This document shows, piece after piece, positions 1 through 64,000 of a stretch of DNA of 64,000 nucleotides (positions within the stretch are counted from its first letter, which is position 1; the number at the start of each line of letters is the position of its first letter). Below the pieces are notes generated by a model. That model was not told the origin of the DNA. It searched no databases and was given only the letters and a program-made list of their open reading frames with translations. Made by a program: the position numbers and the translations under genes. This DNA is from Barthelona sp. PCE (Eukaryota), in contig JAUFOR010000002.1 in the NCBI GenBank assembly GCA_040285745.1, positions 1,922,001 to 1,986,000 on the forward strand, written 5' to 3'.

Positions 1-3000
1 TTCACTGTTCAGGGATCACTTGATGTCATGGGTGGTGATATGTTTGGTGTTGGTACGATAGATATTTCAGGTTCTGTTAATTGTAAGGAATGCGATTTCT
101 CAGGAAACACATTCTCTATCAACATTGCAGGTGATTTCTTGCTAGACGGTGTTATGATGCTCACCGATGGTCCCACTATTTCTATTGATGGTGGTAACTT
201 CGAGGCTCGTACTGGTCACGTAAACTCAACAAACGGTAATGCACTCATCGAGGTGCTTTCCGGTGGACATCTTCAGTTATCTGCTTTCACAGATATGTAT
301 TTCCACGGTGACGCTACTGATGTCATCGAAGTTGAAGGTTTTATTGATATCAACACAATTCGTCGTAACTTTATCGATTGGACTCTTGATTTACGAGGTG
401 TTGTCGATTGTATTCGTGGTATTAACTACGTTACCAAGGATTCTCACTCAAGAGGTAACTGGACAATTGCGTCCGACTGTACTGTGCGTTTCACAGGAGG
501 TACTCACCAACTATACAGTGGTGGTATGTTCAGTGGTGCCGGTTCTGTTTACCTTGATTCCGCAACCATGGTTGTTGAAGGTGTAATTGACCTAACAAAC
601 GCCGCTAATGGTTTCTATATCAAGGGTGGTATTCTTTCCGGTCGTTACGGTATGTCTTGTCCTGGTGTCATTCAGCAGAATGGTGGTACTCTCGAATTCG
701 AGCAGCTACCTGATGGTGAAGTATACCATATTGGTACTATTGTAATGAGTGAGAGCGGTACGCTGACTACTGAAGAGAACCTTATCATTGATAATGCTCT
801 CTTTGTTCGTGGTGGTCGTATTGTTGTCGACAAAACACTTGTTGTTAACGGTATCATGGAAGTACGTGGTGGTGAAATCACCAACGGTGGTACAGTCGTT
901 TGTAACGATGTCCTCAATTGGGACAATGGTACCATCTCTGGTATTGGTACAACCCTTAATATCACTGCTCCATTCAACTTCCAGAACGTTATGTATCTGG
1001 AGGATAAACCAGTGCTCAATATCTTCAGCACTTGGACTTACGGATCAGGTACTATTGTGCCTAGCGGTGAAACTGTTATCAACATCCTAAAGGATGCCAA
1101 TGTTGATTTCCAAGTCAACAGTGCTGCAGCTGTTCTTTCTGGAACAGCCAATATCTTTAATATTTACGGTAACGTCACGCTTCAATCCACCCAGTCTGTC
1201 ATTATTGATTGGTTGTCTAATTTCCATGAGGGATCTAATCTTTTCTGTAACAGTGGTTTGATTGCATTCAATAGTTACGCCGAGTTCGAATCAGATACTG
1301 TGATTGACGTTGACTGTACTGTTCTACTTGAGAATGGTACTTTCGCGATGCAGCAACATGCTGATTTCTCTGGTGCTGGTACACTCGATATCAGTAACGC
1401 TACCTTGGAATTGAACGGTCATCTTGAAATGAGCAACATTTCCAATGGTGTCATTCTTCGTGACAGTAATGCTGATTTCACAATGATTTCCACGCCACGC
1501 GGTTCCATCACTATTAAGTCCGGTACTCTTCAACTTGATAACGGTAACGTCATCTTTGACAACCTGCAAGTAATCGGTGGTGATGTTAAGATGAGCTCTC
1601 ATGGTACCATTGTTACAATCAATGAGTATATGAAGCTCAACGGTGGTACGTATAGCCTTCCTGCCAACTCTCGCCTCATCATCAATGGTGAATTCGATTG
1701 GGTTGGAGACTTCGCCTCCACTGGTCGTGTTGAGATCGGTTCTACTGGTGTTGTCAACATGCTTCATCCTGAGCTGATCTCCCGTGCAGTTGAGAATGAT
1801 GGAACAATTCATCTTCCGCATTCTGGTGTCTACAAGATCGAGGATCTCAACTCGAGAATCTCCACTTCTTCTAGCGGTCGCGTCTTTATCTACAACAACA
1901 CTCGTGTTGAAACGTTTGATATTGATACTTCCCTCGTTGTTGATGGTGAAGTTCTCATCTATGGTGATGTCACACTCAAGAACGTCAAGTTCACAGGTGC
2001 TGTGCATGTGTTTGAAGGCAATGTGCGTTGCGAAACTGAAACTAAATTCACAGGTGAACTTTATTTGTGGAACTCTTCGGTTATTAACTTCAACTTCGGC
2101 ACACATCAGCTTTCTGGTAGTGTTGAGGAAGGAACTGTTGTTGTCAACAATGCTTCTGCTGTTCTGACAATAGGTTCACTTGACGTTAAGAACACCAAGT
2201 TCCATCTTACTGATGGTCAAATCACCGTCACTCAGTCTTCAACTGGTGCAACAGTCGCTGATCCTTTCTTCACTGTTGATGGTGGTAGTATGACATTCAA
2301 CCCAACAGCTTCTAACCACTCTGTTGGTGTCTTACTACTTAATGATGGCCTTGTTACACTCAACGGTGCTATCTACGTCAAACAAGCATTGAATATTACT
2401 GGTGGTGAAATTACTGGCACTGGTAAGGTGTACACCGAGTATCTCTTCATGAGCAACGGTCTCATCACCACATCAAGTCAGTTCTATATCCTGACTGACA
2501 GTGACATGACTCTTACTTCCACTACTCTCCGCGATATCACATTCGTTAACATGGGTGAGATGCGTTGGAACTCAGGTTCTATTACAATGTCCAATGGTAT
2601 CTTTATTAACGAGGCTTCCGGTACTCTGCGCATCATTGGTCTCGATTGTAACTTCGGTTCAACCGCCACTGGTATTGTACTCATCAACAAGGGTCTTGTT
2701 AAGAAGGAAATCTTTGGCACTACTTCCATTGCTGGCCTGCAGAACATGGGTAATATTAGGTGTACCGGTGGTATCCTTCAACTCATCTCTGAATCTGATA
2801 TGTCAGGTGGTTCCGTATCACTCAAGTACGGTTCTCAACTGCAATACAAAGATGGTTCTCACAATATGTACTCATCTATTGAAGGTGATTACACTGGTAT
2901 CCTCTCTGTTGATGGTGAGTGGACTCAGGTAAGCATTTATGCATCTCTTCGAGTCTCATCGATTCAAATTAACGAAGGTACTGTTACAATCTATCACGGC

Positions 3001-6000
3001 GCATCACCCATGATCTATGACAATCAAGTTTCTATTGAGACGTTTGGTGGTGTCATCAACATAGGTAAACATCCGTCTGCTTCATCATCGGCCAAATTCA
3101 AGAATATTGCCGTCTATGGTGGTTATGTTAACATTTTCAACACAACCAGATCAAACAACATTCTCATGAACGGTGGTGATCTGGTTATCGAATCTGAACT
3201 ACAAGTGACTTCCATCGTCACATTTAAGAACGGTTCTGTTTCCGGTGCTGGTCGTCTCAGTGGTGGCTGTAGCATTCAGGCTGTTCTTCCTAATCACTAT
3301 ACAGCACTTTCTATTCAGGATTACGCATGTACTCAAACAATCTCTGTCGATAAGGGAGCTGAAATTCAGCTTTCCTATCCGTTCTCCATCTCCTCATCTG
3401 CCAAGATTGAAGTTGATGATGGTAACGTTCGCTTTATGCCTAACCCATGGCATTCACCCAACTTCGAGTTTGAAATCAACGCCATTAAAATCTATAAGCC
3501 TGCTGTCATCATTGAATCTGGTGCCAAGGTCACTTTACTTGACTCTCTTGATCTCACATCAGAGGCCGAGATCGAAGTCGATGGCGAACTGACTATCCAG
3601 TCAGGTAAGTCGATCGTCTTCACTAACGGTTTAATTCACGGTTCCGGTACGATTGTCACTGATACATTTGTTTGGAAGGGTGGTAACTTCAACTCCACTG
3701 GTACCCTTACAACTTCACAGATGACCATCAAAGATTCAGCTCGTTTCAAGGCTATCGCCGGTGAATACGAGGTTACAACAACCTCATCAATGAAGTGGGA
3801 GGCTGGTGCCATCAACTTCTACGATTACGGTAAGCTAATTATCGGACCTGGTGTTTTGGCAGAGATGACTGGTTTCACAGCCAACTCTTATGTACATAAT
3901 TCTACCGTGGCTGGTATCTACAACTATGGTGTCTTTAAGAAGCTGTCTAACGCAGAGAACACTGAAATCCAGGGTCTCTTCAACTACGACGACTTCCGTC
4001 ATGAGCGTGGAAAACTGTATCTCACTGGATTCACACTATCAACAGGTAAGTTCACTGTCGGTCAGCCACTTTACATTCAAGGTGTTCTGAGTCTCCAAGG
4101 AACAAGCGCTGAGATGTTTGTATACTCCACAATCTCTCTTATCGATGGTGTGCTCAGTCTTGACGGTGCTTCATTCGATCTCTCTGATCGTAAGTTCAAC
4201 TTCGACAACGCTACTATCGAGATGCGTAATAACGCCACACTTGTTAGCTCAATTCCTCTTGAACTCATTGATGTCACTCTTCATTTCAAGGATGGCATTT
4301 CATCATACGTAGCTGATGTCGAAGTTACAGAGAGCGGCCGCATTCTCATTGATGATGATGCACGTATCGGCTCTATTGACCTCAACCGAGGTTTAATCAC
4401 CGGTTCCGCAAACCTCACTGTCGACAACCTGTTGTTGCAGAGAGGTACTATCAACTCTTCCCTCGTGTTACACGTGAAGGATCTTGTCATTGACAAGTAC
4501 GACACATACGTCAAGGATACGGTTGAGCTCAATCTTGAAAATGGTACGTTATTATGGATTGGAGGTAAGCTTCTTGCTTCCGACAACGCACGTGTTATTG
4601 TTGACGCTGATTCATCTATTCTGTTCGACATTGCGCTCGAAGAGGCTGTATTTGAGTTCGTTGACAACAGTATTCTTGTCCTGAACGGTTCTTTACACAA
4701 GACCGATGTCAAACCTGCCATTATCAGTCTTCCATCAATCATTATTGGTGAAACTGGTAGTGTTTACATCCGTGATTCCATATTACAGTTCAACGGAACA
4801 GCTTTGATCCAGGGTAATGTTACACATGTGTCTGGAGACCGAGTTGTCTTCCTTGAAGGCACTCATACCGTTGAATCGGGTGCTAGTCTGACAGTTGGTG
4901 GTGCTTCAACTAATGTTGAAATCTACTCTGATGAACTGATTTTGAAGGGTGAAATCACCATGACAAAACTAACCACTAATGATACTATTGTTAACGTCAA
5001 CCCATCAGCTGACATTGAAATTGCTCTCCTGAACATTGTTGGTGATACCAAGTTCACTTCTGATATATGTGGCTCCTTCATGGAAGTCACTTCATTCACT
5101 TTCAACCCTGGTGTTGATCTCACTATTGAGCGTGTGAACATGAGTATTGCATCCAACAACAATTGGAGATACGGTGATATCTTACTCGGTGAGTGTGCTG
5201 CACTTCATATTCCTGCTGGTATCAGATTTACTATCGACTGTCGTGAGGACTGTACGATTGCGCCCGCAGGTGTTTATTCGAGCACTATGGTTCCCCGCAT
5301 CGACGTCTGGGGTGAAATGTACAAGAGTGGAGATTCAGTTTTCACATTGGCCGCCTTTACTTATCTCAATGAAGGTGGTAAACTTCACATGCACCGTCGT
5401 CACTCTATCTTTGATTTGGGTGATCATAAGATTGTCGGACCTGGTACATTCAGCATGGGTGATACCGCACAGATCCGCCACATCTCTGGTCGTCTCTCAC
5501 TGCCTGAAAACAGTCACACAATGCTCAAGAACAACTACTACCTGGAAGGAGGTGTCATTCATCTCAAGGCCGATGCTAACATCACAATTATGGCCGACTT
5601 CCATATTACAGCTGGTTCCCTTGTTCTTGAAGAGGGTACAAATGTGACAATCGATGGCGACATTGCAAGCTTCGAGATGGACTTCAACTGTCCTCTTCCT
5701 CCCAATGTGCAAGACCTTGCAGATGACATTACCTTCTGGGAGTCATTCTGTACTGGTACTCCAGGTATCCACCTTCTGGATGGTACCGCACCTGTTGAGG
5801 TCAGTGGTCTTATTCTTCGCGGTGGTGTCCTCAAGGCCTCCAACGATATGACATTCCACCAACTTCGTCTCATCGAAAATGGTGTTCTTTATGCTCTCAA
5901 CAGCAACGTCACATTTGTTGGTAATTCATCCCTGAGCGATCACTACGTTCGTGATGATGACGCAGCAGTCTTTGCAGGTAACGGCTTCCTAAATATTGAG

Positions 6001-9000
6001 AACGGCTACTGTTACCCCGATGATTGTGCTTGTTCTTATGGTTTTGATGGCAAGAGTTGTCAAAGTGATTGCTCTGCTCATAGTAACAAGGAACGCTGTC
6101 TCACATATAACTTCTGCGGTTGGTGTAACACAACTTCCACTTGTCAACTTGCCACCATAGCTGGTCTACCTGCTGAGGGTGAGTGTTCCGAGTTCTACTT
6201 CGGAGACGTGGAAGAATGTGTAGGTGTTTCTACATCTGCTCCTAACTCTAATTCTATTCTCACACCTGTCATTACTTCATCATGGAGCAATGCTGATCAA
6301 TTGACAACGTTCTCTATGAACGCTCACTACTATCGTGGTGGTCTTACATGGTATTTGAATTTTGCTGAATTTGATCCTACCGAACGTAACATCACGAACA
6401 CAGACAACTGTGAGAATCATGATGGTGATAGTTATGTGGTTGATGGTGAATTGATTGAAAGGTCTGATTTTACCATCACTGCTCCTCATGCAAACATTAG
6501 GGGTGCATTATCTAACCCTCACTATCCGGCCTATACGGAATCAACATCATTCTGGACACTTACAAATGCTTCTTGTTCAGATATCAGTTATGTTGGTGTG
6601 TTCTCTCTTCCCAACGCATTCTCATGTGTTGAGAAATCTTCTGGTCGTCCTTATTGGGAAGTAACTGGTTATAATAACACTGCACTGCTTAATTTCAAGA
6701 GCACCCTCTTCTGGGCTGGTGTTGTTCCCAGATATTACGAGAGTCTTACTGGTGATATCACTCAAGATGAAATCATTGCTCAAGGCAATCACACTTTCTA
6801 CGAGCAATTCGTTCTTCGTTCCGTTTCTAACTATTATGCCACATGTGGTGCCTCCCTAGAGTCTGCCACTTGTACACCTTGTGATTTGAGTGGCTGTAGT
6901 GCCTATCCCGAGATTAGTGTTCAATTCGAGCTTCTTGATCTCAAGCTGGTCAATACCAAGCCTGGTTTCTACTATAAGTATGAAATTCATATGGTCATCC
7001 ACACCGTTTCTCGTCTCGGCTATGCACTTAACGATCCTTCATCTCTGAAGGTGGGTGATGTCGATCTCGAAGGTGAACGTATTGAAGTGGCTGGCGAAGG
7101 TATTCACGATCAGTATTGGCTCATTAAGACGGCTGCTGGTTCTGCTCTCAAGAACCCTGAGGCGTTTGCATCACAACTCCACGTTGGATGGATTCCTCAG
7201 TATTGTGGTCTTAACACCACAGCTCTTAGCAGCTGTCGTGCATATGGTGGTGCGGGTCTTCGTGTCCGTTACTCGACAACCCTCCGCTTCATCAATACCC
7301 CTACCTTCAAGGTTAATTCCTACGTCGGTATGGTATTCTACGCTTCCGGTCTTACCCCTGAGGTTGATCCGTCAACATCATTGTTCGGTCCCTATAGCGT
7401 TGGCTCCACCATTCGTGCCAAACACTTTATGTCAATCAACGAGGTCGATTCTATTGATCTCAACGCCTTGATTGGCAAGCGCCTTGAGTACAGACTCAAG
7501 AACGTGTCAGTTTGCGTAAGCGACGGCGACATGCCTTCTTGGGACCCTGAAAACAACCACTTTGGATGTGCAGATTTTGATCCCACATACCTTGCCGTTG
7601 ATGGTACTGCTGTCCAAGGTTCCGATGCCACAGCTTACAAGTTCCGCATCGAGAGCATGCAGCTGAAGTCCGCAGTCGTCCAAGACGACGGAAAGATGCA
7701 GGAGGATAAGGCTAACCTCTTTGGTACCTTCAGTTTCAAGGCTCCTAGTTACGCAGTTGTCACGTTGGTTAATGTCCATGTCGTCGCCGATCTTATCGAC
7801 GTCGAAGATGGAAGCATCCTCAAGACAGAACACATAATCTCTCCTGTTCAGGTTGAGTCATCTGCTGTTCTACGAACTGTTGTTACAAAGCCTGATGAAG
7901 GCTCTAACACTCTGCTCATTGTAGGTATTGTGTTTGCTGTCCTCCTTTTCATTGGTGCTTTAATAATGGGTTACCGTTACTTCAAGAATAAGAAAAAGGT
8001 TGTTGAACCGAAGAAACTTCTTGATCACAGTGGTGATGATGAACGTATCTTACGTGAGTTGGCTGAGTTAACTTCGTTGAACACCAACGAACTTGTCACT
8101 GCCAGTCCCAAGGAGCGTCTCCTTCGTACAATGCAATCTCTTAGTTCACTCGTCCACACAGCTTCCAGTGCCAACCTTGGCAGTGAAATTTCAGATGCTG
8201 AATTCCAAGGTCATGATTTCGATCCTGTCGATGACATCATTGACCTTGAATCTGACATTGATAGTTTTGATGAAGACTATGATGAAGATTTCTTGCAAGA
8301 GAACTTTATTATTGCTCAAAAGATTGAAGAAGCTATTAAAGAGACAGTTGACTTGTTGCTTGAAGTTCGCGAAGGTGAACGTGTCGTTCAACTTATGTCA
8401 ACTGTTGCACCAAGTGCAATGGATGATGAAGAGAACCAAATTATTGCACAAATTCAAACGCAGGTTAACGTAAACGAAGACCCTGTTGTTGATCCTGCAA
8501 GTTGTATTCTTCTTAATAAGTATATTAACACTAATGAAACTGAGATTCTTGGTATTCATTCCGATTCTATCATTGCTAAGTTATCTACTGGTCTCACTTA
8601 TGCTGCTCGTTGTGCACCTGAAACGCAACTTACTCCTGTTGAAGCAGAGTGTTGTGTCCAGGCTCTCAACGAGGTTCCTCTCGTGTCTTACACACAGCGT
8701 GAGATTGAAGTTGTCAATAGCATGGTACAAGCACTTCATGGTGGTCGACTCGTTTCTCTCATGAACGATGAGGCTCTCACTGTTGCTAACATGCTCTCTC
8801 GTGCTGGTTTACCCACTTGGAGCTCAACTGATTATGCCATCACCAAACTCATTTCTCAATTGCGCGCTGACGCTCGATCAGGCGATAAATCCGTTTTATC
8901 TCCAGTCGAAACCGAACGTGCTGCCATTTGCCTTGAACTCATCCCTGTTGGTGAGCTTGATCCTCAACAAGCTGCTGCTGTTGCCGATCTTTTACGTATT

Positions 9001-11181
9001 CGTGAACAAGGTGGTCATTGTGTTCTTTCACCTTCAAAAGCTTGGAAGATTGCTGACGTACTTGAAATGGCACAAGAATTTATTGATGATGATGATGATA
9101 TGGGATGGCTCGATGATGATTACGATGATGATGCTTATCTCTTAGCTTCAGCTCGTTCACTCGCTCAACTTAACTCTCCTCGTGGTGTCCGCTCTACTGC
9201 TGCATTGTTCTCTACAGACTTTGCTGTTGATGAAGATTCGGAATTCTCTGATGAGGAAGTTCAGCGTGAAGATATCGACGAGTTCAAGTTCACTGAACCT
9301 GGTAAGAAGGAGCTTGACACTGAAGCACGTGATGCTCTTCTTGAGCGTCTTCGCATTGCTATGCGTGCTGGTGTCCGTCTTCCAATTACTGCTGTTGATA
9401 TTGAAGTCCTTCTAGACAGTGTTGAAGATGCTGACATTGATACTATACCTTTCAATGAGCTCTATGTTGCTCTACGTGATGCTTGTGATGCTGATAGATC
9501 ATTCTATCTTCGTCGTGATGATGTTCGTGAGTTATACTGGAGCTTCCATCCCTCTACCCGCCCTGATAAGTTGAAACTCATTGAAAATGATTGGACAGAT
9601 TGTCTACCTCAGACTGGTCTTTTCACAAACGATGCCAAGACTTTGAAGAAACTTTTCGTTATTGCCCCCGAAGATCGTGTAACACCTGAAATGAATACTT
9701 TCATTGATGAATTCCGTGATTCAATCAAGACCATTGATGAGAATGAAGGTGGTCTGCTGTATAGCGAGAAGGACCGTGTTCTACTTGAAAAGATTATGAA
9801 TGTTGCTTCTGGCTTTGCCTTTGACATTGCTGCTGAAGTACACTTTGAATCCAAGGTTGTAGACGAACACACACTTGATTCCGATCTTGTTGCTGTTTGC
9901 TTCTCAGTATTCTCCTCTTTGAAGGAGGTTCTTGATGGAGAACTTGAGCGTCGTGTTTACAAGATGCTTAAACATGCCTATAAGGAGAACACATCATTAA
10001 TTTTCACCGAAGAAACAGGTGATGTTCTAGTTAAAATAATGAATGACGCTTTCAAGCCAATTCATTTTGATTGTTTCGTACCATACGAATCTGAACCCGA
10101 ACCTGAATCTGAATCCGAGCCTGAGCGTGAACAAACGCCTGAGCCCGAGCCTGTGGTTGAACCAGAGCCTGTGGTTGAACCCCAACCTGTTGTCATTCCT
10201 CCCATTGACTTACCCACTAAGACTGATGAAGTTGATGACACAGATCTTATTAATGCCATCACTGAGCGCTCTTCCACAGTTGAAGAAGAAGAGCTCGTTG
10301 ATGTCACCCCTGTTGTCGATACTGTTGAAGAGGATACAGATGATTTCGTCTCCGTTATCACTGGCGCCTCTGACATTGAGACAAAACTAGACGACCTTCA
10401 ATCGTTAAGTCCCAAGGCAGATCCTGAGCTTGAAGCCATCCTTGAAGAAGGTATTCCTCAGGAACAGTTCCGTCAGGAGCTATCCTCGCCATTGCCTGCT
10501 GTTCATGCTGACATGCCTCCACTCCAACACATTGCGAATAAGCAAGAAGAAGATGCTGTATCCGCCAGCACTAGTGCTATTCCTATTGATGTAGACTCTG
10601 ATGAAGAGCGTGGTAGCCGTAAGAAGCGCCGTAAGAAGAAGAAGAGAGGCAAGCATAAGACTAAGGCACTTGATGCACTTGAAGCCAAACTCGCTGCCGC
10701 TGCCGCCAAGAATGAAATCAAGGTGGTTAAGGACATCGATCAAAAGGCTCTCAGCAAGGCCAAGAGCGATAAGGTAGTCCTAGAGATTTCTGCTAGATTG
10801 TCAAATATTGGTGTTACTGATGCACCTGTTATGGCACTTTCACCACTTTACGCAAAGAAATTAGCTGAAGTCCTTTCATTCCTTGTTTTCTGGGAACCCA
10901 CAGAAGATGAACAACGTATCATAGATGTCATTCAACAATCTGCTGTTAAACGTCGTCCTATCCTACTTCAAAACGAAGAGGTTGAGATTACACAGACTAT
11001 GATTAATCGCTGTTTGTCTGCAAGTCATACCATTGAAGTCGAAACTAGTGGACGTAAGGGTTTGACAAAGGGTGTATCCATCCAGGATATTAAGAGGAAG
11101 TTCGGTTCACAAGCAGATGTTACCGAACCTACTGATAAGAAACGTAAAAAGAAACGTAGACGTCGTTCTAAAGCATCTTAA
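1..11181 (+). CDS. Giant type-I membrane protein (>3717 aa, 5'-truncated): Gly-rich beta-helix-like repeats, partial EGF-like and PSI-like Cys modules, one TM helix, ~1070-aa acidic cytoplasmic tail
   Basis: Frame 1 is open from base 1. Repeated GGxL/WxxGxI beta-strand motifs run to ~6000. CYPDDCACSYGFDGKSC (~6010-6060); CSAHSNKERCLTYNFCGWCNTTSTC (PSI-like); hydrophobic LLIVGIVFAVLLFIGALIMGY (~7912-7977) followed by RYFKNKKK. Strong C/T-ending codon bias. Confidence 0.85.
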   Translation, partial: FTVQGSLDVMGGDMFGVGTIDISGSVNCKECDFSGNTFSINIAGDFLLDGVMMLTDGPTISIDGGNFEARTGHVNSTNGNALIEVLSGGHLQLSAFTDMYFHGDATDVIEVEGFIDINTIRRNFIDWTLDLRGVVDCIRGINYVTKDSHSRGNWTIASDCTVRFTGGTHQLYSGGMFSGAGSVYLDSATMVVEGVIDLTNAANGFYIKGGILSGRYGMSCPGVIQQNGGTLEFEQLPDGEVYHIGTIVMSESGTLTTEENLIIDNALFVRGGRIVVDKTLVVNGIMEVRGGEITNGGTVVCNDVLNWDNGTISGIGTTLNITAPFNFQNVMYLEDKPVLNIFSTWTYGSGTIVPSGETVINILKDANVDFQVNSAAAVLSGTANIFNIYGNVTLQSTQSVIIDWLSNFHEGSNLFCNSGLIAFNSYAEFESDTVIDVDCTVLLENGTFAMQQHADFSGAGTLDISNATLELNGHLEMSNISNGVILRDSNADFTMISTPRGSITIKSGTLQLDNGNVIFDNLQVIGGDVKMSSHGTIVTINEYMKLNGGTYSLPANSRLIINGEFDWVGDFASTGRVEIGSTGVVNMLHPELISRAVENDGTIHLPHSGVYKIEDLNSRISTSSSGRVFIYNNTRVETFDIDTSLVVDGEVLIYGDVTLKNVKFTGAVHVFEGNVRCETETKFTGELYLWNSSVINFNFGTHQLSGSVEEGTVVVNNASAVLTIGSLDVKNTKFHLTDGQITVTQSSTGATVADPFFTVDGGSMTFNPTASNHSVGVLLLNDGLVTLNGAIYVKQALNITGGEITGTGKVYTEYLFMSNGLITTSSQFYILTDSDMTLTSTTLRDITFVNMGEMRWNSGSITMSNGIFINEASGTLRIIGLDCNFGSTATGIVLINKGLVKKEIFGTTSIAGLQNMGNIRCTGGILQLISESDMSGGSVSLKYGSQLQYKDGSHNMYSSIEGDYTGILSVDGEWTQVSIYASLRVSSIQINEGTVTIYHGASPMIYDNQVSIETFGGVINIGKHPSASSSAKFKNIAVYGGYVNIFNTTRSNNILMNGGDLVIESELQVTSIVTFKNGSVSGAGRLSGGCSIQAVLPNHYTALSIQDYACTQTISVDKGAEIQLSYPFSISSSAKIEVDDGNVRFMPNPWHSPNFEFEINAIKIYKPAVIIESGAKVTLLDSLDLTSEAEIEVDGELTIQSGKSIVFTNGLIHGSGTIVTDTFVWKGGNFNSTGTLTTSQMTIKDSARFKAIAGEYEVTTTSSMKWEAGAINFYDYGKLIIGPGVLAEMTGFTANSYVHNSTVAGIYNYGVFKKLSNAENTEIQGLFNYDDFRHERGKLYLTGFTLSTGKFTVGQPLYIQGVLSLQGTSAEMFVYSTISLIDGVLSLDGASFDLSDRKFNFDNATIEMRNNATLVSSIPLELIDVTLHFKDGISSYVADVEVTESGRILIDDDARIGSIDLNRGLITGSANLTVDNLLLQRGTINSSLVLHVKDLVIDKYDTYVKDTVELNLENGTLLWIGGKLLASDNARVIVDADSSILFDIALEEAVFEFVDNSILVLNGSLHKTDVKPAIISLPSIIIGETGSVYIRDSILQFNGTALIQGNVTHVSGDRVVFLEGTHTVESGASLTVGGASTNVEIYSDELILKGEITMTKLTTNDTIVNVNPSADIEIALLNIVGDTKFTSDICGSFMEVTSFTFNPGVDLTIERVNMSIASNNNWRYGDILLGECAALHIPAGIRFTIDCREDCTIAPAGVYSSTMVPRIDVWGEMYKSGDSVFTLAAFTYLNEGGKLHMHRRHSIFDLGDHKIVGPGTFSMGDTAQIRHISGRLSLPENSHTMLKNNYYLEGGVIHLKADANITIMADFHITAGSLVLEEGTNVTIDGDIASFEMDFNCPLPPNVQDLADDITFWESFCTGTPGIHLLDGTAPVEVSGLILRGGVLKASNDMTFHQLRLIENGVLYALNSNVTFVGNSSLSDHYVRDDDAAVFAGNGFLNIENGYCYPDDCACSYGFDGKSCQSDCSAHSNKERCLTYNFCGWCNTTSTCQLATIAGLPAEGECSEFYFGDVEECVGVSTSAPNSNSILTPVITSSWSNADQLTTFSMNAHYYRGGLTWYLNFAEFDPTERNITNTDNCENHDGDSYVVDGELIERSDFTITAPHANIRGALSNPHYPAYTESTSFWTLTNASCSDISYVGVFSLPNAFSCVEKSSGRPYWEVTGYNNTALLNFKSTLFWAGVVPRYYESLTGDITQDEIIAQGNHTFYEQFVLRSVSNYYATCGASLESATCTPCDLSGCSAYPEISVQFELLDLKLVNTKPGFYYKYEIHMVIHTVSRLGYALNDPSSLKVGDVDLEGERIEVAGEGIHDQYWLIKTAAGSALKNPEAFASQLHVGWIPQYCGLNTTALSSCRAYGGAGLRVRYSTTLRFINTPTFKVNSYVGMVFYASGLTPEVDPSTSLFGPYSVGSTIRAKHFMSINEVDSIDLNALIGKRLEYRLKNVSVCVSDGDMPSWDPENNHFGCADFDPTYLAVDGTAVQGSDATAYKFRIESMQLKSAVVQDDGKMQEDKANLFGTFSFKAPSYAVVTLVNVHVVADLIDVEDGSILKTEHIISPVQVESSAVLRTVVTKPDEGSNTLLIVGIVFAVLLFIGALIMGYRYFKNKKKVVEPKKLLDHSGDDERILRELAELTSLNTNELVTASPKERLLRTMQSLSSLVHTASSANLGSEISDAEFQGHDFDPVDDIIDLESDIDSFDEDYDEDFLQENFIIAQKIEEAIKETVDLLLEVREGERVVQLMSTVAPSAMDDEENQIIAQIQTQVNVNEDPVVDPASCILLNKYINTNETEILGIHSDSIIAKLSTGLTYAARCAPETQLTPVEAECCVQALNEVPLVSYTQREIEVVNSMVQALHGGRLVSLMNDEALTVANMLSRAGLPTWSSTDYAITKLISQLRADARSGDKSVLSPVETERAAICLELIPVGELDPQQAAAVADLLRIREQGGHCVLSPSKAWKIADVLEMAQEFIDDDDDMGWLDDDYDDDAYLLASARSLAQLNSPRGVRSTAALFSTDFAVDEDSEFSDEEVQREDIDEFKFTEPGKKELDTEARDALLERLRIAMRAGVRLPITAVDIEVLLDSVEDADIDTIPFNELYVALRDACDADRSFYLRRDDVRELYWSFHPSTRPDKLKLIENDWTDCLPQTGLFTNDAKTLKKLFVIAPEDRVTPEMNTFIDEFRDSIKTIDENEGGLLYSEKDRVLLEKIMNVASGFAFDIAAEVHFESKVVDEHTLDSDLVAVCFSVFSSLKEVLDGELERRVYKMLKHAYKENTSLIFTEETGDVLVKIMNDAFKPIHFDCFVPYESEPEPESESEPEREQTPEPEPVVEPEPVVEPQPVVIPPIDLPTKTDEVDDTDLINAITERSSTVEEEELVDVTPVVDTVEEDTDDFVSVITGASDIETKLDDLQSLSPKADPELEAILEEGIPQEQFRQELSSPLPAVHADMPPLQHIANKQEEDAVSASTSAIPIDVDSDEERGSRKKRRKKKKRGKHKTKALDALEAKLAAAAAKNEIKVVKDIDQKALSKAKSDKVVLEISARLSNIGVTDAPVMALSPLYAKKLAEVLSFLVFWEPTEDEQRIIDVIQQSAVKRRPILLQNEEVEITQTMINRCLSASHTIEVETSGRKGLTKGVSIQDIKRKFGSQADVTEPTDKKRKKKRRRRSKAS

Positions 11182-11229
11182 TCAACTTTAATAAAATAAT
11201 TTTGTATTTCATATTTTCTCCCCTTTACC

Positions 11230-13284
11230 ATGTCGCAAAGACCAACCACTGCGAACATATCCATTGCAAAAATTCGCCGGAAGATTTACGGTGACCGTGC
11301 AGATGTTATTCCATTTCGTTTAAAGAAAATGGAAATTGAGGCTTTATACCATGCTAGATGCACAGATCTAGTTGTTAGACCGGATGAGGGACGAAGGAAG
11401 CGTTTTTATGAGCTCGTTGTAGCAAAAGCTGCAGGACACAATTTAGTTTTAAGCGGTTGCGGATTTGGTCCCAATAGTGCGTCCATAATTGGTGAACTGG
11501 CTCAAAAATACAAGTTTTCAAATGTTGTCTTAACAGGAAACACATTTCAAGATGAAGGAACGATTGCATTCGCTGAAAGCCTTAAGACCTGCGACTGTAT
11601 GTGCATGCTTGATCTGAGATCGAACGATATAGGACCAGCAGGAATGGCTGCTTTGTTTTCTTCATTGCAAGTCAATTCATCCGTTGTTGTTTTAGATGTT
11701 TCAAGTCTAACAGGTGTTACACGCAATCGCCTAGGGGACGAAGGATGTCAGGGACTTGCCAAATTGTTGGAACATAACCGTACGCTATCTTTTCTGAGTC
11801 TTTCAGGTGCTGGAATAGCTTTAGATGGAGCTAGATTATTTGGCCAAGGTCTTGCGCTCAACGATGCACTTGAACACTTGAATATCGCTGCTACTTCAAT
11901 TAATTCACGATCAATGAGTGAGATAAGCAGTATTTTACAGCATATGGACGATAATTATTCATTAAAAACGTTGATTCTTGATGATAATCGTTTCGGTAAT
12001 GTTGGTTTAGAACACTTATCCAAGTTTTTAAGCAAATTTAGGAGCTTAGAAAATCTTTCCCTTGTTAATTGTGGAATCACTGCTCCTGATGTATTATGTG
12101 AGATGATTCACACCACAAACATTAAGAAACTGAACCTTAACAGCAACACGTTCACCCCCAAGGCGGGTAAGGCTATTGGAGATATGCTTGCTCATGTGGA
12201 TTGCAGTCTTGAGGTTTTAAAGTTACACAGATGCAGAATCCATGATGAAGGCAGTATGTACCTTTTCCAACGTCTTGCAAATGCCCAAAACCCATCATTG
12301 TACGATCTTCATTTATCAGAGAACAGACTGGGTGATAGTGCTGGACAATATATTGAGAAATACTTGGAAAAGGATAGTTGTAAGTTGGAGCATTTAGATT
12401 TAAGCTCCAATGCACTCACTGAAGTTGGTGGTGTTCAGATTGCTGATGGTGTGCTCAAGAACAATACCCTTGTTCACATAAACCTGAGCAATAATCGGTT
12501 CAAAGATGAAAGTGCACTCAAATTTTTACAGGCCGCCAGAGAATGGGAGACACGTACAATTCGTATCATAGAGATGCGACTCAATAGCATTTCACTGTCT
12601 GTTCTGGAGAGTGTGGAAGCACATTTGAAGCGTGCTTCAGAGAGTGATAAATCAAAACAAGTGAGTGGTGTTCAAACTGAGATAGATCACTTAAAAGAGG
12701 ATGAAGATTATATGTTGAGTCTTTGCAAAGATATAGAAGATGTACAGAAGGGTATAGAATCAATGCAAAGGATGACGCGTGAATTTGATGTACATACAGA
12801 GACAGTTGTAACTGAGCAAAAACGACAAATCAAGGAACTAACACGAGATGTGGATGATATGATAGATATTAGAGATCAAAAGATGATGGAACTCAGTGCT
12901 TTAAAGTCACAGCTCACAGATTTAAAGTCAGAGAGTGGTATTAAACAACAAGTTTTAACAGCAAAGATTGAAAATTTCAGACGACAAAGATATGCTATGG
13001 TTGGAGAAACACGTAGAAAACAACGTCAACTAGATGCATCAGAGTCTAATTCAGATCCTGTATTGCTCGAATTGCAAAAGAAAATTAAGGATGAAGAGGA
13101 AAATCTGGATATTTCAAAACAATTGCTTTCTGCTTCTGCACCTGTAGTGAAGTTGGAAGAACCCCCACATGTTAAGATTGAGGAACCACCCATTCCTAAG
13201 TCTCGTTCTAAGAAAAGATTAGGTAAATCAAAGAGTAGAAAAGGTCTCAGAAAGTCAAAATCAAAAGGACATATTGTAAAGTAG
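11230..13284 (+). CDS. RNI-like leucine-rich repeat protein with C-terminal coiled coil and basic tail
   Basis: Repeated LxLxxNxIGxxG units (LDLRSNDIGPAG, LILDDNRFGNVG, LHLSENRLGDSA); heptad-rich C-terminal third. Confidence 0.85.
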   Translation: MSQRPTTANISIAKIRRKIYGDRADVIPFRLKKMEIEALYHARCTDLVVRPDEGRRKRFYELVVAKAAGHNLVLSGCGFGPNSASIIGELAQKYKFSNVVLTGNTFQDEGTIAFAESLKTCDCMCMLDLRSNDIGPAGMAALFSSLQVNSSVVVLDVSSLTGVTRNRLGDEGCQGLAKLLEHNRTLSFLSLSGAGIALDGARLFGQGLALNDALEHLNIAATSINSRSMSEISSILQHMDDNYSLKTLILDDNRFGNVGLEHLSKFLSKFRSLENLSLVNCGITAPDVLCEMIHTTNIKKLNLNSNTFTPKAGKAIGDMLAHVDCSLEVLKLHRCRIHDEGSMYLFQRLANAQNPSLYDLHLSENRLGDSAGQYIEKYLEKDSCKLEHLDLSSNALTEVGGVQIADGVLKNNTLVHINLSNNRFKDESALKFLQAAREWETRTIRIIEMRLNSISLSVLESVEAHLKRASESDKSKQVSGVQTEIDHLKEDEDYMLSLCKDIEDVQKGIESMQRMTREFDVHTETVVTEQKRQIKELTRDVDDMIDIRDQKMMELSALKSQLTDLKSESGIKQQVLTAKIENFRRQRYAMVGETRRKQRQLDASESNSDPVLLELQKKIKDEEENLDISKQLLSASAPVVKLEEPPHVKIEEPPIPKSRSKKRLGKSKSRKGLRKSKSKGHIVK

Positions 13285-13303
13285 TGTTTTTTCAATTGTG
13301 TTT

Positions 13304-16300
13304 TTACTGTTCATAAGCAACTCTGGTGTATTCGTCTTCACAGGCCATGCGAATGCGATCACATGAAGCAGGAAATCCAATTTGCGGCACCTCATCCAAA
13401 TCCACTGATGTTCTGAAAGAGTTGACTGCACTAACAATAGCTTCATAGATGGAATAACCAAGGACAAAGGGTGGCTCACCTACTCCTTTGGATCCACGAA
13501 CCGCACGATCATTAACAGGCATATCCAGCATATAAATACGCATGTCTCTGGGAATATCAGTATATGATGGAATCTTATAATATGCTGGTCCGGGTCCGAA
13601 TACGGCTCCGTTGGGCATACGCAAAACTTCCTCAATTGTGTTCCAACCAGTACCTTGAACGAAGGCACCTTCAATTTGACCAATATCAATGGAAGGATTG
13701 ATGGAACGACCCAGATCCATACAGATATCTGTTCTAAGAATCTTGAAATAACCAGTGAGAGTATCAACTTCAACTTCACTGACTGCTGAACCGTAGGTGA
13801 AATAGTTGAATGGATGACCTGTCTTGGTCTCCCAATCCCACCCATTAATAGGAGTGGCATAGTAACCATATGCACTTGTGGGAACACGGTTCAAAAATGC
13901 CTGTAAGCACAATACGCTAAATTCAGCATCAGGATACTTTTCTCTAATGGGAATAAGGTTAGCATTAATCTCTTCACACGCATTTTTAACGGCAGCACAG
14001 TTAAGATCAGCTCCTGTCGATGCAGCAGTGGGTGATGTGTTGGCAACCTTGTCTGTAGCAGTCTCGGTAACATGGACCTTCTCTAATGGTACACCAAGCA
14101 CCTCGCTTGCAATCTGTGCCACCTTTGTGTGAACACCTTGACCCATCTCAATACCACCATGTGAAATGAATACAGATCCATCTTGGTAACAATGAACGAG
14201 TGCAGAAGCCTTGTTCATCATTTTGTTAGTAAATGAGATTCCGAACTTCATCGTCATGTGACTAAGCCCGCGTTTAACACGCTTATGTGTAGCATTGAAG
14301 GCAGCAACTTCCTCTTGACGACGACGGAGATCAGCAAGTGTGACAACCTCATCAAAAGTATGCAAAAGATGATTGTCGTTCAAAATCATGCCAAAATGCG
14401 TCTTAGCAGCTTCACCCATAAGGTTAGCGCGTTTCATAGCGAATAATTCCTTCTTGAGTACAATAGCTCCATGTCTTACAATAACCTCACCAGCGTTATG
14501 TGCAGCGGGTAATCCGAAACCTCGGAAAGCAGTCATTGAAGGCTTGTTAGTTTGACAGATCTTACCATTAACATAAAGATAAGGCCATTTAAAACCTGCG
14601 TCAATGTGGAACATCGAGCGTTCAATCATTGCAACACTGAGATCCCATGAGAATCCTGCATCAGCATAAATTGTGGTGTGTAAAGCGTGACAAGTACCAT
14701 CAGCCTTGAAACCAGCCTTGTATTTGATGAGGTAAGGCTGTCTCTTACCGGTTAACAACATATCATCTTGTCTTCCGAGGTTAAATCGACAAGGCCTGTT
14801 GGTTTTGTGTGCAGCAAGTGCAGCAAGACCACACCATAGATAATTACACTCCTTTCCACCGAATGCACCTCCACAACGACGCACCTTTGCGATAACGCGG
14901 TTGCTATCGATACCCAGGATACGTGATACTGAAGACTGTGCACCAGAAGGTGACTGAGTGCTGTAATAGAGTTGATACTCCTCACCAGGAACAACAACAG
15001 CATTGTTATTCTCCATATAAAAGTGTTCCTGTTCGGGAGTCTTGACTTCACCTTCAACCACAACGTCACAGCCTTCTAACTCAGTCATGACAGTCTCGAG
15101 AGAATGATCATCATTAGAGATATACCTTTCGAAATCAAAGTAACACTCCTTAGCAATTGCATCTTCAATCGTGACGACGGCATCCAGTTCCTCGTACTCA
15201 ATTTTGGCCTTCTTTGCTGCCAACCATGCGACCTTATTGGTGGTAGCAACGACTAGCGCAATTGGTTGACCATAGTAAAGACACTCGTTCGTTACAAGAT
15301 ACTCCTCATCTTTTGAAATAGCACCAGTTGCATTCTTACCCGGGATATCATCGGCTGTAATCACTGAAACAACACCTTCTACGTCCCATACATCAGAGTA
15401 ATCCGCAGAAATAATACGTGCATGAGGCTTTGTTGTCTTAACAACTGCAACATGAAGCATATGAGGTGCCTCAACATCGACAGAGTACTCAGCTTCACCA
15501 GTGGCGTGAAGATAACCTGCAAGGTGCATTTTATCTGTGCCAGCATCAGTGGTGGATTTCTCATCCTTGTAGTGCTGCTCACCACGTGACATTGTGTGTT
15601 CAATGGGTTCGTAGGGATCGAGATTAAGCTCGTCAAGCATGTGACGGTTGCCGCGCTCGGTACACACATAAGAAATAAATTGAACAATAATTGACTGAAG
15701 CATGGTACGACGATAAGGAATAATTCCACCAGGAGCGTTATCTGATAAAGGCAGCTCTGCACGAACACTTTCTACCAGACTGTGCACGGTATCTATATCG
15801 AAAGGCTTGCCATTCATCTCAGTCATTGTCTTGTTAGCCATAACAACCCATGGAGCCATACCACCAAAGGATAAACGCAGCTCTGCGATGATGCCATCAA
15901 CGATTCTGATGAGGAAACCACCGTTAATGATGGAGATATCATCTTCAAGACGTCGACATTGCTTCATAGCATGTGTGAAAGTGAATTCATCTACCTTAGG
16001 AATGATCACCTTTGAAACGAACTCAAACTCCTCAAGATCAACTTTCTTGTATCCCTTGACAAAAGAATCTGCGCGGACACGGCGCGATGACCCTTCCTTT
16101 GCATTAACAATCACGTATTCAGCGTTAACAGCCATTAGAACGGGGATAGCATCCGCAATAGGTGCAGAGTTAACAACGTTGCCAGCGAGTGTTGCGACAC
16201 TTCTGATCATACGGTTAGCAAAAAAAGTGAGCTGATGTGCCAAAGTAAAAAGAGGGCGAAGCTCAGGAATTTTTTCTACAGTTTTAACGAATTTTTGAAT

Positions 16301-17152
16301 ATGAAGCAAGGGAGTCATTGCACCAATTGTAATTGCCTCACCTTCGACATCAATACCTGCATAATCGGACATTAGATGAAGAGAGATACAGGAAGGAAAT
16401 TCAGAATCAAAGAGAAGCTGTTCAATCTTAATTTCACTCAGACCTGAAATGAATTTGGGACATGAATCCATCTCGTTGACAATAGCAATGAGATCCTGCA
16501 GGGTTGTAGGAACATAAATATCTACATTTGAGTAATTAAATGAAATAGAAGTGGGGATGCGTAAATTAGGAACGTTTAAGTTCAAGAAATTAGTGGGTAG
16601 ATCTTCGTTACACCTCTTCTTAATGTCATCGGAACAATCATGGGCAAAGGATTTAGCTGCGTCAAGGATAGGACGATAACCAGTGCAACGACACAGATTG
16701 CAATCAAAAGATTCTTCAATCTCTGCCATAGATGGGAGACGGCCTCCTAGTTCCTGCTTTGTTTCAAGTAAGAAACTGACAATAGCCATAACAATACCTG
16801 GTGTGCAAAAACCACACTGAGTACCGTGAAATTCTGCCACACGTTTCTGAATAATGTGAAGCTCGGTTGAGACGGATCCCAGGCCGGCAGCTGTCCAAAC
16901 AGCGCTGTTATGTAGATAATAAATCGGAGTCATACATCCCAACAATGCTCTGTAACGTAAATCACCTGTGGTGGTCATTGAAGCAACAAGAACGGTACAT
17001 GCACCACAACCGCCTTCTGAACAGGCGACTTTGACACTTTTTATACCCATTACTTCTCTAAAATAGCTTGAAACAGACATTAAAGGATCTATTGTATGAT
17101 TAACTTCATATTTTAACCCATTAAGGAAGAAACTTATCTGACGGCTTTTCAT
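13304..17152 (-). CDS. XDH: Xanthine dehydrogenase/oxidase (single-chain 2Fe-2S/FAD/Moco)
   Basis: CSEGGCGAC, QCGFCTPG and CRCTGY Fe-S motifs; GGAFGGKE (Glu802-equivalent), IER (Arg880-equivalent), TAFRGFG and GVGEPP (catalytic Glu) are all present. Confidence 0.93.
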   Translation of the reverse strand: MKSRQISFFLNGLKYEVNHTIDPLMSVSSYFREVMGIKSVKVACSEGGCGACTVLVASMTTTGDLRYRALLGCMTPIYYLHNSAVWTAAGLGSVSTELHIIQKRVAEFHGTQCGFCTPGIVMAIVSFLLETKQELGGRLPSMAEIEESFDCNLCRCTGYRPILDAAKSFAHDCSDDIKKRCNEDLPTNFLNLNVPNLRIPTSISFNYSNVDIYVPTTLQDLIAIVNEMDSCPKFISGLSEIKIEQLLFDSEFPSCISLHLMSDYAGIDVEGEAITIGAMTPLLHIQKFVKTVEKIPELRPLFTLAHQLTFFANRMIRSVATLAGNVVNSAPIADAIPVLMAVNAEYVIVNAKEGSSRRVRADSFVKGYKKVDLEEFEFVSKVIIPKVDEFTFTHAMKQCRRLEDDISIINGGFLIRIVDGIIAELRLSFGGMAPWVVMANKTMTEMNGKPFDIDTVHSLVESVRAELPLSDNAPGGIIPYRRTMLQSIIVQFISYVCTERGNRHMLDELNLDPYEPIEHTMSRGEQHYKDEKSTTDAGTDKMHLAGYLHATGEAEYSVDVEAPHMLHVAVVKTTKPHARIISADYSDVWDVEGVVSVITADDIPGKNATGAISKDEEYLVTNECLYYGQPIALVVATTNKVAWLAAKKAKIEYEELDAVVTIEDAIAKECYFDFERYISNDDHSLETVMTELEGCDVVVEGEVKTPEQEHFYMENNNAVVVPGEEYQLYYSTQSPSGAQSSVSRILGIDSNRVIAKVRRCGGAFGGKECNYLWCGLAALAAHKTNRPCRFNLGRQDDMLLTGKRQPYLIKYKAGFKADGTCHALHTTIYADAGFSWDLSVAMIERSMFHIDAGFKWPYLYVNGKICQTNKPSMTAFRGFGLPAAHNAGEVIVRHGAIVLKKELFAMKRANLMGEAAKTHFGMILNDNHLLHTFDEVVTLADLRRRQEEVAAFNATHKRVKRGLSHMTMKFGISFTNKMMNKASALVHCYQDGSVFISHGGIEMGQGVHTKVAQIASEVLGVPLEKVHVTETATDKVANTSPTAASTGADLNCAAVKNACEEINANLIPIREKYPDAEFSVLCLQAFLNRVPTSAYGYYATPINGWDWETKTGHPFNYFTYGSAVSEVEVDTLTGYFKILRTDICMDLGRSINPSIDIGQIEGAFVQGTGWNTIEEVLRMPNGAVFGPGPAYYKIPSYTDIPRDMRIYMLDMPVNDRAVRGSKGVGEPPFVLGYSIYEAIVSAVNSFRTSVDLDEVPQIGFPASCDRIRMACEDEYTRVAYEQ

Positions 17153-17451
17153 TTAACGTGATAATCTTTGAAATAAGGTGAAAAATGTGAAACATAGAAT
17201 TTTGCAGAAACCAAGATACGATACTAGACGGCATATTATGGGGATATTTACAACCTTTTCAAACGGATTAGAGTGCCAGTTATTGAATAAACTGTCATGA
17301 AGTCTTCTTACCAACAATCCAAATTTAGGGCCATTTTTACTTCTTTTCTGTAAATTCGCGCTGAATCATGCTGTGACGGGCACATGACTTGTGTATCAAA
17401 ATTGTTGATATGTCAAATCAGATAAGACTTACAAAGAAAATTAGAAACTTA

Positions 17452-18573
17452 TTAAAACTCTGTCTCAATATGCTGTGCGCTCCGTGATCGCATATCCAGA
17501 CTGTGGTGACTCCCATGATAACTATGATGACTGCTTCCATGATGACTGCCAAAATTACTGTGATGGCTTGAAGCTTGACTTCCCTCATTATTGTGTGAGA
17601 TCTCAAGTTTCCTTTCCTGTGGGTGCATTGGTTGATGTGTTACAGTTGCTTGACTGCCTTCAATGCTCAATTTAATCCATTCACCACCTTCAAATCCATA
17701 ATATGCTACTTCCTTGCCAAAGCAAGCTCCGAGTAATGTTCCACTTAAATTCCACTGCAGTGCGTGAACAGGGGCTGTGTGTGTTCCTACAACCTCTGTG
17801 TTCCAAACAATATCCGTGCTACTAAGATCTTTCTCGTTCAAGGCAACGTTATTATACTTTGTTGTTCCAGACATTCCAAAATTACACATTACATTGCCAT
17901 TCATGTCCCCACTCATCAATTCTAAGATATTTGGAAAACCCAAAGATGGTTTCCAAGCAAGACACAATATACCACACTTATTTTCGAATTCATGTTCACA
18001 GAACCATCCTTCACGTTCGTCAATACCCTGGTGGCAGTATCTCCACACTTTTATGGTGCAGTCTGATCCACCACTGGCAAATTTGAGCAAATGAGAATGG
18101 AAAGATACACAAAGTGCACCGTTGTGTGATGATGGATGTGCTTTGAATGAAATGGTGTCAAATTGTCGTTCTTGATGAGGCTTTTCTGAATAAACAACTA
18201 TATTACCATCCTGTAATGCTAATACAAACACATGTTCACCGTGTACTCCTTCTGAAGCGAATGCAATATCATTCACAGTGCAATCGTACCTCTGAATCAA
18301 CTGCTTGGACCACTCTCCTGAATCAAAATCTTCCAAAAACAAAAATACACTTCCGTTACCCAAACAAACAACTAACCAATCATCAGAGGACCAAGCTAAA
18401 CATGTAACATTTGCATCTAGCTGTGCTTTGAAGCATTCTTCAAACGTTTCATTCTCATCAATTGTGTGTACGAAAAGAAAACCTCCATCATCACCTGAAG
18501 CAAATCGAGTAGAACTATGATTGAAACACAGTGCATTAACGGGGCTTGTGTGTGGCAAATTGAACCCACTCAT
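17452..18573 (-). CDS. WD40 protein, Sec13/Seh1-like, with His/Ser-rich C-terminal tail
   Basis: WD40 blades (FASGGSDCTIKVW, LAWKPSLG, HTAPVHALQWNLSGTLL) resembling Sec13/Seh1; first ATG at 18573. Confidence 0.7.
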   Translation of the reverse strand: MSGFNLPHTSPVNALCFNHSSTRFASGDDGGFLFVHTIDENETFEECFKAQLDANVTCLAWSSDDWLVVCLGNGSVFLFLEDFDSGEWSKQLIQRYDCTVNDIAFASEGVHGEHVFVLALQDGNIVVYSEKPHQERQFDTISFKAHPSSHNGALCVSFHSHLLKFASGGSDCTIKVWRYCHQGIDEREGWFCEHEFENKCGILCLAWKPSLGFPNILELMSGDMNGNVMCNFGMSGTTKYNNVALNEKDLSSTDIVWNTEVVGTHTAPVHALQWNLSGTLLGACFGKEVAYYGFEGGEWIKLSIEGSQATVTHQPMHPQERKLEISHNNEGSQASSHHSNFGSHHGSSHHSYHGSHHSLDMRSRSAQHIETEF

Positions 18574-18661
18574 CAAAAAACAATGCTTTGAAAAAAGGAC
18601 GAAATTCTTTAAACACTCAATTTATTATAATTCAATAAAGATAAAGATATAAAGCAGGATA

Positions 18662-19462
18662 TCATGATGGCGTAAACATGTTCTTCAATTTAAAATGATC
18701 ATCAAACAAGTTTTTCATGTCAGGTTTTTTCTTAAAACCAGAATCTATAACTGCTCGTTTATGAATCATTGTTTTCATATGATTTTCAACATCATTCATT
18801 GCAATGTCCTTTGTTCGACATACTCTGCAATTAAATTTTTTGGAACTCATTGATTTTCTAGTTCTTCTTTGCAACATATCCTCATCATCTAAACTTGCAC
18901 GTTTTCTTCTAAACTTCTCTATTTTACGGGGAATATACTTCATAAAACCTCTATGATTTTCAATTTCCTTTGGTATATCAAAAGGTAAAAATTTGAATGG
19001 ACGAAAAGAATTTTGATTTCCACTTAATCCAAGTGTTTTCTTGCGAGAGCGCTTGTCCTTGGGATTCTTTCTTCGATAAACAGATAATAATTGTGACATT
19101 TCATAAACTTTCGTTTGTGGTGAATGTACTGCTAAAACGTTCTTTAACTGTGCTAAATGAGGATTCTTAACATTGGGTAGAACTACAACCTTCGGTGTAA
19201 CCTCAAGCTGCTCACGTAAACTCACACTATTTGTCGGGAAAAGGACTTGCAAAGCCTTGTCTACATTAACAAGCTTAATCATGTGTCGCATTCCAATAAC
19301 ATGGAAGGCCTCCTCCGAAACAATCATCCCCGGTGTTACAAGTATGTAAACCATGCCACATTTAACACTAGCAACTTTTGTAGTTTTGGTTCTCTTTTTA
19401 AACTCTCTTGTTCCAGGTGTATCAATGCTGAATCCCGCGTCTAACTTCTTGGAATGCTTCAT
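18662..19462 (-). CDS. Basic protein with C-terminal CCHH zinc finger, possibly a divergent Dbf4/ASK
   Basis: CRVC...H-x5-H (NHMKTMIH) near the C-terminus and a central SFRPF motif. The likely start is the ATG at 19462; upstream sequence is T-rich and UTR-like. Confidence 0.45.
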   Translation of the reverse strand: MKHSKKLDAGFSIDTPGTREFKKRTKTTKVASVKCGMVYILVTPGMIVSEEAFHVIGMRHMIKLVNVDKALQVLFPTNSVSLREQLEVTPKVVVLPNVKNPHLAQLKNVLAVHSPQTKVYEMSQLLSVYRRKNPKDKRSRKKTLGLSGNQNSFRPFKFLPFDIPKEIENHRGFMKYIPRKIEKFRRKRASLDDEDMLQRRTRKSMSSKKFNCRVCRTKDIAMNDVENHMKTMIHKRAVIDSGFKKKPDMKNLFDDHFKLKNMFTPS

Positions 19463-19563
19463 TAAAAAACAAAAAAACAGAACTAGTTGAAAAAGATAAA
19501 ACATTGCTGTTTGCAATTGTATATCCTCTTTCACAAAGTTAAAAAACACTTTTTCTACGGAAA

Positions 19564-20124
19564 ATGCCTAAAAACGCTACCAAAAGGATAGATAATGAGA
19601 ATAATGCTACAGAAGTTTTGGATTATTCTTTCTTTGACATGCCACAGTTACAGCCTCCTCCAGACAACTCCATCCAAATTCCTTCGTCCCGTGCGGTAGG
19701 ATGGCTTTTGAATAACAACTTATTTGAGGAATTAGACAGTGAAACTTTAAGATCAGAAGCTTCTGCAGCTTTTACTGAGGGTCCAGAGCAGGTTAAATTT
19801 ATTGACTTGTCGTTCAATAAGCTCGAAGCGCTCCCAGACTTTTCAGTTTTTCCTAATCTAATTTCATTGGCTTTGCAGGGTAATCAAATCAAAAGTGTAG
19901 GTGTCTTAATTAACGCAGTCAAGAACTGTACTAAGCTAAAGAGGCTGAGTGTTGCATATAACCCAGTTGAAGAACACAGAAACTATAAGGTTGGTTGTCT
20001 TGCGTATGTACCTTCTTTGAATCACTTTGATGGATCACCTGTATTCGCCAATGACCATCATGCAGCAAAGGATTGGCTTAGGAGAAGACAAAATATTAAA
20101 GCTCAACGTGAAGATGTACAATAA
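19564..20124 (+). CDS. LRRC51: LRRC51-like ciliary leucine-rich repeat protein
   Basis: LDYSF N-terminal motif, WLLNNN, IDLSFN, LALQGN, NPVEEHRNY; length and motif order match LRRC51 as recalled. Confidence 0.8.
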   Translation: MPKNATKRIDNENNATEVLDYSFFDMPQLQPPPDNSIQIPSSRAVGWLLNNNLFEELDSETLRSEASAAFTEGPEQVKFIDLSFNKLEALPDFSVFPNLISLALQGNQIKSVGVLINAVKNCTKLKRLSVAYNPVEEHRNYKVGCLAYVPSLNHFDGSPVFANDHHAAKDWLRRRQNIKAQREDVQ

Positions 20125-20186
20125 ATTCAATTTTGAAATCATGTAATGTAAACTATTTACAATTATTCAAAATATAGCATTACACA

Positions 20187-21250
20187 CTATAACAAATGAG
20201 GTTTTCCAATATCACGACGTTTCTTTTGAATTTTATCAACCATATAACGGGAAACAAATTGATCTTTTGATAATTTTCGAATTTCTTTAACAAAATCTTG
20301 AGGAGAAATATTCTCACTCTCTAAAGCCATTTGTAATGAATTAATTGTATCATCGATAGCTAAATTTGTTGAAAAACTCTCCAGTGTCTGATTAGACCAT
20401 ACGTTTTGGCATACTTCAGGTCCCATATCATTTTGATTGGTACTATCTAATTTTGCCTTGTACTCATGCAATTTTGATATCTCACCCTTAATTTTGTCAA
20501 CATTTGAAACATAACGGTCCTTGAGCTCAATCAAAGCTGTATGATTCCTATCAATATTGGAATGTTGTGATTCCAATTGATCTACCAGCTCTTGTAACTG
20601 AGTTAATTGTAATTCAGCATTACTTTTAACATCTGAGAAATGCTTCTGAAACTTGTTCAACAAATCAGTTCTAAACGTCTTCTTAAGGGTCTCACGGTTC
20701 TCTCTCTGCTGCTCAAAGGAGGAGACCTGATGATTGACCTGAGGTTGGCCTGCATACAAAGGAGTATGTTGTCCAAAAGCATTGGACAGTTGAGCAGCAA
20801 GCTTAGACAGTGTATTATGAGGCTGCCAATGCTTGAGATATGAGAAGTGCTCACATGAACCGTTTGAAAGAATAAAGGGATGATTAGGAGCAACATACAT
20901 GTTAGTAGTTGGATTAACACGAACAGAAGGCGCACGAGATGGGTAATAGTCAGGACAGATGGTAACTGGGATGTTGAATTGATTGCCCTGGAAGTGCATA
21001 GGAATTGTTCCTGTTAAGATAATACCAAGTACATAATTGGAACCTCTAGCTTAATATTAGAATATTGTTATACAAGATACGCCCGATCGAAGGCGGCTGT
21101 GAGGATAAACATACGCAAACGTCTTTGCTCAACGACTAATGTTGGAAACTGTGAAACCAATTGTTGAATATCCATAGAAGCTCTATTTCCATCTGTGAAA
21201 CAGGTAACGCCGCTTAAAACGCGCGCTAGGGGATTGGAATGGCTGAACAT
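20187..21250 (-). CDS. VPS23: ESCRT-I Vps23/TSG101 (exon 1 21250-21115, exon 2 21049-20187; 332 aa)
   Basis: UEV motif LTGTIPMHFQGNQFNIPV...YPSRAP, coiled coil, and steadiness box (AIDDTI...FVKEIRKLSKDQF). Splicing the 65-nt intron gives 136+863=999 nt in frame. Confidence 0.85.
21050..21114 (-). other. Spliceosomal intron (65 nt) in VPS23
   Basis: Minus strand reads GTATGT...TTCTAATATTAAG; phase-1 donor and acceptor are compatible, and splicing removes in-frame stops. Confidence 0.8.
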
Positions 21251-21408
21251 TGTGAAATGGAGAATATAACGTAAAACAATCACAAATTCTCCAATTAGAC
21301 TTTCCAAAATGTCTGATCTGATGGAAATAACTATGTAAAGCATTCACAACCATTCAAATAAAAACATTGGTGCATTAATTCATAATTTATTATCAGTTAG
21401 CACAATGC

Positions 21409-24400
21409 TTAAAGTTTTTCAACCTTGACAGCACAGAACTTAAGCTGAGGGATTTTTGCTTGAGGATCAACAACATCAATCGTCAAATCATTTGCGGCAG
21501 CCTCTTGGAAATGGAAAGGAACGAATACAACACCAGGAGCGATGTTCTTAACCTTAACAGCACACTCGATTGTACCTCTGCGGCTGGAGACACGAACCAT
21601 CTCACCGTTCTCAACACCTAACTTAGCGCAGTCTTCATTGCTGATTTCAACGAAACAGTTGGGTGCCATCTTGTTTAGTGTGGCACAACGACGAGTCATT
21701 GTACCGGTATGGTAGTGAGCGAGAATACGACCAGTTGAAAGAACGAAGGGGTATTCGTTGTTGGGGAGTTCAGCTGGATCTTCTACTTCGACAGCACAGA
21801 ATGATCCCTTTCCACTTGTGGAACGGAACCAATCGATGTGTAGAATGGGAGTACCGGGATGATACTTTGACCAACAGGGAATATGAATACCCTTGAGCTC
21901 ATCAACACGCTCGGAAAGAACACCACGGTAAAGAGCTGTGGTTTCAGCGATTTCATTGGTGATCTCGCTGGCCTTGGTGTAGTTCATGTTAGTCTTACCC
22001 ATTGCCTTAGCAATCATGCTGACAATTTCCCAATCGGGCTTGCTTACACCAGGAGCTTCGTGAGCCTTGACGATAGGCTGGACACGACGCTCGGTGTTGG
22101 TAGCAGTGCCGAATTTCTCAGCAAGAGCAGCAGCGGGAAGGACAACGTGAGCCTTCTCAGCAGTGGGAGTCATAAAGATGTCTTGGACAACCAGGAAATC
22201 AACGATATCAAGAGCGTGCTTGACATGGTTGGCGTTGGCATCAGAAACAACAGGGTTCTCACCCATGATGTACATACCCTTAACCTTTTTGTCATCAGTG
22301 ATAGCATGGAACATTTCAGTAATAGTTAAACCAACCTCCTTGGGGATCTCAGATTCCCAAACGGACTCCATGATCTTATATTCAGGGTTGGTAGTATCAG
22401 CGACACTGAGATAACCAGGTAAAACGTTGGGGAGTGCACCTAAATCGCAGGCACCCTGGACGTTCATCTGACCACGAAGGGGGTTAACACCAGCTCCTGG
22501 TTTACCGAGGTTACCAGTAGCGAGTGCAAGGTTAGCAATACAACGAACGTTGTTGGTACCAAAGGTGTGTTGTGTGAGACCCATACAGTAAATGATGGAA
22601 GCAGGATCGTTTTCACCATACCAATGAGCAGCAGTGCGAATATCCTCAGCAGCAAGACCGGTGATTTCACTGGCGTACTCAAGAGTATACTTCATAACGT
22701 GCTCGCGAGTTTCCTCGAAGCCTGTAGTCTTGTTAGCAATGAATTGCTCATCAACAAGACCGGAGACAATAAGCTCACGGAGCATGGCGTTGAGGAATGC
22801 AATATCTGTACCGGGACGAATCTGCAGATACAAATCAGCCTTCTTAGCGAGGTTAATCTCACGAGGATCAACAACAATGAGCTTGGCACCGCTCTTAACA
22901 GCCTTTGTAACCGACTGTGAACCAACAGGGTGAGCCTCAGTGGTATTGGAACCAATCACGAGGATACACTTAGCCTCTTCCAGATCAGCAAAGGTGTTGG
23001 TCATGTGACCGGAACCAAATGCGTTACGAAGACCAACGACAGTAGAAGCGTGACAAAGACGAGCGCAGTGATCAACGTTGTTAGTGCCAACAGTAGTACG
23101 CATAAACTTCTGGAATGCGTAGTTATCTTCGTTAGTGCAACGAGCAGAACTGAGACCAGCAATGGCATCAGGACCATGTTCAGCCTTGATAGCTGCGAAA
23201 CGCTCAGAAATGAGGGTAATGGCCTCTTCCCAGGATGCTTCCTTAAAGGAACCATCCTCTTGACGGATAAGAGGTGTCTTAAGACGATCCTCGCTATCGA
23301 GGAAGTCCATACCCTTGAGACCCTTAATACAGAGACGACCCTTGTTGACAGGAGCCTTCTTGTTACCAGAGCACTTGACAATCTTGCCATCCTCAGTCTG
23401 AATAGTAACACCACAACCTACACCACAGTAAGGACAGATGGTATCAGTGCTGTTAACGTCCTCAATATCGACCTCAGCCTTGGGGGCAGCAACAGCCTTT
23501 GGAGCAGGAGCCTTCTTACCAAGGAAAGCAACCTCAAGATCAGTAACGAAAGCAGCAATAGCAGCCTCAACGTTACCATCCTTCGACTCATCACCCTTAT
23601 GGAAGGAAACGCAAGTAGCCTTGGCATTCTCCATAGCCTCCTTGAACAAATCAGCACACTTGCAGAAGAGCTCATAGTTGGAATCACCCAAACCAAAGAC
23701 ACCAAACTTGAATTTGGACAAGTTCTTCATCTTTGAAAGAGCAGTGTAGAGGGATTCAGCCTCAGCAGGGAACTCGCCATCACCAACAGTGGACGTGACA
23801 AGAACAACCTGCTCGAACTTCCACATGGCCTTGAATGATGTCTTAGCCATAGGGATGACAGTTTCTGTACCAAGCTTCTTGGCAACAGTGCGGGCAATAC
23901 CCTCAGCGTTTCCTGTTTCAGATCCGTAAACAACACAGATGGGGGCAGAAGCAGACTCCTCGGCCTTAGCGTTGGGATCAAGCATGTCCTTCATCTTTGC
24001 GAGACGAATCTGACGCATCTTGGTATCGTGCTCAAGCTCTTCTTGGAGCATGGCAGCACGCTCAGGATCGGAACGCTTAAGAGTGTGGAAACGTACCTCC
24101 TTATCGAGTAAGGCGGTCAATGGCTTGGATGGAGCGCGATGATCGATAATGAGAGGGTTCTTACCCTTGGCAACGAGGTCAGGGTTATATCTATAGAGAG
24201 GCCAGTAACCGGTCTCAACAGCAAGCTTACCTTCAATGTCAGACTCACCCATACCCTTACGGATACCGTGGTTAATACAGGGACAGTAAGCAATGACGAT
24301 AGAAGGACCATCAAATGCCTCAGCCTCTTGAATTGCACGAAGGGCCTGCATCTTGTTAGCACCAAGAGCAATAGAGGCAACGTAAACGTTACCAATGTTC

Positions 24401-27400
24401 ATGGCGAGAAGACCAAGATCCTTCTTGGAAGTAACCTTACCAGCAGCGGCGAAACGAGCAACACCGGCACGAGGTGTGGCCTTTGAGACCTGACCGCCAG
24501 TGTTCGAATAGACTTCAGTGTCCATAACGAGAATGTTAGTGTTATCAGGCATGTTAAGCACCTGATCGACACCACCATAACCGATATCGTAAGCCCAACC
24601 GTCACCGCCGAAGATCCAGGGAACAGGGCGGATGAAGAGGTGACGAGATGCAAAGACGGCCTGAAGAAGGGCATCGTTGCGGGTCTGAATGAGAGCCTCA
24701 ACCTCCTTGACAATGACATCTGTCATTTCACGAGTGGGATCAGCAGTCTCGAGCCAGGTAGTGAGGAGCTCCTTGAGCTGAGCGGGAAGCTCGGTCTTTA
24801 GAAGCTTTGCAACATCACCAACGAGACGTTCACGTCTGTTGCGAAGAGCAGCAGTCATACCAAGACCAACCTCAGCGGCAGCCTCGAATAGAGTACCGTT
24901 AAAAGCGGGACCACGACCAAACTCGTCCTGACCCCAAGCAGAAGCGGGGTACATACCACCCCAAACAAGAGAACAACCGCATGCATCAGCAATGTAAAGA
25001 CGGTCACCCCAGTTACGACAAATGAGAGATGCAGTGGAGGTTTCAACACAACCAGCACAAGCTCCGGAGAATTCCAAGTAGGGGTTGTGGAACTGGACGT
25101 CACGCAATACCTTACGAGGGAACTTCTCACCGTGAGCGGGAAGAGAAACAGCAGTCTCCCAGTTCTGAACCTCAACAAGGTTGTCAGAAACGTTCTGCAT
25201 GTCAAGCGCATCCTTAGGACAGATGGTAGTACAGACGGTACATTGCATACAATCGAGAGGAGAAACTTGAATACGGTATTGGAAATCCTGCTTACCCTTG
25301 AATTTAAGAGTGTTGAACTCCTCAGTAACCTCATCCTCAGCAGCAACGAGGAAAGGACGGATGGCAGAGTGTGCACAGACAGATGTACACAGGTTACACT
25401 GTACACAATTGTCAGAGATCCAGACGGGGATCTTCAGAGCAACACCACGCTTCTCGTATTTGGAGGTACCAGTTGGAATAACACCACCAGTAACCTTGTG
25501 GAACTTAGAAACGGGGATTGAATCACCCTCAAGCTTAGAACACGGAAGAATGACATCAGTGAACCACTCGGGGGTATCCTCGGGCCAGGCAGGGTGCTGC
25601 TCGATGGGGGTAGTAGCCCAGGACTCGGGGACATCAACCTTGATAAGGTTAGCAAGAGCCTCATCGACGGCACGCATGTTAGCCTCAACAATGGCGTCAC
25701 CCTTGTGACCATAGGTCTTAACAATTGCCTTCTTGAGAAGAGCAATAGCTTCCTCAATGGGAATAACCTGTGAAAGCTTGAAGAAGACGGTGTTCATAAC
25801 CATATTGATACGGTTAGGAAGACCTGCGTTTTCAGCAACAGTGAAAGCGTCGATAACGTAGAAATCAACATTCTTAGCAGCAATAGCACGCTTCATAGAA
25901 CCAGGGAGCTCCTTGTCTAACTCCTCAAAATCAATGTTAGGAGTGTTAAGGACAAAAGCAGATCCGGGCTTGGCGAACTTCAACATGTTGAAGTGGTGCA
26001 CGAAAGCGGGGTTGTGACAGGCAACGTAATCAGCATGACGAACACAGTACTCGGAAGTAATGGGATCGGGGCCGAAACGCATGTTGGAGACGGTGAAACC
26101 ACCAGACTTCTTTGCATCGTATTGGAAGTAACCTTGAGCGTAGTTGGTTGTGTTATCACCAATAATCTTGATTGCGTTCTTACCAGCACCAACTGTACCA
26201 TCAGAACCAAGAGCAAAGACGACAGCCTGCTTACATGTCTCAGGAAGTGCATCAACCTCATCAGGCAGCTCAAGATGAGAGAATAGAACGTCATCAAGGA
26301 TACCAACGTTAAAATCACGTTTGGGCTCCTCTACAATCATATTGTTGATGACAGCGACAGCATGAGTAGCAGTGAAATCCTTACCACCAACACCGTAGCG
26401 ACCAGGCACAACAGTGATCTCAGGACGGTTCTCATAGAGACACTCGTTAACTGAGAGGTAGAGAGGCTCACCAATGGCACCAGGCTCGTGAGTCTTGTCA
26501 ATAACTGTAACAGTCTTAACAGAAGCAGGAAGAGCGCCAAGAAGGTGCTTGTTGGAGAAGGGACGGAAAAGACGGACCTTGATGAGACCAATCCTTCTAC
26601 CCTGAGAGTTGAGCAAGTTAATAGCTTCCTCAACTGCTGTGGAACCGGCACCCATCATAACAACAACTTGTTCAGCATCGGCAGCACCAACGTAATCAAA
26701 GAGGTTGTAAGAACGACCAGTGAGCTTAGAAACTTGATCCATACAGCTCTGAATGATATCAGGGATGGCGTTGTAGTAGGGCTCAGCAGCTTGAAGGAAT
26801 TGCCAATAGATGTCAGCGTTTTCTACACCACCACGTTCAGAGGGGTTGTAGTTGTTCATTGAACGCCACTTACGATACTTGGCAAGAGCTTCGAAATCAT
26901 ACATAGCAGCAATCTCCTCTGGGGTAATGATGTTAATCTTGTTAACTTCGTGAGAGATACGCATACCATCAAAGAAATGCATGATAGGTAAGCAAGTCTT
27001 AACTGTAGCAAGGTGTGAAACAACAGCGAGATCCATAACTTCCTGGACTGTGTTCGATGAAAGCATGGAGAAACCGGTCTGACGACAGGCCATGACATCG
27101 GAATGATCACAGAAGATATTCATTGCCTGACCAGCAACGGCACGAGAAGCAACATGGAAAACGGTGGGGAGCATCTCACCAGCGAGCTTGAACATCTCAG
27201 GTACCATAAGCATGAGACCTTGTGAACAAGTGAAGGTAGCAGTGAGGGCACCAGCGCAAGCAGCACCGTGAAGAGCTCCAGCAACACCACCTTCAGATTG
27301 CATCTGCATGGCACCAACAACACGGTTAAAGATGTTCTTGGTACCCTTGGAACGCCAAATATCAGCGTATTCGCACATTGGACTTGAAGGAGTGATGGGG

Positions 27401-30400
27401 TATTGGAATACCATATCAACGGCATAATAGGAAGCAAGGAGAGCAGCCTGATTACCATCAACGGTCTGCCAAACTTCCTGACGCTGAGCGGGGAGCTGAG
27501 TGATACGGAGAGGAGGAACAACCTCGGGAGCAACCTTGACGGGCTCAGGGATATCTCTCTTGTGCTCGAGCATGGACTCGTAGTAATCCTTCATGGAGAG
27601 AAGACGACCGTTAGCCTGATCGATATCCTGCTGAAGAGCCTTCTGCAGTTCAGCAGCACGTTCGGGCTGGGAACGCATAAGAGTGTGGAAACGAACCTCG
27701 TTCTGGAGGAAGAGGCTGAGATCCTTGGAAGCGGGCTTCGAATCGATAATGAGAGGGTTCTTACCCTTGGCAATGAGATCGGGGTTGTATCTATAAAGAG
27801 GCCAGTAACCGGTCTGAACAGCAAGCTTAGCTTCAATGTCAGATTGGGTCATACCCTTACGGATACCGTGGTTAATACAAGGACAGTAAGCAATAACAAC
27901 TGAAGGACCATCATAAGCCTCAGCCTCTTGGAAAGCCTTAAGAGTTTGAACCTTGTTGGCACCAATAGCAACAGAGGCAACATAAACGTTACCAATGGTC
28001 ATGGCGTGAAGGCCTAGACTCTTCTTACCAGTAGCCTTACCGGCAGCAGCAAAACGAGCAACACCAGCACGAGGAGTAGCCTTTGAGACCTGACCACCAG
28101 TGTTGGAATATACTTCAGTATCCATAACGAGGATGTTAATGTTACCAGCCATGTTAAGCACCTGATCAACACCACCGAAACCAATATCGTAAGCCCAACC
28201 GTCACCACCGAGAATCCAGGGAACGGGACGAACTAAAAGATGCTGGTTGGCAATGATGTTCTTCATTGTGGGATGAGGGTGATCAGCAGGAAGTAACTTA
28301 TGGACAGCATCAGCAACGATTTGCTCAATGTATTCGTCCTTATCAACGATTGCTAACCAGTTCTTGAAAGCCTCAATGAGCTCAGTGCTAACATTAACCT
28401 CTTCAGGATAAGCGATAACTGAACGAATATCAGCAATAACACTATCACGCATATAGAAAAGACCAGCAGTTAAACCGGCACCAACCTCAGCGGTATCCTC
28501 AAAGAGGGTACCCAGGAAAGAGGGTCCTCGGCCAAACTCGTTCTTACCCCATGCAGAAGCGGGGTACATACCACCCCAGACTAGGGAGCAACCGCAAGCA
28601 TCAGCAATGTAAAGACGATCACCGAACATCTGTGTAAGGAGCTTGGCGTGTTGAGTTTCAGCACAACCGGCACAAGCGCCAGAGAATTCGAGAAGGGGTT
28701 GATGGAACTGAACGTCGCGCAACACCTTAAGAGGGAATTCTTCACCATGAGCAGGAAGCTCCATGGTCTTCTCCCAGTTAAGAATTTGCTCAGGATCCTC
28801 ATCAACGTCAACCATTGAAAGGGCGCTCTTGGGACAAGCAGTAGTACAGACAGTACAACCCATACAATCAAGAGGGGAGACCTGAATGCGGTACTTGAAA
28901 TCACCGGGTGCCTTACCACGGAGTGGAAGCATCTCAATGTTCTCAGGAACGATATCCTCATCAGTTGCAAGAACAGGACGGATAGCGGCGTGAGCGCAAA
29001 CTGTTGAGCACAAGTTACATTGGACACACTTACCAGACTCCCACTGGGGGATCTTGAGTGTGACACCACGCTTCTCGTACTTGGAAGTACCAGTGGGAAT
29101 AACACCACCAACAACGTCCTTGAACTTGGAGACGGGAATGTTCTCACCTTCAAGCTTGGAACAAGGAAGAATGACATCAGTGAACCATTCAGGGACATCA
29201 TCAGGGAACTTGGTGACTTCCTCAATTGGAGCTTCCTTCCAGTTCTCAGGGACATCAACCTTAATGAGATGAGCTAATGCCTCATCGACGGCACGCATGT
29301 TGGCCTCAACAATGGCATCACCCTTATGTCCGTAGGTCTTGATGATAGCTTTCTTAAGAAGAGCAATAGCTTCCTCAAGAGGAAGAACCTCAGAGAGTTT
29401 GAAGAAAACAGTGTTCAAAACCATATTAATACGGTTAGGAAGACCAGCCTTTTCGGCAACATCGAAAGCATCGATAACGTAAAAGTTAATGTTCTTGTTA
29501 GCGATTTCGCGTTTCATGCTGCTGGGGAGCTCCTTGTTAAGAGATTCAAAATCAGTGTGAGTGATATTAAGAACAAAGTTAGCACCTTGCTTTGCGTGTT
29601 TAAGCATAGCAAAGTGATGAATGAATGTAGGGTTGTGACAGGCAATGTAATCAGCGTTACGAACACAGTATTCGGAAGTGATTGGATCAGGACCGAAACG
29701 CATGTTTGAAACGGTGAAACCACCAGACTTCTTAGCATCGTACTGGAAGTATCCTTGGGCAAAGTTATCAGTGTTGTCACCAATAATCTTAATGGCATTC
29801 TTACCAGCACCAACAGAACCGTCAGCACCAAGAGCGTAAACCAAACATTGGGTAGTAGTTTCGGGGATTGGATCAACGACAGGGGGAAGTTCAAGGGAAG
29901 AATTGAGTAAATCGTCAGTGATACCAATGTTGAAGTCGAGCTTGGGCTCAGCCTTCATAGCGTTTTGGTAAACAGCAAGGGCGTGGGTAGGGGTGAAGTC
30001 CTTACCACCAAGGCCGTAACGACCAGGGATGACCTTAACATGACGCTTAAGCTCGGCAAGAGCAGCGCAGACATCAAGGTAAAGGGGTTCACCATTAGAA
30101 CCAGGTTCGTGTGTCTTGTCTAAGACGGTGATAGTCTTGACAGAGGCGGGGATAGCCTCGTCAAGATGGACAGCAGAAAAGGGACGGAAGAGACGGACTA
30201 CAACACAGCCAACCTTGCCACCCTGATTGTTAAGGTACTCGGAGATTTCACAAGCAGCGTTAACACCTGAACCCATCATGATAACAACGTGTTCAGCATC
30301 GGGAGCACCGTAGTACTCGTAAAGCTTGTATTGACGGCCAGTTAGTTGAGCAACCTGATCCATACAACCCTGAATGATCTCAGGGACAGCCTTGAAATAT

Positions 30401-31131
30401 GGTTCTGCAGCCTGAAGGAATTGCCAATAAATGTCAGCGTTCTCGACACCACCGCGTTCGTCAGGGCGGTCAGTGTTCATAGAACGGCGCTCACGCCATT
30501 TCATAAGGGCGTCGTGATCATACAAAGCAGCCATTTCCTCAGTGGTCATAACATCAACCTTGTTAACCTCATGAGAGATACGCATACCATCATAAAAGTG
30601 CATGACGGGGACGGTTGACTTGATAGCTGCGAGATGTGAAACAACAGCCAAATCAGCAACTTCCTGAACAGTGTTGGATGAGAGAATTGTGAAACCTGTT
30701 TGACGACAGGCCATGACATCGGAGTGATCACAGAAGATATCCATAGCCTGACCGGCAACTGCACGTGATGATACGTGGAAGACGGTTGGATGAAGTTCAC
30801 CAGCTAATTTAAACATGGTGGGAACCATGAGAAGCAGACCCTGAGAACAGGTTGCTGTGGATGTCAAGGAACCTGCGCTTGAGGCACCGTTAAGTGCTGC
30901 AGCGACACCACCTTCTGATTGCATTTGAATAGTATTCGTAACACAATCAAAAATGTTCAACTTGCCTTGTGTGCTGAGTGTATTGCTTAACTCACTTGCG
31001 CTTGATGCTGGAGTGATAGGATAGAGCAATGTTATATCGGTGTACGCATATGACGCATTGACTGCAGCTGTATTTCCGTCAATTGAACGGTAATTTGGTT
31101 GTCTACCATTGGAAAGCCTTTCTTTGTTCAT
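21409..31131 (-). CDS. Fusion protein: PFO - PFO - flavodoxin - formate dehydrogenase (FdhF-type molybdopterin subunit), 3240 aa
   Basis: PFO1 ~31090-27590 and PFO2 ~27470-23990, each with YPITP, QSEGG, two CxxCxxCxxxC ferredoxin motifs, SGACAGC, GDGWAYDIG, YSNTGGQ and YCPC. Flavodoxin ~23940-23521 (YGSETGNAE, STVGDGE, GLGDSNY). FDH ~23450-21409 (CPYCGVGC, LCIKG, DHCARLCH, PLRGQMNVQG, STGRILAHYHTGTMTRR). No stops, and uniform strong codon bias. Confidence 0.95.
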   Translation of the reverse strand: MNKERLSNGRQPNYRSIDGNTAAVNASYAYTDITLLYPITPASSASELSNTLSTQGKLNIFDCVTNTIQMQSEGGVAAALNGASSAGSLTSTATCSQGLLLMVPTMFKLAGELHPTVFHVSSRAVAGQAMDIFCDHSDVMACRQTGFTILSSNTVQEVADLAVVSHLAAIKSTVPVMHFYDGMRISHEVNKVDVMTTEEMAALYDHDALMKWRERRSMNTDRPDERGGVENADIYWQFLQAAEPYFKAVPEIIQGCMDQVAQLTGRQYKLYEYYGAPDAEHVVIMMGSGVNAACEISEYLNNQGGKVGCVVVRLFRPFSAVHLDEAIPASVKTITVLDKTHEPGSNGEPLYLDVCAALAELKRHVKVIPGRYGLGGKDFTPTHALAVYQNAMKAEPKLDFNIGITDDLLNSSLELPPVVDPIPETTTQCLVYALGADGSVGAGKNAIKIIGDNTDNFAQGYFQYDAKKSGGFTVSNMRFGPDPITSEYCVRNADYIACHNPTFIHHFAMLKHAKQGANFVLNITHTDFESLNKELPSSMKREIANKNINFYVIDAFDVAEKAGLPNRINMVLNTVFFKLSEVLPLEEAIALLKKAIIKTYGHKGDAIVEANMRAVDEALAHLIKVDVPENWKEAPIEEVTKFPDDVPEWFTDVILPCSKLEGENIPVSKFKDVVGGVIPTGTSKYEKRGVTLKIPQWESGKCVQCNLCSTVCAHAAIRPVLATDEDIVPENIEMLPLRGKAPGDFKYRIQVSPLDCMGCTVCTTACPKSALSMVDVDEDPEQILNWEKTMELPAHGEEFPLKVLRDVQFHQPLLEFSGACAGCAETQHAKLLTQMFGDRLYIADACGCSLVWGGMYPASAWGKNEFGRGPSFLGTLFEDTAEVGAGLTAGLFYMRDSVIADIRSVIAYPEEVNVSTELIEAFKNWLAIVDKDEYIEQIVADAVHKLLPADHPHPTMKNIIANQHLLVRPVPWILGGDGWAYDIGFGGVDQVLNMAGNINILVMDTEVYSNTGGQVSKATPRAGVARFAAAGKATGKKSLGLHAMTIGNVYVASVAIGANKVQTLKAFQEAEAYDGPSVVIAYCPCINHGIRKGMTQSDIEAKLAVQTGYWPLYRYNPDLIAKGKNPLIIDSKPASKDLSLFLQNEVRFHTLMRSQPERAAELQKALQQDIDQANGRLLSMKDYYESMLEHKRDIPEPVKVAPEVVPPLRITQLPAQRQEVWQTVDGNQAALLASYYAVDMVFQYPITPSSPMCEYADIWRSKGTKNIFNRVVGAMQMQSEGGVAGALHGAACAGALTATFTCSQGLMLMVPEMFKLAGEMLPTVFHVASRAVAGQAMNIFCDHSDVMACRQTGFSMLSSNTVQEVMDLAVVSHLATVKTCLPIMHFFDGMRISHEVNKINIITPEEIAAMYDFEALAKYRKWRSMNNYNPSERGGVENADIYWQFLQAAEPYYNAIPDIIQSCMDQVSKLTGRSYNLFDYVGAADAEQVVVMMGAGSTAVEEAINLLNSQGRRIGLIKVRLFRPFSNKHLLGALPASVKTVTVIDKTHEPGAIGEPLYLSVNECLYENRPEITVVPGRYGVGGKDFTATHAVAVINNMIVEEPKRDFNVGILDDVLFSHLELPDEVDALPETCKQAVVFALGSDGTVGAGKNAIKIIGDNTTNYAQGYFQYDAKKSGGFTVSNMRFGPDPITSEYCVRHADYVACHNPAFVHHFNMLKFAKPGSAFVLNTPNIDFEELDKELPGSMKRAIAAKNVDFYVIDAFTVAENAGLPNRINMVMNTVFFKLSQVIPIEEAIALLKKAIVKTYGHKGDAIVEANMRAVDEALANLIKVDVPESWATTPIEQHPAWPEDTPEWFTDVILPCSKLEGDSIPVSKFHKVTGGVIPTGTSKYEKRGVALKIPVWISDNCVQCNLCTSVCAHSAIRPFLVAAEDEVTEEFNTLKFKGKQDFQYRIQVSPLDCMQCTVCTTICPKDALDMQNVSDNLVEVQNWETAVSLPAHGEKFPRKVLRDVQFHNPYLEFSGACAGCVETSTASLICRNWGDRLYIADACGCSLVWGGMYPASAWGQDEFGRGPAFNGTLFEAAAEVGLGMTAALRNRRERLVGDVAKLLKTELPAQLKELLTTWLETADPTREMTDVIVKEVEALIQTRNDALLQAVFASRHLFIRPVPWIFGGDGWAYDIGYGGVDQVLNMPDNTNILVMDTEVYSNTGGQVSKATPRAGVARFAAAGKVTSKKDLGLLAMNIGNVYVASIALGANKMQALRAIQEAEAFDGPSIVIAYCPCINHGIRKGMGESDIEGKLAVETGYWPLYRYNPDLVAKGKNPLIIDHRAPSKPLTALLDKEVRFHTLKRSDPERAAMLQEELEHDTKMRQIRLAKMKDMLDPNAKAEESASAPICVVYGSETGNAEGIARTVAKKLGTETVIPMAKTSFKAMWKFEQVVLVTSTVGDGEFPAEAESLYTALSKMKNLSKFKFGVFGLGDSNYELFCKCADLFKEAMENAKATCVSFHKGDESKDGNVEAAIAAFVTDLEVAFLGKKAPAPKAVAAPKAEVDIEDVNSTDTICPYCGVGCGVTIQTEDGKIVKCSGNKKAPVNKGRLCIKGLKGMDFLDSEDRLKTPLIRQEDGSFKEASWEEAITLISERFAAIKAEHGPDAIAGLSSARCTNEDNYAFQKFMRTTVGTNNVDHCARLCHASTVVGLRNAFGSGHMTNTFADLEEAKCILVIGSNTTEAHPVGSQSVTKAVKSGAKLIVVDPREINLAKKADLYLQIRPGTDIAFLNAMLRELIVSGLVDEQFIANKTTGFEETREHVMKYTLEYASEITGLAAEDIRTAAHWYGENDPASIIYCMGLTQHTFGTNNVRCIANLALATGNLGKPGAGVNPLRGQMNVQGACDLGALPNVLPGYLSVADTTNPEYKIMESVWESEIPKEVGLTITEMFHAITDDKKVKGMYIMGENPVVSDANANHVKHALDIVDFLVVQDIFMTPTAEKAHVVLPAAALAEKFGTATNTERRVQPIVKAHEAPGVSKPDWEIVSMIAKAMGKTNMNYTKASEITNEIAETTALYRGVLSERVDELKGIHIPCWSKYHPGTPILHIDWFRSTSGKGSFCAVEVEDPAELPNNEYPFVLSTGRILAHYHTGTMTRRCATLNKMAPNCFVEISNEDCAKLGVENGEMVRVSSRRGTIECAVKVKNIAPGVVFVPFHFQEAAANDLTIDVVDPQAKIPQLKFCAVKVEKL
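23990..31090 (-). repeat. Intragenic tandem duplication of the PFO unit (~3.6 kb period)
   Basis: Near-identical DNA tracts at an exact 3600-nt offset (e.g. 24142-24290 vs 27742-27890); identical peptides such as FQYDAKKSGGFTVSNMRFGPDPITSEYCVR. Confidence 0.92.
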
Positions 31132-31381
31132 CGTTCGTTTAAAATGATGTGCAATTTAAGCAACAACTTAGAAAGAGAAGAAAAAGAGAAAAACATCGGT
31201 TGAATGTCAAAACGGCTAGAGACCACGTTGAAGGGTACTTTTACACCACTGTGAGAAAATAATGCCGTGAAATTTACTTTAAAGTTCTCTACATCTCATA
31301 AAACATTTTTATGCACCTTCTGCTTTATTTTTAACTTTTCAATAACTTTTTTGGATATTCCACATAAGTGTAACGATTGGT

Positions 31382-31493
31382 ATAGGTTGGGGACGACCGT
31401 ATTACCTCAAATTGTTTTTTTTTTTACTTAAAACAGTGTAATAAACAGTTGTGTGTCAAATATTGTAAAACTGAGGTGTGGATCTCAACCTAT
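31382..31493. promoter_or_regulatory. Long imperfect stem-loop ~250 nt upstream of the PFO-FDH fusion
   Basis: ATAGGTTGGG (31382-91) pairs with CTCAACCTAT (31484-93); ACCTCA (31404-09) pairs with TGAGGT (31472-77). Function unknown. Confidence 0.35.
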
Positions 31494-32281
31494 TCCTCGA
31501 CATTCGAGTATTTTGACCTGTATCCAAACAATATTTACCTGAAACTAAAACAAATCAACAAATAATCATTCCTGACTCATTTTCAATGTCTCATAACGGC
31601 AACATTGACGATCTGCTTTGATTCTGCGCTTCAAAAACACTGTGATGGGGACAAAAGTATAAATACACTTTCATTATCCCAAAACACAGATAAATGATTC
31701 GCCACGATAGTTTCATACATATCTGCTTATTTGTTTATTTGCAAAAAGTTTATTTATATTACCCTCCCTTCAGCAACTCTTGCTGGTTTTACTTTTGGTG
31801 CTATTTAAGAAGCTTAAATATACCTAAATAGTGATACATCAATTCTTCTAAACAAAATTGTGATGTTTGACAAATTACTACCCAACAAATCTTCACCACT
31901 TGATGCATGAAAAACTTCCAAAGAGATCACCACTTCCAAAGAGAGTGGCCGGTAAATCAAACCAGCCAAAGTGAATCTCTGACATGCTAATGCGGGTTGT
32001 TTTGAAACAACAAATTGTAACATTATTGAGTTATTGATCAAATAGCCCAATTATTTGCACCAGTAGCCCAGCGGAAAGTTGGATAAATGATTTAAACAAT
32101 GCCCGTTGTCACACATGACTGAAATAAAAAAATTCAGATTTTCAAAGTAATAAAGAAGTTCCTAATCATCTATACACTCTCTGTACCTACAATTTTTGGC
32201 ACAATTAGTGTAAATTCACTTCTGAAAAGAATGTCAAAGTAGAAAAACAGTTGCAATATTTTTTCTCATTCATACATTCAT

Positions 32282-34371
32282 ATGCCAAGAAAATTGGAAG
32301 CCGGTCTGGGGTTTAATGCAAGAACAGGAATCCATGGGGCTTCGATTCCATTGTCACATGAACCGGGCATGATATATTTTGGTACAGATGGAGACATTGA
32401 GATACACGTTTCAGGAAGCCGTGAACCAATACACACAATCGCTTCACCCGATGAACTTGTTACACCCTGTTCATATAACATCGCTTCAGCCCACAAAGTT
32501 GCTGAATTTGATATGAACAATGTACAAGGGCTCTCCCGATGTATATGGAATCACAACCTATATTACACCAGTGAGCAACGTTGTTGGGAAACAAGAAGTG
32601 TGTGGGTTTTATTTTTTGAGTTTATTAATAATGATTATGTTTTTCTTGGTAAAGACACTATACAAGATGTAATGAATGATCATTCATTCATCTTCTTTGA
32701 CCGCCATACATTTTCGTCAGTGTTAGACCAAGAACGCTACATAGTATTTATTGATAATGTTGGGAAAATAGAAACAAGACTTCCTGTTCAAGGTATGATT
32801 GTCAGTCCTCTCGGGAACTACTTTTGTGTCTTAACCAATGTTGTTTATTTGGTAAGATTAAACAGAGATCAATTAAAGCAGCAATCTGTTCTAACTCCAG
32901 ACTCTCCTAATGTTGAACAGTTTAATACAGACTGTTGTCATCATAGTCATACGACCACAGACTCTCTCACGCTGTCTAGTTATGAACACGAGGGATATAG
33001 TTCTTTTAAGGAATATTTTCTTGATGAATTAGGTAATTTATCATGTGTGAATATTTTAGACGAATTTCCTTTACTGAAATCAATAGATCATATTATTAAT
33101 ATAGAGTATCTGAAGTTAAAATTGGATGGAGATGAGAAAATGTTAATATTAACGGGATTCATGCGAAGTCAGCACTGTTTTTTCATTTTTTCATTTTCGA
33201 AAAAGATTTACGGATAATTGAGTTTTCTGTGCGTAAAACATTGTATCCTGGCCCTAAAAGACCTTTTTCACGTAATTTTAACTACCTTACACACGTTCCT
33301 ATTCGATATTTTTATGGCAACAACTGTTTATTTAGAATAAGCAGTTTGTATAGCATTAAAAATATGATTATATCAGTTTGTAGTATTGAAAATAGCTTAG
33401 TTTGTGTTTTTAATGGAAATTTAGTCCTTATTAACAGTGATCAAATTATACTGTGGAATTTTTCTGAACGTATTATCAATTACACACGCCGTGGAGCATT
33501 TTGGTCCTACGATCCTGGCGAATATTTGAAATTAACATCTCAAAAACACATCTCTAATGGATATGTATCGTTTAGCAAACGAGTTGGTCGGAGTAATGAA
33601 GTGTTTTGCTTTGATTTTGCTTCTTATGATCCAACTGCACAAGATTCTGTTATTAGTGGGTATCTTATTAAGGAAGAAAAATCATCTGTTGTTGAAATTT
33701 ATCAAGATCGTATTCGGCTCCTTTCAACACGGTTTGACTATCATTATAACACTACAATAGGCAAGGTGTTTGATTATATTCTTGATACGGGTGAGATAAA
33801 GATGCTTTTTGAGGCAACAGGTAATTTTTTTGGTCTATGTGAATGTGTGAACGAACATTATATCAAAATTCGCGGAGTAGGAACATTTTCTTTTAATGGT
33901 GAAAGATGGATCATTACCCGAAATAAGTTCGTGATTAAAGAAAATGAAACAATTTTTTTTTTGCTTGATAAAGAAGAATTCACAATACCTGATGAATTCA
34001 TCATGTCCATTACTAATGATATTGCTCTATTCACTAATGCTGTCTATTTGGTTACGCCAGAAGCTTTCGATGAAAAGCCGTATGGATATAAGTTGATTGA
34101 TTTTGAAAAAGAAGGTATAGTTGCTAAAAAAAGCTGTACATATAAGACAGTCAGAGGTTTTGGTTTAGCAAGCTTTAATATGACTACCAAAATAATACAC
34201 CACCGCGTTTATACGTTTGATGAATGTGGAGAATTTAAGGTTGAGGTTAACGATCAAGATTTGTACGACTGTTTTATGCAAGCGACATATATCGACTTCA
34301 CTGATTGTTTTATGCGTGATAAACCGTGCATGTTAACGGAAAACCTAACAACAATTGATATTCGCAGGTGA
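32282..34371 (+). pseudogene. Lineage-specific two-domain hypothetical gene split by a frameshift near 33136-33160 (alternatively two tandem paralogs)
   Basis: ORF 32282-33217 (frame 2) overlaps a frame-1 ORF that is open from 33136. The two halves share motifs: GIH, NxVYLV, YxxDExG. Confidence 0.5.
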
Positions 34372-34608
34372 GAGAGAGTGTACTTTTTTTCATTAGAATT
34401 TAACAGACTTGACACTCTTCCTACAAAAGCTCATATTGGGAAATAAAATCTGTTTAAGACGCTATGAGCCTTACATATACCGTGGATAAACTGTTGGCAA
34501 ACAATAAATTAGTGAATTCGGTTTTCCAACCTTTCTCATCGACATTTTTACTGATTTGTTGTCTCAATATCATTCTGAAGTTTATATTCGTTGCTTAATT
34601 GTTCGAGA

Positions 34609-35358
34609 ATGAAAAATAGCACAACTCTTTTTTTTAAACGTCTAATGTCCATGATTTTTCCTGCTTGTTTGTCTATATGGGCGCAATTCTTCATTAATAT
34701 ACCAGAACGGGACTTTTCATCCTCAGATTGGTCTATCTCACATGAACATAGGGATGATACTGTAACACCTTTTTGGTTAACTATTGTTGGTCTGTTGCTT
34801 TGGATTTGCTCTATTTTGGTGGTTTTTTATATCAAAAACGATCTCTCACAAAAGAAGAACATTATTAATTTGGTTACATCCATTTTTGCTGGATTAGTCT
34901 TCAACACTGCACTCACCAACGTGATAAAGCACTTTGCTGGCCGCCTTCGTCCTGACTTCCTCGCAAGATGCATTCCCATTAACAGTGGAAACCCACTTCG
35001 CCCCAAATGCTCAAACACAGATACTACTCTAGTGAAAAATGGTCGACTAAGTTTTCCCAGTGGCCACTCTAGTACCGCAGCTTTCTTTGGGTTTGGACTA
35101 ACATACTTCTTCTTTTATGAATTGGATCTTCGTAAGAATCTCACCTTTGGCAATATCAATACAGTTTTTCTACCAACACTAATTGCAATTGTTGTAGGTG
35201 TAACTAGATCAACTGACTATCGTCACCACCCAACTGACATTGTTGCTGGGCTAGTTTTAGGTGCAATTGTGAGTTTCTTCACTTTCCTAGTTTATTATTT
35301 TGAACGTCGGAAAGATGAGGAGCACAGTCCCAAATTAAATTATCCTATGGAGGTTTAG
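34609..35358 (+). CDS. PAP2-family lipid phosphate phosphatase
   Basis: KHFAGRLRP, SFPSGHS and TRSTDYRHHPTDIVAG catalytic motifs; several TM helices. Confidence 0.92.
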   Translation: MKNSTTLFFKRLMSMIFPACLSIWAQFFINIPERDFSSSDWSISHEHRDDTVTPFWLTIVGLLLWICSILVVFYIKNDLSQKKNIINLVTSIFAGLVFNTALTNVIKHFAGRLRPDFLARCIPINSGNPLRPKCSNTDTTLVKNGRLSFPSGHSSTAAFFGFGLTYFFFYELDLRKNLTFGNINTVFLPTLIAIVVGVTRSTDYRHHPTDIVAGLVLGAIVSFFTFLVYYFERRKDEEHSPKLNYPMEV

Positions 35359-35484
35359 ACTTTTTAGCTACTCTTAGTGGTGTAAATATGCATTTAAAAC
35401 ATGTTTCAATAATTTATTCTTTAAAAAAACCAAACTTCGTACAATTTGTGAACTGCTTTTTATCACCTTTTATCTTGTTAGATA

Positions 35485-36009
35485 ATGCGTAAAATAGCGT
35501 TAAACCTCAAGCAAAAGCTCCAACCGTATCAATCAGCTCAATACAGCGAGCTTTTCGAAAAAATCGAATTCGAACTGTTTGAATTTGAACAGAGATTCCC
35601 TGGATTGGACATTCGCATTCCCAAGGAGGGTATTTTCTTGAGAGCAGGCCCCTATTGTCCATTTGAATGCTTTGTGCCAAGAAACATTGCTGACTGGCCA
35701 TCATCCGTATGTGCTACAACAGAACGTACGTGTTGCAGGGATCCCAGGCTTCTTGAACACTTCCACACTGTTATCACAAGCATATTCGCAATGATACAAT
35801 CGGAATTTCCCGATAACTTCGAGATTAATGAAGATTTTAGAGCATATGAAACACCTCCATCCGTTTCTCCATCAACTTACAAATGCAATGACTGGCACAA
35901 AGTTGAAACTCCAAGATATGCTCACAAACCAGCAAAGGCTATGGATGAGAGATACTCTCCTTCTTCTGGTCTTGGAGCATATGATGAAATGGAGTACCAC
36001 GATTTCTGA
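35485..36009 (+). CDS. Hypothetical protein (174 aa)
   Basis: ATG-initiated ORF filling the space between flanking genes; no recognised motif. Confidence 0.65.
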   Translation: MRKIALNLKQKLQPYQSAQYSELFEKIEFELFEFEQRFPGLDIRIPKEGIFLRAGPYCPFECFVPRNIADWPSSVCATTERTCCRDPRLLEHFHTVITSIFAMIQSEFPDNFEINEDFRAYETPPSVSPSTYKCNDWHKVETPRYAHKPAKAMDERYSPSSGLGAYDEMEYHDF

Positions 36010-36081
36010 CTCATATACATTATAAAAATAAAGAAAAAATGACCTGAAACTAAAAACATATCCTATTTCACTGACCAAAAA

Positions 36082-36594
36082 ATGAATTTTGGTGAATTGC
36101 AGGCGCTCAACAGTCTCATCCAGACAAATCAGCCCAAAGAAGAAGATTCAAATAAGGGAAGAAATTCAAATACAATCCGCTCCAATCCTAACCCTTCAAG
36201 AATTCCTATTGCAAAGCCAAACAGATTCTTACAGGAGTCTATTTGGGATGAGTCCGGTATTACGTCCACAATTATGGACAGGGACAATGAAGGACTTAAA
36301 GAACCTGAATATGATATCAAGTATTTACATTCCATAACTGCAACTGATGTTTTTCTGGGTGGCAGCCGCACTCCTTCGAGCGCAGATGCAGATACAATGG
36401 TTATAACAATCCAATTACCTGGTGAAAAACTTGCTGACCTTACACTTGATGAAACTGACACGTCAATCACACTACGTGGAACTTTGCATAAACTGTTTTT
36501 CGTCCTCCCACATGAAGGAATTAGCGCACAAGGTGAGTGTACGTTCAACAGCGAAAAGGAAGTAATGCAAATTATTCTTCCAATTAAGCGTTAA
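36082..36594 (+). CDS. DNAAF6: Axonemal dynein assembly factor PIH1D3/DNAAF6 (Twister)-like
   Basis: IWDE...PEYDIKY...TATDVFLG...TPSS...ITIQLPG followed by a CS-like domain. Confidence 0.78.
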   Translation: MNFGELQALNSLIQTNQPKEEDSNKGRNSNTIRSNPNPSRIPIAKPNRFLQESIWDESGITSTIMDRDNEGLKEPEYDIKYLHSITATDVFLGGSRTPSSADADTMVITIQLPGEKLADLTLDETDTSITLRGTLHKLFFVLPHEGISAQGECTFNSEKEVMQIILPIKR

Positions 36595-36615
36595 TTGATT
36601 TCAAATGTTTAATGA

Positions 36616-38412
36616 TCACAACATATCAAGCAGATCAAGAGTAGCCTCTGTTGAAATTCTATCTTCTGGCCAAATATCGTACAAATCACTGGGAATCCTC
36701 TCACGTAATGCATCGATCTGATCAATGTAATGTAATTCAGACAGTTCAATAATCCAGTGCAGTAAAATATATCTCTCCTTACGAAGATTTAATGCTTTGG
36801 ATTGCTCATAAAATTGATTAAGTATGTTAAGACCAACTTCAGGTTGATTCAAAAGCTCAACGTAAGCCTCTGCAACGCGACTCACAATGGGAAGGATCAA
36901 TTGGCCCTCTAATAACGAAACAAAAGGATCAAAAAATACATCTAACGTTACAATCGAATCTATATCAATACAGTGTTCAACAACCGCATCAATCCATGCC
37001 AAAACCTGCTCACGGTCATCAGTGCTTCTGCAAAAGTGGTTTGATACACCCAACAGTAAAGAGAGCAGCTGAGCATTCGTCAAGAAGTGTAATGCAGAAA
37101 GGAAATCTTTGAATTCCGTCTTTGTTGTCATACAAACACAATGTTCTGCCAAATATCGGAGAGCAATATCGTCTTTGTGAAGACGAAGATAGCATTCACC
37201 GAAAACAAGAGATAAACTTGGATGATCCTGTGAATGCCTCTCGTATATCTGAGACATACGCTCATCATCCACCTTACAACGAAGTAGTGTGACAACAACG
37301 TACTCAAGAACATCGAATGCAAACGTCATGCGATGAATCACCTCACAAACCTTCTCTACTTCACTGAACTCGTTGCTACTAGACATGAGAGATACAACAC
37401 GCAACAAAATTACTTGGGCGACAATGTATGAGAAGTCTTCGTGCTGCAAAACAGTCTGTAATGATATAATAAGATCACTTAGATTTTTTATCTTGCACAA
37501 ATCCTCTGATATTTGCAATATATCAAAAGATGTGAGCCCAATGGGTTTTGAATGAAGTTCTTTCTCTGCCTCTGCCACGTTACCGTCCATCAAGTGAAGC
37601 TCGCAGTTCAAAGAAGAATATAGACTAGGAGATAGGTTGCTAATTGAATTCAAATAACTAACAGCACTGTTTGTATCCATGTAATTACTCAAAAACATAC
37701 ACTGGAGACGGACAAAAGCGTAAGTTTCGTTCTCTGGAGTAAATACCATGCGACTAATATCAAATACCATTCTTTGATGACGAAAATCATCCTTAAATAA
37801 CTCCAGTATCTCATTAACAAAGGATACAGTCTGGTGTTGCCGAAGAGTGGCGTCAAGAACAGTTTCCATACCTGAGAACCATTCCATTTTTTTCGAAAAA
37901 AATCGAACAATGGCTATGCATGTACTGGCACCTGGTTTAAATGACAACCAATCCCTGAGTACGGACATCACGGCTTCGTTAAGGAGACTGTTCGGCGTGA
38001 CAGTCTTTTCATAATGCTTAATTAGTTCAAAACGGAAAGGTTTGTGAAGTGGTAGCAATCGTCCTGCCTCTTTCAATGTTTCAAGGTATTTATCCCCGTT
38101 AAAATGCTCCTTCTCGAACTTTAGATACTTCTTCCAACTGTTAATATGCCCATGGTCCACATTAAGGACTTTTTTGAAAAGTTTTCTGACTTGTGCATAA
38201 TTCTCCAACTTAATCTCAAAATTAATGTACTCGAACCACTTGTTAAATGCCCTGGGCCTACTTTTCAATAAAACTTCAAACTTCTTGCGTTCACGATCAA
38301 CATACTGCTCATAATCTTCACGATCAGCGATTTCCTCGACTTTCAATATGCTCCTCCTCGCGACAGAACGTTTTCTGGACGCGCTAATAACCGATTTATA
38401 CGATTGTGACAT
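36616..38412 (-). CDS. CLF1: Crooked-neck/Clf1/Syf3-like HAT-repeat splicing factor (divergent)
   Basis: IADREDYEQY...RKKFE...WFEYINFE...SWKKYLKFE at the N-terminus; KERYILL...IWPED at the C-terminus; likely start MSQSY at 38412. Confidence 0.72.
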   Translation of the reverse strand: MSQSYKSVISASRKRSVARRSILKVEEIADREDYEQYVDRERKKFEVLLKSRPRAFNKWFEYINFEIKLENYAQVRKLFKKVLNVDHGHINSWKKYLKFEKEHFNGDKYLETLKEAGRLLPLHKPFRFELIKHYEKTVTPNSLLNEAVMSVLRDWLSFKPGASTCIAIVRFFSKKMEWFSGMETVLDATLRQHQTVSFVNEILELFKDDFRHQRMVFDISRMVFTPENETYAFVRLQCMFLSNYMDTNSAVSYLNSISNLSPSLYSSLNCELHLMDGNVAEAEKELHSKPIGLTSFDILQISEDLCKIKNLSDLIISLQTVLQHEDFSYIVAQVILLRVVSLMSSSNEFSEVEKVCEVIHRMTFAFDVLEYVVVTLLRCKVDDERMSQIYERHSQDHPSLSLVFGECYLRLHKDDIALRYLAEHCVCMTTKTEFKDFLSALHFLTNAQLLSLLLGVSNHFCRSTDDREQVLAWIDAVVEHCIDIDSIVTLDVFFDPFVSLLEGQLILPIVSRVAEAYVELLNQPEVGLNILNQFYEQSKALNLRKERYILLHWIIELSELHYIDQIDALRERIPSDLYDIWPEDRISTEATLDLLDML

Positions 38413-38716
38413 TGAGAGGGATGATTTACAAAGAAACAAGTGCAGTGCAAAGTTAAAAAGTATTATATAGGCTTTAACGATGCTTATCTCGTAAAATAAC
38501 CGTGTTTGTTGATATATAACACTATAAAAACGATCATGCCGAAACCTGCACTGAAAACATCTTTTCAAACTCATTTACATGATTATTCTCACAATAAATC
38601 ACTTTTGAATATATCTGCTGACATCATTGAAGCACATAAAAAAATATGATGCTTTGCGAAGTTTTTTACAAAACCCTTGTTCTATTTTCGCTTTCCTCTT
38701 CTATATCAACATAAAT

Positions 38717-39274
38717 ATGCCCTATCCTAGGACAAGTGATCTCGAATCGGCGCTAGGAGAGATCTCTGAGCGACCAATGCCAAGAGTTCCTCAAAATCAC
38801 CTAATCATTGTCAATCTTCGGAATGAAATCAGGGCCCAGGAATATCACAACGAGGTTCTCGAATCCAAGATCAAGAAACTCACAAATAGACTAATCGAAG
38901 CAGAAGGAAACACCAAATATTTTTCAGAAGAATACTATGCTATGCTCGAATACAATGAAGCTATGGAGTTTGTGTTACATGAGAAAAACAAGGAGCTAAA
39001 TGAGATGATGGACAAGATAGCTAGCATCGAAGAGGAACTGCATTTGTACAAGAAATTGCATGAGGATCAAATTCGTACAATTTCACCCGTTATAAATGAT
39101 GAAGAGGCTATACTAATTGCAAGGGAAACTGAAGAACTGTTTAAAACACCGGCGCCTCCTGCTTTAGGTGCTGGAATCGGTGTTTTCCAAGATACATACA
39201 CTCTGACAGACAATGACCTTATGCACGCTGAATCCCTTGAAGGAAGCACCCACCTTCCATCCTGGGAAGTATAA
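38717..39274 (+). CDS. Small coiled-coil hypothetical protein
   Basis: Heptad-rich central region; likely ATG at 38717. Confidence 0.65.
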   Translation: MPYPRTSDLESALGEISERPMPRVPQNHLIIVNLRNEIRAQEYHNEVLESKIKKLTNRLIEAEGNTKYFSEEYYAMLEYNEAMEFVLHEKNKELNEMMDKIASIEEELHLYKKLHEDQIRTISPVINDEEAILIARETEELFKTPAPPALGAGIGVFQDTYTLTDNDLMHAESLEGSTHLPSWEV

Positions 39275-39339
39275 CCATAATAAAATCAAAAAAAAAGCCC
39301 TCAAATTGATTGAAAAGGTGAGAAAAAAATGATTTGGGT

Positions 39340-41562
39340 TTACTTCTTTGCAAATCTGCTCAATACTGCGTTTGGTGAGCTCTTCTTCTTCTTTGAGCTT
39401 TTCTTTTTCTGTGCAATAACCGGAATTCGTGAACTAGAAATAGCCTGAGGTATGAACTCCTCATCAGTACTCTCTGCTTCCATATACGAATCAAACGGTA
39501 TTGTCGGGCGGCTACTTGCCTCCTGGGTCTGCGTGCGGTCAACATCCAGCAACTCGTTCGTTGCAATCAATGTGCTTGGAAGAACAAAATCATCATCTGA
39601 GTCGGATTCGATCTCAATTGGTCCTTTTCTGCTTCTTCCCGCCATAGGGTTCGGTGTGGTTCCCGTTGCAAAGTCAAAAAGAGTCGTTTGCTTCTTCTTA
39701 CGCACTGATCTCTTGCTACGAGCAGCGGTTGACGAAGATGCTGTTCTTTTCTTCCTATCCATTCGAAGTGACTGGCTGGGAACGTGAGATAGCATGCTCA
39801 CATCCGCAACTTCATGTTGCTGTGTTGTACGTGTTCTACGACGGCGCGGTTGGGCTGGAACTGTACCTTCAATAGTTGGTGCAGTTACAGTGACCGACTC
39901 TGTATCAGAAGCAGCAACGCTCATTGTTGAAAAAGACTCGACGAACTGCTGGTTCCTATCAGCTGCAAAATTGGTTAACAAGTTAAATATCTCTGGTTTT
40001 CCCAACTCTTCAGGATTTTCTTGATTTATATGCTGGAAGATGCTGCGACGAAGGGCCTTACCCGCTTCCTCTGCAACCGATGCATAATCATCTGTTCCGC
40101 CTGAAATAAAGCTGCTAAAACACCGTACTGATGAACTAAAATCCAGTATTGAGTAAGGATCCAGGTCAGAACTCTCTTGTCTTTGTAAAATACGATGCAC
40201 CAGAAAATCCTCGACGGCTGACCTGTTGTCATCTGCTTGTGTGATCCATTCTCCTCTTCGCGTCTTGGAATCAGCTACACTACGATGCTTCCGTGATATA
40301 ACTTGAAGTATCTTTTCGGGATTTGCTACGAGATTGGTGAATACCTGACCGAAATCGCGTGCCATGGGAGCTTTTCCGTAAGGCAGACGCACCTTGTATC
40401 TCGCCAATGGAACCATCAGAGAATGTGATTCAATACCCGAAAGGCAAGCAGCAAAATTTGATATGTCATGGTCTTGATCAAGTGACAGTCCTATCTCAAC
40501 GTCACGCTTGGCTGTGGCGACCCTTAACTCGTTCAACTCACCGCTTTGCTGTGTATCTAAGTGATCTTGCATGTGACTGATGAGCACATCTCTTACGATC
40601 TTCATCTGTTCATGCTCACCTAACGTTACCGTCTCCTCAAAAAACACAACCGGTCTGACGTGGAACAGCCTCCGGCTTCGTAATCTACCTGCTGGGGCAA
40701 CTACTCCATCTTCCTCTAAAAGATCTATCTCCAAGATAAACATGTTCTTATCACCAAGTTCATCGCTGTTGAATGAAGTGCGGACTGGGCTGCCTGGAAT
40801 CAGTAATGGGGTTGTATAATCTTCATTAATGGTGCTATAATGTTCATGACCACAAATTATAAAATCCAGGAATGAACACTGTGCGATGAGCTTCTCAAAG
40901 TCGTTTTTCATCTTGATTGTGCGCTTCTTGACATTCTCATGAATAACAAGAATACTATAACAATTATCGGGTGGTGGAGCAAAAATAAGTCGATTTGAAG
41001 TTAAAAGACTCCAGAATCGACCCTCCTTCAGATACCCAATTGCATAAATTGCAACCTTGACACCATCCTTCTCTAAAATGAGAGGCGTAATGTGAATATC
41101 CTCATCCTCATTGTTGACACCTCCAAAGTAGTTTATGAGGCGCGCACAGGAAGCTGTGTGAAGCGGAGACGTGCGTTCAAGCCCGACTGGATCGTCATGG
41201 TTACCATGAATGGCAAAAAATGGAAGGGCTACTGATCCTCCTGGTTCCTCAAAGTTAAGCGTCTTTTTATCGTATAACCCGTGAAAATAGGGGCGCTCGT
41301 CTGTATTTTGAGGACATTTAACCTTCGTATCATTAGCTCCAAATACATAATGCGATGTAATGTGGTTGAATCGCTTCGTTATACTCTGGTTGGGGTTGGA
41401 TGTGTCAAAGAGATCGCCGCCATGCAGGATGATATCACACTCGTTATAATTTGAGAGATATAGGCATTCCTCGTATGCATAAAAGGAATCGTGCTTTCGG
41501 AACTCATCCTTTCCCTTGTGCCCCAAGTGACTGTCCGAAAAAATACTAATTCGAAACGGCAT
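39340..41562 (-). CDS. MRE11: Double-strand break repair nuclease Mre11
   Basis: Phosphoesterase motifs SDSHLG, GGDLFD, IHGNHDDP, GHEH, PGS; VANP capping-domain motif; disordered C-terminus. Confidence 0.93.
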   Translation of the reverse strand: MPFRISIFSDSHLGHKGKDEFRKHDSFYAYEECLYLSNYNECDIILHGGDLFDTSNPNQSITKRFNHITSHYVFGANDTKVKCPQNTDERPYFHGLYDKKTLNFEEPGGSVALPFFAIHGNHDDPVGLERTSPLHTASCARLINYFGGVNNEDEDIHITPLILEKDGVKVAIYAIGYLKEGRFWSLLTSNRLIFAPPPDNCYSILVIHENVKKRTIKMKNDFEKLIAQCSFLDFIICGHEHYSTINEDYTTPLLIPGSPVRTSFNSDELGDKNMFILEIDLLEEDGVVAPAGRLRSRRLFHVRPVVFFEETVTLGEHEQMKIVRDVLISHMQDHLDTQQSGELNELRVATAKRDVEIGLSLDQDHDISNFAACLSGIESHSLMVPLARYKVRLPYGKAPMARDFGQVFTNLVANPEKILQVISRKHRSVADSKTRRGEWITQADDNRSAVEDFLVHRILQRQESSDLDPYSILDFSSSVRCFSSFISGGTDDYASVAEEAGKALRRSIFQHINQENPEELGKPEIFNLLTNFAADRNQQFVESFSTMSVAASDTESVTVTAPTIEGTVPAQPRRRRTRTTQQHEVADVSMLSHVPSQSLRMDRKKRTASSSTAARSKRSVRKKKQTTLFDFATGTTPNPMAGRSRKGPIEIESDSDDDFVLPSTLIATNELLDVDRTQTQEASSRPTIPFDSYMEAESTDEEFIPQAISSSRIPVIAQKKKSSKKKKSSPNAVLSRFAKK

Positions 41563-41784
41563 CGTTGAGAGAAGGTGAAAAAGTATAATCGAAAAACGCA
41601 ACCTTTTCACCAGCTGCTATCAGTCCTGTTGTAGGGCTAATTCTTCTCATAAACCCCATCTCCAACACTCAATTTCATGAAAAACAGAAAGGAAAGGAGA
41701 CAGAATGAACGCTCACTGTAAGTTGCGTTTTCCTTTTTCTCTCCTCATTCGTATAAAGAAGCTTAACCTCCAGCATCAATACAT

Positions 41785-44700
41785 ATGAAGGTTGTTACAA
41801 TTGGTGTTCCCTCAGGGAAGCGTAACAAGGTAAAAACTCACCGATATTCATGGGCTTCTTTTGTTTTTGTCAATATATACGACCAGTTCGTTGCAAACCC
41901 TCTCTTTTTCTTTTTCCTGGCTGTTGTTATCATAACGTTTTTCGCTCAACCAATATCTCCATTCCTAGCTGTTATCCCTATTGTTGTTCTGATCATCATA
42001 GGTATGATAAAGGCGGGAATGGACGATTATAGGCTCCACAACAACGACAGAATCTTCAATGAGATGCAGTACACGCTTGTCCCAGAACGAGTTACTGTTC
42101 AAAGTAAGACACTGAGAAGTGGTGACATCATACAGCTGATAAGTGGCGACGTGGTCCCATGTGACTGTGTTTTGTTGCACAATTCAAGTCCTGTCTTTGT
42201 CAACGAGTCTGCCATCACTGGCGAATCACTGCTCAAAAGACCTTCTCCAATTATGCAGCAAACAACTGGATATGCAGCGGGTACTGTCGGACGCATAGAT
42301 ATTGACGACGATACGACAACACCGGGGTTCACTGCTGTCTATAAACGTGATCAGGTAACAGTCCAGATTGGAGTTTCGTCACTTTTACTGCAAAACGCAA
42401 CGATAGAAATGGGAGCATGTGAGTGTGTTGTGATCTACACGGGACATGAGGCATCGTCATACAGGTTTATTGGTAAAAGTAAGGTTAAAGTGTTTCAGTT
42501 CGAGCGATTTTTTCAAAAAATTTTGTTTACATTGCTCATCTTTTATCTAGTGCTGATATTCTTAATTCCTGCATTCTATGCCATCTATCAGAGTCAAATA
42601 GGCGGCAAGAGCTGGTATCTCAGATGGTACCTCCCACCAACATACGATTTCGGCACATATTGGTCAGTTGTTGGCAACTATGTTGTGATATACTCTCTCA
42701 TTATACCAATATCTTTCCTCATATCAATTGAATTATTCAGGATCACACATGCTTTCTTCGTTGAAGTTGATAAAGACATGTGTGTGGAGGGACCTTCATC
42801 CATCCAAGACACCTACCTTCCACCATCAGTCATTAATACATCCACTGACACGACGGGCCCTATTGATACACTGGCTCCGAATGAAAACTATGCAACAGCG
42901 GGTCCTGGTCAGTACTGCTTTCCAATAATTCCTCCTGGTTACACCACTGAGTTCTCCCAGTCCACGGTGCAGAGTTCGCGGGTATTGGACAGTGTGCCGT
43001 GGACTAGCACTGTTTTTTTCGATAAGACAGGAACACTCACTGAAAACTCTCTCTCTTTACAGAATGCCTTTGTTGTCGGTACTGGTAGGCTATCAAAGCA
43101 GTCGCTCAGGGAAGCGATGGCCGTATGCCCGCTGTCCCGCGCACCAAATACTCCGACAGACGCTTTACTGTTAGGAATGCTGCTTTCGAATGACGTATCA
43201 ATTGGATACCGAGACCCAGACCAGCCACCCATCGTAACCTCGTGTTCTGTCGATGAGTGTGCCCTCTTGGCACTGTTTTCTGATGATTACGACATCGTCC
43301 TGGAATCCAACACTATGATTATTACGCATCGCAGCACTTCAGTTTCCAGTCGTGTCATAATACTACATACCGTCCCTTACAGTTCAGAGAATGCCTTCAG
43401 CGCATCACTTGTTGAGTTCGAATCTGGGGAGCGTACTATTTTCCTCAAAGGCAGCGACCAATCAATTTCTTGTTTCATCAGCAGCGAGGATGCAAATATT
43501 TGTGATGTGCAGTCATCCGCACTCGCATATGATGGTCACCGCGTGCTGGCACATTGCTGGGGTCCTGTCAACTCTAATAATATCCGGTCGAGCAGCGAGC
43601 TCATTGTCTACATTCGATCAACCAGGAACCTATCGTTAAGTGGTGTGTCTGGTGTCATGGATCGTGTGTGTGACGGAACAGAATTTATGCTCACAAATAT
43701 GCGCAACTCACAGCGTTTAATTTGGATTATCAGTGGTGACCGTGCAGAAAACGTCAAAAATCTGCTGCGATCATGCAAGACGTTACTCCCCTCTGATAGC
43801 TTCTTCCACCTCGAGTGTTATGACAACATTGACCTGAAACTTGTGGGCGAGCAGTTAAAGAATTTGCTAACAGAGGTGATACCTTTCACTGAGATTGTCT
43901 CACAACAAATCAGTGAAGAGGTCGATGGGTCGCGGGCTGAGGACCAGCTTGCGATGCATAGCCGTTTCAAGGCAATGACACCATTCATACTCAACATACC
44001 AGGATCATTGTTGCACCGATTGTTTGAGGATCCTGACATTGAAATGATGAGCATTGACAGTGACAGCGACGCGTCTCTTGTGAGTAACGGGGGTGGTATG
44101 GAGCGTGTAAGATCTTCAGAGATCGCACCCCTGAGTGATGAAGAGACTGTTGTTAAAACCGAGGTATGTTTTCTATTGTTTTTGTTGACAGGGTTCTGTG
44201 GTATCGTGACGTGCACCAGATGTCGGCCTCATGTCAAAGCCCGTGTGCTGGATGAGTACCACAAATTCTTTGCCAAACGAAGGAAGCTTTTCAAGCAAAA
44301 CAGAGGGTTAGTTTTTGATTTTTATGCTGCGACAGAAAGGATCAATGCTGAGGATACAGCTATGCTGACCCAAAAGGCCTGTTCCCTCGTGGCTGCACAG
44401 GAGCCTGCAACTACGTTCACAATTACAGAGAAGCAACCACATCGCAAGAGATATACCCTAATCCGCAAGAAGTTGAAGATAAAGAAAGGGTTGTTGCGAC
44501 TCCGTAGACCTTACGAACGGGACCCCCCAACAAACCCAACGCTGATGTATGTGGGAGACTCTGCAAACGATCTACCTGCATTGACGCACAAGCACGTCAT
44601 TGGTATTGGTATTCGATCACGTGAAGGTATGCAGACAAGTCGTAGCGCCGACATTTCACTACCACACATCGGTTTTTTGGTACCTCTTGTGAACTGGCAT

Positions 44701-45468
44701 GGGCGCAACAGTCACATACGCTTGGGATGGATTGCATTCTTTTCTATCTACAAAAACTTGCTTTTGCTCCCTCCACAGATTTTCTTTGACAGTCTTTCTG
44801 GTTGGAGCGGTACCTTACTCTACCCAGAGTTTGCTACTGTAATGTACAACCTACTGTTCACTGTCTTCCCTGTTGTAGTGTGGGGTGTTCTTGAGCAGGA
44901 TGTTCAAAAGTCGCAAGTGATGACAGAACCCAGCGCCACGTGGCTGGCCACCGAGGTTAACCAACGTCATCTATACAATTGGAAAATATTCGCACAATTC
45001 TCACTATTGGCTATTCTTGAGGGCATACTTATTTGGATCGCTGCACGTTATTCATTTGATAAAGGAATCATTCAGATTTCTGGTCTCAACACGGGAAAGT
45101 ATACTTTGGGGCAACTTGTGTTTAGTATGGTAGTCTTTCAGGTCATTGCAAAAGCGGGCTTTGATTATTTGCATTGGACAAATATGCATCATGCTTCCAT
45201 ATATGGAAGTGTTGCCATATTTTTTACTACAATGGCGATCATCAGCTCTTGGTATTGGTTAGATCCGGATGAGTATCAGGTATTTTTTGCGCTTTTAGGG
45301 TCTCCAATCTTCTATTTTTTAATTTTACTTCCACCTGTATTCTCACTCATTGAATATAGCATACGAACAAGATATAGACAAGGGAGGCCGTTCCGCTGGC
45401 AAATGATGCGCCGTGATGGATTACTAAAATACAGAAACGAAGATGTATCAATACAAATCTCACCCTAG
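41785..45468 (+). CDS. P4-type ATPase (phospholipid flippase), divergent
   Basis: DKTGTLT phosphorylation site, IPISF TM4 motif, N-terminal NKVKTHRY, GIRSREGMQ, IYKN and LYP...MYNLLFT. Confidence 0.88.
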   Translation: MKVVTIGVPSGKRNKVKTHRYSWASFVFVNIYDQFVANPLFFFFLAVVIITFFAQPISPFLAVIPIVVLIIIGMIKAGMDDYRLHNNDRIFNEMQYTLVPERVTVQSKTLRSGDIIQLISGDVVPCDCVLLHNSSPVFVNESAITGESLLKRPSPIMQQTTGYAAGTVGRIDIDDDTTTPGFTAVYKRDQVTVQIGVSSLLLQNATIEMGACECVVIYTGHEASSYRFIGKSKVKVFQFERFFQKILFTLLIFYLVLIFLIPAFYAIYQSQIGGKSWYLRWYLPPTYDFGTYWSVVGNYVVIYSLIIPISFLISIELFRITHAFFVEVDKDMCVEGPSSIQDTYLPPSVINTSTDTTGPIDTLAPNENYATAGPGQYCFPIIPPGYTTEFSQSTVQSSRVLDSVPWTSTVFFDKTGTLTENSLSLQNAFVVGTGRLSKQSLREAMAVCPLSRAPNTPTDALLLGMLLSNDVSIGYRDPDQPPIVTSCSVDECALLALFSDDYDIVLESNTMIITHRSTSVSSRVIILHTVPYSSENAFSASLVEFESGERTIFLKGSDQSISCFISSEDANICDVQSSALAYDGHRVLAHCWGPVNSNNIRSSSELIVYIRSTRNLSLSGVSGVMDRVCDGTEFMLTNMRNSQRLIWIISGDRAENVKNLLRSCKTLLPSDSFFHLECYDNIDLKLVGEQLKNLLTEVIPFTEIVSQQISEEVDGSRAEDQLAMHSRFKAMTPFILNIPGSLLHRLFEDPDIEMMSIDSDSDASLVSNGGGMERVRSSEIAPLSDEETVVKTEVCFLLFLLTGFCGIVTCTRCRPHVKARVLDEYHKFFAKRRKLFKQNRGLVFDFYAATERINAEDTAMLTQKACSLVAAQEPATTFTITEKQPHRKRYTLIRKKLKIKKGLLRLRRPYERDPPTNPTLMYVGDSANDLPALTHKHVIGIGIRSREGMQTSRSADISLPHIGFLVPLVNWHGRNSHIRLGWIAFFSIYKNLLLLPPQIFFDSLSGWSGTLLYPEFATVMYNLLFTVFPVVVWGVLEQDVQKSQVMTEPSATWLATEVNQRHLYNWKIFAQFSLLAILEGILIWIAARYSFDKGIIQISGLNTGKYTLGQLVFSMVVFQVIAKAGFDYLHWTNMHHASIYGSVAIFFTTMAIISSWYWLDPDEYQVFFALLGSPIFYFLILLPPVFSLIEYSIRTRYRQGRPFRWQMMRRDGLLKYRNEDVSIQISP

Positions 45469-45503
45469 TAAATGGTTGTACTTTTTTTCCTTTTAACATT
45501 TTT

Positions 45504-46853
45504 ATGCGAACTGCAAGTGATTCATTTGGGGCCCTGGAGATACCTGACGGTGTTTATTATGGTGCATCAACGGCACGGGCCATTGAAAATTTCAATTACA
45601 TATCTGCAAAGCCTATGCCTCGAGATTTTGTACTTGAACTGCTCAGGATCAAGAAGGCGTGCGCGATGGTCAACAAGGGAAAGGATTTGCTCGAGGCTGA
45701 CAAAAAGGATTTGATTACGGAAGCTGTGGACTTTTTTATGGCAATGGGTAAGGATAATGGACCTGAATTTGAAAGAAACTTCCCCATTTCGATCTTCCAA
45801 ACCGGTTCTGGAACATCAACCAACATGAATGTCAACGAGTGCATTTGTGGATATATTGAAATGACACATAACAAGACAGTACATCCCAACGACGATGTCA
45901 ACATGTCACAGAGCAGCAACGATGTTTGCCCAGCAGCACTTACAATGAGTTTTGCCAAGAACATAAAGAACATGGTTCGAACCGGTCTCTCACAGCTCAT
46001 AAGTAGCTTCAGAAACGCAGCAGCGAGGAACAGAAACGTGGTTAAGATCGGCCGAACGCACCTAATGGATGCTGTTCCCGTTACTTTCGGATTTGTCTTT
46101 GACAACTACGCTGATCTACTCGAAACAATGAAGGAGGAATACACCGAGGAGGTGTACATTCACCTTGGTGGAACAGCAGTTGGCAATGGTCTCAACGCAC
46201 CTAAAGGATTTAACACTAGTGTGGTCCGTATTCTGAACTTCTTATCCGTTCTTAAGCTGGAGGAAGGCAAGCCCTATCAGCAGTCGTATCTTCTTCAGGC
46301 ACATAAAGCTGCTCAGTACCTCTCTATGCTAGCTGGTGCTCTTCTCAAGATCGCAGGAGATGTCCGATTGATGGCCAGTGGTCCTCGCTCTGGCTTGTGC
46401 GAGATTACGTTACAGGCACTACAACCTGGGTCGAGTATCATGCCTGGAAAGGTCAATCCGGTCATTTGCGAGAGCTTAACCCAGGTGTGCTTCCATGTCC
46501 AGGGTCTTTCATCCTCAGTTGAACGAGCCAGTGCAAGCGGCCAGTTTGAACTCAACACTGCCATCCCACTAGTTGCAAACAACCTGTGCGAGGGAATTAC
46601 ATTGCTTACGGCTGCGATGGAGAAATTCGCTCAACAAATAAGTACGCTGAAAGTCAACAAAGAGCACTGTCAGAATGTGTTGGGCCGATCTCTGATGCTT
46701 GTTACAAACCTAAACTCCGTATGCGGGTATGACCAGGCAGCTATGATTGCAAAGAAAGCATTTGAAGAAGACAGATTGCTGAAAGATGTTGTTGTGGAGA
46801 TTCTTCAGATAAGTGAAGAGGAAGCAAGTCGGTTGCTGAAGCCTCGTGTGTGA
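45504..46853 (+). CDS. fumC: Class II fumarate hydratase (fumarase/aspartase superfamily)
   Basis: QTGSGTSTNMN, HPNDDVN, SQSSND, KIGRTHLMDA and the GSSIMPGKVNP signature. Confidence 0.85.
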   Translation: MRTASDSFGALEIPDGVYYGASTARAIENFNYISAKPMPRDFVLELLRIKKACAMVNKGKDLLEADKKDLITEAVDFFMAMGKDNGPEFERNFPISIFQTGSGTSTNMNVNECICGYIEMTHNKTVHPNDDVNMSQSSNDVCPAALTMSFAKNIKNMVRTGLSQLISSFRNAAARNRNVVKIGRTHLMDAVPVTFGFVFDNYADLLETMKEEYTEEVYIHLGGTAVGNGLNAPKGFNTSVVRILNFLSVLKLEEGKPYQQSYLLQAHKAAQYLSMLAGALLKIAGDVRLMASGPRSGLCEITLQALQPGSSIMPGKVNPVICESLTQVCFHVQGLSSSVERASASGQFELNTAIPLVANNLCEGITLLTAAMEKFAQQISTLKVNKEHCQNVLGRSLMLVTNLNSVCGYDQAAMIAKKAFEEDRLLKDVVVEILQISEEEASRLLKPRV

Positions 46854-46924
46854 CATTTCTTCCTTCCCAGTCATAGCTTGACAATGATTGTAAAGAGATA
46901 TTGTATTCGAAATTATTTACACTA

Positions 46925-48040
46925 TTAATGAAAGGGAGAAGCTGTGCCACCTGACGATGGGTATGAATTAATTGGCTGCTCGATATTAACTACAGTAGAA
47001 GAAGTAATTGGTTGTCCAATATTGAGTGCATTGGAAGCAACAGGTGTGTATTCAGGGACAACAGCGATAGGTTCACCAATAAGACCATTGCACTCGAATC
47101 CCTTATCGTTCTTGTGTTCCACGGAAGTATGTCCACCTTTAACACATTGATATAACTTGGAAACAGTGACTGTCATATGAGAAGAAGCACTATTAATAAA
47201 TGAAGTATACCACACTTGGACAGGTGCAATAAGTACAATTGAGTACCATAAAGTGTTAATACAACCACCGTTTCTAACCTTGACGAGGAACTCACGGTTG
47301 AGCTGGATTGAAGACAGACTGGCAACACTTCCCCATTCCATATGACGGAAAGCACGGCCATGTCTGGTCCTGGTTAGCTTAACAATGTACTTCTCAAGGT
47401 TTGCAGTGTACTGATCGGCGGGCTGTGCGTCAACTATGACCTTAATTTGACATAAGTCAGCAGTCAATGGGATAGTGAAATCTTGAGATTTATCTGTATT
47501 ATCAATTTGAAGATCAAAAATGAAATCTTCAAGGCCTGTTATATACTTGGGATCGATGGATCCATCAGGGTTCCTTGCGTTATCAACAAAATAACCTGTT
47601 TGGATGGTGACAGGATCCACTATCAAACTATTCATCATTTCCTGTGCTTCAGCAAGAGTCAGATTGTTACATGCGTGTCGTTTCGTTTTAGTTACACACT
47701 TGACTATCATACCAATTATGAAAGTTAAAAATAATGGAGCAGGTGTAATAAAAATCCAGTTTCCAATTACAAGAGGTACACCCATGCAAATATCAAGCCA
47801 GAACGCACTTTTTTCCATTGGGACGCCACTCTTTTTGATGCGCATGTATCCAATAAACAACGGTAACATGAGAAACACAGAAGAAAAGGTTGCAAGTAAC
47901 AATCCGTTTTCTAAATTAACGGTAGGGTTCCAACCCATAGTCGCAACTAAAGACACGACAAAGGAGAATGCACAACAAAGTCCAACGATTGGTGTAAGTG
48001 GACTAATTTTTGCAGATGTATAGTTAATGTTTTGATGCAT
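46925..48040 (-). CDS. Membrane protein, TMEM151-like architecture
   Basis: Three N-terminal hydrophobic helices, a soluble domain, and a late hydrophobic segment (WYSIVLIAPVQVWY). The family call is tentative. Confidence 0.5.
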   Translation of the reverse strand: MHQNINYTSAKISPLTPIVGLCCAFSFVVSLVATMGWNPTVNLENGLLLATFSSVFLMLPLFIGYMRIKKSGVPMEKSAFWLDICMGVPLVIGNWIFITPAPLFLTFIIGMIVKCVTKTKRHACNNLTLAEAQEMMNSLIVDPVTIQTGYFVDNARNPDGSIDPKYITGLEDFIFDLQIDNTDKSQDFTIPLTADLCQIKVIVDAQPADQYTANLEKYIVKLTRTRHGRAFRHMEWGSVASLSSIQLNREFLVKVRNGGCINTLWYSIVLIAPVQVWYTSFINSASSHMTVTVSKLYQCVKGGHTSVEHKNDKGFECNGLIGEPIAVVPEYTPVASNALNIGQPITSSTVVNIEQPINSYPSSGGTASPFH

Positions 48041-48920
48041 TTAAAATGTGTTGGGTTAGCTTTGAGACTCTAAAAAGATGTTGATCAGACTTACTAAAAG
48101 TGTCTAAAAAACAAATAGACTTTAAAAAAAGAAATACAGAATCACAAAAAGAACAATTAGTTCAGCAGTTTAAAATGGCTTTGTGAAACAGTTTTCGGTT
48201 AAGAATCTGTATCTGATTCAAAAACTTCAAAAAACAGTGAAGGAATCAAGAAGCAAATTTTCTCATCTTCTGAAATATTGAATGCTTTTCTGTGCTTTTC
48301 AATCTCACTTAATATTGAATTAAACAGAATATATTGAATAAATACTGTATATACTGCTACAGAAGATTCTTTCTGAATATCTGTGTATTAACTTAATTGT
48401 TGGCTATGACTTTAAACAGACCACAGTTTACACAATATTGAGCCACAATATGGTACGTAAATTGAAAAATTAAAAAGAGAAAAAAAAATAATTTGAGAAA
48501 AAAATTAGCAGTAAACTTAAACTTGTTAAGTTTACTATCTCTTTTATTGTGAAGGGGTGGGTCGCAACCGTACAAGCTTTAAATACCAATTAACAACTTC
48601 ATAACGATTTTAAAACAATAATTACACTGTTAGTGTCATTAATGATGAATTTATACATATATTTTTTTTAAGAGCTTATAAGAGTTTATTTAGTATCAGG
48701 AATACCCTTACTGTACTGAATACTACATATTACAATATCCCCTTATATAATTATGTGAAGCAGTGGTTTTTTTTGCAGGACTTCATAGATTCTGATTTCT
48801 TGTGAGTGAGTTATTTTTGCTAATTTCTACGTTTCAACATGAGTCAATCCTTATATGCAGCTTTTTGATAATGATATTTATCACAACTACCTGTATGTGT
48901 TTTTCTTTTTTCCTCCAAAT

Positions 48921-49140
48921 TGCGCATAAAGGTGACATATAGGCGCCAGCCTTCAGACTTTATACTTGGGGCAGTAAACAGCGGAGGGGACGAAGCGAAC
49001 CTTCTTGTGTGGATGGTGTTCCTGGAATCCCAAATAGTTTTGTCTTCCCTTTTTTTAAAAAAAAGAGGTATTGAGCCAATTCCAGGACGAAACACACTCC
49101 ACGCGTGAAGGCGAGCCTTCCTATGTGCGTTCCCCGACGT
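48921..49140 (+). ncRNA. Candidate structured non-coding RNA (unknown family)
   Basis: GC-richer island in an AT-rich intergenic region with nested complementary blocks; G-U pairs favour the plus strand. Confidence 0.4.
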
Positions 49141-49524
49141 CAATAAACCTACTTCAGCATAAATATCAATAAATAATATTTGTGCAGAATATGAGAACTA
49201 AAGCTCCTCTGATGTGAATTGGTTATGCACCATATAATGAAGCCTGATAATAACAATATTTACTCATAAAAATGGTGAAAACAAAGGTTCAAATTCATTT
49301 TTTTGCAGAAAAGGATATTCACCAGTTCGGGGCTTTATTATATTGGGATTAATTAATTGGAGGATAAACTTCATGTGTTGATCTCTTTCCGAACTTTGAA
49401 TGGTTAAGAATAATAATAAGTCACATTCAAAAAAATCGAATAAAACTTCTTGTTTTGTTAATTACGAAAAATTTGAGCTGCTACTTCAAAGAAAAATATA
49501 TTAGGAAAACAATTGACCAAAATT

Positions 49525-49546
49525 TGTGAGGTATTGATACCTCACA
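49525..49546. promoter_or_regulatory. Perfect 10-bp inverted repeat upstream of GAPDH
   Basis: TGTGAGGTAT-TG-ATACCTCACA. Confidence 0.35.
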
Positions 49547-49945
49547 TTGAAAAAATTAAAATAATAATGCCCTTAATGTCGTTCCATTCATATTACAGTC
49601 AGTGAATGTGTATGTAAACACTCTCATTCACTGGCAGGAGAAGAAAGAGAAGAAAACAATCCTTCAAAGCATCATGTGATCTTAAGAACAAGAGTTACTT
49701 CTTTTGTAAAAGAAGTACAAAAAGAAGGAAGGTACACATTGTTGCGTAACTGAAGTAGGATGAAAAGTTTGGAAAATGTGATAGGATCAGGGAAGTTAAA
49801 GGGATTTGCTAATTTTTTTTTTTTGTGAGAAGATACAAGTTTTAAAATGTGTTTTATATCGTTGATGTTTCGAAAGAAGGTGATATTTGGCACTCAAAGT
49901 ATCTGAAAGTATTGAGAATTCACATTTATTTTTAAAACTTTTAAT

Positions 49946-50968
49946 ATGGTACGTATTGCTATTAATGGATTCGGTAGAATTGGCCGTCTGGTCGCTAGAC
50001 TTGCAGCCACCGATGAATCGCTTGTTTTAACACACATTAACGATCCTTTTGTATTCAAGGGTGGTGCTGAGTCACTCCCTTATGCTGCTTACATGTTCAA
50101 GCGCGATACCGCACAAGGTGATGCTGATTTTGACATTGAGGTTATCGATGGCAAGTTCATTATCAACGGACAGGAGGTTGGTTACTCCGCTTGCTTCAAG
50201 CCCGAAGAAATCCCCTTCGCCAACAACGCCGATTACGTCGTCGACTCCACTGGTATTTTCAAGACAGTTGAGAAGTGTCAGCCTCACCTCCAAGAGGGTG
50301 TCAAGAGAGTTTTCATCTCTGCCCCTGGTGATGCCAACACCCCCTTCTATCTCTACGGTGTTAACCACGAGAACATCACTGATGAGAAGGTTATTTCTGG
50401 TACCTCTTGCACTACCACTTGCACTTCCCTTCCTCTCAAGGCTCTCCTCAACGCTGGTATCGAGATTGACCGCTGTATGCTCACCACAATTCATGCTGTC
50501 ACCGCCACTCAACAACTTGTAGATTCTGCAAATTTCAAAAAGCCTCGTTTAGGCCGTTCTGCTATGTCTAACATTATCCCTAGTACGACTGGAGCTTCTG
50601 GAGCTGTGACCCGCGTAATCCCCGAGCTTACCGACAAAATGACAGGTATTTCTTTACGTGTTCCCGTTATTACCGGTTCCCTCGTCGATATCGTCATTAA
50701 GACCAAGAACCCCACCTCTGTTGAAGAGATTAACGCCGCTTTCGAGGCCGCCGCTAACGGTCCCCTTGCTGGTGCTCTTGAGTACTCCACTGAAGAACTC
50801 GTTTCATCTGATATCATCGGTTCCACCTACGGTTCTATTGTTGATGGTCTCTGCACCACTGTTCTCGGTGAGGACCTTGTTAAGTGCTTCTTCTGGTACG
50901 ACAACGAGGCTTCCTATACCAACAACTTCGTTCGTTTGATCAAGTACGTTGCTACCAAGGATTTCTAA
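49946..50968 (+). CDS. GAPDH: Glyceraldehyde-3-phosphate dehydrogenase (NAD-type)
   Basis: INGFGRIGR, INDPF, SCTT catalytic Cys, IIPSTTGA, WYDNE; strong codon bias. Confidence 0.96.
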   Translation: MVRIAINGFGRIGRLVARLAATDESLVLTHINDPFVFKGGAESLPYAAYMFKRDTAQGDADFDIEVIDGKFIINGQEVGYSACFKPEEIPFANNADYVVDSTGIFKTVEKCQPHLQEGVKRVFISAPGDANTPFYLYGVNHENITDEKVISGTSCTTTCTSLPLKALLNAGIEIDRCMLTTIHAVTATQQLVDSANFKKPRLGRSAMSNIIPSTTGASGAVTRVIPELTDKMTGISLRVPVITGSLVDIVIKTKNPTSVEEINAAFEAAANGPLAGALEYSTEELVSSDIIGSTYGSIVDGLCTTVLGEDLVKCFFWYDNEASYTNNFVRLIKYVATKDF

Positions 50969-51106
50969 GTAATAAAACTTTGTATCACGTTGATTTACTG
51001 CTTTGTAGGGTTCTAGAATAAACGATTCGATAAAAATTCAATGTGCAATGTGCAATGAAACAACCGTGAACATCGCTGTATTACTTTTCTTGATGTTTTA
51101 ACATTA

Positions 51107-52117
51107 ATGCCTTCTATCATTTCTGAGGTTGAAGATTCAGGTACGAAACTATTGATCCGACAGTCAATAAGGGCCTTCTTTCACATTTCTGACACATATG
51201 AATCTATTTACGATATATACGGTCAGATAGGGGAGATATTTACTTCAAAGAGGCCTTTGGAAGCAATAAATGCTGGTCCATTCAGCGATGAAGCCGATGT
51301 TGTCCAATTTTTTGCATTGATTCCTCAGTACCTTGATTTCTTTCGAATTTCTGCTGATAAATATCCCTCAGACTTACTTGGTAGAATTTCCGACCCTTCA
51401 GTACACTGTGTTGTTGTTCACGAGCTTCTGTTCTCGGAGTATGATGCCAAACTATATGCCAATATGATGAAAATTGATAAAGATGATGCAGAGTTTTTGG
51501 ATTTATGTCGTGTACTTATAATGTATCGCCTTTCGCACGAAGACGACATGTACGCAACTAAACACTTTCTTGAGCTAGTTTTTCCTGTTTTTTTCTCGGT
51601 TCCCACACAACTTTCCTTATTTTCACCTGTAATTCCCCATATCGAAGAACCAGGAAGTGAAGTAGATATAATAATGTTTCATTACTCGTTATTAGGCTTT
51701 GATAAATTTGTATCTTATTTTACAAGTGTTTTTGAAGAAATTGATGTTTCTAACCTTGACATGTACTGTTTCCGTGGAGCAGGCGTGTGTTTGGAACGCT
51801 TTGCAACCAAATACTTCCTCACAAGTAATCTTGAAGTTGTTTTTTTTCCAAAAAATGTCATGGATTCAGTAATTCAATCAGCAAAACGTTTATTACGTGA
51901 ATTTACTGAAACAACACTAGCTCTGACCCCACTCACAGGACCATACCTTGATCTACTTATCCAGGGATTTCAAGCTTTGTTTGATTCAGTGCAAGACGAG
52001 AATTTGTTGGATGAAAATTGTAATGAAAATGAAATACATAAAGATTTATTTGCAAAAGAGCATGATATATTGTATAATTTAACTGAATTAGTACTTGATG
52101 CTATGGAAGATATGTGA
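51107..52117 (+). CDS. Hypothetical helical protein (336 aa)
   Basis: Long ATG-initiated ORF; no recognised motif. Confidence 0.7.
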   Translation: MPSIISEVEDSGTKLLIRQSIRAFFHISDTYESIYDIYGQIGEIFTSKRPLEAINAGPFSDEADVVQFFALIPQYLDFFRISADKYPSDLLGRISDPSVHCVVVHELLFSEYDAKLYANMMKIDKDDAEFLDLCRVLIMYRLSHEDDMYATKHFLELVFPVFFSVPTQLSLFSPVIPHIEEPGSEVDIIMFHYSLLGFDKFVSYFTSVFEEIDVSNLDMYCFRGAGVCLERFATKYFLTSNLEVVFFPKNVMDSVIQSAKRLLREFTETTLALTPLTGPYLDLLIQGFQALFDSVQDENLLDENCNENEIHKDLFAKEHDILYNLTELVLDAMEDM

Positions 52118-52120
52118 TGA

Positions 52121-55100
52121 TTAGATATTAGATTGAAAAATTAACTCAAGCATCTTTTTTGATTTGGGATCATTTAAATCAACTTCTTGCTCTTTCTCAT
52201 TCTGTTCAATTATCTCCGGATCAACTGTGAACACAAACACCATCGCTATAATGCCACACATGGCAACAATAACAATTATCAATCCTATTTCATTATTTTC
52301 AATGATCATCGTAACAGACAACACTACGGACAGTGTCGTTGATATCTTTGCACATAAGATATTATTAGCTGTGGATACATAAGGGCGTAGCATCAAAACC
52401 ATTATGGAGTACATTGCCAAAAAGATGAAAAGAATAGGTATACCGTATCTTGCTAATAAAGCAAGTCCAGATAGTAAAAGAGAACGTATTTGTAACAAAA
52501 GAATATCCCAATAATTGAATCGTTTGCAAAGACCTGAAGAAGCAAAAGAACCAGTTGAACTCTTATCAATAAGAAAGTAAGTTTGGATTACTATGATACT
52601 AAGAATAATCAATCCAATTAAAATGTTTCCAAAAGATTGTAAACTTGATATGGTGTTTCGAAGGTCAATTAATGAACGAGTCTTGTTGTCAGCTCCAGTT
52701 GTAAAGATCATTATTGTAATTCCATATTGTAAGATTGTAGGTGACCATAATAAAAAGAGTGCCTCAAAGATTGAACGATGTGAACGGTACTTTACCTCAT
52801 CACGTAATCGAAGAGTATGTATGTTATTACCAATGTATCTTCTATGCCTGAAGAACTTATCAATGTAGTGATATGCAAGCGGTGAATATATAATTACTAA
52901 ATAAATTACAGTCATAAATATTGACCAATCAATGCCATTAAGGGATTCAAGGGAGTAAGCTTGGTATAATTTGAGATCATTGACGTGCTCTGGCTTGATT
53001 CTCTGAAGACATGCAAAGATAGCGGTCTGTGAACTAATTAAAGAGAAAAAGGATGTGAGACGTTTGCGGAATACACTTGGTGCAGTGGCTGATCCCATAT
53101 TTAAAGATATACCGATCGAGCTGAACACTAAAGGAGCAAAAAGTAGTACAATTTTGAAGAAGACACGTGAACGTTGAACTGATTCAAACTCACTAGTGAG
53201 ATATTTAATTTGATTAGGAAAGAAATACTTGTATATGGGAACAGCGATTGCTTCTGAGCGATATGCAGCCAATACAATCAATAGCATAAGTGCAATACCT
53301 ACTATTAGAAGTATGTACAGTATGAACTTACCGAAACACATTACACATGAGCCCGAAAGAGGGTCTCTTGCCAGTTCATAACCCTTGTTCAACAAATATG
53401 TATTATCGGTTTGTTCCCACATAAAGTGCTCACAATCTTCGCATTGATACCCACACCGACTAGCTGAACAACCAGTATTTTCCATTGGAAGTTTTGTCAC
53501 TGGTTCACCAAAGTGCTTTGATAAACTCCAGTGCATACCGGAATAACCACTGTGAACATCGCCACCAACACAATACGATAGACGCTGACAGCGAACCTCA
53601 TTGACTGATTCAAAGGGTTGACAATAAGCAACAACATTAGCCCTTGATTCATCAATCAACCTCCCAAACCCTTTCGTCTTCACACACTCCTTCACATTGT
53701 CAGATATACAGATGCGATCGTTATTACAATTGTTATCAGGGTATACTGTCTCGTTTAAAACAGCAACTTCATGAGCAAACCAACCACTATTAACATAATA
53801 CTCTTCAGTTGTCAGTCGATCAGGGTGATTCTCCAAAGAAATACATGCAACATTAACATTATTAACAATTTGAACCTTGCCTAACGGACATACATTGCAA
53901 AATTCACCGTCAAACTCATAACCTGCATCACAACCAGGAAGAGCGAGATTTTGTGTAAATTCAGTGTTACGCCAATGAATCGTAACTGGATTCTCCTCCA
54001 ATCTACTAATCCTTGTAATCAGAGGAACACGAACAGAAAATCTCAATATTGCAGCTATATGAGAACCAGACTTAATTGTATTACGAATATCTTCACGAAA
54101 ATCAACAACAATATTATCATTCTTCTTGTAATACTCTGGTTTAACACATTCTGAAGCAGTGGTGATGTTTCGATATGTTAAAATCATTGGAGCTCTTGAA
54201 ATAGTTTCCGCAAAACCTACATCCGCATTCTGAACAAAGTATATGATATCAAACACTGTGAAATCATCATCTTCCGATATTTCTACTTGTTGAAACGGTA
54301 CAATTGAGTGGATTACATCTGTTTCTTCAGTGAAACAATTCATTCTGTCCTTAAAAAACCCCACAAGATATTTGTTTTTCGTTCTACTTTCTAAACTATC
54401 ATCTTTAAAAGATTCAGGCATGTAATCTGTGTAATTTCCTGGAGCTTTTCCATCCAAATAACAACCAGTGATATGAAATCCATTTGGGAGTGGGACAGCT
54501 GCATCGAGCTTTAAGCCATTCGGCATATCATTGCTCTTGTAGGCAAAATGTGAACAAACTATATCTCCACATAGTGTGCCAATTGGTACATGACGTGATT
54601 CAATATCTTCAAAAGTGTGATTGATAATTGAGAACGTTATGGAATCATAAGTACTGCGGGTGTGATCAACTCTAAACCATAAAGAAGCAAATAGTATCGA
54701 TCCGTAAGCTTTTGTCAGAGAATTATCTATTTCTAATAATAAGTTTCCACCATTCATTGCTACAAAATTGGCGTCATACGCACCAAATAGAGTTCCATAT
54801 GCACCAGATGAGTTAACAACACTTATTTCCGTATTTCGACCATAAAATACAGTAAGATTTGTTCCATAAATGAAACCACCAAAACCACCATGTACATTGA
54901 TACCTTTTAACACACTATTGTCTTCCATCAAAAGCAAACAATCATCAAAAGCGTTGATGAAACCTGAATAACCAATGGAATGTGTATTTAGGACAGTAAC
55001 AGTATTTATCATTGTAAACTTTAGATAGGAACCATCAAATACACCACTGAGCTCACTTTTTCCACGGGTTTCAAAAACTACATTGTCTAATACAGCAGTT

Positions 55101-56992
55101 AACGTTGCATTTTGACAATAGATCATATCCACAGCACAAGATCCAGACAAATGAGAATTTTTGACATTCAAACTCACTTCTAAATCTGCATCAGCGTGCT
55201 GCTGATATATATAGAACATCATGGTATGGTCTTCAACATCAATACTTGAATTTTCAATGATAATTTCACTAGAGACTTGCATTGCAGCAAAAAATCCTTT
55301 CTCTCCAATAGATCTAGACGATATGTTACTGTTTTTGAATACCATCTTGTTGTTTTCTCCGAACAGAATAACAAACATTACACCATCTATTAATACATTA
55401 GAAAAAATTGCATTGTCTAAATGAATATTATGAACATGGTTAGTAAAGTTATAAAAAAAGCAATTAGCTATATGTGAATCAATGATACGTATCGATGTCT
55501 TATCTGCATATTCGATGGGAATTAAATCACGTTTTGTGTTGATAAAAGAACCATTAATAATTTTACCATGAATAGAAAATTTTGAAATATTAGTAAATGA
55601 AACATCATTTAGCTCTATCTCAACTGGACTAACAATTTCTATGAAAGTTGTTGCAATTAAATTACTAAATGATGAGTGAGAAATTTTCACCGTCGGTATA
55701 TGAAGGTAAAATTCAACACTAGCAACAGAGATGACAAACCTTGGCATGATCATTGGTGTATCTTCATCCATCAACCCTTCAATAACAATATCTGAGAATG
55801 AAGCACTTTGTGAAACTCCAATATTCCAGTGTATACCTGTAAAAAAGATATTTTGATTGAAAGTGAACTTGTTGACCTCAATATTATCTACAACCGTTAT
55901 TATATTAGCTGCGTTCTGAAAATCTATCTCTTGAATAAAAAAATCTCCCCCTTCAAAGTTTGCTGACGTATGTAACGTGAGTTTACCCATTCTACACACT
56001 CCCCACTGAAGAAGGATGAGCTCTTCAGTTTCTATATCGCCAATATGAAGCTCTGCACCAAACGAATTTCTGAAACTCATCTGGATGCGATCAAAAGTCA
56101 ACGAATGTACCATTAATGAGTATACGTTCTTTATCCTAAACTCCTCTCCGTATACATGTAGTAAATCATTGTTCTGGTCTTTGAATACTATTGGCGCGGC
56201 AGAATCAATGCTAATAATATTGTGCATATTAGAGGGGTCACTCTTACAAATAAATATATATTCATGCTCATTATCAGATAAATCAGTCAGATCATCATTG
56301 ATTTGATAGTATCCAATTGAAATATTAATGTTAACATATTGTGAAAGTTCAAAAATAAGTTTAACATTTTCTTCTTCCACCCAACTATCATTGATATATG
56401 TACTCCAAATCTCAAACGTTGTCAATGTGTTTGATCCAACATTTATATCTAAATCACGGACGTTTATATACATTGATCCTGCAACGTTATTGCACAAAAG
56501 CTTACTAGTTACTAAATATGATGATCTCCCTGAAGATACAGTTGAGTCATAGACTGATAAATCATCTGCATCGAATAAACCGTTGTTTATGCTTACTAAA
56601 GAAGAATTAAAACGAACTATATCAGCTGTATTTGATCCTTCTATATATACCGTTAGATCTAGAAAGTATATGACAAGTTCAGAACTGCCTTTGATCAAGT
56701 TACTTATTGTTAGTGTGGCTTCAGTATCTGCCTTTGCAAAAAAATGTGATATTCCATCACCAGTATATGTTGAGAAATCGTATTGGTAATTGTAATTCCC
56801 CTTGAGCAACATGTAAACATAAGACTCATCTGAGTTGTGTTGAAAATATGATTCAATCGAAGGATAGATATCTTCATCTACATCCAATGGTTTTGAAGCG
56901 TCTATGATGATTTCAAAGTCAGGATCATCAAAATCGCTCGCAAATGCAGAGCCCAAAAGACAGAATACTCCAATAAATAGAATGAAATGCAT
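52121..56992 (-). CDS. Surface receptor-like protein: signal peptide, beta-helix-like ectodomain, Cys-rich stalk, C-terminal multi-TM bundle (~7 or more helices)
   Basis: Signal MHFILFIGVFCLLGSAFA; Ile/Asn/Ser-rich repeats with GGF motifs; CDAGYEFDGEFCNVCPLG; several C-terminal hydrophobic helices. Confidence 0.8.
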   Translation of the reverse strand: MHFILFIGVFCLLGSAFASDFDDPDFEIIIDASKPLDVDEDIYPSIESYFQHNSDESYVYMLLKGNYNYQYDFSTYTGDGISHFFAKADTEATLTISNLIKGSSELVIYFLDLTVYIEGSNTADIVRFNSSLVSINNGLFDADDLSVYDSTVSSGRSSYLVTSKLLCNNVAGSMYINVRDLDINVGSNTLTTFEIWSTYINDSWVEEENVKLIFELSQYVNINISIGYYQINDDLTDLSDNEHEYIFICKSDPSNMHNIISIDSAAPIVFKDQNNDLLHVYGEEFRIKNVYSLMVHSLTFDRIQMSFRNSFGAELHIGDIETEELILLQWGVCRMGKLTLHTSANFEGGDFFIQEIDFQNAANIITVVDNIEVNKFTFNQNIFFTGIHWNIGVSQSASFSDIVIEGLMDEDTPMIMPRFVISVASVEFYLHIPTVKISHSSFSNLIATTFIEIVSPVEIELNDVSFTNISKFSIHGKIINGSFINTKRDLIPIEYADKTSIRIIDSHIANCFFYNFTNHVHNIHLDNAIFSNVLIDGVMFVILFGENNKMVFKNSNISSRSIGEKGFFAAMQVSSEIIIENSSIDVEDHTMMFYIYQQHADADLEVSLNVKNSHLSGSCAVDMIYCQNATLTAVLDNVVFETRGKSELSGVFDGSYLKFTMINTVTVLNTHSIGYSGFINAFDDCLLLMEDNSVLKGINVHGGFGGFIYGTNLTVFYGRNTEISVVNSSGAYGTLFGAYDANFVAMNGGNLLLEIDNSLTKAYGSILFASLWFRVDHTRSTYDSITFSIINHTFEDIESRHVPIGTLCGDIVCSHFAYKSNDMPNGLKLDAAVPLPNGFHITGCYLDGKAPGNYTDYMPESFKDDSLESRTKNKYLVGFFKDRMNCFTEETDVIHSIVPFQQVEISEDDDFTVFDIIYFVQNADVGFAETISRAPMILTYRNITTASECVKPEYYKKNDNIVVDFREDIRNTIKSGSHIAAILRFSVRVPLITRISRLEENPVTIHWRNTEFTQNLALPGCDAGYEFDGEFCNVCPLGKVQIVNNVNVACISLENHPDRLTTEEYYVNSGWFAHEVAVLNETVYPDNNCNNDRICISDNVKECVKTKGFGRLIDESRANVVAYCQPFESVNEVRCQRLSYCVGGDVHSGYSGMHWSLSKHFGEPVTKLPMENTGCSASRCGYQCEDCEHFMWEQTDNTYLLNKGYELARDPLSGSCVMCFGKFILYILLIVGIALMLLIVLAAYRSEAIAVPIYKYFFPNQIKYLTSEFESVQRSRVFFKIVLLFAPLVFSSIGISLNMGSATAPSVFRKRLTSFFSLISSQTAIFACLQRIKPEHVNDLKLYQAYSLESLNGIDWSIFMTVIYLVIIYSPLAYHYIDKFFRHRRYIGNNIHTLRLRDEVKYRSHRSIFEALFLLWSPTILQYGITIMIFTTGADNKTRSLIDLRNTISSLQSFGNILIGLIILSIIVIQTYFLIDKSSTGSFASSGLCKRFNYWDILLLQIRSLLLSGLALLARYGIPILFIFLAMYSIMVLMLRPYVSTANNILCAKISTTLSVVLSVTMIIENNEIGLIIVIVAMCGIIAMVFVFTVDPEIIEQNEKEQEVDLNDPKSKKMLELIFQSNI

Positions 56993-57276
56993 AAGAATAG
57001 TTATTACAAGTTCCAATTTGACATTCGATTTTCTGACTTAGATTCCCCCCGTTTTGGTTTCTAAGTCCCGCTTTTTAGTAATAAAATTTTCATTTAAGCG
57101 ACCTTTAATGTAGTGGTTTTTGCAGGCTTCCTTTTATAGCACTTTGAGCCAACAAATAACTTTAATATTTGCTGTAGCTACAGTGATTCCCCTAAAATTA
57201 TTCAAAGTTAGCTGTACAACAATAGTGGTTCTGATTTCACATACTATATCTCTTTCGCGGGTTAAACATAAAACTT

Positions 57277-59433
57277 ATGCCGCAGAAACCAAAAACACGG
57301 GGCGTTATAACCGCAGAGCAGCTTATGAAGGAGATTGACTCCGTTAAAACCCTGACTAGTCAGCATTCCGACAATATAGAGGCTCGTAGGCTTAACCACA
57401 CCATAAAACTTGCCACAGATCTATTGGGTAACGTGAGTAAGGAGATTGATGATAACGCAAGCATAGCTCCTTTGCAACAAGAGCTGACTCAGTTTTTAGC
57501 ATGTTTACGTTGCGCGCCTGAAGCTTTTGAGGCGCAACCGTCATGCTTCTGCATGTTCAGGGGTCGTAACATGGGTAGAAGTATCGATGGGTACAGAGAA
57601 CAATTCACAGATGCACTTTATGGTCTTTTAACCTCTGTATCCGTTACAATGGGTCGTCGGTCTGCAGTTTACGTTAACGAGTTGAGTGAGCGACTGTCAA
57701 AACTGGCCCTGGCACTGCCCACATTCGATTTTTCTATCAAAACCATGGAAGAAGCATTGATTGCACATTTACAAGCAGAAAGGTTATTCTACGGTCACGA
57801 GTGCGAAGAAAATCATTATCTTGCGATGAAAAAGTACCTTGAGGCGGCAGAATTTGGTTATGCACCAAGTATGTTGAGAGTTTTTAAATGTTATAGAGAA
57901 GGTATTGGATGTACTGCATCAATTTCTAATGCCTTAAAGTATCTTGACAAGGCAGTTGAGGAGGAGTACGCTCCTGCTTTGTCAATGATGGGTGAATTGT
58001 ATGATGATGGTATACCTGAATATATAGACATTGATTTGGCCAAGGCACAAGATTTTTTCAAGAAAGCAATGGAAGGAGGTGATTTGAAAGCGGTTGTTGA
58101 ACTTGGTCTCTTGTTTGAACAATACGCACGTTCTTCATTTGAATGTTATCGGAAGATGTTATTGAAAGAGAATTTTAAAGGAATTTTTACAGAAAAAGGA
58201 TATTTTGGATCTAATCTTAGTGAAATTCCTGAATTTGAGGGAATTAACGACGTTAAAACAAAATATACAGTGCCTCCAACGAATACATCTGAAGAAATGA
58301 AGGTTCAAGTTCAGTCATACCTTTCACAAGCTATTAGGTATTATGATGAGGCTTCCAGACGAGGTAGTTTAACAGCATTTAATAATTTAGGTGTTATCTT
58401 TAGTGATTTGGAACCAATGGTTGACAAATCATTACTTAAGAAGAGACAGACTGCTAAGGAATATAGAGAAGAAATTGCTTTTGATAATTATACTAGGGCT
58501 AGTTCAAGAGGACTCGCGGTTGCCACATTTCATCTTGCACAGTATTATTTAGATGGGAAGGCTTGTATACAATCCACAGTACAGGCTCTGGATAGATTCA
58601 AAGAAGCGCTTGAGCAAGGGTACATTGTTGACAAGTGTTGTGTTCAAATTTCTGTGTGTTTAACTCAGTTGAACAGGGCAGACGAGGCTGTGTCATATCT
58701 CCGCCGTGCTGTAGATCTCGGTAACCCTAACGCTTGTTATTTACTTGCACAGATGTATAGTAAGGGTAAGGGAGTTGAGATTTCTTCAGCAACTGCTCTT
58801 TCCCTGTTGGAAAAGGGAGGTAAACTAAATCAAGTCGACTGTCTATTGGAACTGGGTAATATATATTTCAGTGGTTTGTTGGGAATGAAACCTTATGCAG
58901 CTGCAGCTTTCCATTATTATGAAAAGGCTGCACTTATTGGTAGCAGTGAAGCAATGAATGCGCTAGCCTTGTTGTTGGAGACGTCTCAGGATATTGGTAG
59001 CGAGGATTATCCCAGTAGAATGTTTTTTGGAAATTTATCAAAAGAAGATCGTATTAGTCATGCTATTTTTTGGTATAAACAAGCAAAGTTACTGGAAAAT
59101 TCTGATGCTATTGCTAACTTGGCCGATTTATTATACAAATTATTATATTCAGGTGAAGTTCATCTTACTCCAGAGAGAATTTGTATTGTAGAAAAATTGG
59201 TTGAGAATCATTCAAATTTTGACAAAGCAGATAAGTTATTGGAGCTCAACAGACTCAAAACAATGGATGAGTTCCAACCCGCTCAGGTGAGACGTAATAC
59301 AGTTAGAATAGAAGAACCTGTTGTTGATAAAGAAGAGGAACCCGAGGTTGAGGAGGTTGCAAGTGTTGCATCAGAGTCTTCCAAGGAAGCTGTTGGTGTT
59401 AAACAGGAGAGAAGAGTTGCTGTTGCTTTGTAA
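57277..59433 (+). CDS. Sel1-like repeat protein
   Basis: Repeated A...G...A...LG..Y..G.G units (ACYLLAQMYSKGKGV, AFNNLGVIF). Confidence 0.85.
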   Translation: MPQKPKTRGVITAEQLMKEIDSVKTLTSQHSDNIEARRLNHTIKLATDLLGNVSKEIDDNASIAPLQQELTQFLACLRCAPEAFEAQPSCFCMFRGRNMGRSIDGYREQFTDALYGLLTSVSVTMGRRSAVYVNELSERLSKLALALPTFDFSIKTMEEALIAHLQAERLFYGHECEENHYLAMKKYLEAAEFGYAPSMLRVFKCYREGIGCTASISNALKYLDKAVEEEYAPALSMMGELYDDGIPEYIDIDLAKAQDFFKKAMEGGDLKAVVELGLLFEQYARSSFECYRKMLLKENFKGIFTEKGYFGSNLSEIPEFEGINDVKTKYTVPPTNTSEEMKVQVQSYLSQAIRYYDEASRRGSLTAFNNLGVIFSDLEPMVDKSLLKKRQTAKEYREEIAFDNYTRASSRGLAVATFHLAQYYLDGKACIQSTVQALDRFKEALEQGYIVDKCCVQISVCLTQLNRADEAVSYLRRAVDLGNPNACYLLAQMYSKGKGVEISSATALSLLEKGGKLNQVDCLLELGNIYFSGLLGMKPYAAAAFHYYEKAALIGSSEAMNALALLLETSQDIGSEDYPSRMFFGNLSKEDRISHAIFWYKQAKLLENSDAIANLADLLYKLLYSGEVHLTPERICIVEKLVENHSNFDKADKLLELNRLKTMDEFQPAQVRRNTVRIEEPVVDKEEEPEVEEVASVASESSKEAVGVKQERRVAVAL

Positions 59434-59480
59434 ACCATAAAATATTTTTTTCCTTTCTACAAATCCTTTTGTAAACACAG

Positions 59481-60176
59481 ATGGGATTTGGTAAGAGCAA
59501 AAACACATTAAGCGGAAAATCTAAGTCGTTTGGCAGTAGCAAGTCAGGTGGTCAGAAGAAAAAGGGCTTTGGATCAAACAAGAAGTCATTCAGTGGCAGT
59601 AAAGAGACCACTGGGAGCAGCAAATTCAAAAAATCTTCTTCCTTTAAGTCAAAAGAGAAATCATCTGGCTCAAAATTTAAATCTTTTAAATCTAACAAGA
59701 AAGAGGAGTCTGAGACATCTGAGAAGAAGGGTAAGTGGGGATCTAAAAAGAAATCCTCATCATGGGGATCCAAAAACAAAAACAAGAGTGAGGAATCAGA
59801 GGAATCAGATGTTTGTCTCAAATTCCTCAAAGGAGACTGTCAGATGGGCAGTACATGCGGGGCAGCGCATCTTGCACACCCGTTTACGTTCTATGAAGGG
59901 TATGAAAGCACTGTTGCAATTCCATTTTCATTACTACGATATTCATCATTTGTTAAAGATAAGAAACATATCAATGCCATCATCAAGCAGAATAGTCTGA
60001 GCGGGAAGAGATCACCAATTGCAAAGAATCGAAAGAGTAATCCAAAAGATGAGGAGAATGAAGATGTTAATTTTTGGTCAATGCCTCCAGTATTCCAGTC
60101 AGTTGAGTCTGGTACTAAGCACTATACAAATGCTAACTTTTCACAAGGCATTCCGATTCTACCACCTCCATTTTAA
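59481..60176 (+). CDS. Lys/Ser-rich CCCH zinc-finger protein, Nup42/NUPL2-like
   Basis: CLKFLKGDCQMGSTCGAAH; N-terminal FG/FK/WG repeats; C-terminal FSQGIPILPPP. Confidence 0.55.
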   Translation: MGFGKSKNTLSGKSKSFGSSKSGGQKKKGFGSNKKSFSGSKETTGSSKFKKSSSFKSKEKSSGSKFKSFKSNKKEESETSEKKGKWGSKKKSSSWGSKNKNKSEESEESDVCLKFLKGDCQMGSTCGAAHLAHPFTFYEGYESTVAIPFSLLRYSSFVKDKKHINAIIKQNSLSGKRSPIAKNRKSNPKDEENEDVNFWSMPPVFQSVESGTKHYTNANFSQGIPILPPPF

Positions 60177-60200
60177 TTAATTAAATTTTTTTATTAATAT

Positions 60201-62525
60201 TTATTGATCAATGATTTTGTTCCATTTTTCGTTGTTCTTCTGAAGCTCAAGAGCCATGCGACGAAGGCTTGTTTGATAGCGTTTAACTAAAGCGTTATAT
60301 TCTTCGAATTGTAGTACGCTTTGCTGTTTGTAATTTTCGAATTTTGTTTCTACATTTGCTAATTGAATTTCTTTTGTTGCCATGCCATTTTTGACCATGT
60401 CATACATGTTTGAGAGATTTTCAACCTTGTTTTGAAGACTTACTTTCTTCATTTCCTGTTCATGACATTTTTGAATTTCTGATTGCTTTTCTGTTGTTAA
60501 AGTATTGATTTTTGTCTTTAAATCATTAACAATCAGTTGTAAATCATTAATGATTCCTTCATGTGCAACAATTGTGTGTTCCTTTTTCGAAATTCGAGAC
60601 TTTGCCTTTATCAAATGATCATTCAAAGTATTTGAATCTTCTTTCATTCTGTTTAAATCATCCTTTAACCTGTCCACAACAGCTTCCAGTTCAACAATAG
60701 TTCCAGAATGACTGTGACATGTAGCATCAGCCTCCAACAATTTTTCACTGACATTGTTCAACTCTGCTTGTACATCAACGAGCTGTTTTTCAACTCTTGT
60801 TAATTGATCAATTTGATTATTAGCATTCTCAACAGACTTTTCCAATTTTTTCTCAAGATTACTGTTTGTTTTCATTTGAGTTTCAATCTTTGAGTTCAAA
60901 ACTTCATTCTTTTTGGTTAGATCTTGGTTATCAATAAACATTTTGTCAACAGATGCAGTAAGTTCGCTACAACGTAATTCTAAACTGTGTGAATTGATCA
61001 TGCTAGCATCAAGTTTATCACTTACAGCAGATTTGTCGTCTAGCAATCGAGTTACATACTTCTGATGGCCCTCAAATTCGCTCTTTAGCTCATTTAACTC
61101 ATCATTGACACTTGATGACACTAAAATTTCATTTTCAAGTTTCGTTTCCAATGATTGCTTCTCCATAATGAGATTATTAATCTCATCACCCATCTCTGAA
61201 TTAGAAATGGTCAGTGCTTTGATTGCTTCCTTGACAGAATCATTGTCGAGTTTCAAGCTGGTGTTCTCTCTTTTTGACATTTCCAACTCATCAGATATGG
61301 TGCTCATCCTCATGGAGAGCTTCTCATAACTGTTATTAACGATATCCATATCTGATTTAAGAGAAGTGATAAAGTTACCTTTCTTATCCAAATCTGCGCT
61401 CAGCGAACTGTTATCCTCTTTCAGACGCTCAACTTGACTTTCTAACAAAATGCGCTGATTGTGCATATCATTATTCCTTAATTCACTGTTAGATAAATCA
61501 GTCATCAACCTCTTAACCTCACCCTCAAGTCGAACAACAGTCAGCTCAAGCCCGGAAGATTTCCTTCGCTCGTCTTCTAACTTCACAGTAATGTTTTTGT
61601 TAGCGTTCAAGAGATTGTTATTTTCAGTTTTCAAACCATCAATTGATCCTTGTATCTGATCGTTCACTCTCTTCAGGTTACGTGCAACTGTTTCCTTTGT
61701 AGTTATTGATGCTCTTAGTTCCTTCAGTTCATTGGATTCTACCGTACGTTCTTGTTCTAATATTTGTACTTTTTCACTCATATGTCTGTTTTCACGTTCC
61801 AATGCCTCCTTCTTCTGGGTTACGGTATCACATTCCAACTCAAGCTTCTGTTTGTCATCACAGACACGGTCATATTTGGTTGTTAACTCATTCAATGTGC
61901 GAGTGATTGTAACATTTTTAATCGTAGAATTGTTCAGCTGATCACTAAGTGTGGAGTTGTTTGACTGAACGTTGGACAGCGTTTGCTTTAAATCACGCAT
62001 TTCCTTGGTCTGGATATCGAGGGTTCCCTCAAGTGTAAGTTGATCATTCATATAACTCTCAGTTTTCTTACGGAAGGCATCGTTTTGATCCCTTAGCATT
62101 GTGATCTGTAGTGCTTGGTCCTCTACAACGATTTCTTTTTCATGTACTTGTTGTTCTAGGTGAGTAACACGGGTACCCAGTTCACTTCTCTTCATCTTTT
62201 CTAAATATCCTTTTAAAGTGCTCAGATGAACTTGGAACTCTGTCAATTTGGCCTCTTTAGCCTCCAAAGATGCTTTTAATTCCCTATTTTCATCAGTAAG
62301 ACCGCGTAATAAGTGCGCATCGACGTTAGAATCCACTGATTCATTGAATAACTTTTGTCGAGGGGACATAAGAGATTTAGACATCCTTCGGCTGGATGTT
62401 ATGGGGCTCAGTCGTCTCTCATCGTCATTATTTGTTGTAGGTGTCTCAAGCAAGTTTGCTGGTGTCCTTAAAAGTGGTGCAAATGCCCTTCGAACAGATA
62501 CTGGAGTCGCTAAGCTGCTCGACAT
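60201..62525 (-). CDS. Long coiled-coil protein with S/T-P-rich head
   Basis: ~700 aa of continuous heptads; head contains TP/SP sites; likely start MSSSLATP at 62525. Confidence 0.8.
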   Translation of the reverse strand: MSSSLATPVSVRRAFAPLLRTPANLLETPTTNNDDERRLSPITSSRRMSKSLMSPRQKLFNESVDSNVDAHLLRGLTDENRELKASLEAKEAKLTEFQVHLSTLKGYLEKMKRSELGTRVTHLEQQVHEKEIVVEDQALQITMLRDQNDAFRKKTESYMNDQLTLEGTLDIQTKEMRDLKQTLSNVQSNNSTLSDQLNNSTIKNVTITRTLNELTTKYDRVCDDKQKLELECDTVTQKKEALERENRHMSEKVQILEQERTVESNELKELRASITTKETVARNLKRVNDQIQGSIDGLKTENNNLLNANKNITVKLEDERRKSSGLELTVVRLEGEVKRLMTDLSNSELRNNDMHNQRILLESQVERLKEDNSSLSADLDKKGNFITSLKSDMDIVNNSYEKLSMRMSTISDELEMSKRENTSLKLDNDSVKEAIKALTISNSEMGDEINNLIMEKQSLETKLENEILVSSSVNDELNELKSEFEGHQKYVTRLLDDKSAVSDKLDASMINSHSLELRCSELTASVDKMFIDNQDLTKKNEVLNSKIETQMKTNSNLEKKLEKSVENANNQIDQLTRVEKQLVDVQAELNNVSEKLLEADATCHSHSGTIVELEAVVDRLKDDLNRMKEDSNTLNDHLIKAKSRISKKEHTIVAHEGIINDLQLIVNDLKTKINTLTTEKQSEIQKCHEQEMKKVSLQNKVENLSNMYDMVKNGMATKEIQLANVETKFENYKQQSVLQFEEYNALVKRYQTSLRRMALELQKNNEKWNKIIDQ

Positions 62526-62927
62526 AATATTCAACCGTATAAATGATGGGAAAAAAGTTAAACATTCAAGTTTGTTTGAAGCAATTTTAGCAGCGTAGAA
62601 ATAGTTTTTCAATCGTTTTGCATGACTAAGGCTGAAGTATTTCTTTCTTATACAATTTGAATGGAACACAGTCATTATAACTTAAAGTTTGATAGATTAT
62701 GGTCATATGTATTGCTCGATTGAGGGAAAACAGCAAAGATCGGTGAGGTTTATTGGCTTTTTATAAATAAAGAGAAACGAAAGCTGTGGTGCCAGGCATG
62801 TTCGAACTTTATAGAAAGGATAGTTAACTTGTCAAAATCCCGTGCTAAACTTCAATAAAGTAGATTTGAAGCGTTTAAAAACACTGTAATTGTATACTAT
62901 GTTGTTGTATTGTTTTTTGCCCTTTTC

Positions 62928-64000
62928 ATGAACTTCTCACGTACAATAAGCACTGAGGGGCTCCCACCAAAGCTGCAGCGAACGCTGTCCGAGACACAGC
63001 AGCAGATTCGAAGGGAATTGTTAAGGAAAACACAGCTCTCCATTCCTCTTTGCTTAAACGTTTCAAATACATCATCAATTGTACTTCCAATGACACCAAA
63101 GTCGTACAAGAAAGCGCCGACTGTTGTAGATGGTGTTATTGTCTCAAAACCATACGCAGATCTGCTCAAAGCAGTTCCTGAAAGAGTTATGGAAATGCAA
63201 AGGGCGCGTATATTGGGCCACACTGCTGTTGAAAAGATTCATAAGGAGCTACCACAATTTTTGTTGGAATGGCGTAATGCTCGAATGGCTAAAAAGGAGA
63301 AGAAAGAACGACAGAGAATCAAAGTGCTCCGAGAAAACGACTGGGAGGCATACACAAAGATGGTACATGAACATAACTCACATAAGATTGCAGAATTTGT
63401 TGATAGAACAACCACATATATGGTTGAGTTGGCTAAGCGTATTATGTACCAAAGAAATGAAGATGTCAACGAAGAGGCGGTTAGACGTGACTTCCTTAAT
63501 GTTTTCTCTTCGTTACATCATCAAACAGAAAATGTTTATCAACCTAAACAATTTCCTGATGGTCTACAGTTGAAGAAATATCAATTAGAGGGTTTAGAAT
63601 TCCTCGTATCTTTACATAACAACGAGATCAGCGGTATCTTGGCTGATCAGATGGGGCTGGGTAAGACGATCCAGACGTTGGCTTTATGCGCATATCTTCA
63701 AGAGGCACATGATTTTACTGGTCCATATTTGATTTTAATGCCGAAATCAACATTGGCAAACTGGCAACGTGAAGCTCAGAAATGGGTGCCCAATCTAAGA
63801 GCATTGTTGTATCATGGTCAGAAGAAAGAGAGAGAAGAAATGGCTGAGAACATCATCAAACCCGGGAAATTTGATCTCCTATTTACAACATACAGGTTAT
63901 CGATCACAGATGAAGTCCTCAAGAAGGTTAAGTGGAAATACATCATTGTGGATGAAGGTCACAAGCTTAAGAATAAGGCAACTCAGCTCTTCAAAGGGTT
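62928..64000 (+). CDS. SNF2: Snf2/BRM-like SWI2/SNF2 chromatin-remodelling ATPase (3'-truncated; absent from the ORF track)
   Basis: Frame 3 is open from the ATG at 62928: ERQRIKVLRENDWEAYTKMV (HSA/post-HSA-like), LKKYQLEGLEFL, GILADQMGLGKT, IIVDEGHKLKN. Confidence 0.9.
   Translation, partial: MNFSRTISTEGLPPKLQRTLSETQQQIRRELLRKTQLSIPLCLNVSNTSSIVLPMTPKSYKKAPTVVDGVIVSKPYADLLKAVPERVMEMQRARILGHTAVEKIHKELPQFLLEWRNARMAKKEKKERQRIKVLRENDWEAYTKMVHEHNSHKIAEFVDRTTTYMVELAKRIMYQRNEDVNEEAVRRDFLNVFSSLHHQTENVYQPKQFPDGLQLKKYQLEGLEFLVSLHNNEISGILADQMGLGKTIQTLALCAYLQEAHDFTGPYLILMPKSTLANWQREAQKWVPNLRALLYHGQKKEREEMAENIIKPGKFDLLFTTYRLSITDEVLKKVKWKYIIVDEGHKLKNKATQLFKG

Follow-up and report, generated by a model that had tools for sequence, protein, structure and literature searches.

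The gene described here raises the question of whether a eukaryote can couple the oxidation of pyruvate to the reduction of CO2 within a single polypeptide. It is located on a 2.13-Mb contig of Barthelona sp. PCE, of which a stretch of 64,000 nucleotides was analyzed (the window). A preliminary description of the window had read the gene as one stop-free frame of 3240 codons, set among eukaryotic genes, that contains two PFO units, a flavodoxin and a complete FdhF-like domain, and had proposed that its product is a pyruvate-driven CO2 reductase.

Gene structure and genomic setting

The frame on the minus strand starts with an ATG, encodes 3240 amino acids and contains a single stop codon, the terminal TAA, in agreement with the preliminary description. 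Profiles of Pfam and NCBIfam recovered the full set of domains claimed for it, that is, both PFO units, the flavodoxin and the complete formate dehydrogenase (FDH) domain (table 1). The two linker strings that had been quoted are both found in the translation, and the junctions placed near positions 27530, 23960, and 23490 are located inside linkers 1, 2, and 3, respectively. An open frame of 9.7 kb in DNA with 48% GC cannot have arisen by chance. The fusion is a real gene that encodes a single polypeptide.

Table 1. Features of the fusion gene and its product. P0002 is the corresponding protein of a second organism (see text).
Feature	Residues	Positions in window	Strand	Basis or remarks
Whole coding sequence		21409..31131	-	3240 codons plus TAA stop; predicted 354 kDa
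PFO unit 1	1-1195	27547..31131	-	Alignment to 6cin_A, PFOR columns
Linker 1, Pro/Val/Glu-rich	1196-1221	27469..27546	-	19% identity to P0002 versus 57% in the flanking domains
PFO unit 2	1222-2380	23992..27468	-	TIGR02176, PFOR columns
Linker 2	2381-2397	23941..23991	-	17 aa versus 47 aa (Lys/Glu/Val-rich) in P0002
Flavodoxin (FMN) domain, CysJ/CPR type	2398-2528	23548..23940	-	PF00258
Linker 3, Ala/Pro/Lys-rich	2529-2556	23464..23547	-	28 aa versus 39 aa in P0002, 29% identity
FdhA-type formate dehydrogenase / CO2 reductase domain	2557-3240	21412..23463	-	TIGR01591, PDB matches

Codon usage is even along the gene, with RSCU correlations of 0.94-0.96 among PFO unit 1, PFO unit 2 and the FDH domain. 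The GC3 of the fusion gene (0.44-0.47) is similar to that of GAPDH (0.50) and of a fumarase-like gene (0.48) in the same window. Both measures bear out the earlier observation that one codon bias is common to the whole gene, and the eukaryotic character of the neighborhood was likewise recovered when Pfam was applied to the ORFs of the window (Vps23/UEV, Mre11, P4-ATPase flippase, SNF2, a fused XDH, and WD40). Each of the three stop codons terminates ORFs in the window, which indicates the standard genetic code. The fused XDH gene lies 4 kb from the fusion gene and shows that some form of Moco is in use in the organism.

DNA contigs of three public runs contain 100%-identical pieces of the gene (157-330 bp), none of which covers it as a whole. 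One 100%-identical contig bridges linker 3 (23426-23606). The runs may derive from the sample that was used for the assembly. Apparent joints in the public-run DNA come from short secondary matches, either of one PFO repeat to the other or to different organisms.

Conservation of the architecture and of the individual domains

Among the best 120 long relatives listed in a search of 5.8 billion protein clusters, the four-domain architecture is shared by P0002 alone, a complete 3266-aa ORF from the transcriptome assembly of another organism. The two proteins are collinear (1794 out of 3287 aligned columns identical, 55%) and the order of the four domains is conserved in this second organism. Identity reaches 57% in PFO unit 1, PFO unit 2 and the FDH domain and 38% in the flavodoxin, and falls to 19-29% in the linkers, which also change in length. 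Conserved domains joined by drifting linkers are the pattern expected if the domains are selected and the linkers are mere tethers. A metagenome scan with patterns specific to this sequence returned two loci only (30%, to the FDH part alone) and no further members of the fusion, and the patterns are so narrow that absence elsewhere is not implied. The claim that no known enzyme has this architecture held in the literature searched and, apart from P0002, among the long relatives listed. The literature comparison, which stopped short of the PFO copies with extra domains in Supplementary Data 2 of PMC11316075, contained no description of a four-domain enzyme. The PFO-PFO-flavodoxin-FDH combination thus appears not to have been described before, whereas related redox fusions are already known.

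Each PFO unit is covered from end to end. The TIGR02176 profile (PFOR, homodimeric type) matches in two stretches (2952 bits, cut-off 911), as do POR_N, POR, PFOR_II, EKR, and Fer4_7 of Pfam. Unit 1 aligns to the PFOR chain 6cin_A of Moorella over 4-1157 of its 1171 residues (1220 bits) and unit 2 spans positions 2-1165 of the 1167 positions of TIGR02176. The standard was a set of 316 columns with an invariance of 98% or more across 120 reference PFORs, and 283 of these, together with 13 out of 13 Cys columns, are kept in unit 1 and likewise in unit 2. The four PFO units of the two organisms retain 281-289 of the 316 columns and all 13 Cys columns each. The Cys ligands of the three [4Fe-4S] clusters are therefore intact in both units, and the TPP-binding GDG motif (GGDGWAYDIG) is found at residues 975 (unit 1) and 2175 (unit 2). 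The units share 68% of their amino acids and 71.5% of their nucleotides. Recent gene conversion between them was considered and ruled out, as DNA identity varies from 45% to 83% per 60-codon window. Full-length PFOR homology begins at residue ~15 of unit 1, which leaves no N-terminal organelle-targeting extension, and from this absence we infer a cytosolic location. Both units are members of the eukaryotic (metamonad-type) PFO clade and fall outside the PNO clade, beside standalone metamonad PFOs, which indicates that the fusion is independent of PNO.

The flavodoxin domain matches Flavodoxin_1 (PF00258) at residues 2400-2523 (78.5 bits, cut-off 25). It contains the loops GSETGNAE, STVGDGEFP, and GLGDSNY, which we take to be FMN-binding, and all six columns that are invariant across 24 aligned sequences (the domain and 23 flavodoxin-domain proteins). 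A total of 1990 relatives were matched at E <= 0.001, and Pfam identified multi-flavodoxin, CysJ-like, and HydA-flavodoxin-FAD proteins (34-36% identity) in the four of the best eight that were scanned. These relatives indicate a domain of the CysJ type and do not name a donor. Predicted complexes of the flavodoxin with the FDH domain, run without controls, scored 0.03 and 0.05 (mark 0.34), which speaks neither for nor against a contact of the two domains.

The FDH domain consists of Molybdop_Fe4S4 (2561-2612), Molybdopterin (2616-3042), and Molydop_binding (3129-3234) in Pfam. It covers the TIGR01591 (Fdh-alpha) model completely (positions 1-672 of 672, 844 bits, cut-off 666), whereas the profiles of sister molybdo-enzymes remain below their cut-offs (NasC 549 vs 1100, NapA 370 vs 904, FdhF/YdeP 295 vs 582). 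Residues C2566, C2569, C2573, C2601, K2603, C2693-H2694, and R2886 fall in invariant columns in 32 FdhA sequences, and the Cys4 cluster, the Lys, the Cys-His pair and the Arg are also present in P0002. The four cysteines C2566, C2569, C2573, and C2601 are presumably the [4Fe-4S] ligands and Cys2693 the metal ligand, with His2694, Arg2886, and K2603 as further conserved residues. Cys2693 is aligned to the selenocysteine position of PDB 9t1s_L, the best solved match (747 bits, from residue 35 to the end of a 713-aa query segment), which is followed by 7qv7_S (681 bits). The closest solved relatives are cytoplasmic enzymes and include those of the F420-dependent FDH (FdhA) and of hydrogen-dependent CO2 reductase (HDCR; FdhF). 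The match to TIGR01591, the failure of NasC and the cytoplasmic FDH relatives together fit the reading as a CO2 reductase.

The FDH domain is prokaryote-derived and represents a single gain. Its prokaryotic relatives carry NuoG-like Fe-S domains at the place of the flavodoxin, and PF00258 was found in none of the 120 FDH-domain matches listed, so that the flavodoxin stands in for the usual electron-entry module. The neighborhoods of the closest prokaryotic fdhA genes (80 loci with up to +-10 kb, 1,099,505 bases) were searched by tblastn with PFO unit 1, PFO unit 2 and the flavodoxin. No match was obtained at any of the 80 loci (FDH control: 80/80), and the coupling is therefore without precedent in a prokaryotic operon among these loci.

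The proposed reaction and its alternatives

The best reading of these features is a wire from pyruvate via FMN and [4Fe-4S] to Mo/W that would reduce CO2 to formate, although whether the protein is a real single-chain redox machine of this kind is, in our judgment, evenly balanced. The two PFO units would most likely fold as an intramolecular version of the PFOR homodimer, and each would convert pyruvate and CoA into acetyl-CoA and CO2 and load a chain of three [4Fe-4S] clusters. The flavodoxin, held by two flexible linkers of variable length, could act as a tethered one-electron shuttle that picks up electrons at a distal PFO cluster and hands them to the [4Fe-4S] cluster in the FdhA domain. 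In that domain, a Mo- or W-bis(pyranopterin guanine dinucleotide) center with Cys as metal ligand would reduce CO2 to formate. The predicted net reaction, pyruvate + CoA -> acetyl-CoA + formate, is that of PFL and would need no glycyl radical, free ferredoxin or hydrogenase. Against this reading, stoichiometry does not call for a single FDH domain to every pair of PFO units, and the tethered flavodoxin may fail to reach the distal cluster of unit 1, which would then serve free ferredoxin.

The pseudo-dimer, the shuttle and the direction of electron flow are all inferred from sequence. FdhA-type enzymes are reversible, so the sequence does not give the direction. The couples acetyl-CoA + CO2/pyruvate (~-500 mV) and CO2/formate (~-430 mV) make the forward flow exergonic by roughly 13 kJ/mol, like the PFL reaction. 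The original proposal of a pyruvate-driven CO2 reductase is strengthened by the intact cofactor and catalytic residues and by the domain order kept in P0002, whereas its direction, its formate product and the channelling of CO2 that it allowed for stay predictions.

The protein might instead collect electrons for a shared output, an alternative named in the preliminary description and a serious if less likely rival. Pyruvate (at PFO) and formate (at FDH, e.g., formate made by PFL) would both be oxidized, and their electrons would meet on the flavodoxin and the PFO clusters and exit to an external acceptor, e.g., ferredoxin and an [FeFe]-hydrogenase, which would make the protein a formate-hydrogen-lyase-like input module and not a CO2 reductase. 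The reversibility of FdhA-type enzymes is compatible with such a role, and two of the closest solved relatives, 9t1s (F420-dependent FDH) and 7bkb (Fdh of the Hdr complex), oxidize formate in vivo. PFO unit 1 has a distal cluster without a fused partner, which needs an external acceptor. The transfer of electrons from formate to ferredoxin is, however, roughly isoenergetic, and no hydrogenase or ferredoxin-docking domain is present in the protein (Pfam). A shared output also gives no reason why two independent donors are joined in one chain through a flavodoxin, whereas in PNO and NasN, the two known fusions with this FMN domain, it joins a donor and an acceptor within the protein. According to excerpts of PMC11316075, every member of the metamonad group to which the nearest named PFOs belong has PFL and several copies of HydA, which is in favor of a shared output; an organism that has PFL would also have a less obvious need for a second route to formate.

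It is improbable that the FDH module is dead or repurposed, either through lack of the bis-guanine-dinucleotide cofactor or because the PFO and flavodoxin-FDH parts are cleaved apart, which would leave in effect a PFO that carries superfluous parts. We know of no DMSO-reductase-family enzyme shown to be active in eukaryotes nor, to our knowledge, are eukaryotes known to produce bis-guanine-dinucleotide Moco, and the FDH domain would be inactive if MobA or FdhD were missing. A dead domain would decay, however, and both the retention of all invariant catalytic and cluster residues and a codon usage that matches the rest of the gene argue against this, as does the identity of the FDH domains of the two organisms, which equals that of the PFO units (57%). 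Moco is evidently used in some form, given the nearby fused XDH. The FdhF and the FdhD fusion reported in the anaerobic eukaryote Pelomyxa (excerpts of PMC8887013) indicate that genes for cofactor maturation do reach eukaryotes.

The reverse operation of the same wire, a formate-driven synthesis of pyruvate, is highly improbable. Both PFOR and FdhA are reversible and one wire would suit either direction, but at standard conditions this direction would cost about 13 kJ/mol and the glycolytic GAPDH with a similar codon bias in the same window fits a catabolic role. The nearest named PFO relatives belong to bacterivorous flagellates (excerpts of PMC11316075), in which a need of this kind is not evident. 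An artefact of the assembly or gene model that joins separate genes can practically be dismissed, since the PFO units, although repeats spaced 3.66 kb apart in a gene that public DNA contigs cover in short pieces only, are too divergent in DNA to collapse or chimerise, no stop interrupts any of the three junctions, one identical contig crosses linker 3, and P0002 shows the same domain order in an independent transcript.

The pyruvate-driven reduction of CO2 to formate would have several consequences. Tentatively, the organism would be a eukaryote with an active DMSO-reductase-family enzyme inside a 354-kDa pyruvate:CO2 oxidoreductase, that is, with an equivalent of PFL that is free of radical, ferredoxin and hydrogenase. 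The protein would represent a new enzyme activity (a formate-forming, CoA-acetylating pyruvate:CO2 oxidoreductase), the first bis-guanine-dinucleotide molybdo- or tungsto-enzyme to operate in a eukaryote, and, besides PFO/hydrogenase and PFL, a third way for anaerobic eukaryotes to convert pyruvate into acetyl-CoA. It would also offer a natural single-chain design in which a cheap organic donor drives the conversion of CO2 to formate. Formate would then be a main electron sink and a cytosolic source of one-carbon units, and models of electron disposal and syntrophy (formate vs H2 transfer) in free-living anaerobic protists would change. One essential task proposed to remain with the reduced mitochondrion of free-living metamonads is to provide formate and one-carbon units (excerpts of PMC9746703), so that such an enzyme could have helped a lineage to manage without the organelle.

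Comparison with known enzymes

The PNOs of Euglena, Cryptosporidium, Perkinsus, and others are the commonest proteins among the long relatives listed (~40% identity over ~41% of the query) and, like the fusion protein, combine a full PFO with a CysJ-type FMN domain in one eukaryotic chain. In PNO the FMN domain is followed by FAD_binding_1 and NAD_binding_1, both of which are absent from the fusion protein (Pfam), and NADP+ is the acceptor. PNO also contains one PFO unit instead of two.

The FdhF of HDCR (7qv7), an enzyme whose name itself denotes a CO2 reducer, is a Cys-type FDH like the domain described here and has the DHCARLCH motif in common with it. It receives low-potential electrons via Fe-S clusters and converts CO2 to formate, the same role as is predicted for the fusion protein. 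HDCR forms filaments of several subunits, in which an [FeFe]-hydrogenase is the donor and Fe-S subunits of the HycB type are the wire, whereas the fusion protein has a PFO donor and an FMN-domain wire, all in one chain. Pfam found no hydrogenase or HycB domain in the fusion protein and no gene for either among the 23 ORFs of the window that were scanned. The FdhA of the F420-dependent FDH (9t1s_L) shares with the domain the ~680-aa form without NuoG-like domains, and in this enzyme Fe-S and the second substrate are connected by a flavin. It differs in being archaeal, in its selenocysteine metal ligand and in a separate FdhB subunit with FAD and F420. PFL has the same net reaction as that predicted for the fusion protein but is an unrelated glycyl-radical enzyme, which needs an activating enzyme, has no redox cofactors and forms no free CO2 intermediate.

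Among eukaryotes, Pelomyxa schiedti and Mastigella are reported to possess a prokaryote-type FdhF homolog and a NifU-FdhD fusion, a candidate maturation factor (PMC8887013, PMC10711303). The excerpted descriptions mention no fusion of that FdhF to a PFO or flavodoxin (PMC8887013, PMC10711303). An Atlas cluster of 63 bacterial proteins with Molybdopterin and Flavodoxin_1 led to NasN, the diflavin-containing monomeric assimilatory nitrate reductase of mycobacteria (excerpts of PMC7816997 and PMC11162112). As described there, NasN resembles the fusion protein in joining a bis-pterin molybdo-enzyme with [4Fe-4S] to a flavodoxin-containing reductase module by a linker of variable length, and its diflavin domain drives the [4Fe-4S]/molybdo-enzyme reductively. 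NasN is bacterial, uses nitrate as substrate and NADPH as donor via FAD, carries its flavin module at the C-terminus, and has no PFO. PNO (PFO -> FMN) and NasN (FMN domain -> [4Fe-4S]/Mo enzyme) are each a working precedent for one half of the proposed wire.

Domain content of the fusion gene

One uninterrupted frame encodes the window protein, and the preliminary description of a stop-free 3240-aa ORF with two PFO units, a flavodoxin and a complete FDH was borne out fully, the ORF, Pfam and NCBIfam being in agreement. Each PFOR family (POR_N, PFOR_II, POR, EKR and the ferredoxin-like dicluster domain) is present twice, and the flavodoxin domain is followed by three families of a bis-pterin molybdo-enzyme (table below). 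The NCBIfam equivalog model for PFOR (TIGR02176) matched two stretches of the protein with 2952 bits and the formate dehydrogenase alpha model (TIGR01591) was matched in its entirety (844 bits, cut-off 666); the models for nitrate reductase, thiosulfate reductase, NuoG and YdeP scored under their cut-offs. By every sequence test run, the window protein belongs to the PFOR, Flavodoxin_1 and FdhA families. The linker strings quoted previously were found in the protein, and the junction coordinates proposed with them lie within the linker intervals determined here. Four ORFs of 166-268 aa inside the gene use the opposite strand or other frames and are most probably no more than shadow frames of the gene.

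Features of the fusion gene and of the surrounding window (residue numbers refer to the window protein)
Feature	Position	Strand	Description
Fusion gene ORF	21409..31131	-	one open frame, 3240 codons, ATG to TAA
Flavodoxin_1	residues 2400-2523		Pfam, after PFOR families
Molybdop_Fe4S4	residues 2561-2612		Pfam
Molybdopterin	residues 2616-3042		Pfam
Molydop_binding	residues 3129-3234		Pfam
Shadow-frame candidate	22930-23736	+	within fusion gene
Shadow-frame candidate	27403-27903	+	within fusion gene
Shadow-frame candidate	24855-25406	-	within fusion gene
Shadow-frame candidate	28581-29258	-	within fusion gene
Fused xanthine dehydrogenase / aldehyde oxidase	13304-17152	-	1282 aa; Fer2, FAD_binding_5, MoCoBD_1, MoCoBD_2; eukaryote-style
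Class II fumarase/aspartase-type lyase	45504-46853	+	Pfam
GAPDH	49946-50968	+	Pfam
Giant orphan ORF	28-11181	+	3717 aa; no Pfam family at E <= 1e-5
ORF	52121-57016	-	1631 aa; no Pfam family at E <= 1e-5
ORF	60201-62675	-	824 aa; no Pfam family at E <= 1e-5

Conservation of the fusion and its genomic context

Long relatives (1782-5670 aa) were sought among 5.8 billion protein clusters; 7999 candidates were scored and 154 passed. Among the best 120 of these 154, molybdopterin families occur in three proteins: the window protein itself, a 1788-aa bacterial FDH lacking PFO, and P0002, a protein of another organism with the same four-domain order. The other 117 contain PFO families without molybdopterin families and are mostly of the pyruvate:NADP+ oxidoreductase (PNO) type with FAD and NAD domains. 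P0002 comes from a transcriptome assembly in EukProt, where its ORF of 3266 aa is marked as complete; a relative therefore transcribes the whole fusion as one message. The two proteins align end to end (1794 of 3287 columns identical, 3% gaps), with 57% identity in PFO1, PFO2 and FDH and 38% in the flavodoxin, against 19-29% in the linkers, whose lengths shift (17 vs 47 aa and 28 vs 39 aa). Conserved domains joined by drifting linkers are the pattern that would be expected from selection on four working domains with passive tethers. A search of sequencing runs brought up no RNA run for this organism. The public DNA runs gave only short, 100%-identical contigs, one of which crosses the linker between flavodoxin and FDH, and these may be the assembly's own data. 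An assembly artefact has next to no probability, as the PFO repeats (71.5% DNA identity) are too diverged for collapse, no in-frame stop occurs at any of the three junctions and P0002 is collinear. On this sequence evidence, the gene and its four-domain architecture are real and conserved.

The window is densely packed with genes separated by short spacers, and all three stop codons are used. As proposed earlier, the neighbours are eukaryotic: among the other long ORFs of the window, Pfam identifies an SNF2 helicase, Mre11, Vps23/UEV, a P4-type flippase, WD40 and LRR proteins, the fused xanthine dehydrogenase, GAPDH and the fumarase-like gene. The giant orphan ORF is open toward the window start and might exceed 3717 aa. 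The fusion gene has a second molybdo-enzyme gene 4 kb away, that of the fused xanthine dehydrogenase / aldehyde oxidase, so the organism must make at least basic molybdopterin cofactor. GC3 is highest in GAPDH (0.50) and the fumarase-like gene (0.48); that of the fusion gene (0.45) is above the window median and near these two and the flippase (0.46). The similarity to the two metabolic genes would fit a bias common to highly expressed metabolic genes. The claim that one codon bias runs through the gene was likewise upheld (relative codon usage r = 0.94-0.96 among PFO1, PFO2 and FDH), and together with the matching GC3 this shows that the FDH part is neither a recent insert nor a contaminant. 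Since homology to PFOR starts as early as residue ~15, there is no space for a targeting peptide, which points to a cytosolic location.

Origin of the modules

When placed in a tree alongside standalone PFOs and PNOs, the PFO units of the window protein and P0002 (two from each) form one clade (SH-aLRT 99). Its sister (100) consists of standalone PFOs labelled 'Eukaryota sp. TZLM1-RC' and 'TZLM3-RCL', the latter a skoliomonad metamonad according to PMC11316075, followed by a Trimastix PFO; PNOs and Anaeramoeba PFOs lie on the opposite side of the tree. This position indicates that the PFO part is the host lineage's own kind and that its junction to the flavodoxin has an origin separate from that of PNO. 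The two units share 68% identity in the window protein and 59% in P0002, against 55-58% between the proteins, each organism's units being closer to one another than to their positional counterparts. An orthologous pairing of the two first units, a grouping chosen once an earlier tree had been seen, was rejected (p-AU 1.9e-6). The likeness within each organism would be accounted for either by concerted evolution of a tandem pair that is old or by separate duplications in the two lineages.

A tree that set the FDH domains of the two proteins among 61 prokaryotic sequences, taken as every other one of the 120 best hits together with the sequence P0093, joins the two as sisters (100); the FDH was thus gained once from a prokaryote. 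The best prokaryotic relatives are 50-55% identical, and most of them are FdhAs of ~900 aa from uncultured anaerobes that begin with NuoG-like Fe-S domains. A flavodoxin domain is absent from all of the 120 best FDH-domain matches, so the FMN domain has replaced the usual electron-entry module.

Proposed electron transfer and comparison with known systems

PFOR is a homodimer, and the tandem PFO units could form this dimer on one chain; each PFO dimer would then be served by a single flavodoxin and a single FDH. The FMN domain lies between low-complexity linkers of variable length and may act like a swinging arm. Pyruvate oxidation lies near -500 mV and CO2/formate near -430 mV, so electrons should flow from PFO to FDH, with the putative net reaction pyruvate + CoA -> acetyl-CoA + formate. 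We give this reading an even chance. The sequence does not give the direction, and the neighbourhoods of the closest prokaryotic fdhA genes contained a PFOR or flavodoxin at 0 of 80 loci (FDH control, 80 of 80). In the main rival, rather unlikely in our estimate, formate and pyruvate are both oxidised with a common exit to ferredoxin and hydrogenase. A dead or cleaved FDH module is unlikely, and reverse flow toward pyruvate synthesis, against the potentials, is very improbable.

The 120 best standalone PFORs have 316 alignment columns that are at least 98% invariant; 283, 283, 289 and 281 of these are preserved in the four fused units, every unit retains all 13 Cys columns, and many differences are common to all four and thus represent clade signatures rather than decay. 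In the FDH domain, the CxxCxxxC...C cluster motif with its subsequent Lys, the DHCARLCH motif and the PLRGQ arginine do not vary across an alignment with 31 prokaryotic FdhAs and are also found in P0002; the selenocysteine position of a solved F420-dependent FDH aligns with the second Cys of DHCARLCH. The flavodoxin domain contains the phosphate-binding GSETGNAE loop and two further loops that it has in common with 23 flavodoxin-domain proteins.

No description of a PFO-FDH fusion turned up in full-text searches of a collection with few subscription journals, which is not proof of absence; as far as found, the architecture is undescribed, as the preliminary description had supposed. Passages of PMC8887013 and PMC10711303 report FdhF homologues, accompanied by a NifU-FdhD fusion, from Pelomyxa and Mastigella and do not describe them as joined to PFO. 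PMC11316075 mentions ferredoxin- or flavodoxin-like domains on some of the PFO and HydA copies that barthelonids and skoliomonads have; its main text contains neither 'formate dehydrogenase' nor 'molybd'. A 4122-aa match to the flavodoxin domain (P0364) contains FAD_binding_1, three flavodoxin domains and seven stretches of the [FeFe]-hydrogenase large subunit; merged gene models, or else a giant hydrogenase-CysJ array, would explain this composition.

Identity with PNO is ruled out by the absence of FAD and NAD domains and by the different PFO clade, and identity with the hydrogen-dependent CO2 reductase (HDCR) by the lack of a hydrogenase. A total of 63 bacterial proteins combining Molybdopterin and Flavodoxin_1 form one Atlas cluster and lead to the diflavin nitrate reductase NasN, in which the diflavin module reportedly passes electrons to the [4Fe-4S]/molybdenum centre and a variable-length linker is also noted. 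In both known fused contexts of the FMN domain, PNO and NasN, electrons are carried from a donor to an acceptor module, in PNO from PFO to FMN. The proposed chemistry is plausible, each module having its precedent: the first half of the window protein would work like PNO and the second like NasN or HDCR, potentially bringing a new net activity among known redox fusions.

Follow-up and report, generated by a model that had tools for sequence, protein, structure and literature searches.

The question raised by this locus is what a formate dehydrogenase (FDH) catalytic domain of the DMSO reductase family does in the genome of a eukaryote, and where it came from. In the accessible portions of PMC13397495 and PMC4633490 the family, with all metal-dependent FDHs included, is stated to occur in prokaryotes only. 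The first-pass annotation of the window (the whole 64-kb stretch of DNA that we analysed) likewise regarded the family as essentially prokaryotic. This is still the position of those reviews, but it no longer holds in full, since the available text of PMC8887013 and PMC10711303 describes FdhF, together with a NifU-FdhD fusion, from two eukaryotes of the Archamoebae, Pelomyxa schiedti and Mastigella eilhardi. Like the protein described here, the archamoebal FdhF is a DMSO-reductase-family FDH of an anaerobic eukaryote and implies a eukaryotic maturation route; in contrast, that same text mentions no fusion to pyruvate:ferredoxin oxidoreductase (PFOR), the comparison being one of descriptions only.

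To identify the domain, we compared the 680-aa module with curated protein family models. The model TIGR01591, 'formate dehydrogenase subunit alpha', matched over its full length (positions 1-672 of 672) with 849.4 bits against a curated cut-off of 666.25, which confirms the Cys-type FDH catalytic domain that had been proposed from motifs, all of them in the minus-strand frame. The domain had been placed at 21409..23450; an FDH is indeed found there, but its in-frame limits are 21412..23451 on the minus strand (residues 2561-3240; Pfam Molybdop_Fe4S4, Molybdopterin and Molydop_binding), and positions 21409-21411 are the TAA stop codon. Each of the residues expected of such an enzyme was located in the frame of the module. 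CPYCGVGC (23413..23436, minus strand, residues 2566-2573) provides the first three Cys of the [4Fe-4S] motif, while LCIKG (23320-23334, minus strand, residues 2600-2604) contains the fourth one as well as the conserved Lys. In DHCARLCH (residues 2687-2694), the Cys-His pair occupies 23050..23055 on the minus strand, with the ligand Cys encoded by TGT at 23053-23055 and the His by CAC at 23050-23052. The metal ligand of E. coli FdhH is selenocysteine; we rejected this residue for the fusion, as the codon is TGT, so the two enzymes differ at this position. The Arg of NPLRGQ (22474..22476, minus strand, residue 2886 of motif 2883-2888) falls at the conserved active-site Arg position. All these residues are invariant in our alignment A1 (C6, C9, C13, C41, K43, C133, H134 and R326), and the combination of FDH motifs is far beyond chance.

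The best solved match of the module was the F420-dependent FDH 9t1s_L (746 bits), and its ten best solved relatives were all FDHs or the FDH-like YjgC. Given the functional plasticity of the DMSO reductase family and the secondary matches to nitrate reductase models, we considered whether the module might act on nitrate or another oxyanion, a reading that we find very improbable. The NasC model reached 552 bits where its cut-off demands 1100, NapA reached 377 where 904 are needed, and only the FDH equivalog model exceeded its own cut-off, so that a nitrate reductase is discarded; in our trees the module fell among FdhA/FdhF rows, nitrate reductase rows being absent from them.

Bis-MGD FDHs require MobA and FdhD, and neither mobA nor fdhD was found within the 64-kb window. 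This would suit a module without Mo/W cofactor, acting as a structural or electron-transfer scaffold in the manner of the FDH-like domain of complex I NuoG. So would the orphan DMSOR-family genes that the accessible part of PMC6147048 reports from some genomes lacking the full pathway to the molybdopterin cofactor (Moco). We nonetheless regard a scaffold as improbable. NuoG models scored only 166-199 bits, far under their cut-offs, and the module retains 35 of the 35 alignment columns whose conservation reaches 95% or more across 209 prokaryotic FDH rows, which is not what a NuoG-like relic would look like. The same 35 columns, together with the ligand Cys, His, Arg and Lys, are also kept in the FDH of Barthelona sp. 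PAP020. Moreover, a eukaryote-type, Moco-dependent xanthine dehydrogenase (XDH) is encoded 4 kb from the gene, and this implies that basic Moco synthesis takes place in the organism.

The domain had been described as if it stood alone, and this is where our analysis departs most from the earlier description. Pfam domains over the whole reading frame revealed that it makes up the C-terminal 21% of a single uninterrupted ORF of 9,723 nt (21409..31131, minus strand) encoding a protein of 3240 aa (P0001; ~355 kDa, estimated), in which two PFOR units and a flavodoxin precede it, and this fusion changes the functional reading of the FDH. Module 1 (27547..31131, minus strand, residues 1-1195) is a complete single-subunit PFOR, and module 2 (23980..27546, minus strand, residues 1196-2384) is 67.7% identical to it. 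Each of them unites POR_N, PFOR_II, POR, EKR, a 2x[4Fe-4S] ferredoxin domain (Fer4) and a thiamine-diphosphate domain on a single chain. In the search of solved structures, for which only module 1 was used, it aligned at full length with 6cin_A (1220 bits, residues 15-1169) and 1b0p_A (1190 bits). The GGDGW thiamine-diphosphate motif and 12 Cys, namely two CxxCxxCxxxC motifs and four more, are present in all four PFOR modules of this protein and its PAP020 counterpart; from the D. africanus structure we take these Cys to be the cluster ligands. The flavodoxin module (23452..23979, minus strand, residues 2385-2560 with both linkers; Flavodoxin_1 at 23563-23934, residues 2400-2523, 78.5 bits) aligns with short-chain flavodoxins and with the FMN domains of sulfite reductase and NOS, and has the FMN loops GSETGNAEG, STVGDGEF and GLGDSNYELFC. 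It is flanked on either side by flexible, Ala/Pro/Lys-rich linkers, the tethers being Ala/Pro/Lys- or Lys/Glu-rich across the window and PAP020 proteins, and is followed directly by the FDH module, with neither FAD_binding_1 nor NAD_binding_1 detected by Pfam in the 3240 residues. The protein likewise contains no PFL or glycine-radical Pfam domain, and no hydrogenase domain was found in it or elsewhere in the 64-kb window. As predicted from its sequence, the gene product is one giant enzyme in which the cofactor motifs of all modules are intact. Its N-terminus is only ~11-15 residues longer than those of solved PFORs and therefore offers no obvious targeting peptide; we propose that the enzyme is cytosolic.

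A fusion of this size calls for scrutiny as an artefact, either contamination or a chimeric assembly joining bacterial PFOR and FDH genes. Its G+C content (0.47-0.49) is somewhat above that of most neighbours, but we consider the chance of an artefact close to negligible. The 9.7-kb frame is continuous and lies on a contig of 2.13 Mb, between Vps23/UEV and other eukaryotic genes, among them a P4-ATPase flippase and the XDH, which is of the animal type; the earlier placement of the FDH domain in a eukaryote thus stands, and the domain lies on a eukaryotic chromosome. The GC3 of the fusion (0.44-0.50) matches that of the window's GAPDH (0.50), class-II lyase (0.49) and P4-ATPase (0.46). Furthermore, an independent transcriptome of a second species, the metamonad Barthelona sp. 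PAP020, contains an ORF with the same four modules. This 3266-aa transcript, the sole full-length relative that we found, has the same PFOR-PFOR-flavodoxin-FDH order and is 54-58% identical to the window protein across the whole arrangement; such conservation between two species indicates that the arrangement is old and under selection. Public DNA sequencing data, possibly from the source sample, also contain exact matches. Of three runs belonging to a single study, two (X1 and X2) yielded short contigs that match exactly at low depth, and unrelated PFOR fragments turned up as well; no piece reached across a module junction by 31 letters to both sides, and these matches say nothing on expression or independent occurrence. 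The host is an anaerobic protist with a very compact chromosome, probably a barthelonid-like metamonad. No RNA gene or tRNA was found near the fusion gene, and a variant genetic code was rejected, as TAA, TAG and TGA each terminate ORFs in the window.

To trace the origin of the FDH module, we built trees from rows that span 560 or more (proteins), or 600 or more (loci), of the query's 680 residues, a filter passed by 131 of the 151 proteins and by all 80 loci; the sets of 60 and 35 rows were subsamples of 212 rows, and the tree used was a quick LG+G4 one. The window and PAP020 modules were sisters (100/100) nested in the prokaryotic FDH radiation, and the best prokaryotic FDHs were 52-56% identical to the window module. 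Lateral acquisition, as first suggested, is the simplest reading of this branching among prokaryotic FDHs, but the trees do not allow any particular group to be named as donor, where 'an anaerobic prokaryote' had been suggested. A methanogen donor, an idea taken from the F420-FDH top match, was rejected because the pair never joined archaeal rows. In the 50%-representative library the top match (704 bits) was P0125, a 1589-aa transcript of Stygiella incarcerata with GltD-like, FDH and MobA-like parts, and a clade of P0125 with the window and Barthelona FDHs was not rejected (AU p 0.75). P0125 would be a second eukaryote-labelled FDH fusion, but unlike ours it has an NAD(P)H-type GltD at the N-terminus and a MobA-like guanylyltransferase at the C-terminus. 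Its domain order mirrors the bacterial gene order gltD-fdhA-mobA, for example in L067. P0125 could be a bacterial contaminant of the Stygiella transcriptome; no relatives of its MobA-like C-terminal domain were found among 304 candidates (proteins of 30-872 aa).

We queried a representative library of 1.84 billion proteins with the C-terminus of PFOR module 2, the flavodoxin and the FDH together. In each of the 150 best matches, similarity was confined to the FDH; since neither the window protein itself nor P0002 was listed there, this negative result is a weak one. Scanning metagenomes with the flavodoxin-module alignment A2 yielded 199 pattern matches, none of them confirmed, and the ESM Atlas returned only plain PFOR clusters (score 0.75). 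PFOR and flavodoxin genes were absent from the flanks of all 80 prokaryotic FDH loci, which leaves the functional coupling proposed below with no precedent in prokaryotes and counts against it.

What, then, might such a protein do? We propose, with about even confidence, that it works as a single-chain PFOR dimer passing electrons through flavodoxin to an FDH that would reduce CO2, the predicted net reaction leading from pyruvate and CoA to acetyl-CoA and formate. The two PFOR units would pack together as a covalent form of the usual homodimer, each converting pyruvate and CoA to acetyl-CoA and CO2. Two electrons would exit along three [4Fe-4S] clusters and reach FMN in the flavodoxin, which, being tethered, would swing over to the [4Fe-4S] cluster in the FDH; there, the Mo/W-bis-pterin centre would reduce CO2 to formate. 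The outcome would be the pyruvate formate-lyase (PFL) reaction without radical chemistry, with formate as an electron sink independent of ferredoxin and hydrogenase. We infer this direction of electron flow. The stoichiometry fits, with two electrons per pyruvate and two per CO2. The potential of the pyruvate/acetyl-CoA+CO2 couple is about -500 mV and that of CO2/formate about -430 mV, which makes the direction from pyruvate to formate downhill. It is very improbable that the fusion serves as a formate-driven pyruvate synthase: run backwards, the PFL reaction is uphill, and there is no evident reason why a phagotroph would require it.

An FMN domain as the electron exit of PFOR has a precedent in proteins of the pyruvate:NADP+ oxidoreductase (PNO) type, known from Euglena and Cryptosporidium, in which PFOR is joined to a cytochrome-P450-reductase-like module. 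One such protein, P0003 (PFOR, Flavodoxin_1 and FAD/NAD domains), matched the flavodoxin region of the fusion. Both are eukaryotic proteins assembled from bacterial-type parts, with a C-terminal Flavodoxin_1 taking electrons out of a single-subunit PFOR; PNO, however, continues into an FAD/NADP+ module with NADP+ as acceptor, whereas the fusion has a tandem PFOR and an FDH, for which the acceptor would be CO2.

It is also possible, though in our view unlikely, that the FDH works as a formate oxidase, passing electrons from formate (for example PFL-derived) through flavodoxin and the PFOR Fe-S chain to ferredoxin and on to a hydrogenase or some different acceptor. Formate would then enter much as in a formate hydrogenlyase, sharing one exit with pyruvate. 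Metal-dependent FDHs are reversible, and the closest solved relatives include the formate oxidisers 9t1s_L (F420-FDH) and 1aa6_A (E. coli FdhH). Formate is nevertheless a weaker reductant than pyruvate, and PFOR turnover would be expected to drive electrons toward the FDH; moreover, a C-terminal FMN module is the exit in known PFOR fusions such as P0003. The accessible part of PMC11316075 bears on both directions. According to this paper, the hydrogenase maturases HydE/F/G are missing from all BaSk metamonads, a group to which we infer the window organism to belong, and this weighs against formate oxidation and would leave room for another electron sink. The paper also records PFL, at high expression, from these metamonads, which would make a second formate-making route redundant and suggests formate oxidation equally well. 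Returning to the pyruvate-to-formate direction, we tentatively put forward, as possible, the idea of a self-contained 'pyruvate:CO2 oxidoreductase' in which a covalent PFOR dimer, a flavodoxin that swings and a Mo/W-bis-MGD centre that reduces CO2 would carry out the PFL reaction by electron wiring and form a main electron sink of a eukaryote without matured hydrogenase.

The FDH module shares its catalytic architecture and active-site residues with the FdhF of HDCR (7qv7_S), 9t1s_L and 1aa6_A (525-746 bits), and, as in HDCR and the cytoplasmic FdhA-FdhF enzymes, a low-potential donor would be wired to the CO2/formate site. The donors differ: a hydrogenase, an F420 subunit or a NuoEF-type module in those enzymes, a fused PFOR pair acting via flavodoxin here. 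PFL resembles the fusion only in the predicted net conversion; there is no sequence kinship, and PFL relies on radical chemistry and an activating enzyme, as opposed to thiamine diphosphate, Fe-S clusters, FMN and Mo/W.

We did not find a PFOR-PFOR-flavodoxin-FDH fusion in the main texts that we searched, nor a description anywhere of the predicted activity, in which a single polypeptide would convert pyruvate directly to acetyl-CoA and formate without radicals. The locus provides a chromosomal eukaryotic metal-dependent FDH with all catalytic residues intact and conserved across two species. If the proposed function is correct, a complete bis-MGD maturation, with MobA and FdhD, would be needed in a eukaryotic cytosol, the protein would represent a natural one-chain CO2 reductase powered by a cheap organic donor, and the metabolic map of anaerobic protists lacking hydrogenase maturases would change.

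The formate dehydrogenase (FDH) domain that the first-pass annotation had placed at 21409–23450 does carry the FDH motifs, but it does not stand alone: it is the C-terminal fifth of a single uninterrupted ORF of 3240 residues on the minus strand (21409–31131), in which the FDH module is in frame at 21412–23451. Using Pfam, we identified a complete single-subunit pyruvate:ferredoxin oxidoreductase (PFOR; residues ~1–1195, with POR_N, PFOR_II, POR, EKR and a two-cluster ferredoxin domain), a second complete PFOR (~1196–2384), a flavodoxin domain (Flavodoxin_1, 2400–2523) and the FDH domains Molybdop_Fe4S4, Molybdopterin and Molydop_binding (2561–3234). Among proteins of 1782–5670 residues, one other matched the flavodoxin-FDH part with a high score, a 3266-residue transcriptome ORF from Barthelona sp. 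PAP020 (EukProt) with the same four modules in identical order and the same motifs. Identity between the two proteins is 54–58% in the PFOR modules, 38% in the flavodoxin and 57% in the FDH. The recurrence of this four-module ORF argues that the fusion is real, is older than the split of the two species and has been retained since. Taken with the compactness of the genome, it also fits a barthelonid-like metamonad as the organism of the window.

The gene sits on a 2.13 Mb contig in the protein search listing, and directly downstream of it lies a gene for a Vps23 core plus UEV protein. Other eukaryote-typical genes in the window encode a P4-ATPase phospholipid flippase and WD40, LRR and HAT-repeat proteins. 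Our Pfam scan covered 21 other ORFs (from the 24 other separate ORFs that reach 200 aa, 21 were used and three frames, overlapping or open-ended, omitted; a 186-aa LRR ORF was added), and 8 of the 21 had no match. ORFs 28–11181(+) (3717 aa, open at the window start) and 52121–57016(−) (1631 aa) had none at E ≤ 1e-5. The window is very compact: its 64 kb hold 24 separate ORFs that reach 200 aa, spaced tens to hundreds of bases apart and in many cases less than 100 bp. Nothing in it was seen that would need an intron, it contains no tRNA genes or Rfam matches, and TAA, TAG and TGA all serve as stop codons. By GC3 the genes form two classes, ~0.44–0.50 for metabolic genes and 0.27–0.39 for the remainder. 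The fusion gene (0.44–0.50, against 0.27–0.39 for most neighbours) equals GAPDH (0.50), a class-II lyase (0.49) and the flippase (0.46), and so fits the host's better-expressed genes. The fumarase/aspartase-type lyase (45504–46853(+)) and GAPDH (49946–50968(+)), which share this high GC3, lie amid trafficking genes.

The catalytic motifs claimed for the FDH were confirmed. Against TIGR01591, the model for formate dehydrogenase subunit alpha, the 680-residue module gives an end-to-end match of 849 bits (curated cut-off 666). With the models for nitrate reductase, NuoG, thiosulfate reductase and others of the family, it scores far under the respective cut-offs. Its best solved relative is an F420-dependent FDH (9t1s_L, 746 bits), followed by other formate dehydrogenases (HDCR FdhF 7qv7_S, 7bkb_D and E. 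coli FdhH 1aa6_A). An alignment with 17 prokaryotic matches shows no variation at the four cluster cysteines, the Lys, the Cys-His pair of DHCARLCH or the Arg of PLRGQ, and the ligand codon is TGT (23053–23055). Every one of the 35 columns conserved to 95% or more across 209 prokaryotic FDH rows is retained, and at the sequence level the module appears free of decay. When aligned to solved flavodoxins and to the FMN domains of sulfite reductase and NOS, the flavodoxin module likewise keeps the phosphate-binding loop and both isoalloxazine-flanking loops. Low-complexity linkers flank it in both Barthelona species and differ between them in length and sequence.

The two PFOR modules (23980–31131(−)) are 67.7% identical to each other and 54–58% identical to those of PAP020. 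GGDGW, the two CxxCxxCxxxC motifs and four other conserved cysteines occur in all four modules, and module 1 can be aligned over its full length to the Moorella and Desulfovibrio enzymes. Rooted on pyruvate:NADP+ oxidoreductase (PNO)-type PFOR, the tree reads (B2,(B1,(A1,A2))), where A1 and A2 are the window modules (joined with support 100/100) and B1 and B2 those of PAP020. At residues identical in A1 and A2, the share of identical third codon positions rises to 0.86 near the C-terminus, a value suggestive of gene conversion between the copies. The likely history is an ancestral tandem whose copies were later homogenised, or duplicated anew, in the lineage of the window. Since PFOR is active as a homodimer, the repeat could form the dimer within one chain, so that each dimer would have exactly one flavodoxin-FDH arm.

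[quoted passage not shown] The two Barthelona modules were sisters in all three trees: FastTree (212 rows, support 100), a quick LG+G4 tree (60 rows, SH-aLRT 100) and a careful LG+G4 tree (35 rows, 100/100). In two of them the pair adjoins a small bacterial group, comprising a Vulcanimicrobiota MAG protein (P0128) and a 1409-residue Vibrio GltD-FDH fusion (P0130), at support values of 98 and 96; in none does it join archaeal rows. The careful tree gives no backbone resolution for its placement, and the trees single out no donor. A PFOR or flavodoxin gene flanks the FDH gene in none of 80 sampled prokaryotic loci, among which the PFOR-flavodoxin-FDH combination is without counterpart. Unusual prokaryotic fusions among the matches include P0151 (representative library, 1131 aa), an FDH with an N-terminal fusion to an RnfD/NqrB-family membrane domain, and P0126, in which the FDH ends in a NuoE-like thioredoxin-type 2Fe-2S domain.

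The best match in the 50%-representative library was a 1589-residue EukProt transcript (P0125) labelled Stygiella incarcerata, an anaerobic jakobid. Its single ORF joins an FDH to a GltD-like NAD(P)H module in front and a MobA-like guanylyltransferase domain at the C-terminus, an order that mirrors bacterial gltD-fdhA-mobA loci such as L067, so that it looks like a fused operon of this kind. Among the 80 prokaryotic loci, a GltD-like gene lies upstream of FDH in at least 10 and a MobA-like gene in the flanks in 7. P0125 could also be a bacterial contaminant of the transcriptome. A clade of Stygiella with the two metamonad modules received SH-aLRT 87 in the 60-row tree and was absent from the 212- and 35-row trees; it appeared in 37% of bootstrap trees, and constraining a tree to it raised the log-likelihood by 22 units over that of the quick free tree (AU p 0.75). 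Given this varying recovery and AU value, a single eukaryotic clade, dependent on sampling, is neither rejected nor shown.

Regarding cofactor supply, the ORF scan bore out the earlier statement that the 64-kb window holds no mobA or fdhD. A second molybdoenzyme, a xanthine dehydrogenase/aldehyde oxidase of 1282 residues (13304–17152, minus strand), is encoded 4 kb from the fusion gene; its single chain carries 2Fe-2S, FAD and two Moco-binding domains in the animal-type architecture, and its match to rat XDH scores 874 bits. The presence of this enzyme implies that the organism makes molybdopterin cofactor, guanylylation and insertion steps aside.

The DMSO-reductase family is still termed exclusively prokaryotic in reviews (PMC13397495; PMC4633490). 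Two papers (PMC8887013; PMC10711303) report FdhF and a NifU-FdhD fusion from Pelomyxa schiedti and Mastigella eilhardi, so a eukaryotic FDH of this family is not new as such. A 2026 PFOR review (PMC13768988) contains neither "molybd" nor "tandem", and the fusion is absent from those of its five "formate" passages that the search covered. The literature searched held no mention of an FDH in Stygiella or of the four-module fusion, which supplementary tables, outside the search, may list.

In the PNO design, electrons leave the PFOR through a C-terminal FMN domain, and a PNO-type protein (P0003) matched the flavodoxin region of the fusion. Where PNO has an NADP+ reductase, the fusion has FDH, and the replacement of one terminal module by the other is the most economical reading by analogy. 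The PFOR units would convert pyruvate and CoA to acetyl-CoA, CO2 and two electrons, which would pass through the Fe-S chain to the flavodoxin FMN, then to the FDH [4Fe-4S] cluster and the Mo/W centre, where CO2 would be reduced to formate. With midpoint potentials of ~−500 mV for pyruvate/acetyl-CoA+CO2 and ~−430 mV for CO2/formate, electron flow from pyruvate to CO2 is favourable. For the BaSk metamonads, PMC11316075 reports several PFO copies, some with extra "ferredoxin or flavodoxin-like" domains, absence of the HydE/F/G maturases and high expression of pyruvate formate-lyase (PFL); formate dehydrogenase does not figure in its main text, nor does the word "formate" in the earlier Barthelona paper (PMC7542792). 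PFL cuts both ways, as it would make formate production by the fusion redundant and would supply a substrate if the FDH oxidised formate instead. We therefore give CO2 reduction about an even chance and consider formate oxidation possible but rather unlikely. The fusion is itself a variation on known kinds of protein, and the overall reaction predicted for it would be new.
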